Assembly: GCA_035693525.1 (NCBI GenBank)
Contig: DASSGL010000218.1
Coordinates: 1-33,148, forward strand
Origin: Gaiellaceae bacterium
GTDB taxonomy: Bacteria; Actinomycetota; Thermoleophilia; Gaiellales; Gaiellaceae
Direction of reading: 5' to 3'
DNA: 33,148 bases
A program made the position numbers and the translations under genes. Position 1 is the stretch's first letter; the number at the start of each line of letters is the position of its first letter. Under the pieces are notes generated by a model. That model searched no databases. It saw only the letters and a list, made by a program, of their open reading frames with translations, and was not told the DNA's origin. Shown piece by piece: positions 1 through 33,148 of the stretch.

Positions 1-1031
1 CCGGCCCGCTGGATGTCGCAGATCACGAGCGGCAGCTCGAGCATGATCGCGAGCCCGATCGTCTCGGCCTTGAGGACGACGCCGGGCCCGGCGGAGGTCG
101 TCACGCCGAGAGCGCCGCCGAACGCGGCCCCGACGGCGGCGCCCGCAGCCGCGATCTCGTCCTCGGCCTGGAACGTCCGAACGCCGAAGTGCTTGTAGCC
201 CGCAAGCTCCTCGAGGATCGCGGACGCCGGCGTGATCGGGTAGGCGCCGAGGAAGAGCGGCAGCTTCGACAGCTGCGACGCGGCTATCAGCCCGTACGAG
301 AGCGCCTGATTCCCGGTGATGTTGCGGTACGTCCCCGGGGCGAGCTTCGCCGGCTTCACCTCGTATGTGACGGCGAACGTCTCCGTCGTCTCGCCGAACG
401 CGTAGCCGGCACGGAGCGCCTTGAGGTTTGCCTCGGCGATCTCGGGCCGCTTCGCGAACTTGGAGGCGATGAACGACTCGGTCGTGTCGGTCGGACGACC
501 GTAGAGCCACGACATCAACCCGAGCGCGAACATGTTCTTCGAGCGCTCGGCCTCGCGCGATGTGACTCCCTCGACCTCCTTGAGCGCGCCGACCGTGAGC
601 GTCGTCAGCGGCACGGCGTGCACCTGATACTCGTCGAGGGACCCGTCCTCGAGCGGGTTCGCCGAGTACCCCGCCTTCTGCAGGTTGCGCTCGTTGAACG
701 CATCCGCGTTGACGATCAGGGTTCCGCCCTTCGGCAGGTCCTTGATGTTCGTCTTCAGTGCGGCGGGATTCATCGCCACGAGCACATTCGGCGCGTCGCC
801 TGGGGTCAGGATGTCGTGGTCGGCGAAATGGAGCTGGAAGCCGGAGACTCCCGGCAACGAGCCGGCGGGCGCGCGGATCTCGGCCGGGAAGTCGGGCAGG
901 GTCGAGATGTCGTTGCCGAGGAGCGCGGTCTCGGAGGTGAACTGCGATCCCGTGAGCTGCATGCCGTCGCCGGAGTCCCCCGCGAAGCGGACGATGACCG
1001 TGGAGAGCTGTTCGACCGGCTTGGTGCTCAC
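1..1031 (-). CDS. korA: 2-oxoacid:ferredoxin oxidoreductase alpha subunit (KorA-like); C-terminal part lies outside the window
   Basis: Not in the ORF track because it runs off the left edge. Reverse-strand translation from GTG (1031-1029) stays open for 343 codons: VSTKPVEQLSTVIVRFAGDSGDGMQLTGSQF...PKGGTLIVNADAF...YRNITGNQALSYGLIAAS...AYPITPASAILEEL...FQAEDEIAAAGAAVGAAFGG...TTSAGPGVVLK. This is the gamma-like plus alpha domain order of KorA-type enzymes. Third codon positions are GC-rich. Confidence 0.8.
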   Translation of the reverse strand, partial: MSTKPVEQLSTVIVRFAGDSGDGMQLTGSQFTSETALLGNDISTLPDFPAEIRAPAGSLPGVSGFQLHFADHDILTPGDAPNVLVAMNPAALKTNIKDLPKGGTLIVNADAFNERNLQKAGYSANPLEDGSLDEYQVHAVPLTTLTVGALKEVEGVTSREAERSKNMFALGLMSWLYGRPTDTTESFIASKFAKRPEIAEANLKALRAGYAFGETTETFAVTYEVKPAKLAPGTYRNITGNQALSYGLIAASQLSKLPLFLGAYPITPASAILEELAGYKHFGVRTFQAEDEIAAAGAAVGAAFGGALGVTTSAGPGVVLKAETIGLAIMLELPLVICDIQRA

Positions 1032-1105
1032 GTTGCCTCGAACAGGTATAGCGGATCGACACGTAGGCGGATTCCGGCTACCCGAGGCGGGTCGAGCGGC
1101 CGGGC

Positions 1106-1948
1106 TCAGACGGTGAGGAGGAGCGCGTTCCGCGACGGATCGCGCACGATCACCCCGCCCTCGAGGGGCTCCGGCTCCTGGCCCGAGTCCGCGACCCGCT
1201 CGACGACACCGTCTCGCTCCTCGGCGTTCGGCAGGACGATCGTCGCGTGGCGCAGTGCCGCCGAGCCCGGCGGCGCGGGTGAGGAGCCGCGGCTCTCCCA
1301 CGTGTTCGCGCCGATGTGGTGGTGATAGCCACCCGCGCTCAGAAACGCCGCCGCGGGGCCGAGCTGAGCCATCAGGCCCATGCCGAGAACGCCGTGGTAG
1401 AAGTCGACGGTCTTCGGCACGTCGGCGACGCGCAGGTGGACGTGCCCCATGACGGTGCCGTCGGGAAGGCCGTCGAACGGCTCGGTCGCGGGATCGTCGA
1501 GCTCGCCGAAGAGGCTCTGGACGTCGAGCGGCATCGTCGTCATCTGCTCGAGCACCCGGCCTTCCCAGAGCTCGCGCGGCCGGTCGGCGTAGATCTCGAT
1601 GCCATGATGGTCCGGGTCGCGCAAGTAGATCGCCTCGCTCACGGCGTGGTCGGAGAGACCCTGCAGCTCGAGCTGCTCGCGCACGCCGTGTGCGAGCCAC
1701 CGCGCGAGGCTCGCGCGATCGGGGACGAGCAGCGCGACGTGATAGAGCCCCGTGTGCCCATGATCGGGAAGGGCGCCGGCCTCCTCGACGAATCGCAGGA
1801 GCTCCCGGTCGGAGCCGACCGACGCACGGCCGTTCTCGCGTTCGAGGATGCGCAGACCGACGGCCCTCTGCCAGTACTCGAGCGTGCGATCGAGATCGGA
1901 GACCGTCAGCTCGACCGGGCCCATGTGCGTCGTGGGCGCGATCTCCAT
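1106..1948 (-). CDS. VOC (glyoxalase/bleomycin-resistance/extradiol dioxygenase) family protein, two-domain CatE-like
   Basis: 280-aa track ORF. It has two tandem VOC modules with metal-ligand-like His/Glu contexts (GLYHVALLV...HAVSEAIYLRDPDHHGIEIY; MGHVHLRVAD...GGYHHHIGANTW...GGVIVRDPSRN). It starts 12 nt after the upstream gene's stop. Confidence 0.75.
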   Translation of the reverse strand: MEIAPTTHMGPVELTVSDLDRTLEYWQRAVGLRILERENGRASVGSDRELLRFVEEAGALPDHGHTGLYHVALLVPDRASLARWLAHGVREQLELQGLSDHAVSEAIYLRDPDHHGIEIYADRPRELWEGRVLEQMTTMPLDVQSLFGELDDPATEPFDGLPDGTVMGHVHLRVADVPKTVDFYHGVLGMGLMAQLGPAAAFLSAGGYHHHIGANTWESRGSSPAPPGSAALRHATIVLPNAEERDGVVERVADSGQEPEPLEGGVIVRDPSRNALLLTV

Positions 1949-1960
1949 CCGGTGATTGTG

Positions 1961-2428
1961 TCAGCCCGCCGAGTGCTTGAGCGCGGACTCCTTTCGTTGT
2001 GCCTCCGCAAGCGAGAGTGAGCCGCTGCACACTGCGTCGTTCAGCTCGTTCTCGATCCGATCGACCCGCGCCGCGCGTGGATACGGCTCGGGCCAGAGGT
2101 TGCGCGGATCGGTGGGGTGCCCGCCGAGCTCGAGGCTGATCAGGTGGTCCTCCTGGTAGTCGGACGCCGGCCCCGCCAGCCCGTACTCGCCCAGCTGCCG
2201 GAGCTTCAGCGCGTCCGTGTAGGTCGTGGCCGGCCGGACGGTCGCCGTCCACCCGCGCACACAGATCGTCGTCGCAATGGTCGTCTGCGTGACGTCGGGG
2301 TTCAGGACGCCGGGCGTGCGGACGGCGTCGGCGACGACAGCGGGCGCCGCACGCCCCTGCAGCGCCCGCAGCGCGAGGGCGAGCAGTGCAAGGGCCAGCG
2401 CGGCGGCGAGCAGCAGGCGATATGTCAC
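1961..2428 (-). CDS. Exported small protein with an HNH/His-Me-finger-like motif (putative secreted nuclease)
   Basis: 155-aa ORF. N-terminal hydrophobic signal/anchor (MTYRLLLAAALALALLALALRALQG). C-terminal motif DYQEDHLISLELGGHPTDPRNLWPEP, which I recognise from small actinobacterial proteins annotated as HNH endonucleases. Its start is 1 nt from the stop of the upstream membrane protein gene. Confidence 0.55.
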   Translation of the reverse strand: MTYRLLLAAALALALLALALRALQGRAAPAVVADAVRTPGVLNPDVTQTTIATTICVRGWTATVRPATTYTDALKLRQLGEYGLAGPASDYQEDHLISLELGGHPTDPRNLWPEPYPRAARVDRIENELNDAVCSGSLSLAEAQRKESALKHSAG

Positions 2429-2429
2429 G

Positions 2430-3908
2430 CTACGACGCTACGGCCGGCGCGTCGGCACGCGCAAGACGCTCTTGCGGACGCGTCCGCAAGAGAAGTGCAC
2501 CGCCGAGACCCCAGACACAGTAGGCGACCCAGGGGTCGCCGATCACGTCCGTCTGCACGGCGAGCGCGAGCACCGCGGTGAACGCGGCCGCCATTCCCGC
2601 CGGCCACGGATCCGCTCGGCCGGCACGTACGAGCCCCGCGAGAAGCGCCAGACCCCATGCCGTCCACAGGATCGCTCCGAGCACGCCGAGCTCGACGCCG
2701 AGCTCGGTGTAGTTCGACTCCCCGGCTTTCAGCGGCGTACCCGTCCGCGACGCCGTTTGCCCGACGTTGCCGAGCCCGTACCCCTGCGGATGGTCGGCCA
2801 TCGTCCGCACTCCGTCCTTCAGGCTGACCCAGTGCGAGTGCAGCGACGGCTCGCTCGCGCTCGTCGCGTTGTAACCCGAGGGGCCGTTCCTGCCGATCGC
2901 CTGTTGGTACGTCACGTCGACCTTCGTGAAGCGGCCCGTCGGGCCGATATGCGGAAAGAGATGCGCCCACGCGACCGCGATCGCGATCACGGCAACCGGC
3001 GCGAGGAGCTCGACGAAGCGGCGACGTACGAGCGCGAGCACGACGAGCCCGGCTGCGAATGCGACGAGCGACGAGCGCGAGAACGTCCAGAGCAGGCCGG
3101 CGCCGACGACGAGCGAGAGCGCGATGGTGAGCGCGCTGCGGCGGAGCGCGGCGATCGTGATGAGCAGCGCGACGACGAAGAGATAGCCGCTCGCAAGCGG
3201 CGACAGGAACGTCGACACGAGCCTGCGCAGGAACGGCTTGTCGCCGCCGACGTTGTAGATGAAGTTCTCCGGCAGCCCGTACACCGCGCCGCCCGGCTCT
3301 GTGCGCACTCCGGTGCCGTGGTAGTCGTAGCCGAGGTGCCGGTGGAAGTAGTCGATGACGCCGTTCGTCCGCCACCAGCCGATCGAGACCGTGTAGACGT
3401 CGACGAGGCCGATCGCCGCGACGGATGCAGCGACGACGAGGAGCGTCCAGGCGAGACGCCGGAGGTCGTCGCGCCGCAGCAGGAGAGAGCGGCCGAGGAG
3501 ATAGGCGCCGACGGGCACGAGGTCGTGGCGGAGCCCGAGCGCGACCGCCTTGTGGCCGGCTTCGCCGCCGAGCGTCGACTGCGGCACGAGGGCGTACACG
3601 ACGACGAGGGCCGCGAACGCGAGCGCGAGCAGGTCGACGAGCCCGAAGCGGAAGGGCAGCCGTCGCTCTCGCAGAGCGTCGGTGAATACTCGAAGCAGTG
3701 CGACCGCGAGGAGGATCTCCTTCCACGCGCTGATGACCGTCAGCGTCGAGCCGCGCACGCCGGCCGAGTAGAGCGCCGCCATCACGGCGTTGTGGACCGC
3801 GAGGCCGACGATGAAGATGTAGAGCGCCGCGACCGGCCGCCGCCAGACGACGGCGGCCGCACAGGCGAGGAGCACCGCGTAGAGGGCGAGCTCCAGGGCC
3901 TCGGTCAC
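2430..3908 (-). CDS. O-antigen ligase/polymerase (Wzy_C-type) family polytopic membrane protein
   Basis: 492-aa ORF with a GTG start. It has at least 10 hydrophobic segments and the Wzy_C-like stretch GAGLLWTFSRSSLVAFAAGLVVLALV, followed by a large loop and further TM helices. Confidence 0.7.
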   Translation of the reverse strand: MTEALELALYAVLLACAAAVVWRRPVAALYIFIVGLAVHNAVMAALYSAGVRGSTLTVISAWKEILLAVALLRVFTDALRERRLPFRFGLVDLLALAFAALVVVYALVPQSTLGGEAGHKAVALGLRHDLVPVGAYLLGRSLLLRRDDLRRLAWTLLVVAASVAAIGLVDVYTVSIGWWRTNGVIDYFHRHLGYDYHGTGVRTEPGGAVYGLPENFIYNVGGDKPFLRRLVSTFLSPLASGYLFVVALLITIAALRRSALTIALSLVVGAGLLWTFSRSSLVAFAAGLVVLALVRRRFVELLAPVAVIAIAVAWAHLFPHIGPTGRFTKVDVTYQQAIGRNGPSGYNATSASEPSLHSHWVSLKDGVRTMADHPQGYGLGNVGQTASRTGTPLKAGESNYTELGVELGVLGAILWTAWGLALLAGLVRAGRADPWPAGMAAAFTAVLALAVQTDVIGDPWVAYCVWGLGGALLLRTRPQERLARADAPAVAS

Positions 3909-3949
3909 GCGGCGAGGGTACAGCGGCCGCGTTCAGGGGTGTGTTGCGC

Positions 3950-3981
3950 GCGCCGGAATCCGCGCGAGCGGATTCCGGCGC
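3950..3981 (-). terminator. Perfect 14-bp stem / 4-nt loop hairpin between the small ORF and the O-antigen-ligase gene
   Basis: gcgccggaatccgc (3950-3963), loop gcga, gcggattccggcgc (3968-3981). It lies 13 nt downstream of the small ORF's stop on the minus strand. There is no clear U-tract, so it could be a terminator, an attenuator or an RNA-stability element. Confidence 0.35.
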
Positions 3982-3993
3982 TTGCGCCCCAAC

Positions 3994-4092
3994 TCAGTTG
4001 GGCCCCCAGGGGTCGCTGCCGAGCGTGATGGCGAGTGCGCCGAGGACGAGCATGAGCAGCACGAGCCGCACATAAATGGCCTTGCCGGACAT
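3994..4092 (-). CDS. 32-aa hydrophobic pre-peptide-like small protein (below the ORF-track length cutoff)
   Basis: Read by hand on the minus strand: AAAGGAGG-cccg-ATG, then MSGKAIYVRLVLLMLVLGALAITLGSDPWGPN and TGA. An in-frame TGA lies 14 codons upstream with no alternative start between. The shape is a basic N-region, an approximately 20-aa hydrophobic core and a polar Trp-containing tail. It is divergent from the XRE/TPR regulator at 4228. Confidence 0.5.
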   Translation of the reverse strand: MSGKAIYVRLVLLMLVLGALAITLGSDPWGPN

Positions 4093-4189
4093 CGGGCCTC
4101 CTTTTGCCGTTCGAGCCCCTCCCCAGCGAGGGGCTCACTGTAAGACGCGACGAGACCAGGTCTCACCGACCGCTGTCAAGCGGAAGCAG

Positions 4190-4218
4190 TTGACGCACGC
4201 CTGACAACCGATTAACAA
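4190..4218 (+). promoter_or_regulatory. Candidate promoter of the XRE/TPR regulator (near-leaderless)
   Basis: TTGACG (4190-4195), 17-nt spacer, TAACAA (4213-4218). The ATG at 4228 follows 9 nt later, implying a very short or absent leader. A GAGACC-a-GGTCTC palindrome lies upstream at 4152-4164. Confidence 0.3.
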
Positions 4219-4227
4219 TGGCCGGTA

Positions 4228-5550
4228 ATGGAGACCGACGGATCGCCGGCCGCGGGCGAGACGATCGGGGAGCGGCTCAAGCGCCTGCGGCTGGAGCGGG
4301 GCTTTTCGCAGCGCGAGCTCGCCGCCCCCGGCGTCTCATACGCCTATATCTCTCGAATAGAGGCCGGCACACGTCAGCCGTCGGTGAAGGCTCTGCGCCG
4401 CCTGGCGGCAAAGCTCGGCGTATCGGCGGACTACCTCGAGACGGGCTCCGACCTCGACGCGGCGGCGGTGCGCGAGCTCCATCTGGCGGACCTCGAGCTC
4501 GCCGTCCGGCTCGGCGACCACGAAGGCCTTCGCGAGAACCTCGGCGCATCACTCGACGAATCGCTCGCCGCCGGGGACCACCCGGCGGCCACCCGAGCCC
4601 GCGTCGCCCTCGCGCAGCTCGCGCTCGAGGACGGGCGCGACCAGGAGGCGGTGGATCTCCTCGAGGACGCGGTCGAGGGAGAGCCGTTCCTCCCGCTCGA
4701 CAGGTTCGAGATCTACGCGAACCTCGGCCGAGCCTATGCGGGCACCGGCCGGCCGGAGAGGGCGGCGGAGCTGTACCAGCGCTGCCTGGACGGCGTCGTG
4801 GAGGCGGGAGGCGATACGGCACTCGAGGCGCGCTATGCGACGCTGCTCAGCTATGCGCTGAGCGACATGGGCGACCTGGGCCGCGCCGAAGAGGTCGTGC
4901 GGCAGGCCCTCGAACGGGTCGAGGACACCGCCGACCCGTACATGCGGGTCAGGCTCTACTGGTCGATGGCGCGGCTCGCCCATGCGGAAGGGCGCGAGTC
5001 GGTCGCGCTCGGGAACGTACGCAAGGCGATCGCGCTGCTCCAGGCGACCGACGACACCTTTCATCTCGCGCGCGCGCACATCCTCGCCGCGGGCATCACC
5101 GTGGGTCGGGCAGACGCGCAGACCGCGGAGACGCACATCGAGATCGCAGAGCGCCTGCTCGGCGGCGGCGCAGCGCCGGAGGACGCGTTCGAGATGCTGC
5201 AGCACCGGTCGCGGATCGCGCTTCTCAAGCAGGATCCCACCGCCGCGGCGGCTTACGCACGCGACGCTCTGGCCCGCGCAGCCAAGCCGGCCGACGAAGG
5301 ACACGCCTCGTTCGCGCTCGCCGATGCGCTCACGGCCCTCGGAGACGTCGCCGGCGCGCACGAGTCGTATGCTCGTGCCGTGGACCTCCTCGAGAGCAGC
5401 GGCAGGTGGCGCAGCGCGTCGACGTCGGCCCGTGTCTGGGGCCGTATGCTCCGCGACCACGGGCGCGAGAGCGAGGCGCTGGACGTCCTCGATCGCGCGG
5501 CCGAGCTCGGCATGCGCGCGACTCCCGAAGCCGCGCGCGCCGAACGTTGA
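4228..5550 (+). CDS. XRE-family HTH transcriptional regulator with a long TPR-like helical-repeat C-terminal domain
   Basis: 440 aa. The N-terminus IGERLKRLRLERGFSQRELA...YISRIEAGTRQPSVKALRRLAAKLGVSADYL is a canonical Cro/C1 (XRE) HTH. The remaining ~370 aa are Ala/Leu/Arg/Glu-rich repeated helix pairs (TPR-like). It is a paralogue of the regulator at 31008-32390. Confidence 0.85.
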   Translation: METDGSPAAGETIGERLKRLRLERGFSQRELAAPGVSYAYISRIEAGTRQPSVKALRRLAAKLGVSADYLETGSDLDAAAVRELHLADLELAVRLGDHEGLRENLGASLDESLAAGDHPAATRARVALAQLALEDGRDQEAVDLLEDAVEGEPFLPLDRFEIYANLGRAYAGTGRPERAAELYQRCLDGVVEAGGDTALEARYATLLSYALSDMGDLGRAEEVVRQALERVEDTADPYMRVRLYWSMARLAHAEGRESVALGNVRKAIALLQATDDTFHLARAHILAAGITVGRADAQTAETHIEIAERLLGGGAAPEDAFEMLQHRSRIALLKQDPTAAAAYARDALARAAKPADEGHASFALADALTALGDVAGAHESYARAVDLLESSGRWRSASTSARVWGRMLRDHGRESEALDVLDRAAELGMRATPEAARAER

Positions 5551-6395
5551 CGGTCGAGGCCGCGGTCCAGCCGCGCGGCCCGTACTCGCTCGCGCTCTCG
5601 GCGCGCTTCGCAAGCGATGCGACCCGCACATTTCGCGACGGCGTCTTCACCGCGCTTCTGGCCGTCGACGGCCGACACGAGCTCGTACGCGCATGGCAGT
5701 CTCCGGACGGAACGGTGTCGATCCGCGCGGAGTCGGCCGCCGGCGTCGCGCGTCTACGCTGGATCCTCGCGCTCGACGACGACCATTCGGAGTTCCTGCG
5801 CCTCGTCCGCGGCGACTCGATGCTCGGTCCCGCCTCCCGTGCGCTGCGCGGCCTGCGGCCGGTGCGTGTCGCGACGGTCGCCCAGGCTCTGCTGCGCGCC
5901 TTCTGCGGGCAGCTGATCGAGGCGAAGAGCGCGCGCAAGCTCGAGCAGAAGATCATCCGCACGCTCTGCGCAGGCTGCCGTGAGCAGCTGCACGTCGCTC
6001 CGACGACGCGCGAGCTCGCCACGCTCGCACCGGCCGAGCTTCGCGGACACGGACTGCACGCCCGGCGCGCTGCATCGCTCGTCCGCCTGTGCCGCTCCCT
6101 CGAGCTCGAGCGACTGCACGAGGTCCCGACGGCCGCGGTCGCGGCGCGGCTCGAGCGCGAACGCGGTCTCGGTCCGTGGTCGGTCGGCGTCGTGTGCCTG
6201 CAAGGGCTCGGTCGGTACGACTACGGGCTCGTCGGAGATCTCGGCCTCGTGAAGCTGCTGCGCGCGCTGCGCCGCCGGCCGGTCGAGGGGTGGGAGACGG
6301 CGGAGCTGCTCGAGCCGTACGGAGAGTGGGCCGGCCTCGCAAGCGTGTACATGCTGGCGGGCTTCTCGCGAGGGCTTCTGCCCGTCGCCGCGTAA
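5547..6395 (+). CDS. alkA: DNA-3-methyladenine glycosylase II / HhH-GPD base-excision glycosylase (AlkA-like)
   Basis: This is the tail of track ORF 4218..6395; the upstream part of that frame is Arg-rich shadow. The TTG start at 5547 overlaps the regulator's TGA (TTGA). Sequence: TVEAAVQPRGPYSLALS...GQLIEAKSARKL...ELRGHGLHARRAASLVRL...RLERERGLGPWSVGVVCLQGLGRYDYGLVGDLGLVKLL, which shows the HhH-GPD hairpin and the catalytic Asp context. Confidence 0.75.
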   Translation: MTVEAAVQPRGPYSLALSARFASDATRTFRDGVFTALLAVDGRHELVRAWQSPDGTVSIRAESAAGVARLRWILALDDDHSEFLRLVRGDSMLGPASRALRGLRPVRVATVAQALLRAFCGQLIEAKSARKLEQKIIRTLCAGCREQLHVAPTTRELATLAPAELRGHGLHARRAASLVRLCRSLELERLHEVPTAAVAARLERERGLGPWSVGVVCLQGLGRYDYGLVGDLGLVKLLRALRRRPVEGWETAELLEPYGEWAGLASVYMLAGFSRGLLPVAA

Positions 6396-6404
6396 CCTCC
6401 CGCC

Positions 6405-7205
6405 ATGGAGCGAATCGCGATCATCGGCGGCGGCCGCATCGGCGAGGCGCTGCTCTCGGGGCTCCTCAGCTCCGGGTGGACCGACCTCGTGGTCACGAGC
6501 AGGAGCGAGACGCGGGTCGACGAGCTGCGGACGCGCCACGGCGTCGACGCGACGACCTCGAACTCCGACGCCGTCGCAGGCGCTGCGATCGTCGTCATCG
6601 CCGTGAAGCCGCAGGACATCGACGCGCTGCTCGACGACATCGGCGGCACGCTCTCACCGGAGCAGACGGTCGTCTCGGTCGCGGCCGCGATCCCGACGTC
6701 GTACATCGAGGCGCGGATCGCCGAGGGCGTCCCGGTGGTCCGGGCGATGCCGAATGCGCCCTCGACGGTGCACGAGGGCATGGCAGGGATTGCGGCCGGC
6801 GCGCATGCGGGCGACGAGCAGCTCGCGCTCGCGGAGGACGTGCTCTCGCACCTCGGGCGCGTCGTCCGGGTCCCCGAGGACGCGATGGATGCGATCACCG
6901 CGGTGTCCGGCTCCGGCCCGGCGTATTTCGCGTTGCTGGCCGAGGCGATGATCGAGGCGGGCATCCTCCTCGGCCTCTCGCGCGAGATCTCGACGACCCT
7001 CGTCGTGCAGACGATGCTCGGGACGGCGAAGCAGCTCCGCGACGAGGGCATGCACCCGGTCGAGCTGCGGGAGTCCGTCACCTCACCGGGCGGCACCACG
7101 ATCGCCGCGATCCGCGAGCTCGAGCAGGCCGGCGTGCGCGCCGCGTTTCTGAACGCGATTCAGGCGGCGATGACTCGGGCCCGCGAGCTGGCGCAAGGTG
7201 GATGA
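6405..7205 (+). CDS. proC: Pyrroline-5-carboxylate reductase
   Basis: 266 aa. IAIIGGGRIGEAL Rossmann motif, VRAMPNAPSTV, and the C-terminal ProC signature VTSPGGTTIAAIRELE. Confidence 0.9.
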   Translation: MERIAIIGGGRIGEALLSGLLSSGWTDLVVTSRSETRVDELRTRHGVDATTSNSDAVAGAAIVVIAVKPQDIDALLDDIGGTLSPEQTVVSVAAAIPTSYIEARIAEGVPVVRAMPNAPSTVHEGMAGIAAGAHAGDEQLALAEDVLSHLGRVVRVPEDAMDAITAVSGSGPAYFALLAEAMIEAGILLGLSREISTTLVVQTMLGTAKQLRDEGMHPVELRESVTSPGGTTIAAIRELEQAGVRAAFLNAIQAAMTRARELAQGG

Positions 7206-7869
7206 CGCCGTCGACATCGTGGTTGCGGACGACCCGGCGGAGGTCGTGGGCGAGCGGCTCGCGGCCGCGGCCCGCCGAGGCGGCCACATCGTCCTCACGG
7301 GCGGGTCGTCGGTCGCGAGAGCGTACGAAGCGGCGGCGCGTCTCGAGGACGACTGGACCGGCGTCGAGCTCTGGTGGGGCGACGAGCGCTCCGTGCCCCC
7401 CGACGACGAGCGATCGAACTACCGCCTGGCCAAGGCGACGCTTCTCGACCGGATCAGGCTCGGTCCGGTGCACCGCATCCGCGGCGAGCTTGGACCGGAC
7501 GAGGGTGCACGCCTCTACGACGAGGAGCTCGCCGGGGTCGGGTCCTTCGACCTCGAGCTTCTCGGGCTCGGCCCCGATGGCCATGTCGCCTCGCTCTTTC
7601 CGGACGAGCCGACGCTCGACGAGGCCGAGCGCCGGGCGATCGGGGCGAAGGCGGGCCTCGAGCCGTTCGTCGACCGGATCACGATGACGCTGCCGCGGCT
7701 CCGCGACGCGCGAGAGGTTCTCTTCGTCGTCACCGGGGAGAACAAGGCCGATGCGGTCGTGGCGGCGCTCTCAGGCGAGCCGTCGCGCCGGGCGCCCGGG
7801 AGCCTCGTCCGCGCGTCGCACGGGAGAACGACCGCCGTTCTCGACGCGGCCGCCGCGAGCAGGCTCTAG
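7198..7869 (+). CDS. pgl: 6-phosphogluconolactonase
   Basis: 223 aa. The GTG start overlaps the end of proC by 8 nt. Motifs: IVLTGGSS, WWGDERSVPPDDERSNY, LLGLGPDGHVASLFP. Confidence 0.85.
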   Translation: MDDAVDIVVADDPAEVVGERLAAAARRGGHIVLTGGSSVARAYEAAARLEDDWTGVELWWGDERSVPPDDERSNYRLAKATLLDRIRLGPVHRIRGELGPDEGARLYDEELAGVGSFDLELLGLGPDGHVASLFPDEPTLDEAERRAIGAKAGLEPFVDRITMTLPRLRDAREVLFVVTGENKADAVVAALSGEPSRRAPGSLVRASHGRTTAVLDAAAASRL

Positions 7870-8249
7870 CTCGCCTCGGGTGCGAAGGTGTCGATCGGCT
7901 CCGTCACGGACACGACGACCGGAAGCCCGGCGACGACCGACTCCAGCGAGACGTACGCGATCGTGCCGACGACGCCGTCCTTCCGGCGCAGGCGCGCCGT
8001 CCGCTGGATGGAGCGCGTCCTCCTGAGCATCGCGTACACCTCGGCGATCTCCTCCTCCGAGCGCACGCTGACGCCCTGCACGTTGAGCTCGGCAAGCTCC
8101 TCGCGCGAGTAGCCGAGCAGCTCGACCGCGCTGTCGTTGACGGCGAGCGTGCGACCGTCGTCGTCTGTGACGAAGACGGCGGAGCGACCGGCCATGAGCG
8201 CTTCCCCGAGCAGCGTCAGATGGAGGATGCGAAGCGGCTCGCCTTCCAT
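7866..8249 (-). CDS. PAS domain protein (stand-alone sensor module)
   Basis: Track ORF 7866..8306. I prefer the ATG at 8249 (MEGEPLRILHL...), which avoids overlapping the upstream gene. PAS-like core: LAVNDSAVELLGYSREELAELNVQGV...RLRRKDGVVGTIAYVSLE. The start choice is uncertain. Confidence 0.65.
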   Translation of the reverse strand: MEGEPLRILHLTLLGEALMAGRSAVFVTDDDGRTLAVNDSAVELLGYSREELAELNVQGVSVRSEEEIAEVYAMLRRTRSIQRTARLRRKDGVVGTIAYVSLESVVAGLPVVVSVTEPIDTFAPEAS

Positions 8250-8268
8250 GCTTCGACGGTACTCCGGT

Positions 8269-8901
8269 CTAGGGCAAGACGGAAGAGGCGCGGAGCTCGA
8301 CCGCAACTCCGCGCGGCGCCGCGAGTACCTGCAGCACGAGCACGGTGTCGGCGACCTGGACGTCCTCGAGGAAGTCGTCCCGGCTCTCGAACGACTCGAG
8401 CACGTCCTCGATCGCGACCGCGTAGCCGGCCCGGTCGGCCGCGGCGATCGTCACGACGGCATCCGCGACCGCCCGAGGGAAGTCTTCGCGGTCGCGCAGG
8501 GTCGCCCCGACCACACGGGCCTCGACGTCGTCGGCCAGGACGAGCAGCGCGAGCGTTGCCGCATACCGCCCGATCGGCGACGCCGCGTCCGCGGCGTCCG
8601 CGTCGAGCGCCCACCTCGCCGCGGCCGACGCGTCGTCGCCGGCGAGGAGCAGCGCCTTCATCGCGCCGATCGGCCGGCCCCATGAGTCGGGCGGCGCGCC
8701 TGCGTCCCAGCTCTCGCGGTAGCGCCCCGCCGCGCGCCGGAGCCATTCCACCGACTCGTCGCCGCGACCGGCCATCACGAGGCAGAGGCCGGCGGCCCAC
8801 GCGCAGTTGCCGAGCTGGGTCAGCTGACGTTGGTCCGCCTCCCTCGCCTCGCCGCCGCGATAGCGCGCGATCGCCGCCTCGGCGCGGGCTTCCCACGTCA
8901 T
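8269..8901 (-). CDS. Hypothetical protein (all-alpha, acidic; no family recognised)
   Basis: 210-aa ORF with GC-rich third positions and normal composition, 19 nt upstream of the PAS gene in the same orientation. Confidence 0.6.
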   Translation of the reverse strand: MTWEARAEAAIARYRGGEAREADQRQLTQLGNCAWAAGLCLVMAGRGDESVEWLRRAAGRYRESWDAGAPPDSWGRPIGAMKALLLAGDDASAAARWALDADAADAASPIGRYAATLALLVLADDVEARVVGATLRDREDFPRAVADAVVTIAAADRAGYAVAIEDVLESFESRDDFLEDVQVADTVLVLQVLAAPRGVAVELRASSVLP

Positions 8902-8925
8902 CCTGCCGAGTTTAGTGCGGTCTGA

Positions 8926-8953
8926 TTGACCGTTCAGTCAAAGGCGGTATCGT
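8926..8953 (+). promoter_or_regulatory. Candidate promoter giving a leaderless fadA transcript, overlapping a TTGAC-N6-GTCAA inverted repeat
   Basis: TTGACC (8926-8931), 16-nt spacer, TATCGT (8948-8953). The A of the ATG (8960) is the 7th nt after the -10 element. The inverted repeat TTGACcgttcaGTCAA (8926-8941) overlaps the -35 and is a possible operator. Confidence 0.4.
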
Positions 8954-8959
8954 GCCCGC

Positions 8960-10138
8960 ATGCGGCAGGCGCGCGAGGTCTTCTTCGTCGACGGCGTCCG
9001 GACGGCCTTCGGGAAGGCCGGCCCGAAGGGACAGTTCTGGCGGACGCGGGCCGACGACATGGCCGTGAAGGTCGTGCGCGAGCTCCTGCGCCGGAACCCG
9101 GAGATCCCGCCCGGCCGGGTGGGCGACGTCGTGCTCGCCGCGACCGCCCAGGTCGGCGACCAGGGGCTGACGCTCGGGCGTGACGTCGCGCTCCTCGCCG
9201 GGTTGCCGGAGACCGTGCCCGGGTTCGCTGTCGATCGCATGTGCGCGGGCGCGCTCACCGCGGTGACAGCTGCCGCGGGCGAGATCGCCCTCGGCGCGGT
9301 CGACGTCGCGCTCGCCGGCGGCGTCGAGCACATGGGCCATCACCCGATGGGCGACGACGTCGACTTCAACCCGCGCTTCGTCTCGGAGCGGCTGATCGAC
9401 GAGTCGGCCGCGACGATGGGCCAGACCGCCGAGAACCTCCACGACCTCTTTCCTGCGATCACGAAGGAGCGGGCCGACGCCTTCGCGGTGCAGTCGCAGC
9501 AGCGCGCGGCGGCAGCCTGGAGCAACGGCGCGATGCGCGAGACGGTGGTGCCCATGGCCGTCTTCACGGACGACGGCTGGAAGGTCGCAGAGCGTGACGA
9601 GTTCCTGCGGCCCGAGACGTCGCTCGAGGCCCTTGCGTCGCTCCAGCCCGCGTTCCGCGCGGGCGGCCGCGTCACCGCCGGAAACTCGGCAGGGCTGACG
9701 GACGGCGCAACCGCGGCAGTGCTCGCAGCCGAGGACACCGTGAGCGACCTCGGGCTCTCGCCGAAGCTTCGCCTCGTCGGCTTCGCCTACGCGGGTGTCG
9801 AGCCGCACCTCATGGGCTACGGGCCCGTGCCGGCCACGCGCCGGGTGCTCGAGCAGCATGGCGTCTCGCTCGACGACGTCGACCTCTTCGAGCTGAACGA
9901 GCCGTTCGCGGTGCAGGTGCTGACGTGGTGCGACGAGCTCGGCGTCGAGGCGGACGATCCGCGCCTCAACCCGTACGGCGGGGCGATCGCGTGCGGGCAT
10001 CCGCTCGCGGCCACCGGCGTGCGCCTCATCGCTCAGCTCGCGTACGGGCTCCGCGAGCGCGGCGGGCGGTACGGGCTGACGGCGCTCTGCATCGGCATGG
10101 GCATGGGCTGCGCAATTCTCTGGGAGCGCGTGTCGTGA
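8960..10138 (+). CDS. fadA: Acetyl-CoA C-acyltransferase (thiolase)
   Basis: 392 aa. FVDGVRTAFGKAG, active-site Cys context VDRMCAGALTAV, NEPFAVQ, GGAIACGHPLAATG, ALCIGMGMG. Confidence 0.9.
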   Translation: MRQAREVFFVDGVRTAFGKAGPKGQFWRTRADDMAVKVVRELLRRNPEIPPGRVGDVVLAATAQVGDQGLTLGRDVALLAGLPETVPGFAVDRMCAGALTAVTAAAGEIALGAVDVALAGGVEHMGHHPMGDDVDFNPRFVSERLIDESAATMGQTAENLHDLFPAITKERADAFAVQSQQRAAAAWSNGAMRETVVPMAVFTDDGWKVAERDEFLRPETSLEALASLQPAFRAGGRVTAGNSAGLTDGATAAVLAAEDTVSDLGLSPKLRLVGFAYAGVEPHLMGYGPVPATRRVLEQHGVSLDDVDLFELNEPFAVQVLTWCDELGVEADDPRLNPYGGAIACGHPLAATGVRLIAQLAYGLRERGGRYGLTALCIGMGMGCAILWERVS

Positions 10139-12081
10139 GCCAGACCGTCTTCAAGTTGAACGCCGTCGGCTCGGTCGCGCTCGTCACGATCGACAACGGC
10201 GAGGACCATCGCAAGCCGACGACGCTCGGACGCTCGGCGTTCGAGTCGGCGGTGCACGTGCTCGAGGAGCTCGAGCGCGGCGACTGGACGGCGGCGGTGT
10301 TCACGGGGAAGCCGTTCGTGTTCTGCGTCGGCGCGGACATCGACGAGTTCGCACGGACACACTCGGCCGACGATGCACGCGAAGGCATTCGCGCCGGGCA
10401 CGGGTTGTTCGCACGGATCCGCGCGCTGCCGTTCCCGACCGTCGCCGCGATCAACGGCGCTGCGCTCGGCGGCGGTCTCGAGCTGGCGCTGCACTGCACG
10501 GCGCGCACCCTCGCTGCAAATGTGCGGCACATCGGCTTCCCGGAAGTGGCTCTCTCGATCATCCCCGGGTGGGGCGGCACGCAGCTCCTGCCGAAGCTCG
10601 TCGGGCCCGAGACGGCGGCGCGGATCATCGTCCTCAACCCGCTGCGGCAGAACAAGCTCCTGACCGCGTCGGAGGCGTTCGAGCTCGGGCTCGCAGATCG
10701 GCTCCTCGAGCCCGTCGAGTTCGTCGACGAGTCGCTCGAGCTCGCTCGTGAGTTGGGCACGGTCACGGCCGATCGCGAGGCGCCCGACTGGTCCGACGTG
10801 GAAGCGGTGCTCCGCAAGGCGCGGGCGCGAGTCGACGACGCGGTGCACGGCGCGACCCGCGCGCCCTATCTCGCGCTCGACCTGATCGCCGGCGCGGAGC
10901 ACTGGTCGCTCGAGGAGGGCTACGCGGCCGAGGAGGAGGCGATGGCCGAGCTTCTCGTCAGCCCGCAGGCGCAGGCATCCGCGTACGCGTTCACCGTCGT
11001 CGAGCGCCGCTCGAAGCGGGCGCCGAGACTGCCGGAGACGGCGGAGCCGCGCCGCATCCGGAAGGTCGGCATCGTCGGCGCCGGGCTGATGGCGACGCAG
11101 CTCGCGACGCTCTTCCTACGGCGGCTCGAGGTGCCGGTGGTGTTGCGCGACATCGAGCAGGCGCGCGTCGACGAGGCGCTCGCCACGATCCGCGACGAGG
11201 TGGGTGCGAAGAAGCCGTTCCTCGAGACGATCGTCCACGGCGGCACCGGTTGGGAGCAGTTCGAGGGCTGCGACCTCGTGCTCGAGGCGGTCTTCGAGGA
11301 GCTGGAGGTCAAGCGGGAGGTCTTTGCCGAGGTGCGGCGCGTCGCTCCGGATGCGATTCTCGCGACGAACACGTCGTCGCTCTCCGTCGAGGAGATGGGC
11401 GCGGACGTCGGGCTGCACTTCTTCAACCCGGTTGCCGTGATGCCGCTCGTCGAGATCGTCCGCACGCCGGAGAGCACGGACGAGCAGCTGTTGACGGCGT
11501 GGGACGTCGTGAAGCGGTTGCGTAAGCGTGGCGTGATCGTCGGCGACGCGCCGGGCTTCGTCGTCAATCGCGTGCTCACGCGGCTCACCCGCGTGCTGCT
11601 CGATGCGCTCGAGAACGGCAACACGCTGGAGGAGACGGACGAGGCGATGCTGACGCTCGGCCTCCCGATGGCGCCGTCGGTCGTCCTCCAGATGGTCGGC
11701 CCGCGCGTCGCGAACCATGTGCTCGAGACGATGCACGACGCATTCCCGGATCGCTTTCCTCTCTCGCCGACGCTCGCGAGCTTCGCGGCGGGGAGCGACG
11801 AGATCGTGCGGACGGGCGATGCACGGCGGACGGTCGAGCAGATCCGTGACGATGCGCTCGAAGCGATCGCGGACGAGATCGCGCACATGCTCGACGAAGG
11901 CGTCGTCGAGGCAACCGCGGACGTCGACGCCTGCCTCATCCTCGGCGCCGGCTATCCCTTCTTCCTAGGCGGCATCACGAAGCACCTCGACCAGACGGGC
12001 ATCTCCGAACGGGTCACGGGCTCGGCGCTGGCGGATCGCCGTTCCGGACATGCCCTGGTGTCAGACATGACTCTCTCCTGA
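10135..12081 (+). CDS. fadB: Bifunctional enoyl-CoA hydratase / 3-hydroxyacyl-CoA dehydrogenase (FadB-like)
   Basis: The GTG at 10135 overlaps the thiolase TGA (GTGA). Crotonase motifs FCVGADIDEF and GGGLELALHC, then the Rossmann motif KVGIVGAGLMATQLA and a 3HCDH C-domain. The last ~11 codons (GHALVSDMTLS) are encoded by repeat element A. Confidence 0.85.
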   Translation: MSQTVFKLNAVGSVALVTIDNGEDHRKPTTLGRSAFESAVHVLEELERGDWTAAVFTGKPFVFCVGADIDEFARTHSADDAREGIRAGHGLFARIRALPFPTVAAINGAALGGGLELALHCTARTLAANVRHIGFPEVALSIIPGWGGTQLLPKLVGPETAARIIVLNPLRQNKLLTASEAFELGLADRLLEPVEFVDESLELARELGTVTADREAPDWSDVEAVLRKARARVDDAVHGATRAPYLALDLIAGAEHWSLEEGYAAEEEAMAELLVSPQAQASAYAFTVVERRSKRAPRLPETAEPRRIRKVGIVGAGLMATQLATLFLRRLEVPVVLRDIEQARVDEALATIRDEVGAKKPFLETIVHGGTGWEQFEGCDLVLEAVFEELEVKREVFAEVRRVAPDAILATNTSSLSVEEMGADVGLHFFNPVAVMPLVEIVRTPESTDEQLLTAWDVVKRLRKRGVIVGDAPGFVVNRVLTRLTRVLLDALENGNTLEETDEAMLTLGLPMAPSVVLQMVGPRVANHVLETMHDAFPDRFPLSPTLASFAAGSDEIVRTGDARRTVEQIRDDALEAIADEIAHMLDEGVVEATADVDACLILGAGYPFFLGGITKHLDQTGISERVTGSALADRRSGHALVSDMTLS

Positions 12082-12189
12082 CGCGTCGTTCGCGGCGACA
12101 GAAGTGCACACCAGCAGTAGCTGGGCACAGTCGACACGTCCATCCGGGCGATGTCCTGGTGTCAGACACCTTTAGGAACCTCTTAGAAA
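12049..12189 (+). repeat. Repeat element copy A (~141 nt), bounded by two CCTGGTGTCAGACA motifs with an AT-rich tail
   Basis: The 5' 19-mer catgccctggtgtcagaca (12049-12067) is identical (19/19) to the reverse complement of 19324-19342. The 3' 39-mer (12151-12189, atgtcctggtgtcagacacctttaggaacctcttagaaa) matches the reverse complement of 19214-19252 at 37/39. The internal blocks tcgttcgcggc(g/a)aca and tcgacacgtcc are also shared. Confidence 0.85.
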
Positions 12190-12246
12190 CGTGGTCACCG
12201 AGCCCCGGCACTCTCTACTCTCCCTTTCGGCGCTAGGCTCCTCCAC

Positions 12247-12846
12247 ATGGCCGACGACTATCGGATCCGCATCCATGTGGACGAGGATCCCCACGGGCTG
12301 CTCGAGCGCCTCGGCTTCGGCCTCGGCGACGAGGCAGCGGAGCTCGCGCGGGAGCTCGAGGCGCGACGCCTCGTCGTGTCACGCGACGGCGAGGACCTCT
12401 TCGTCTACGCGGCCACCTATCCGGAGGCCGAGCGCGCGCGCTCGCTCATCCAGGCCGAGCTGAGCGACAACGACACGGCGGCCGTGACCGGCTCGATCGA
12501 GCAGTGGATCGACGAGGAGGACCGCTGGAGCGACGAGCCGCCTGCGGAGACGTGGGAGGACGAGGCCGTCGAGCACGGCTTCGCGCCCTGGGAGGTGCGA
12601 GTTCAGCTGCCCTCGCATCACGAGGCCAAGGCGCTCGCCGACCGTCTCGAGCAGGAGGGTTACGGCGTCGAGCGCCGCTGGCAGTACGTGATCGTCGGTG
12701 TCGGCTCGAAGGAGGAGGCCGAAGAGCTCGCCGCACGCGTCCACGGCGAGGTCGAGCCCGGCGGAGAGATGGTCTGGGAGACCGTCCCGGGCAATCCGTT
12801 CGCCATTTTCGGCGGCCTGGGCGGCTCGGGCGCACCCGGCGGCTGA
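12247..12846 (+). CDS. Hypothetical acidic protein with an internal two-fold domain duplication
   Basis: 199 aa with GC-rich third positions. The two halves have the same pattern (YRIRIHVDED...LLERLG...LVVSRDGEDLFVYAATYPEAERARSLIQAEL versus WEVRVQLPSHHEAKALADRLEQEGYGVERRWQYVIVGVGSKEEAEELAARVHGEV). Gly-rich tail. Confidence 0.65.
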   Translation: MADDYRIRIHVDEDPHGLLERLGFGLGDEAAELARELEARRLVVSRDGEDLFVYAATYPEAERARSLIQAELSDNDTAAVTGSIEQWIDEEDRWSDEPPAETWEDEAVEHGFAPWEVRVQLPSHHEAKALADRLEQEGYGVERRWQYVIVGVGSKEEAEELAARVHGEVEPGGEMVWETVPGNPFAIFGGLGGSGAPGG

Positions 12847-12862
12847 CCGATTCAGTTGACGA

Positions 12863-12877
12863 CCCCGCTGCGCGGGG
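12863..12877 (+). terminator. Small hairpin after the 199-aa gene (also lies inside a possible helicase promoter)
   Basis: ccccgc-tgc-gcgggg followed by tatgcttct. The same region can alternatively be read as TTGACG (12856-12861), 16 nt, TATGCT (12878-12883). The role is ambiguous. Confidence 0.25.
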
Positions 12878-12940
12878 TATGCTTCTGAGCGGCGCGTCTC
12901 GTCCAGGGGGATCAGCCGAGCGCGACACCTTTGTGAGGTT

Positions 12941-15514
12941 TTGCAGCACGAGCGACGTGCTGCACATATGCAGGAAGCCATACAGTCGACCATCCTCCCG
13001 GAGGCGGCACACCCACTAGCCGCCGATGCCTACCGCGCCGAAGCGTGGGCGGGCGAGCCCTTCCTGAGCTCGGGGGAAGACCCCGATCAGGTCCTGGCGC
13101 CCGGCACCGCGCGCCGGCTCGCGCTCGACGACGCGCTCGCCGAGATCGACGCCGGTCGCCGCGCCCCGAGCTCGCAGTGGAAGGTGCGCTACGGCCTCAT
13201 GCTCGGGCTCGAGCGCGTGCTCGCGGAGCCGGAGCCGAGAACCGCGGCCGGCACGCCGCTTCGCCGGCACCAGGTCGACGCGCTCGCCGGGATGCTGACC
13301 GAGCTGATCGCCGCGACGCAGCGCAAGGACGACGCGAACGGCAACGGAAACGGGAACGGCTTCGCGGCCGTCGAGGAGCTCGACCCCGAGCTCGACGAGG
13401 AGGACGACGAGATCCTCGGCGCCGACGACGAGCCGCTCGATGAGGCGCTCTCGCCCGAGGAGGACCCCGGCGCGGTTCGCCGCTACCGCTTCCGTCACCC
13501 GACTGCGTCCGGAAAGACCATCGCGGCGGCGGGCTTCGTCGAGGCGGCGCGCACGCTCGGCGTCCTCATCCTCACCCACCGCCGACTTCTCGTCTCGCAG
13601 TTCCAGCGCGACCTGAAGACGGAGGGCTACGGAGACCGCTACACCGACGCGATCGAGATGGGGCAGGAGCCGTTCCGCTCGAACCCGCTGACGATCCAGA
13701 CGTACGCCTGGTTCGCGCGGCACGTCGGCTCGCTCAGCCGCGACGCATACCAGCTCGTGATCTGCGACGAGGCGCACACCGCGCTCGGCGACAAGACCTC
13801 CGCGGCGATCCGCTCGTTCCCGGAGCCCATCTACATCGGCATGACAGCCACCGAGCAGCTGATCGCGAAGCAGGTCTCCGACGTCTTCCCGGCTTCGGTC
13901 GACGACCTGCCGCTGCAGGACGCCGCACGCCGCGGCTTGATCGCGCCGCTACGTGACCTACGCGTGCCGCCGGTCGCCGCGATCAACTCGGTGCCGATCG
14001 TCGGCGGCGACTTCGACCAGGAGATACTGGCGAAGACACTCGACCACCAGGCGCTGAACCAGGCAGCCGCGAGCCTCTACCGCGACCGCTTCGACAACAC
14101 GCCCGGCATCGTCTACGCGGCAGGAGTCGACCACGCGTACAACCTCGCGCAGGAGTTCCGCGCTGCCGGGATCAAAGCTGAGGCCGTGTCGGGTCGCACG
14201 CCGCCCGTGCGCCTCGCCGAGACGCTCGCAGCCTATGAGCGCGGCGAGATCAACGTGCTCATCAATGCACAGCTGCTCGCCGAGGGTTGGAACTCGCCGC
14301 GTGCGACGGTGTGCATGCACCTCGCCCCCACAGCATCGAGGCGCGTGTACCAGCAGCGCATCGGCCGAATCATGCGGCTGCATCCGCGCAAGGAAGCCGG
14401 CATCGTCGTCGACTTCGTCCCGAAAGGCGCCACGCACAACGAGCGCGTGATCTCGCTGCACTCGCTGCTCGACGCAGACTTCTATCGCGAAGGTGCGCGC
14501 GTCACGCCCGCACCGCGTCGCCGCTCACAGCGCCGCGCACGGCGCCGGCTGACACCAGCACCGTGGCTCGTGCCGGTCACGCCCGACGTCCGCCGCCGCA
14601 TCGCCGTCATCCAGCGCGAGTGGCAGCGCGTCGATCCGCGTTACCTCGACGACGACGAGCAGCGCTACTGGGCGACGATCGCCGGGCGCCAGATTCGCTT
14701 CGACGAGCGCGCCTCGTTCGTGCTCAAGCTGACCGAGGGCCGCGCGTCGAAGGGCGCGCTCGAGCAGTTCCTGACGACGTGTGCCGCAGAGAATCCGAAC
14801 CGTCGCCTGCGCATGATGGCGCTGCAAGACCGCGTGTCGATGCGCGTCGAGCGCGCCGACTTCGACGATCTGGTCACGCTGGTGACGCAGGCGCCGACAT
14901 GGGAGAAGGAACGTCTTCCAGGAATCCGCGTCCTGTTGCGCGCCATCGCAGACGGCAAGCCGGATGCTCCGGACCAGATCCTCGCGCGATGGACGTGGCG
15001 GCTCGCACGCGCGACGCGCAAGGTTCAGGATCGCCGCGCGTCGAGCGAGTATCCGGAGGCGAAACGGCTCCTTGGTGCACTCGCCAACTCGCGCGGACAT
15101 CGACACGAGGAGAACGCCGCGAAGCTCGTCAAGACCGCGCGCGAGCAACCGCTCCAGGTCGGCGTCGCCCTGCTCGCCTCAGCCGAGGGCTATACGCCGC
15201 GCGCCACGAAGCTGATCGAGGAAGCGCGGGACGAGGTCGCACCGGTTCAGGAGGTCGCGCTCGCGCTCTCGGAGAACCTGCCTGCGCCGAAGCAGCAGCC
15301 GAGCAAGCGCCGGCGCCGCCGGCGCAAGAAGAAGTCGCCGGTGCAGCCCGACGCTGGAGCCGCGGCGACCGAGACCCCGGCAGAGCCGGCAGAGCAAGCG
15401 CCTGCCGAAGGAGCCGACGAGGCGGCGAAGCCGAAACGGCGGCGCCGGCGCAAGAAGCCCGCCGAGGGAGAAGCCGCTTCCGAAGGCGACGCCGAGGCCT
15501 CGACGGACGCCTAG
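12941..15514 (+). CDS. Superfamily-2 DEAD/DEAH-box helicase with a ~350-aa C-terminal extension and a poly-basic tail
   Basis: 857 aa, TTG start. Walker A HPTASGKTIAAAG, DEAH box LVICDEAHTA, motif III GMTATEQ, motif VI YQQRIGRIMRL. It carries an (NG)4 repeat, an unassigned C-terminal region, and a tail with KRRRRRRKKK and KPKRRRRRKKP. Confidence 0.85.
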   Translation: MQHERRAAHMQEAIQSTILPEAAHPLAADAYRAEAWAGEPFLSSGEDPDQVLAPGTARRLALDDALAEIDAGRRAPSSQWKVRYGLMLGLERVLAEPEPRTAAGTPLRRHQVDALAGMLTELIAATQRKDDANGNGNGNGFAAVEELDPELDEEDDEILGADDEPLDEALSPEEDPGAVRRYRFRHPTASGKTIAAAGFVEAARTLGVLILTHRRLLVSQFQRDLKTEGYGDRYTDAIEMGQEPFRSNPLTIQTYAWFARHVGSLSRDAYQLVICDEAHTALGDKTSAAIRSFPEPIYIGMTATEQLIAKQVSDVFPASVDDLPLQDAARRGLIAPLRDLRVPPVAAINSVPIVGGDFDQEILAKTLDHQALNQAAASLYRDRFDNTPGIVYAAGVDHAYNLAQEFRAAGIKAEAVSGRTPPVRLAETLAAYERGEINVLINAQLLAEGWNSPRATVCMHLAPTASRRVYQQRIGRIMRLHPRKEAGIVVDFVPKGATHNERVISLHSLLDADFYREGARVTPAPRRRSQRRARRRLTPAPWLVPVTPDVRRRIAVIQREWQRVDPRYLDDDEQRYWATIAGRQIRFDERASFVLKLTEGRASKGALEQFLTTCAAENPNRRLRMMALQDRVSMRVERADFDDLVTLVTQAPTWEKERLPGIRVLLRAIADGKPDAPDQILARWTWRLARATRKVQDRRASSEYPEAKRLLGALANSRGHRHEENAAKLVKTAREQPLQVGVALLASAEGYTPRATKLIEEARDEVAPVQEVALALSENLPAPKQQPSKRRRRRRKKKSPVQPDAGAAATETPAEPAEQAPAEGADEAAKPKRRRRRKKPAEGEAASEGDAEASTDA

Positions 15515-16404
15515 GACGCAGGCCCTTCGGCGCCGTCGTCTCGCTCGTCCTGCTCGTCTCGCTCCCGGAGGAAGCGGCTGAGCTCGGCGGCGAGCGTGTC
15601 GCCGGAGGGAAGGCTCTCCTCGGCGGTCAGCATGTCGACACGCCGCTCCAGCTCCTCGACGTACGCGGCGGTGTCGGCGTCGGCCGAGACGGCCTCGCTC
15701 ACCTGCTCGCTGTACTCGTTCGCCGCCTGCTCGAGCTCGTCGACGTCGACGTCGATCGACATCAGCTCGCCGAACCGGCGCACGAGCGCGAGGGCGGCGC
15801 GTGGGCTCGGTGCGAGGGAGACGTAGTGCGGCACGGCGGCCCAGAGGCTGAGGGACGTTATGCCCGCGCGCCGGCTCGAATCGAGCAGCACGCCGACGAT
15901 CCCGGTCGGCCCTTCGTAGCGCGACGGCTCGAGACCCAGCTCCTCCATGAGGGATTCGTCGGTCGCGGCCGCGGTGACCGGTGCCGGACGCGTGTGTGGA
16001 ACGTCTGCGAGCAGCGAACCGAACGTGACGACGCGCTCGACGCCGAGATCCTGCACTAGGCCGAGCACGAGCTGCGCGAAGGACTTCCAGCGGAGGTTCG
16101 GCTCGGTTCCGAGGAGGATGACCGCGTCGCGTCCGGTCCCGGGGATCTCCGCATGGAAGAAGCCGTTCTCCGGCCAGTCGAGCTTGCGCGTCATCCCCTC
16201 CTCGAGCGAGACGTGCGGACGCGTGGCCTGGAAGTCGTAGAAGTTCTCCGGATCGATCTCCGCGAAGCGCTCGGCCTCCCACTGTTTCGCGAGATATCCG
16301 GCGCCGAGCGTCGCGCCCTGCCCGCCGTCGTTCCAGCCGCGGAACGCTGCGACGAGAACCGGCCGCCGCAGCTCGGGCCGGGACGAGACGGTCAGCTCGG
16401 ACAT
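15511..16404 (-). CDS. PAC2 (proteasome assembly chaperone 2-like) family protein
   Basis: 297 aa. VLVAAFRGWNDGGQGAT...LLGTEPNLRW...YEGPTGIVGVLLD...LWAAVPHYV with an acidic C-terminal tail, which is the typical actinobacterial PAC2 pattern. Its stop overlaps the helicase stop (CTAG at 15511-15514). Confidence 0.8.
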   Translation of the reverse strand: MSELTVSSRPELRRPVLVAAFRGWNDGGQGATLGAGYLAKQWEAERFAEIDPENFYDFQATRPHVSLEEGMTRKLDWPENGFFHAEIPGTGRDAVILLGTEPNLRWKSFAQLVLGLVQDLGVERVVTFGSLLADVPHTRPAPVTAAATDESLMEELGLEPSRYEGPTGIVGVLLDSSRRAGITSLSLWAAVPHYVSLAPSPRAALALVRRFGELMSIDVDVDELEQAANEYSEQVSEAVSADADTAAYVEELERRVDMLTAEESLPSGDTLAAELSRFLRERDEQDERDDGAEGPAS

Positions 16405-16413
16405 TGTCGAATT

Positions 16414-17340
16414 CTACGTGCGGCCCGGTGCGACCGGATGCCAGAGTCGAGCCACGAGCCCGACCGTCCAGGCGAAGACGCAGGCGGCGACGGTGACGTG
16501 GATCAGGACGAGCCACCACGGCAACCCGTTCCGGTACTGGGTCTCGCCGATCGCCATCTGGAGAGCGAGCAGGCCGAGAAGGCCGGCGCAGCCGCGGAGG
16601 AGCCATGGATACCGCGCACGCTCGCGCCACGCCCAAACTGCAAGCAGGACGAAGACGATGCCGAATGCGGCGGTGGCGCGGACGTGCACCGCGATCGAGG
16701 GCTGGAACGAGCCGACGCGGCGAACGCTAGTGCTGCCCGGATGCGGCCCGGCGGCTGTCGCGAGCGTGCCGGTGACGACGAGTGCGCTCACCGCGGCGAG
16801 CAGAACGGCGCCGCCGGTGCGCGCGAGCGCCGGCAGCTCCGGCGCACGACCGCGTGCCACGCGGGTCGCCTCGAGCAGCACGAGCACGCCCAGCCCGAGC
16901 ACCACGAGCGAGAGCAGCAGATGCGTGATGACGAGATAGGGATTGAGGTCGTAGTACACGGTGATCGCGCCGAGCGGCGCCTGCGCCAGCGTGCCCACGA
17001 ACACCGCCCAAGCGAGGACCTTCACGCCGCGAGAGAGGGCACGGGTGACGAGCGCGCCGAGAGCCAGCACGAACGTCGCGAGCACGGTGAGCGTCGCGAC
17101 GACGCGATTCGAGAACTCGACGTCCGAATGGAAGCCGCGCGCCGGCAGGAATTCGTTCGGTTGGCACCCGGGCCAGTGATGGCAGCCGAGGCCGGAGCCC
17201 GTGAGGCGCACCGTGGCGCCGGTGGCGACGATCAGGATCAGCCACGCAACCGTCCAACCGGCGACCGAGCGGAAGCGCGCCGGCGAAAGCGCAAGCGACT
17301 GGCGGCGGGAGAGAGCGGTCGAAGCCGACTCGGCGTTCAC
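16414..17340 (-). CDS. ctaA: Heme A synthase (COX15/CtaA family)
   Basis: 308 aa, about 8 TM segments. The N-terminal Cys pair motif RLTGSGLGCHHWPGC and conserved His residues in the TM helices are present. It lies 9 nt upstream of pac2. Confidence 0.8.
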   Translation of the reverse strand: MNAESASTALSRRQSLALSPARFRSVAGWTVAWLILIVATGATVRLTGSGLGCHHWPGCQPNEFLPARGFHSDVEFSNRVVATLTVLATFVLALGALVTRALSRGVKVLAWAVFVGTLAQAPLGAITVYYDLNPYLVITHLLLSLVVLGLGVLVLLEATRVARGRAPELPALARTGGAVLLAAVSALVVTGTLATAAGPHPGSTSVRRVGSFQPSIAVHVRATAAFGIVFVLLAVWAWRERARYPWLLRGCAGLLGLLALQMAIGETQYRNGLPWWLVLIHVTVAACVFAWTVGLVARLWHPVAPGRT

Positions 17341-17356
17341 GGGCAGAGGCTAGCCG

Positions 17357-18370
17357 TCACTCGAAGGCGAGCGTGACGCCCGAGCCACCGACGACGGAGC
17401 CGACCCGTGCCAGGAAGAGCCCGCGGGCTCGGAACTCCGCCTGCAACGAGAGCGCCTTGTCAGAAGGAAGCGAGATGAGCAGACCACCCGCCGTCTGGGC
17501 GTCGTAGCCGAGCGCGAGCAGCTCCTCCGGGGCGCCGTCGGCTTCGATCGGCGCGAACTCGCGGTTCCGCGGGTCGCCGCCGGTGCGGATGCCCGCCCGC
17601 GCGGCCTCGAGCGCTCCACCGAGCGCCGGCAGCTGCTCGAGCACGATCTGGACACCGGAGCGCTCGGCCATCTCGTGCGCATGCCCGAAGAGCCCGAAGC
17701 CGGTGACATCGGTGACCGCGTGCGGCGAAAACGGCCGCAGGACGTTCGCGGCCTCTGCGTTCAGCGTCGTCATCGCCTCGATCGAAGCCGCGAAGTCGCT
17801 GTCGGCCGCAAGCTCCTTGCCGTCGGCCGCCAGCACGAGCCCGGTGCCCAGGGGCTTCGTCAGGAAGAGTGCGTCGCCCGGCCGGGCGCCCGACTTCGGC
17901 CAGATGCCGTCCGGGTGCACGGTGCCGACGACGGCGAGACCGTACTTCGGCTCCTCGTCGCGAATGGTGTGTCCTCCGGCGAGGATGGCGCCGGCCGCGC
18001 GCACCTGCTCGGCGGCCGCGGCGAACACGGAACCGACGACGTCCGTCGGCAGCGACTCCGGGAAGGCGGCGATCGAGAGGGCGAGCAACGGCACGCCGCC
18101 CATCGCGAAGACGTCGTTGAGCGCGTTCGTCGCGGCGATCCGCCCGAAGACCGCCGGGTCGTCGACGAGTGGCGGGAAGAAGTCGACGGTGAAGACGAGT
18201 GCGCGGTCGTCGTCGAGCTTGTACACCGCGGCGTCGTCGGCAGGCGAGAGGCCGACGAGGAGGTTCTCGGCCTCGACCGGCACGAAACCCTTGAGGAGCT
18301 CCTCCAGGCGGGCGGCCGAGTACTTCGCGGCGCAGCCGCCGCCCGCGGTCAAGCTCGTCAGCGAGGTCAC
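17357..18370 (-). CDS. selD: Selenide, water dikinase (selenophosphate synthetase), Cys-type
   Basis: Track ORF 17357..18442. I prefer the GTG at 18370 (VTSLTSLTAGGGCAAKYS...). The glycine-rich active-site loop GGGCAAK has Cys rather than Sec. PurM-like motifs DDAAVY, TVDFF, NALNDVFAMGG and GGHT are present. Confidence 0.85.
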   Translation of the reverse strand: MTSLTSLTAGGGCAAKYSAARLEELLKGFVPVEAENLLVGLSPADDAAVYKLDDDRALVFTVDFFPPLVDDPAVFGRIAATNALNDVFAMGGVPLLALSIAAFPESLPTDVVGSVFAAAAEQVRAAGAILAGGHTIRDEEPKYGLAVVGTVHPDGIWPKSGARPGDALFLTKPLGTGLVLAADGKELAADSDFAASIEAMTTLNAEAANVLRPFSPHAVTDVTGFGLFGHAHEMAERSGVQIVLEQLPALGGALEAARAGIRTGGDPRNREFAPIEADGAPEELLALGYDAQTAGGLLISLPSDKALSLQAEFRARGLFLARVGSVVGGSGVTLAFE

Positions 18371-18498
18371 GGGCTCATGGTACGAAGACGGCGGCCGAAG
18401 CCGCCGCCTTCTAGGGGAGAGTGAGGAGCACCAGAGGCACACCTCGGGAGTGGTGTTCGCGGCGCACGTCGCGTTGCCTTCCTGATAAACACACGAAT

Positions 18499-19205
18499 AT
18501 GGATCGCGTTGCGTTGATCACGGGCGGCTCCTCGGGCTCGGGCTCGCGATCGCGCGCATGCTCCGCGAGGAAGGATTCGCGCTCACGCTCGCGTCATGAA
18601 GACGCGAGAGGGTCGAGGCGGCGGCCGAGGAGCTCGGCGCGCACGCCGTCGCCTTTGATGCCGCCGACGGCGCTGCGTGCGAGCGGCTCGTCGCCGAGCA
18701 CGGCGAGCGCTTCGGCCGTCTCGACATGCTCGTCAACTCGGCAGGGATCGGAGTCGCCGGCACTGTGGACCAGCTGTCGCCGAAGCACTTCGACCTCCAG
18801 GTCGGCGTCAACCTGCGCGGGCTCTTCCTCGTCACCCGGGCTTCGATCCCGCTGCTGCGCGAGTCACGCGGCTGGATCGTCAACCTCGCGTCGATCGCCG
18901 GGACGCTGCCAACCCCGGGCCTCGCGACCTACGGCGCGACGAAGGCGGCCGTGATCTCGCTGACACGGTCGTTGAACGAAGAGCTCGACAGCGACGGAGT
19001 GCGCGCGGTCGCCCTCTGCCCTGGGTTCGTCGACACGCCGATGGCCGAATGGTCCGGTCTCGCGAGCGAGGAGATGATCCCGCCGGAGGATTGCGCCGAG
19101 ATCGTGCGGATGCTGCTCCGACTTTCCCCACGCGCACGAGTGCCGCAGATCGTCGTCGAGCGGGCGGGCTCCACGAGCGGCGACGTGCCGCTCGGCGGCG
19201 CCTGA
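18499..19205 (+). pseudogene. Short-chain dehydrogenase/reductase (SDR), disrupted by a 1-nt frameshift and an in-frame TGA
   Basis: Frame 1 from the ATG at 18499 gives MDRVALITGGSSGSG (Rossmann motif) and then degenerates. From 18543 a different frame reads LAIARMLREEGFALTLAS, then TGA (18597-18599), then RRERVEAAAEELGAHAVAFDAAD...MLVNSAGIG...YGATKAAV...LCPGFVDTPM up to the stop at 19205. The junction ggc tcg gg|ctc lacks one base of a Gly codon. Confidence 0.7.
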
Positions 19206-19213
19206 GCGTTCCC

Positions 19214-19342
19214 TTTCTAAGAGATTCCTAAAGGTGTCTGACACCAGGGCATGGCCCGGGAGGACGTGTCGAAGGTCACTGGCACCCCTTTGTTGCCGCG
19301 AACGAAGTGCCACGAGAGTCTGGTGTCTGACACCAGGGCATG
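19214..19342 (-). repeat. Repeat element copy B (~129 nt), inverted relative to copy A
   Basis: See copy A for the end matches. It contains a perfect 17-bp palindrome ctggtgtc-t-gacaccag (19320-19336) and a 13-bp one (19233-19245). It lies between the convergent 3' ends of the SDR pseudogene and the TIGR03118-like gene. Confidence 0.85.
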
Positions 19343-19379
19343 GCCGAGACGTCCGGCGGGAGCCGCGCCGCTCGGGCGC

Positions 19380-20471
19380 TCAGCCGGCCGGCTCGATGGC
19401 GCCGAGGAGGCCGTGGACGGCGACCTCGGTGGCGCCGCGCCAGCGGTGCGGGCCTGCGGCGAAGAAGAGCGTCGTGCGCTGTCCCGCCATGGCGCCGTTG
19501 CCGAATGCGATTCCCCACACGCCCGGCACGACGACCGGCTTGCCGTTCGAGCCGCGCAGCTGACCGCGGAACGCCCAGCCGGCGTCGCGGCGTGCGAACA
19601 CGTCGATCCGCCCACTGCCGAAGTTGGCCACGAGCAGCGAGCCGCCGTGCGAGCCGAAGCCGCGCGGCGCGACGGCCATCCCCCACGGCTGGTCGAGTGG
19701 GCCCATCCGCTCGACGCGCGCGAGGAGCCTGCCGTCGAGATCGAACTCGTCGACGTAACCGCCCGTCGGCGCGTCGTTCCCGTTCACCGGCGCCTTCCAG
19801 GCATAGCTGACGAACACCCGATCGCCTGCGGCCTGGATGCCGAAGGGCGCATACCACTCGGGGATCGCCCGATCGCGGAACGCGCCCTTGCGCAGCACCT
19901 GATGCCAGCCCTCGTCGAAGACGACCACGCGCCCGTTGTGGAAGTCGGTTGCATACAGGCGCTCGTCGCCGTTCGGGAGCGTCGCCAGCGCAAGGCCGCG
20001 GAACACCGCACCGCGCTCGGCCAGGTCGACCCCGATCTCGGCGCTCGTCGACCAGCCGTGCGGGACGACCGGAGACCAGCCGCGGAGCATTCCGTCCTCG
20101 CACGCGTAGATGAAGCGCGCCGGACCGGCCGCGTGCCCGCGCCGGACGACGAACCCGTCGCCCGGGTTGTAGACGACGCCGGTCGGGCCGCCTTCGACGG
20201 TCACCGTCAATGCCTGCTTGTGCCCGTCGCCGGCGTACAGCGTGCTCGTGGCCCGCGCCTCGTTCGCCGTCCACCACGGTCCCGTCGGGCTCGCGGCGAG
20301 GCCCCACGCATTCACGAGCGCGGTGTCGTGCGTGCCGGCGCCGAGACCGCGGTCGGAGACGAGCCGGACCATGTCGAATCCCTCCACCCCGCTCGGCCAC
20401 ACCGCCGCCGCCACGACTCCCGCGGCCGCGACGGCCGCGATCGACGCGCCGACGACCCGGGCTCGCTTCAT
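19380..20471 (-). CDS. TIGR03118-like exported beta-propeller protein
   Basis: Track ORF 19380..20693. The real start is the ATG at 20471 (MKRARVVGASIAAVAAAGVVAAAVW, a signal peptide), which overlaps the upstream stop as ATGA. LVSDRGLGAGTHDTALVNAWGLAASPTGPWWTANEARATSTLY...YATDFHNGRVVVFD...LLVANFGSGRIDVF matches my memory of the TIGR03118 family. Confidence 0.65.
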   Translation of the reverse strand: MKRARVVGASIAAVAAAGVVAAAVWPSGVEGFDMVRLVSDRGLGAGTHDTALVNAWGLAASPTGPWWTANEARATSTLYAGDGHKQALTVTVEGGPTGVVYNPGDGFVVRRGHAAGPARFIYACEDGMLRGWSPVVPHGWSTSAEIGVDLAERGAVFRGLALATLPNGDERLYATDFHNGRVVVFDEGWHQVLRKGAFRDRAIPEWYAPFGIQAAGDRVFVSYAWKAPVNGNDAPTGGYVDEFDLDGRLLARVERMGPLDQPWGMAVAPRGFGSHGGSLLVANFGSGRIDVFARRDAGWAFRGQLRGSNGKPVVVPGVWGIAFGNGAMAGQRTTLFFAAGPHRWRGATEVAVHGLLGAIEPAG

Positions 20472-21544
20472 CGGTGCGGTTGCGGCGTGCCGCTCGCGAC
20501 GCGCGAGCGGATCTCGACCGTGCGTCCGTTCTCGGCCGCACGAAGCACGGCAACGGCCGCCTCGAGCACGTGCAGCCCCAGCTCTCCCGAAGCGCGGTGC
20601 GCCCTGTCGGCGCGCAGCGCTTCGGCGAGGTCGTGCAGCCCGCAGCCGCGAGTCTCTCGCGCACCGTGCGACTCGTATGGAACGAGCTCCCACTCGCCCC
20701 GCGGCGCGCGCACCCGTACCTGCCCTTCGAACGCATTCGCGTCCGGCAGCTCGAGCGTTCCTTCGCTGCCGTGGATCTGCATCCAGCTCACGTACTGGTC
20801 GGTCGCTTCGAAGCTCACGGTCAAGGCCGCGAGCGGTCCACGCTCGAGCTGCAGCGCCGCGACGACGTGCGTGGGGACGTCGACCGAGAACCGCTCGCCC
20901 GCGCGCGGGCCGAAACCGAGCTCGCGTACGCGCGTCGGCGTCGCGGCGAAGCCGGTCGCCGCGGTGTAGGGGCCGAGCAGCGACGCGATCGCGGTCAGGT
21001 AGTACGGCGCGAGGTCGAGCATCGGCCCGCCGCCCTCGCGGTAGAAGATGTCCGCGTTCGGGTGCCAGCTGTCCGGGCCGCCGACGAGCAGCGCGGCCGT
21101 GACGCCGAGCGGCTCGCCGATCGCCCCGCGCGCGAGCAGCTCCCGCCCCGCTTCGTAGGCACCGCCGAGGAACGTGTCGGGGGCGCAGCCGAGCCGCAGG
21201 CCGCGCTCGGTCGCCTCGCGCACGAGGCTGCGCGCGTCGTCGACGGTCGTCGCCAGCGGCTTCTCGGTGTACACGTGCTTCCCCTGCTCGAATGCGGCTC
21301 GCACGACGGCCGCGTGCGCCGAAGGTGGCGTCAGGTTGAGGATCACGTCGACGTCAGGGTCGGCCAACACGTCGTCGACCGGAGCCGTACGCAAGCCGTG
21401 TTGGGCTGCGAATGCCTCTGCGACCACGGCACTCATGTCGGCGCACGCCACGATCTCGAAGCTGTCGAACCCGGCTGCGCCGCGCACGTAGTTGTGGGCG
21501 ATGACGCCGCAGCCGACGACCGCGACCCGCAGCGCGCCGTTCAT
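20468..21544 (-). CDS. Gfo/Idh/MocA family NAD(P)-dependent oxidoreductase
   Basis: The real start is the ATG at 21544 (MNGALRVAVVGCGVIAHNY), an ATGA overlap with the upstream gene. The EKPLA motif is present (HVYTEKPLATT). Confidence 0.8.
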   Translation of the reverse strand: MNGALRVAVVGCGVIAHNYVRGAAGFDSFEIVACADMSAVVAEAFAAQHGLRTAPVDDVLADPDVDVILNLTPPSAHAAVVRAAFEQGKHVYTEKPLATTVDDARSLVREATERGLRLGCAPDTFLGGAYEAGRELLARGAIGEPLGVTAALLVGGPDSWHPNADIFYREGGGPMLDLAPYYLTAIASLLGPYTAATGFAATPTRVRELGFGPRAGERFSVDVPTHVVAALQLERGPLAALTVSFEATDQYVSWMQIHGSEGTLELPDANAFEGQVRVRAPRGEWELVPYESHGARETRGCGLHDLAEALRADRAHRASGELGLHVLEAAVAVLRAAENGRTVEIRSRVASGTPQPHR

Positions 21545-22293
21545 GCGGTGACTCCCATCGCACCGCGGACCGCCGCCAGTGAGCGGCCAACGGCCTCGGA
21601 CGGCGAGCCGTCGATCTCGTCTTGCTCGACGAGCAGCCACTCGACGCCGAGCTCGACCGCAGCCGGCAGCACGCGCTCGAAGCCGACGGCGCCGTCGCCG
21701 ACCGGGCAGAACTCGCGGGTTCCACGCGAGCGCAGGTCCTTGACGTGCACGAGCGGAGACCGGTCACGCATCCGGTGCAGCAGCTCCACCGGATCGGCTC
21801 CTGCCTCCCACGCCCAGCCGAGATCGAGCTCGAACCAGAGAAGCTCCGACGGAAGCCTGCGCAGCTGCTCGAGGACCGAGTCGGCGCCGTCGAGCGGCTG
21901 CACCTCGGCCCAGTGGTTGTGGAAGCCGAAGCGGAGGCCCTGGTCGTACGCGCTCCGGGCGACGGCTTCGATTCGCTCGCATGCCGCGCTAGCCTCGGCC
22001 GCAGTCTGCGGCGGATCGATCCAGCTCAGGACGATTCGGTCGCACCCGAGCACGCTCAGCTCGTGGGCGAGCCGCGGCAGGTCGTTCTCGAGCACCTCGA
22101 GCCCGGCGTGCCGGCCCGCGACCGCAAGCCCCAACTCGTCGAGCCACGCACGAACCGTCGCAGGCTCGTGCCCGTGGAGGTCGAAGAGTTCGACGCCGTC
22201 GTAACCGAGCTCCGCCACCGTGCGGAGCGAGCCTGGGAGATCACGCGCGCACTCGTCGCGGATCGTGTACAGCATGAGGCCGACGCGCGTCAT
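21541..22293 (-). CDS. Sugar phosphate isomerase/epimerase (xylose-isomerase-like TIM barrel)
   Basis: The real start is the ATG at 22293 (MTRVGLMLYTIRDE...), 2 nt after the beta-glucosidase stop. AELGYDGVELF...FGFHNHWAE...HVKD...VEQD pattern. Confidence 0.75.
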   Translation of the reverse strand: MTRVGLMLYTIRDECARDLPGSLRTVAELGYDGVELFDLHGHEPATVRAWLDELGLAVAGRHAGLEVLENDLPRLAHELSVLGCDRIVLSWIDPPQTAAEASAACERIEAVARSAYDQGLRFGFHNHWAEVQPLDGADSVLEQLRRLPSELLWFELDLGWAWEAGADPVELLHRMRDRSPLVHVKDLRSRGTREFCPVGDGAVGFERVLPAAVELGVEWLLVEQDEIDGSPSEAVGRSLAAVRGAMGVTA

Positions 22294-22295
22294 CG

Positions 22296-23636
22296 TCACG
22301 CGGCGAGCGGAGCGAGTCGGGTACTCGAGATGTGCTCGCCGTACCAGTGGAAGCTGTCCTTCGGGACGCGCTCGAGGGTGGGGTAGTCGACGTACACGAT
22401 CCCGAAACGCTTGGAGTAGCCGCGGCTCCACTCGAAGTTGTCCAGGAAGCTCCAGACGAAGTAGCCCAGGATCGGAGCGCCGTCATCGCGGGCGCGCCCG
22501 ACCGCGTCGACGTGGGACTTCAGATAGGCAGTGCGCTCGGGATCGTGGACCGCGCCGTCGTGCACGCGCACGTCGCCGTACGCCGCGCCGTTCTCGGTCA
22601 CGTAGATCGCTCGCGGCTGATACTCCTCGGCGACCCGGACGAGCAGCTTATAGAGCCCGTCGGGGTAGACCTCCCATCCCATGTCCGTCACCTGCGCCTC
22701 CGCGTCGCGCACGAGATGCGGTAGGTCGCCGTTCGTGCTCGCGCGAACGACGAACCGGAAGTAGTTGTTGACGCCGAGAAAGTCGATCGGCGTCGCAATC
22801 GTGTCGAGGTCGCCCTTGCGGACCGGCGGTGCGAAGCGGTCGAGCAGGTCGTCCGGGTACCGGCCGCGGAAGAGCGGATCGAGGAACCAGCGGTTCGCGA
22901 CACCGTCCATCTCGCGCTGGGCGTCGACGTCCGCCGGGGAATCGGAGGCTGCGTCGACGTGCGCGAGGTTCAGCACGATCCCGACTTCCGCGTGCGGCGC
23001 AGCTGAGCGCAGTGCTTGCACCGCCCAGCCGTGAGAGAGAAGCATGTGATGCGCCGCGTGGATCGCGTCGGCCTCGCTCGTGCGACCCGGCGCGTGCTCG
23101 CCCCAAGCGTGACCGAGCCATGCCACCACCCAGGGCTCGTTGTGGGTCACCCAATGCGTGATGCGGTCCCCGAGCCGAGCTGCGACGACCTCGACGTACT
23201 CGACGAATGCCTCGGCGGTCGAGCGCGCGGGCCAACCGCCTGCGTCCTCGAGCGCCTGTGGCGTATCCCAGTGGAACAAGGTCGGGAACGGTGTGATTCC
23301 GGCTTCGAGGAGCGCATCGACGAGGCAGTCGTAGAAATCGAGCCCTCTCTCGTTCACGGCGCCACGACCGTCCGGCAGGATGCGCGGCCAGGCGATCGAG
23401 AAGCGGAAGGCGTCGATCCCGAGCTCGCGCATCAGCGCGATGTCGCCGGGGTAGCGGTGATAGAAGTCGCACGCGACGGCGCCCGTATCGCCGGCCCGAA
23501 CCTTGCCGGGCGTCGCGCTGAAACGATCCCAGACGCTCTCGCCCCGGCCGTCGTCGGCAACGGCGCCCTCGATCTGGTACGCGGCGGTGGCCGCGCCCCA
23601 GACGAAGTCCGGCGGGAACGTGCGTGCGGTCGACAT
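22296..23636 (-). CDS. bglB: GH1 beta-glucosidase
   Basis: The real start is the ATG at 23636, preceded by GAGAGAGGAcaacc. FPPDFVWGAATAAYQIEG, acid/base motif THNEPW, nucleophile motif YVTENGAAY, FVWSFLDNFEW. The 817-aa track ORF is an artificial upstream extension. Confidence 0.9.
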   Translation of the reverse strand: MSTARTFPPDFVWGAATAAYQIEGAVADDGRGESVWDRFSATPGKVRAGDTGAVACDFYHRYPGDIALMRELGIDAFRFSIAWPRILPDGRGAVNERGLDFYDCLVDALLEAGITPFPTLFHWDTPQALEDAGGWPARSTAEAFVEYVEVVAARLGDRITHWVTHNEPWVVAWLGHAWGEHAPGRTSEADAIHAAHHMLLSHGWAVQALRSAAPHAEVGIVLNLAHVDAASDSPADVDAQREMDGVANRWFLDPLFRGRYPDDLLDRFAPPVRKGDLDTIATPIDFLGVNNYFRFVVRASTNGDLPHLVRDAEAQVTDMGWEVYPDGLYKLLVRVAEEYQPRAIYVTENGAAYGDVRVHDGAVHDPERTAYLKSHVDAVGRARDDGAPILGYFVWSFLDNFEWSRGYSKRFGIVYVDYPTLERVPKDSFHWYGEHISSTRLAPLAA

Positions 23637-23650
23637 GGTTGTCCTCTCTC

Positions 23651-24658
23651 TCACGACGCGGTTGCGAAGACGGCAGGGGCGGGAGCATTGACGTGGCAGC
23701 GGGCCGACTGTCCCGGGGCGGCCTCGACGAGCGGCGGCGTCACACGCGAGCAGACGTCGATCGCAAGCGGGCACCGCGCGACGAAGCGGCAGCCCTCGGG
23801 CGGATCGACGGCCGCCGACGCGTGGCCTTTTTGCACCTCGACGCGCTTCGCGGCGAGCCCCGTGCCGGGGTCGGGGACGGCCGAGAGCAGAAGCTGCGTG
23901 TATGGGTGCAGGGGGTTGGCCAGCACCTGCTCGACCGGCCCCTGCTCGACCAGCTGTCCGGCATACATGACGAGGATGTCGTCCGCGACGTACCGCGCGC
24001 TTGCGAGGTCGTGCGTCACGTAGAGGAACGCAATGCGGCGCTCCTCCTTGAGCTTCAGCATCAGGTTCAGGATCCCGATGCGGATCGAGACGTCGAGCAT
24101 GCTCGTCGGCTCGTCCGCGAGCAGCACCGTCGGCTCGACCGCGAGCGTGCGCGCTATCGCGACGCGCTGTCGCTGCCCGCCCGACAGCTGATGCGGATAT
24201 TTCGCAGCGACGTGCTCCGGCGGCACGAGACCGACCGTCCGCAGCAGCTCGTGCACGCGGTTGTCGGTCTCGGCCGGCCGGACGACCTCGTGGATGCGCA
24301 ACGGCCGCTCGACGTGGTGGCGGATCGTCTTCGCCGGGTTCAGCGATCCGAACGGATCCTGGAAGATCATCTGCACCTGCGAGCGGTAGCGGACGATGTC
24401 GCGGCGGCTCCGGTCGCGGGCGACGTCGCGGTCGCCGAAGAGGATCGTGCCGGACGTCGGCGCGTAGAGCCGCACGAGGAGCCGCGCGACGGTGCTCTTG
24501 CCGCTGCCGCTCTCGCCGACGAGCGCGGTCACGCGCCCGCGCCGGAGCGTGAAGCTGACGTCGTCGACCGCGTGCACGTAGCGGCGGCGGCCCCTGACGC
24601 CGGTGCTCACCGGGAACCGCTTGCTCAGCCCACGCACCTCGAGCGCCGCCTCGCTCAT
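23651..24658 (-). CDS. ABC transporter ATP-binding protein, Opp/Dpp F-type
   Basis: Start at the ATG at 24658 ([15 protein letters not shown]), an ATGA overlap with the upstream gene. Walker A GESGSGKST, signature LSGGQRQR, Walker B LLADEPTSMLD, C-terminal oligopeptide-type motif NPLHPYTQLL...GCRFVARCP. Confidence 0.85.
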   Translation of the reverse strand: MSEAALEVRGLSKRFPVSTGVRGRRRYVHAVDDVSFTLRRGRVTALVGESGSGKSTVARLLVRLYAPTSGTILFGDRDVARDRSRRDIVRYRSQVQMIFQDPFGSLNPAKTIRHHVERPLRIHEVVRPAETDNRVHELLRTVGLVPPEHVAAKYPHQLSGGQRQRVAIARTLAVEPTVLLADEPTSMLDVSIRIGILNLMLKLKEERRIAFLYVTHDLASARYVADDILVMYAGQLVEQGPVEQVLANPLHPYTQLLLSAVPDPGTGLAAKRVEVQKGHASAAVDPPEGCRFVARCPLAIDVCSRVTPPLVEAAPGQSARCHVNAPAPAVFATAS

Positions 24659-25686
24659 GCCGCGCCTCCTGCCAGGTGGCATGCGACGTCGTGCCCCGCC
24701 TCGACGCGGCGCAGCGGCGGGCGCTCGGTCGTCTGCCGGAGGTAGGCATCGCCGCCCGGAACGCAAAGCGGGCAGCGCGGATGGAACCGGCAGCCCGCCG
24801 GTGGATCGGCGAGGTCGGGCGGCGACCCGGGGATGCCGACGAGACGCTCCATCGGCCCCGTGAGCGGTGGGAACGAGGCCATCAGCCCACGCGTGTACGG
24901 GTGCTGCGGGTTCGAGTGCAGCGTGGCCGCCGGCGCGGACTCGACGATCTCACCGGCGTACATGATCGCGATGCGATGGGCGAACTCGATCAAGAGCGAG
25001 AGGTCGTGCGTGATGAAGAGAACGGCGAAGCCGAGCTTGCGCTGCAGGTCCTGGACCTGCTGCAGGATCTCGCGCTGCACGACGACGTCGAGCGCGGTCG
25101 TGGGCTCGTCCATGATCACGACCTCGGGCTCGAGTGCGAGCGCCATCGCGATGATGACCCGCTGCCGCATGCCGCCGGAGAGCTCGTGGGGGAACGCGCG
25201 AATGCGGCGACGGTCGATGCCGACGAGCTCGAGCAGATCACCGGCGCGGTCCTCCGCGTCTCGACGCGAGATCCGCTCGTGCGCGCGCATCATGTCGACG
25301 AACTGCTCGCTCACGCGCGTGACCGGGTTGAGCGCGTTCATTGCGCTCTGGAAGACCATCGAGACGTTCTGCCAGCGATAGCGTCGCAGCCGCGCGCGGC
25401 TGCGTTGTGCGAGATCCTCGCCGCGGAAGAAGACGCCGCCGCCTGTGATCCTCGCCGGCGGGCGAAGGATCTGCATGATGGCGTTGCCGACGGTCGTCTT
25501 TCCGCACCCTGACTCGCCTGCGAGACCGACGATCTCGCCGACGCGGATCGTCAGATCGATTCCGTCGACGGCGCGAGTGCGCCGCTCGACGCCGTAGTCG
25601 ACGACGAGCTTGCGCAGCTCGACGATCGCCTCGCCGGGTGCCCAGTCGGCGAGGCCCGTGCCCTCGGGCTCGACGGCCGCGATCAC
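24655..25686 (-). CDS. ABC transporter ATP-binding protein, Opp/Dpp D-type
   Basis: The GTG at 25686 overlaps the permease stop (GTGA). Walker [39 protein letters not shown]...GCRFHPRCP. Confidence 0.85.
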
Positions 25687-26654
25687 GCCGCCCTCCGGAG
25701 AAACCGCCGCTCCCCACGCTCGGTGCGGAGCCGCGGGTTGCTGACCTCGTCGATGCCGGCGAGCACGAGCGTCAGGCCGAGCACGGTGATGCCGATGGCG
25801 AGCCCCGGGAAGAGGAAGGACCACCACTCGCCCTGGAGCATGCTCGAGTTCACCGTCGCCCAGTAGAGCGCGACACCCCAGCTCGGCTTGTCCATCTGGC
25901 CGAGGCCGAGGAACTCGAGACCCGCGTCGACGAGGATCGCGATGTAGAAGACGAGCACGAACGCCGCAGCGATGCGGCTGATCATGTTCGGCATCAGCTC
26001 ACCGAAGACGATGCGGCGAGTGGACTCGCCCGCGACCTTGGCCGCCTGGATGAAGTCGCGGTTCTTCAGCGTGAGCGCCTGGGCTCGCAGGATGCGCGCC
26101 TCGAACGCCCAGAGCGTGCACGCAATCACGAGCGCCATCGTGAGCATCCCGCGCGTGTGCAGGAAGGCGGTCACGTCGACGAGGAGCGGGATCGTCGGGA
26201 TGACGAAGAACACGCTCGTGACGAGATTCAGCAGGTCGTCCACGACGCCGCCGACGTACCCGGCGAAGACACCGAGGACCACGGCGAGCGCCGTGGCGAT
26301 CACCCCGGCCAGGAGACCGAGCGCGAGCGACCGCCGCGCTCCCCAGACGACCTGGGCGAAGACGTCCTGTCCCTGATCGGTCGTGCCGAACAGGTGGTTC
26401 AGCGACGGCGCCTGGCGGGAGTCGAACGAGAACTCGGTTGCCTTGCTCGCATCGATGAGGAGCGGCGCCAGCAGACCGAGCAGCACCATGCCGAGGACGA
26501 TGGCGAGGCCGAGGCGCGCCTTCGGGTTACGGAGCGTCAGCCGCAGCCAGCCCGGGATGCGGAACCTCGACTTGCGCGCGACGGCGGGCTCGATCGGCGC
26601 GAGAGGTTCGGCGATCGCCTCGGGAACGTCGAGCGTCGGCTGGATCTGCGCCAT
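25683..26654 (-). CDS. ABC transporter permease (OppC/DppC-like)
   Basis: 323 aa with 6 hydrophobic segments. The conserved permease loop region [20 protein letters not shown] (EAA-like) is present. Confidence 0.8.
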
Positions 26655-26656
26655 AC

Positions 26657-27643
26657 CTAGGAGGCCCGCACGCGCGGATCGAGGATGAGATTGACGATGT
26701 CCATGATGAAGTTGGCGACGATCGGGCAGATCGCGAAGACGAGCAGGAGCGCCTGCGTCAGCGGATAGTCATTGCCAAGTGCCGCCTGCTGCAGCGTGTA
26801 GCCGGCGCCCGGATAGCTGAACACGAGCTCGATGAAGATGACCCCGCCGACCGCCGTCGCGAACTGCGGAGCGAAGCCGTTCAGCGGCGGCAGGATCGCG
26901 TTGCGGGCCGCGTACCGCGTCATCACACGCGTGTCTCGCAGGCCCTTGGCATGCCCCATCGCAACGTAGTCCTCACTGATCGTGTTGATCATGACGGTGC
27001 GCATGTTGAGCACCCACCCTCCGGCGTACGCGAGCACGATCGTGAGCGCGGGCAGGATGCCGTGCCGGACCGCGCCCGAGACGAACGGCCAGTTGAAGCC
27101 TGGTGTGGAGCCGTTGTCGTAGGCGTGGTTGATCGGGAACCAGCCGAGCTTCAGCCCGAGGAAGTAGACGACGATCAGCCCGGTGAAGTAGGCCGGGAAT
27201 GCGCCGAGGGCCATGAAGACGGGGACGAACAGCGTGTCGACGCCCCCGCCGCGGCGCCACGCGGCGATCATGCCGATCATCGTTCCGAGCACGAACGCGA
27301 TGAGGAAGGCGATTCCGACGAGCACGATCGAATACGGAAGCGTGCGCCCGACGACCTCGGACACCTTCGACGGGTAGTTCGACGTCGAGATGCCGAAGTT
27401 CATCGTCACGACGCGTTGCAGGTACTGCACGTAGGCGCTCCAGATCGACTGGTCGCCGCCGCCGAGCAGCTTGCGATACGTCTCGATGATCCCGGGGTTC
27501 GACTGAATCTGCGCCGGGCTCAGGTGCTGGAGGACGCCGCCGATCGGATCGCCCGGCATCAGCCGCGGCAGGAGGAACGTGATCGTCAGCGCCACCCACG
27601 TGGCGAAGACGTAAAAGCCGAGTCGACGAAGGATGAAGCGCAT
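26657..27643 (-). CDS. ABC transporter permease (OppB/DppB-like)
   Basis: 328 aa. The N-terminus [33 protein letters not shown] is typical of OppB/DppB-type permeases, and the EAA-like loop [24 protein letters not shown] is present. Confidence 0.85.
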
Positions 27644-27678
27644 TGCTGGGCTTGGTTGGGCTTGACCCTATAACCGCC

Positions 27679-27704
27679 GCGGGCGGGACGCGCGTCCCGC
27701 CCGC
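27679..27704 (-). promoter_or_regulatory. Intercistronic perfect 26-nt GC palindrome between the SBP gene and the first permease gene
   Basis: gcgggcgggacgc|gcgtcccgcccgc is perfectly self-complementary and extends with one mismatch to 27674-27709. It sits in the 93-nt gap after the SBP stop (27737). It probably acts as a partial terminator or mRNA-stabilising hairpin that sets the SBP:permease ratio. Confidence 0.45.
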
Positions 27705-27736
27705 AGCGGTCGGTGGAGGGTCGACTCAGCGTCCGA

Positions 27737-29482
27737 TCACGCGCCGGCCTGGCCGCCGGGACAGATGCGCGTGAAGGACAGGATGTTGTCGGGTGCCGTG
27801 CTGAAGATCGGGTCGCCGTAGAAGTTCTTCGGCGACGTGAAGCAATGGAAGTACTTCGTGCTGTACGTCGACCAGCGAGGACCGACGAACAGCGGGACGA
27901 TCGGCTGGACCTGCAGGAAGATCTTCGCCACCTGCGAGAACAGAGCCTGCTGCTTCTTGGGGTCAAGCGTCGACTTCCACTGGTTGAGGAGCGACGTGGC
28001 CTTGGCGTCGTAGATGTGCGCCCAGTTGCCGGTGTTCGTGGCGTCCTCACCCGACGGCGTGTACTTGAGCTGCGACAGGTTGCTGAGGAAGAAGCTGTAC
28101 GGCGAGGCCTGCGAGGCGGTCTGCCACAGCAGGGTCGGGTTCTTCGTCGCCGACGCGTTCGGATACCACGAGTTCCAGTCCGGCTCGAGCTTCACGTTCG
28201 AGTCGATGCCGATGTCGCGCAGGTTCTTCGTGATGATCTGGTTCGACGCGACCCAGTCGGACCAACCCGAGATCACGTGGATGTCGAGGTTGACGTTGTT
28301 GCCCTTCGGATCGACCAGCGTGCTGCCCTTGTAGGTGAAGCCGGCGTCGGTCAGCATCTTCTTCGCCGCCGTCGGGTTGTACACGGCCGCCTTCTTCGCG
28401 AGCTCGTGGATCGCTCCCTTGTCCCACTTCGGGAAGATGTAGTCGAGCCCGAGCGCGTCGGTCGGCGGTGCGTAGCCGTACTCGCCGAGCTTCGAGACGT
28501 CGTTGCGGTTGATCGCGAGGCTGAGCGCCTTGCGGAACGCGGGGATGCTGTATGGGTACTTCGAGTCGTCGAAGACGAGCGACTGCCCGTACGCGGTCGT
28601 GGCATAGAACCAGTGGTAGTGCTTCGGGTCCTTCGATCCGTACGCCTTCGCGACGTTCGGGACGAAGTTGTGCGTCCAGTCGACCTGGCCGCTCTGGATC
28701 GCGAGGAGCGCCGCGTCGTTGGAGGTCGCCTGCGTGTACTCGAGGCACGGGATCTTCGGTGAGCCCGCCTTCCAGTAGTGCGGGTTCTTGTTGAAGACGT
28801 AGTCCTGAGCCGTGAAGCGCCCGACGACCGCGAACGGGCCGGAGCCCACCGGGCTCGCGTTCGTGAACGTCGCAGGGTCGGACACCTTCGACCAGATGTG
28901 CTGCGGGACGACGAACTGGAGGTTGAGGTTCGCCGCGATGAACTGCGAGTCGACGGTCTTCAGGTTGATCGCGACGGCGTACTTGCCCTTCGCCTTGACC
29001 GACGCGATGTTCGTGTCGGGTGAGGCGTAGCCGACCATGTCCATCGACTTGTCCTGCTTGCCCGCCGTCAGGCTGTAGACGACGTCGGCCGACGTGAGCG
29101 GCGTGCCGTCGGACCACCGCGCGTTGTGCACGAGATTCAACGTCAGCGTCTTGTTGCCGTTGCTCCACTTCCAGCTCTGCGCGAGCCACGGATAGGTGTG
29201 GCCTCCGCCGGCCACGCTCGAGATGATGAGCGGCTCGTAGAACGCGCCGCGCACGAACGCGCCGCTCGGGAGGCCCGTCGCGGTGTAGGGGTTGAAGTTC
29301 TTGACGAACGCCGGATCTCCCGACCCCGTCATCACGAGGCACTTGTGGCCCGCGGCGGCAGCCGCGGCTGACTTCGGCGCGGCAGGAGCCGACGCCGAGA
29401 CGAGGAGGGCGGCGAGGGCCGCCGCAAGGCCGGCCGCGGCGAGGCCGCCGAGCCTGCGTCTGGAAGGTGTCTCACGTCGCAT
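27737..29482 (-). CDS. ABC transporter substrate-binding protein, family 5 (peptide/nickel/oligosaccharide type)
   Basis: The real start is the ATG at 29482 (MRRETPSRRRLGGLAAAGLAAALAALLVSASAPAAP; Tat-like RRR plus a hydrophobic signal), preceded by AAAGGAttgcacg. The body is ~580 aa with the SBP_bac_5 pattern (FYEPLI..., WSDGTPLTSADVVYS, NPHYWKAG). Confidence 0.85.
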   Translation of the reverse strand: MRRETPSRRRLGGLAAAGLAAALAALLVSASAPAAPKSAAAAAAGHKCLVMTGSGDPAFVKNFNPYTATGLPSGAFVRGAFYEPLIISSVAGGGHTYPWLAQSWKWSNGNKTLTLNLVHNARWSDGTPLTSADVVYSLTAGKQDKSMDMVGYASPDTNIASVKAKGKYAVAINLKTVDSQFIAANLNLQFVVPQHIWSKVSDPATFTNASPVGSGPFAVVGRFTAQDYVFNKNPHYWKAGSPKIPCLEYTQATSNDAALLAIQSGQVDWTHNFVPNVAKAYGSKDPKHYHWFYATTAYGQSLVFDDSKYPYSIPAFRKALSLAINRNDVSKLGEYGYAPPTDALGLDYIFPKWDKGAIHELAKKAAVYNPTAAKKMLTDAGFTYKGSTLVDPKGNNVNLDIHVISGWSDWVASNQIITKNLRDIGIDSNVKLEPDWNSWYPNASATKNPTLLWQTASQASPYSFFLSNLSQLKYTPSGEDATNTGNWAHIYDAKATSLLNQWKSTLDPKKQQALFSQVAKIFLQVQPIVPLFVGPRWSTYSTKYFHCFTSPKNFYGDPIFSTAPDNILSFTRICPGGQAGA

Positions 29483-29528
29483 CGTGCAATCCTTTCTTGC
29501 CCTAGGGGCGGTGGAGGCGCGGGGGTGC

Positions 29529-29544
29529 CCGGCAACGTTTCCGG
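29529..29544. promoter_or_regulatory. Candidate LacI-family operator 1
   Basis: ccggCAACGTTTccgg, a 14/16 palindrome centred on CG. It lies 4 nt downstream of the predicted -10 element of the SBP operon promoter. Confidence 0.45.
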
Positions 29545-29547
29545 CGG

Positions 29548-29577
29548 TTGTTACCATGCCGCGGCCGCTCATGTCAA
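29548..29577 (-). promoter_or_regulatory. Candidate promoter of the nine-gene glycoside-uptake operon
   Basis: On the minus strand: TTGACA (29577-29572), 18-nt spacer, TAACAA (29553-29548); alternatively a 17-nt spacer and GTAACA. Confidence 0.45.
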
Positions 29578-29617
29578 GGACAAATCGGTCTCCGGCGCGA
29601 TTCTTGGAGAATTGGCT

Positions 29618-29633
29618 TCTGAAACGTTCCGGA
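29618..29633. promoter_or_regulatory. Candidate LacI-family operator 2
   Basis: tcTGAAACGTTCCgga, a 12/16 palindrome with the same AACGTT core. It lies 11 nt upstream of the lacI-family gene start. Confidence 0.4.
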
Positions 29634-29643
29634 ACATGCTTCA

Positions 29644-30711
29644 ATGCACGCCATGGTCGGTCCTGACGAGCGCGGGGGCAACGGGCGGCGTGGGCGGGCG
29701 ACGATCCGAGAGATCGCCGACATCGCCGGCGTCTCGATCGCCACGGTCTCTCGCGTCGTCAACGGGCGGGGCGAAGTCTCGGACGAGACCCGCGAGCTCG
29801 TCCAGCGGGTCGTGCGCGAGCGTGGCTACTCGGCGAACCGCAGCGCTCGAGGGCTCTCGGCAGGCAAGACGGGGCTCATCGGCGGCACTGTCCCGATGGT
29901 CCACTATCCGTACTTCTCGAACCTCCTGGGCGGGGTGGCCGAAGCGCTCTACGAGCAGGACATGCGCCTCGTGCTCTGCCCGACGCTCCACGAGCACGAG
30001 CGCGAGGTGACGCTCCTCGACCGCCTGCTGCACGGAACCACCGACGGCGCGGTGATCATCCTCCCCGAGGAGTCGAGCGACGAGCTCGAGGACCTTCTGA
30101 ACCACGGCTACCGGTTCGTGGTCGTCGACCCGCAGGTACCGCTGAACGAGCGCATCCCCGCGGTCTCCGCGGCGCACAGCGCAGGCGCCGACCAGGCGGT
30201 GAGGCATCTGCTGTCGCTCGGGCACCGCCGCATCGGCATCATCACCGGCCGGCGTGGAGGCAAGGCGACCGACGACCGGCGGCGCGGCTACTTCGCTGCA
30301 CTGGCCGAGGCGGGGATCACCCCGGACCCCGCGCTCGAGGTGGAGTCGAACTTCGAGCTCCCCGGCGGCACCGCTGCGGCCGCGCGCTTGCTCGACCTTC
30401 CGGAGCCGCCTACGGCGATCTTCGCGTTCAACGACAACATGGCGATCGGCACCATCCGCGCTGCCCGCGTACGCGGCCTGCGCGTGCCGGAGGATCTCTC
30501 CGTCGTGGGCTTCGACGATCTCGACGAGGCGTCCATCGTCACGCCGGCCCTCACCACGATCCGGCAGCCGCTCGCCGAGATGGGTCGGATCGCCGTCAGC
30601 CTGCTCGTCCGCCTGCTCGACAATCAGCGCCTCGAGGCTCTGCACGTCGAGCTCGCGACACGCCTCATCGTGCGCGACTCGACGGCGCCCGTGCCCGCCT
30701 CGCGCGCTTGA
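29644..30711 (+). CDS. LacI family transcriptional regulator
   Basis: 355 aa. HTH motif ATIREIADIAGVSIATVSRVVNG plus a periplasmic-binding-protein-like sugar-binding core (AIFAFNDNMAIGTIRAARVRGLRVPEDLSVVGFDD). An alternative ATG start is at 29653. Confidence 0.9.
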   Translation: MHAMVGPDERGGNGRRGRATIREIADIAGVSIATVSRVVNGRGEVSDETRELVQRVVRERGYSANRSARGLSAGKTGLIGGTVPMVHYPYFSNLLGGVAEALYEQDMRLVLCPTLHEHEREVTLLDRLLHGTTDGAVIILPEESSDELEDLLNHGYRFVVVDPQVPLNERIPAVSAAHSAGADQAVRHLLSLGHRRIGIITGRRGGKATDDRRRGYFAALAEAGITPDPALEVESNFELPGGTAAAARLLDLPEPPTAIFAFNDNMAIGTIRAARVRGLRVPEDLSVVGFDDLDEASIVTPALTTIRQPLAEMGRIAVSLLVRLLDNQRLEALHVELATRLIVRDSTAPVPASRA

Positions 30712-30789
30712 CAGCACGACGAGCGCGGCCGGTCGGTGCGCGCACTCGTGCGCAATGACCGTGTTGGCCGCGGAGGAAAACGCCGTCAG

Positions 30790-30807
30790 CGCCTGCGAAC
30801 GCAGGCG
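30790..30807. terminator. Short hairpin between the convergent lacI-family gene and the small ORF
   Basis: cgcctgc-gaac-gcaggcg (7-bp stem). There is no U-tract, so support is weak. Confidence 0.2.
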
Positions 30808-30876
30808 GTCGGGTGGACGAGCCACCGCCGCGGACGGCCTCGCGGCGGCGGGCCTCAGCCCTCAGCCGACCGCCGC

Positions 30877-30984
30877 TTACCAGTAGCCGCCGTCGCTGAA
30901 TCCGCCCGGCCGGAAGAAGAGCCCGAAGTAGGCCGAGAGGCTCACCAAGAGGATGAGAAGCGAGAAGAGCCGCACCTTGGTCAC
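30877..30984 (-). CDS. 35-aa hydrophobic pre-peptide-like small protein immediately downstream of the XRE/TPR regulator
   Basis: Read by hand. The regulator's TAA (31010-31008) is followed by cggtcggAAAGGAGGTGtgtgac-GTG (30984), then M/V-TKVRLFSLLILLVSLSAYFGLFFRPGGFSDGGYW and TAA (30879-30877). This is the strongest Shine-Dalgarno site in the window. In the track it is hidden as the tail of a 513-aa shadow ORF. Confidence 0.55.
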   Translation of the reverse strand: MTKVRLFSLLILLVSLSAYFGLFFRPGGFSDGGYW

Positions 30985-31007
30985 GTCACACACCTCCTTT
31001 CCGACCG

Positions 31008-32390
31008 TTAGAACCTGACGTCCTGGAGTGCCTCCGCCGCAGTGCGGTAGAGGTGAGCTGCAAGCCTGTCGTCGCCGCGCCGAGCGGCGAGGTCGCCGCG
31101 CGCGACCCACGCGGCGGCGCGGTGGCCGGCCGAGCCGAGCTGCGCGAGGCTGGCCTCGGCGGCCGTGAACGCCTCGTCGGCCTCGTCGAGCCTGTCCTGC
31201 TCGAGGAGCGCCCGGCCGAGAACGAGCCGCGCGCTGCCGACCTCGTCGAGGTAATCCTCGTTGCCGGCGGCCTCGAGGAGGCGCAGCGCGTGCCGCGCCT
31301 GCTCTTCGGCCTGCTCGACGTTGCCGGTTCGAAGATGGATCTGTGCGAGCGAGGACACCGCCTGCGCCGCGTCCGCGTCGCGCCCCGTCTCGAGGGCGAT
31401 CCCGAACGCCTCCTTCAGGAGGCCGATCGCCTCGTCGGTCTTGCCGAGGAGGAAGTTCAGCCCGCCGAGGTTGTTCGTGAGCTGGCCGACATGCACCTTG
31501 TCGGCGAGCTCCTCGTACGCCGCGCGCGCCTTCTCCGCATAGTTCCGCGCGAGCACCCAGTGGCCCTCGCGATCGGCCACGAGCGACGCCTGGAAGTAGG
31601 CGGCGCCGATCGTGCGCGGGTCGTTCGCGTCCTCCGCGAGCTGGAGCGCGCGCTCGATGTCCTCGCGTGCAGCTTCGTAGTCGCGGTGGCGGCGCCAGCA
31701 GCGCGAGCGCCAGGAGAGGATGTTCGAGCGAAGCTGGTCGGACGGCAGCCCGGAGCGCTCCGCAAGGGCAAGCGCCTCGTTCAGGAGGCCGAGCGCGGTC
31801 TGCACGCTGTTCAGCTGGTAGCGGCAGACGCCGAGCGCGTAGAAGACCTCGGCGCGCTCGAGATCGGAGAAGGAGCTCGCCTCGACGACGCCGCGGGCCT
31901 CGTTCAGGAGCTCGAGCGCCTGGCGCAGCGCCCCGAGGCGCATCTGCGTGCGGCCGGCGCCGACGAGCGCCCGCACCGTGAGCTCGGGCACGCCTGTGGC
32001 GCGCGCCGCCGGGACGAGCAGGTCGTACTCCGCGGCCGCGTCGTCGTTCGACTCCGCCTTGATCAGGGCCTCGGCGCGGGCGAGCGCGCCCTCGAGGCGC
32101 CCGCGCTCGTCGGTCGCGACCCCGTTCGCGAGGAAGCCGGGGTCGACGCCGAGCCGTGCTGCGAGCCACTCGACGGTCTCGCGGGTGGGCCGGGTCTTGC
32201 CGCGCTCGATCTGAGACACGTACTCCTTCGAGAACCGCTCCGCTGCCAGGTCGCTCTGCGTCAGGCCGGCGGCCACGCGGAGCTGGCGGAGGCGCTCGCC
32301 GAGGCGAAGCCCGCTCGAGGCGGAAGCGCGGCCGGTGCTGAGGGCGGTGTCCTGGGTCATCGCGGCAGTCGAGGCTGAAGTGAACCTCAC
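31008..32390 (-). CDS. XRE-family HTH transcriptional regulator with a TPR-like C-terminal domain (paralogue of 4228-5550)
   Basis: 460 aa. LGERLRQLRVAAGLTQSDLA...YVSQIERGKTRPTRETVEWLAARLGVDPGFL (XRE HTH), then ~380 aa of helical repeats. The start is uncertain: GTG at 32390 or ATG at 32360. Confidence 0.85.
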   Translation of the reverse strand: MRFTSASTAAMTQDTALSTGRASASSGLRLGERLRQLRVAAGLTQSDLAAERFSKEYVSQIERGKTRPTRETVEWLAARLGVDPGFLANGVATDERGRLEGALARAEALIKAESNDDAAAEYDLLVPAARATGVPELTVRALVGAGRTQMRLGALRQALELLNEARGVVEASSFSDLERAEVFYALGVCRYQLNSVQTALGLLNEALALAERSGLPSDQLRSNILSWRSRCWRRHRDYEAAREDIERALQLAEDANDPRTIGAAYFQASLVADREGHWVLARNYAEKARAAYEELADKVHVGQLTNNLGGLNFLLGKTDEAIGLLKEAFGIALETGRDADAAQAVSSLAQIHLRTGNVEQAEEQARHALRLLEAAGNEDYLDEVGSARLVLGRALLEQDRLDEADEAFTAAEASLAQLGSAGHRAAAWVARGDLAARRGDDRLAAHLYRTAAEALQDVRF

Positions 32391-32494
32391 GCTTCACCAA
32401 ACCGCAAGTCGGTTCCACGGGCCTCCCCCAAAAGGGTCATGTTCATGCGAAAATTCAGTGAAGTAGCAGACCGAAGATCACTTGACTGAGCTAC

Positions 32495-32523
32495 TTGACT
32501 GGTCGGGACACGGCGCCTATAGT
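32495..32523 (+). promoter_or_regulatory. Near-consensus sigma-70/SigA-type promoter with no downstream CDS
   Basis: TTGACT (32495-32500), exactly 17 nt, TATAGT (32518-32523). It is preceded by a second CTTGACTG copy, forming a direct repeat (32481-32488 and 32494-32501). Confidence 0.6.
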
Positions 32524-32529
32524 CAGGCC

Positions 32530-32700
32530 ACCTTGCAACCCGGCCGGACGCCAGGCGTCGGTTTGCAGGGGGCGCACCGAACACAGCCGGAGCGGGTAGG
32601 AAGCGCGGCTGGGCCGCAGAGCCGAGCTTTCGAAGCCCGATCAGGATGGGTAGCGCCTCACGAGAAGGGCCCCGGAGCCGCAGCCGGGGCCCTTCTCTTT
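32530..32700 (+). ncRNA. Candidate ~170-nt small RNA of unrecognised class, delimited by a promoter and an intrinsic terminator
   Basis: It starts about 7 nt after the -10 element and ends at the terminator at 32663-32700. ORFs crossing it have AT-rich third positions, unlike genuine genes here. Several GC-rich hairpins can be drawn by hand (for example tgcaaccc...gacgc-cag-gcgtc-ggtttgca). Confidence 0.45.
32663..32700 (+). terminator. Intrinsic terminator (13-bp stem)
   Basis: agaagggccccgg (32663-32675), loop agccgcag, ccggggcccttct (32684-32696), followed by cttt. The T-rich run is on the plus strand only. Confidence 0.6.
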
Positions 32701-32764
32701 GGTGCTCGCGGCTACCGCCGCTCGCAGGGGGCTGGTCGCAGGAACGCCGCGGTGGGGTGGCTCC

Positions 32765-32786
32765 GGGCCAGAGCGCGGTCTGGCCC
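32765..32786 (-). terminator. Hairpin downstream of the TetR-family gene
   Basis: gggccaga-gcgcgg-tctggccc (8-bp stem), about 45 nt after the TAA at 32833-32831. There is no U-tract. Confidence 0.25.
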
Positions 32787-32830
32787 TCCGCCATGCGGGA
32801 TGGCTCCCCTCCAAGGACGCCTTTTCTTTC

Positions 32831-33148
32831 TTAGGAGGTCAGCCAGTCGAGGCGGGCTTGGCGGATCTCGTGGACTTCGTCTTCGTTCAGAAGGCCGATC
32901 CTTCTGCCGACCATACCGAGGACGCCGCCGGCCAGGAACGTCCAGGCTTCGGCGTCGGCGTTCCGTCCGGGGTGCAGGACGCCTTCCTCCTGGCCGCGGC
33001 GGATGACCGACGCGACGAAGTCGTGCACCTCGCGCATGTGGCGGCGCAGCTCGCGGCGAAGCGCAGGGTCCTCGTTCGCCTCGGAGAGGGCCTGCACCCA
33101 GAGCTCCGCCATCTGGAACTTGCAGTCCCGGATCGTGACGTGGTCGCG
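32831..33148 (-). CDS. TetR/AcrR family regulator, C-terminal ligand-binding part (N-terminus outside the window)
   Basis: The frame is open from the window edge to the TAA at 32831: ...RDHVTIRDCKFQMAELWVQALSEANEDPALRRELRRHMREVHDFVASVIRRGQEEGVLHPGRNADAEAWTFLAGGVLGMVGRR. This is a typical TetR C-domain helix pattern. The ATG at 33112 in the track is probably internal. Confidence 0.55.
   Translation of the reverse strand, partial: RDHVTIRDCKFQMAELWVQALSEANEDPALRRELRRHMREVHDFVASVIRRGQEEGVLHPGRNADAEAWTFLAGGVLGMVGRRIGLLNEDEVHEIRQARLDWLTS

Follow-up and report, generated by a model that had tools for sequence, protein, structure and literature searches.

The analysed DNA, a Gaiellaceae contig of 33,148 nucleotides referred to here as the window, encodes a transcriptional regulator of 440 amino acids at positions 4228..5550 of the plus strand and, divergently from it, a 32-codon peptide gene, MSGKAIYVRLVLLMLVLGALAITLGSDPWGPN, at 3994..4092 of the minus strand. 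The regulator consists of an XRE-type HTH and about nine TPRs, as recognized by the Pfam models HTH_3 (E = 1e-13), HTH_31 (E = 1e-10), TPR_12 (E = 2.5e-17) and further TPR models including TPR_8. It has over 2,700 homologues, the best of which are 64-85% identical and about 440 aa long. Its AF2 model (pLDDT 89.6) has a five-helix HTH followed by an 18-helix TPR-like solenoid, and the recognition helix YAYISRIE is invariant among 55 regulator orthologues. A further helix, with Y238, R240, R242, W245 and R249, is also invariant.

The initial annotation had described a 32-codon ORF with an in-frame upstream stop, 135 nt from the regulator, and this is what lies there: the start at 4092 is the first one after the in-frame stop, and 135 nt (4093-4227) separate it from the regulator ATG at 4228. 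The Shine-Dalgarno sequence AAAGGAGG (4097-4104, minus strand) ends 4 nt before the peptide ATG. The encoded peptide has a K/R N-terminal region, a hydrophobic core of 16 residues, and the C-terminal motif PWGP, and its residues 21 and 25 are small. On the other strand, the regulator stop overlaps the TTG start of an AlkA-like DNA glycosylase gene (5547..6395, plus strand) in the TTGA at 5547-5550, and proC (6405-7205) and pgl (7198-7869) follow on the plus strand in conserved order. The AlkA-like gene lies 3' of the regulator in 72 of 80 loci. Downstream of the peptide gene, the minus strand encodes a Wzy_C/O-antigen-ligase-like membrane protein (2430..3908).

Conservation of the small peptide gene

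Conservation of the small ORF, on which the initial annotation had staked its reading, is evident across the family: in 64 of the 76 usable Gaiellaceae loci, an intact ORF of fixed length with a near-invariant PWGP is transcribed away from the orthologous regulator, and these regulators are 43% to 85% identical to that of the window. Our automatic catalogue holds 78 peptide copies from 62 sources (61 loci and the window), and three more intact ORFs lie beyond it (L032, L060 and L063). The peptides are 32 aa long, or 27-29 aa in a distant clade, with an overall range of 27-36 aa in the 78 copies, all of which are preceded by an AAGGAGG-type ribosome-binding site, in one sub-clade in the weaker form AAAGGTGG.

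The per-site patterns carry the signal of selection, while the overall median dN/dS of 0.57 is uninformative because the hydrophobic residues interchange freely. P28, W29 and P31 are found in 54 of 54 copies and G30 in 52 of 54; position 21 is A, S or G and position 25 is G or A in all 54. The first and second positions of the PWGP codons are essentially fixed, and the third positions of P28, G30 and P31 have an entropy of about 1.1 bit; over the whole peptide, GC3 is 0.92 against a GC2 of 0.44. The same family is present in public data as 95 clusters at 50% identity, nearly all of 29-35 aa, in an HMM search of a representative library. The members that we looked up in public protein sets are named only "hypothetical protein", and neither this peptide family nor the second one described below has a match in Pfam or NCBIfam. 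One protein of 1235 aa (P0196) with six GSDPWGP matches was discarded as an unrelated repeat protein with a chance motif match.

Spurious ORFs are abundant in high-GC genomes and several of them overlap the peptide region, and hence one could regard the small ORF as no gene at all but as a frame left open by chance in high-GC intergenic DNA. The repetition of frame, length, ribosome-binding site and C-terminal motif over 64 loci, the synonymous variation at invariant residues and the public clusters refute this view, which we consider practically dismissed. From the conservation patterns we conclude that selection maintains the small ORF as a genuine gene.

The residues flanking PWGP vary by clade, i.e. 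xEPWGPx, E[MLF]PWGPx and xxPWGP followed by the stop, and this tail diversity around a fixed core resembles a pherotype-like diversification. One to three tandem peptide copies occur per locus, each with its own leader and hairpin. One locus (L021) carries two whole peptide and regulator modules, whose regulators are 68% identical and whose peptides end in GLEPWGPG and GNEPWGPY, respectively; these two complete modules argue for a functional unit of two parts. Nine of the 76 loci keep the regulator and have no peptide at that position. Overall the peptide-regulator locus is core and syntenic in Gaiellaceae.

Promoters, leader and hairpins of the control region

Two back-to-back promoter-like regions serve the regulator operon and, on the opposite strand, the monocistronic peptide gene. 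The distance between the two genes is 104-216 nt in all but one of the 62 proximal pairs, the exception being 313 nt (L008). For the regulator, a promoter-like TTGACG-18-AACAAT lies at 4190..4219 of the plus strand (one site found versus 0.0 expected) and is conserved as TTGACGa ... A.aAT in the intergenic alignment. It ends 8 nt before the regulator ATG, which implies a leaderless or near-leaderless regulator mRNA. When 62 intergenic regions are aligned, the box CTGTCAAG at 4173..4180 stands out as the conserved column block ttGtCAAG. Its minus-strand reading, CTTGACAG, is predicted to be the TTGACA-like -35 hexamer of the peptide gene, and the box is a candidate for an operator half-site as well.

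The pattern TGTCAAG-N5-20-TTGAC occurs exactly once per locus and always at this position in the 36 loci of the first peptide family. A single dimer operator covering both boxes is doubtful, as their spacing varies from 7 to 17 nt, and the alignment of the 62 intergenic regions has no conserved operator separate from the -35 boxes. The palindrome GAGACC-a-GGTCTC, to which attention had been drawn previously, is real and lies at 4152-4164, but it is specific to the window: it has no conservation in the same alignment, which makes it a poor operator candidate, and we rejected it as such. The 5' leader of the peptide gene holds another palindrome, GAGCCCCTC ... GAGGGGCTC (4112..4137, minus strand), with GAGTCCCTCG..CGAGGGACTC at the same site in a near clade and a few compensatory changes, the window having C/G where the consensus has T/A. 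It is unlikely to be an operator, since the palindromes of two loci (L016 and L020) are entirely different while the HTH recognition helix is invariant; judged from this pattern, it is better explained as an RNA stem-loop. No RNA genes were found in the whole window by Rfam and tRNA scans.

At the other end of the peptide gene, the perfect hairpin reported earlier is present at 3950-3981 of the minus strand. RNA folding gives a GC-rich stem of 14 bp with a loop of 4 nt, GCGCCGGAATCCGC gcga GCGGATTCCGGCGC, which begins 12 nt past the peptide stop and is terminator-like without a U tract. Most near-clade loci have a strong hairpin behind their last peptide copy, with another sequence than in the window; the hairpins 3' of the near-clade copies have a mean z of -2.2, with z < -2 in 60% of the copies.

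Neighbouring genes and a second cassette

The peptide gene keeps the regulator as its divergent neighbour in every case, even where its other neighbour differs. Near-clade loci have the wzy-like gene 3' of the peptide, whereas in most of the distant clade wzy is not adjacent and a VOC/glyoxalase gene or a putatively methyltransferase-like ORF takes this place. The wzy-like gene appears to have a conserved leaderless promoter of its own, TGTACCCT about 6 nt before its GTG, and persists in two loci where the peptide is lost (L045 and L054). A coupling of the peptide to the wzy-like gene is weakened by the distant clade and by these two loci, and gene order across the loci indicates that the linkage of the peptide is to the regulator and not to its other neighbours.

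The window contains a paralogous cassette at 30877..32390 of the minus strand, where a second XRE-TPR regulator (31008-32390) is followed by the co-oriented gene of a 35-aa peptide, MTKVRLFSLLILLVSLSAYFGLFFRPGGFSDGGYW (30877-30984). The two regulators share 28% identity (E = 2e-16). Of 74 metagenome loci, about 68 have the second regulator followed by a peptide ending in G[MLF][SN]DGG[YFG][WLF], with G-[ML]-[SN]-D-G-G-[YF]-W or GG[ML]SDGG[YF]W as the main consensus; this peptide has the same K/R, hydrophobic and tail layout as the first family and a different conserved tail. The initial annotation had held that the two peptides mirror each other. This is right for the architecture, i.e. a K/R N-terminus, a hydrophobic core and a short, conserved and polar tail with an aromatic residue; homology is not demonstrated, as hhalign of the two families (81% probability) aligns only the hydrophobic cores. 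The second peptide gene is the last one within the operon of its own regulator, with no membrane protein gene beside it, and in the window the gene next to it lies on the opposite strand. The order of regulator and then peptide matches that of plcR-papR, nprR-nprX and aimR-aimP. Since the paralogous regulator is paired with a similarly designed conserved peptide, reading the two genes as receptor and pro-peptide, as suggested previously, seems reasonable from the sequence data. An Opp-type ABC importer in the window (23651-29644) was considered as a dedicated importer and rejected: it is syntenic with neither cassette, the second regulator in other loci included, and lies beside a LacI regulator, so it may import sugars.

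The peptide could instead be a resident single-pass membrane protein with its N-terminus inside and a tiny PWGP ectodomain outside, modulating a partner in the envelope or membrane (e.g. the Wzy-like protein or a sensor). The regulator would then only control transcription and its TPR domain would sense something else. The hydrophobic stretch with its flanks can span a membrane, and the small residues at 18, 21 and 25 share one side of the helix in the manner of a packing motif; a membrane helix that stays in place could pack through such a small-xxx-small face. Near-clade loci have the peptide gene immediately upstream of a gene for a Wzy_C protein with ten or more TM segments, and in one sub-clade the two are separated by about 25 nt with no hairpin. 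That PWGP is fixed throughout the family would be expected of a structural contact, or of one with a partner, more than of a signal that evolves fast, and divergent pairs of regulator and target are common. Against this stand the apparent promoter of the wzy-like gene and its persistence in the peptide-less loci, the distant-clade loci with peptide and regulator but no adjacent wzy, a hydrophobic core of only 16 residues, the second peptide within a regulator operon away from any membrane protein gene, and the two complete modules of L021. On balance we consider a resident membrane protein the main alternative, somewhat less likely than the signal/receptor cassette described below.

The hydrophobic N-terminal segment and the conserved C-terminus rich in Pro, Trp and Gly at the stop codon also recall the arrest peptides SecM, MifM, VemP and TnaC, which combine an N-terminal targeting segment with a Pro/Trp/Gly motif near the stop. 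A leader peptide of this kind would be targeted to the membrane, stall ribosomes at the PWGP and stop, and tune the downstream gene; the hairpin 12 nt past the stop and the membrane protein gene downstream would suit it. Here the downstream gene is not constant, being wzy-like, VOC or methyltransferase-like, the wzy-like gene seems to have its own promoter and lacks a ribosome-binding site that the hairpin could mask, and the peptide gene occurs in one to three tandem copies, each with leader and hairpin. The paralogous peptide gene ends its operon and is followed in the window by a gene on the opposite strand, and hence regulates nothing in cis. We regard translation arrest as improbable.

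A length of about 30 aa, hydrophobicity, tandem copies, structured leaders and an XRE-type neighbour would also be expected if the regulator repressed a bacteriocin, a RiPP precursor or a small hydrophobic toxin like those of type I. We regard this as similarly improbable. The gene is core and syntenic, its ribosome-binding site is of consensus strength and not visibly sequestered, genes for modification enzymes, immunity or a dedicated exporter are missing from the conserved neighbourhood, and the hydrophobic residues are at the N-terminal end, which in RiPP precursors normally forms a hydrophilic leader.

Comparison with RRNPP systems and a possible signal/receptor cassette

The pair could represent a signal/receptor cassette resembling those of the RRNPP systems, whose signature comprises a peptide of 10-100 aa, a receptor of 250-500 aa with TPRs and an HTH, and directly adjacent genes (-60 to 400 bp apart) (PMC10075063). 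With 32 and 440 aa, the peptide and regulator fall within these sizes, and the TPRs, the N-terminal XRE-type HTH and the adjacency are all found in the pair of the window. As for an export signal, the K/R n-region, the core of 16 residues and the small residues at 21 and 25 are seen, in a pattern that also fits a membrane helix. Homology to a reference receptor, judged at E ≤ 1e-5, at least 20% identity and at least 60% coverage of both proteins, was not found: the PlcR profile match spans only residues 10-203 of 440.

The HTH-9TPR cassettes of the RRNPP(A) systems (NprR-NprX, AimR-AimP and PlcR-PapR, in Bacillota and their phages) likewise place a cytoplasmic receptor beside a gene of 10-100 aa, and their propeptides run from basic N-terminal residues through a hydrophobic segment to a short conserved tail, in which the mature signal is expected. 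Among the top PDB sequence matches of our regulator, PlcR is the sole full HTH+TPR protein (E = 5.5e-9) and thus the best match to the full architecture. Structurally the relation is looser: in a Foldseek search PlcR ranks 25 and 42 (TM 0.36-0.55) and Rap ranks 50, the matches being dominated by generic TPRs and including LGN/Pins, i.e. peptide-binding TPR grooves. The TPR domain alone, used as a query against PDB, finds generic and canonical TPR proteins and none of the solved RRNPP receptors even at E ≤ 5. Canonical TPRs without a sequence relation to RRNPP receptors make convergence likelier than membership, and the likeness to RRNPP is probably convergent, not homologous. The phylum also differs, as the searched literature places RRNPP(A) only in Bacillota and mobile elements. 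The Gaiellaceae locus is core and syntenic, its peptide core is invariant and its regulator heads a housekeeping-type operon (alkA-like, proC and pgl). Classical RRNPP systems are fast-evolving and often mobile, and the fixed PWGP core and the core syntenic locus count against the cassette.

The initial annotation had drawn an analogy to Rgg-SHP. The gene order supports it: as in Rgg-SHP and PrgX-PrgQ, a divergent short peptide gene shares the control region, and those peptides too are no longer than about 30 aa, begin with K/R and a hydrophobic stretch and are expected to have their active part at the C-terminal end. The analogy fails in the proteins themselves, since Rgg receptors have about 285 aa with an HTH and a five-repeat domain against 440 aa and about nine TPRs here, and the mature SHP and PrgQ peptides are hydrophobic whereas the tail here, [STG][ED]PWGPx, is polar and rich in Pro, Gly and Trp. 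Dependence on Eep or PptAB is not inferable from the Gaiellaceae peptide. Among actinobacterial TPR regulators we also considered the NsdA family and the TPR sensors of the MalT/AfsR type. NsdA_fam_reg is the best NCBIfam match of the regulator, below threshold (50 versus a cutoff of 75 bits), and MalT domain III gives the tightest superposition (rmsd 4.2 Å over 319 columns). To our knowledge proteins of these types neither combine an XRE HTH with an adjacent conserved mini-peptide nor have a known peptide ligand.

Our analysis suggests, with a probability of roughly 45%, that the peptide and regulator form an RRNPP-like signal/receptor cassette in Actinomycetota. The D/E of the tail and the K/R of the N-terminus predict an orientation with the N-terminus inside and the C-terminus outside by the positive-inside rule, and the predicted cytoplasmic N-segment has only 3-9 residues and is poorly conserved. 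With its conserved tail outside, the peptide would present this epitope to the cytoplasmic TPR protein only after release and import. In such a cassette the N-terminal 21-25 residues would serve as the export signal, and cleavage after position 21 or 25, possibly with trimming, would yield an extracellular peptide of 7-11 residues (...[S/G/T][E/D]PWGPx). The released peptide would accumulate and be taken up via an oligopeptide permease, and might then bind the concave groove of the TPR domain. This could alter the action of the regulator at the shared TGTCAAG/TTGACG boxes and so determine how strongly the peptide gene and the regulator-alkA-proC-pgl operon are expressed. The nine loci with a regulator and no peptide, and the TPR domain alone matching no RRNPP receptor, speak against the cassette, as do the non-syntenic importer, the varying distance between the two boxes with no further conserved operator, and the fit of the small residues to a resident membrane helix.

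We found no published description of the pair in the literature searched. Peptide signalling through TPR receptors is treated as a speciality of Bacillota, and Actinomycetota are said to use small molecules (PMC10075063). We tentatively propose that Gaiellaceae may use encoded short peptides sensed by XRE-TPR receptors, an RRNPP-type mechanism independent of that of Bacillota or very anciently split from it, with at least two orthogonal cassettes per genome (PWGP-type and SDGG-type), one of them heading an operon for a DNA glycosylase, proline biosynthesis and an enzyme of the pentose-phosphate pathway. Even if the peptide is membrane-resident, it represents an unannotated protein family of about 30 aa, with 95 public clusters, tied to a core regulator. 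If the proposal is true, cytoplasmic TPR-receptor peptide signalling would extend to a second phylum, and the Gaiellaceae pair would supply the remote comparator or outgroup said to be missing for the study of RRNPPA evolution (PMC12700828). The motif xEPWGPx would then be a synthesisable candidate signal for a soil actinobacterial family that is abundant, hard to cultivate and poorly studied.

The peptide gene and its tie to the regulator

The small peptide is encoded by a 32-codon ORF at 3994-4092 on the minus strand, with its ribosome-binding site AAAGGAGG at 4097-4104 on the same strand, and is separated by a 135-nt intergenic gap from the ATG (4228) of the XRE-TPR gene for regulator 1. 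Each feature listed in the initial annotation (the ORF, the gap, the hairpin, the palindrome and the TTGA overlap) was found at its coordinates. The DNA is high in GC, and the matches of regulator 1 are proteins of Gaiellaceae/Thermoleophilia MAGs. We collected 80 loci encoding relatives of regulator 1 from species-representative genomes; the family-level labels, where given, are Gaiellaceae, Gaiellales or Thermoleophilia, the rest being only Actinomycetota or Actinomycetes, and two of the 80 loci are labelled with another phylum. Of the 76 loci with sufficient upstream sequence, 64 have an intact, divergently oriented small ORF of this design; it is degenerate or frameshifted in three (L043, L046 and L073), and absent at the position upstream of the regulator in nine.

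A strong purine-rich ribosome-binding site, in most cases AAGGAGG, precedes each of the 78 catalogued peptide copies. Near-clade peptides have 32 aa; those of the distant clade, whose regulators are 43-50% identical to that of the window, have 27-29 aa. In the 54 copies that have 32 codons, P28, W29 and P31 never vary and G30 is kept in 52. The first and second codon positions of PWGP are essentially fixed, with zero entropy except for the second position of G30, whereas at the third position P28, G30 and P31 show an entropy of ~1.1 bit; the GC content by codon position is 0.64/0.44/0.92. This pattern marks a coding sequence whose C-terminus is under purifying selection. The hydrophobic core tolerates exchanges, which accounts for an overall dN/dS of 0.57. 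The earlier proposal of a peptide-like product paired with the regulator is upheld by the frequency of the intact divergent ORF and by the synonymous variation at fixed residues.

No Pfam or NCBIfam model matches the peptide, and public protein sets list its relatives only as 'hypothetical protein'. A profile search against 1.84 billion cluster representatives gave 95 peptide clusters, almost all of 29-35 aa. The sole long match, the metagenomic protein P0196 (1235 aa), was rejected as an unrelated large repeat protein with a chance motif match; it scores because its Ig-like repeats hold six copies of 'KIG[SN]DPWGPAPSDG'.

In the near clade, synteny extends over the whole order wzy-like, peptide, regulator, alkA-like, proC, pgl. 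The Wzy-like gene does not neighbour the peptide in most of the distant clade; there, a VOC/glyoxalase gene follows the peptide in L055 and a methyltransferase-like ORF in L062. The peptide genes, in 1-3 tandem copies, are divergent from the regulator in every case, the distant clade included. One locus, L021, carries two complete peptide and regulator modules in tandem (1685-5320), with regulators 68% identical and tails GLEPWGPG and GNEPWGPY. Its second regulator copy (1924-3225) groups with another sub-clade, suggesting that the module was acquired, or duplicated long ago, as a unit. Given the variable other neighbour, the constant divergent regulator and this double module, the peptide is, by gene order, tied to the regulator and not to any other neighbour. 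In part of the distant clade (L059, L067, L072, L074 and L078) the peptide gene is missing and a VOC/glyoxalase gene directly adjoins the regulator; sister loci such as L055 (3188-3670) have the peptide between these two genes, and the absence looks like a recent loss.

On its other side regulator 1 is followed by a distant AlkA-type glycosylase gene, then proC and pgl. In the window, as in about a dozen related loci, the start of the AlkA-like gene (5547-6395, plus strand) overlaps the regulator stop (TTGA, 5547-5550); the gene directly follows the regulator in 72 of the 80. For a putative signal-responsive regulator, such a first structural gene is unusual. Between pgl and the next conserved gene lies a gene for a small PAS-domain protein (7866-8306, minus strand), which occurs in only two of the 80 related loci and looks like a lineage-specific insertion.

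Control region and transcription signals

Three elements are conserved in an alignment of 62 intergenic regions: a TGTCAAG box (4173-4180), which read on the minus strand gives a TTGACA -35-like hexamer for the peptide gene; a putative regulator 1 promoter (4190-4219), also seen in a promoter scan, with TTGACG and an A.AAT -10; and a stem-loop in the peptide leader (4112-4137). With 8 nt between the end of this predicted promoter and the ATG, a leaderless or nearly leaderless regulator mRNA is predicted. The GAGACC-a-GGTCTC palindrome (4152-4164), previously singled out in the shared control region, is present in the window but not conserved across the 62 regions. The TGTCAAG...TTGAC pair occurs exactly once per locus, at the same position each time, with a spacing of 7 to 17 nt.

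In the near clade the leader stem-loop reads GAGTCCCTCG..CGAGGGACTC, a palindrome that shows some compensatory changes and in a few cases gives way to an entirely different one. Since it is replaced in some of 55 orthologues whose HTH recognition helix is invariant, we consider it an unlikely operator and read it as an RNA structure.

A perfect 14-bp hairpin (3950-3981) follows the peptide gene, and most near-clade loci have a strong hairpin 3' of the last peptide copy. The Wzy_C/O-antigen-ligase-like gene has a conserved TGTAC(C/G)CT motif ~6 nt before its GTG and no ribosome-binding site at its start (window 3908-3950; loci L001-L054), and a GC-rich hairpin lies immediately 5' of the motif. 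The motif is kept in L045 and L054, both without the peptide. This gene thus seems to be leaderless with its own promoter, and together with the hairpin this makes the peptide gene, most simply, a self-contained, structured, monocistronic unit.

The paralogous cassette

Regulator 2 (31008-32390, minus strand) is an XRE-TPR protein 28% identical to regulator 1 over 283 residues (E = 2e-16), and forms a cassette (30877-32390, minus strand) with a co-oriented 35-aa peptide. We examined 80 metagenome loci (L081-L160) encoding its relatives, and ~68 of the 74 usable ones have a same-strand 34-38-aa ORF with a ribosome-binding site 3' of the regulator. The family layout is M-x-K-x-R, a hydrophobic core, [RKH]P.G and then [MLF][SN]DGG[YFG][WLF], the tail reading G[MLF][SN]DGG[YFG][WLF]. 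Judged from the regulator paralogy and the conserved second peptide, two paralogous receptors are present in this genome, and each is accompanied by its own small peptide; the two peptides share one architecture, and each ends in a motif specific to its family. When the peptide families were compared profile against profile, the probability was 81% with only the basic and hydrophobic parts aligned, so common ancestry is possible and unproven, and the proposed family relationship is not established.

The idea that the small ORF is an arrest or leader peptide is very improbable, and a toxin, bacteriocin or RiPP precursor is still less probable: the downstream gene is variable, the wzy promoter appears autonomous, the peptide genes occur in tandem copies, the paralogous peptide is operon-terminal, and modifying or immunity genes are absent.

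Repeated ACTTGAC boxes and an inverted GTGAAGT lie in the regulator 2 control region (32440-32500). The CTTGAC/GTCAAG core common to both control regions might be an operator half-site of both paralogues, or might simply represent -35 elements. Divergent from regulator 2 lies a candidate structured small RNA of ~175 nt (32495-32702, plus strand), with a near-consensus promoter TTGACT-17-TATAGT (32495-32523) and a 3' GC hairpin followed by TTCTCTTT. In related metagenome loci its conservation exceeds that of the flanking genes; its predicted fold is strong (50 pairs, six with compensatory changes), and no Rfam family matches it. As aimX is a target of AimR, this RNA could be a target of regulator 2. 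An Opp/Dpp-type ABC importer (23651-29644, minus strand; SBP_bac_5, two permeases and an ATPase with oligo_HPY) adjoins a LacI regulator gene (29644-30711, plus strand), ~1.2 kb from the second peptide. This proximity is probably coincidental, because synteny between the importer and regulator 2 is lacking in other loci.

A putative receptor and pro-peptide pair

Regulator 1 matches HTH_3/HTH_31 and multiple TPR models, and its AF2 model (pLDDT 89.6) has a five-helix HTH followed by 18 helices, about nine TPRs. In a PDB-sequence profile search PlcR (E = 5.5e-9, residues 10-203 covered) was the one high-ranking match with a full HTH+TPR architecture. Generic peptide-binding TPR proteins, LGN/Pins among them, dominated the Foldseek matches; the tightest superposition was on MalT domain III, with PlcR at ranks 25 and 42 and a Rap protein at rank 50. 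The TPR part alone retrieved no RRNPP receptor, and the best NCBIfam match, the actinobacterial NsdA TPR family, is below cutoff. Regulator 1 is built from the same parts as RRNPP transcription factors; with generic fold matches and a TPR part lacking an RRNPP match, homology is not established and we treat it as analogous. Membership in the Rgg-SHP group is not borne out, and of the earlier interpretation the pairing and the peptide-like nature are kept, while the palindrome, this membership and the peptide-family homology are set aside.

The K/R residues at the N-terminus and D/E in the tail of the peptide predict an N-in/C-out orientation, which would place the conserved part outside the cell; the predicted cytoplasmic part is 3-9 poorly conserved residues. 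The 16-residue hydrophobic core and the always-small residues at 21 (A/S/G) and 25 (G/A) fit a Gram-positive-type signal peptide cleaved after 21 or 25. The peptide would be exported via this signal, cleaved to a 7-11-mer ending PWGP(x), taken up into the cell and bound by the TPR domain of the regulator. The core and small residues fit a small-xxx-small membrane helix equally well, and the peptide could be a membrane-resident small protein controlled by the regulator, which we consider the main rival and somewhat less probable. The receptor/pro-peptide pair, at a probability of roughly 0.45, is favoured because the pairing persists, the module is duplicated in L021 and a paralogous cassette exists.

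The signature used by RRNPP_detector combines a small secreted propeptide, a TPR receptor of 250-500 aa and adjacency; its use was limited to Firmicutes and viruses, and Actinomycetota are stated to signal typically with small molecules (PMC10075063). A 2025 structural-phylogeny paper remarks that the RRNPPA family lacks an outgroup (PMC12700828). Our literature search on RRNPP in Actinobacteria/Actinomycetota and on Gaiella peptide quorum sensing found no description of such a system. On this basis we regard the Gaiellaceae peptide/XRE-TPR cassette as a putative RRNPP-like variant with no description in the literature searched.
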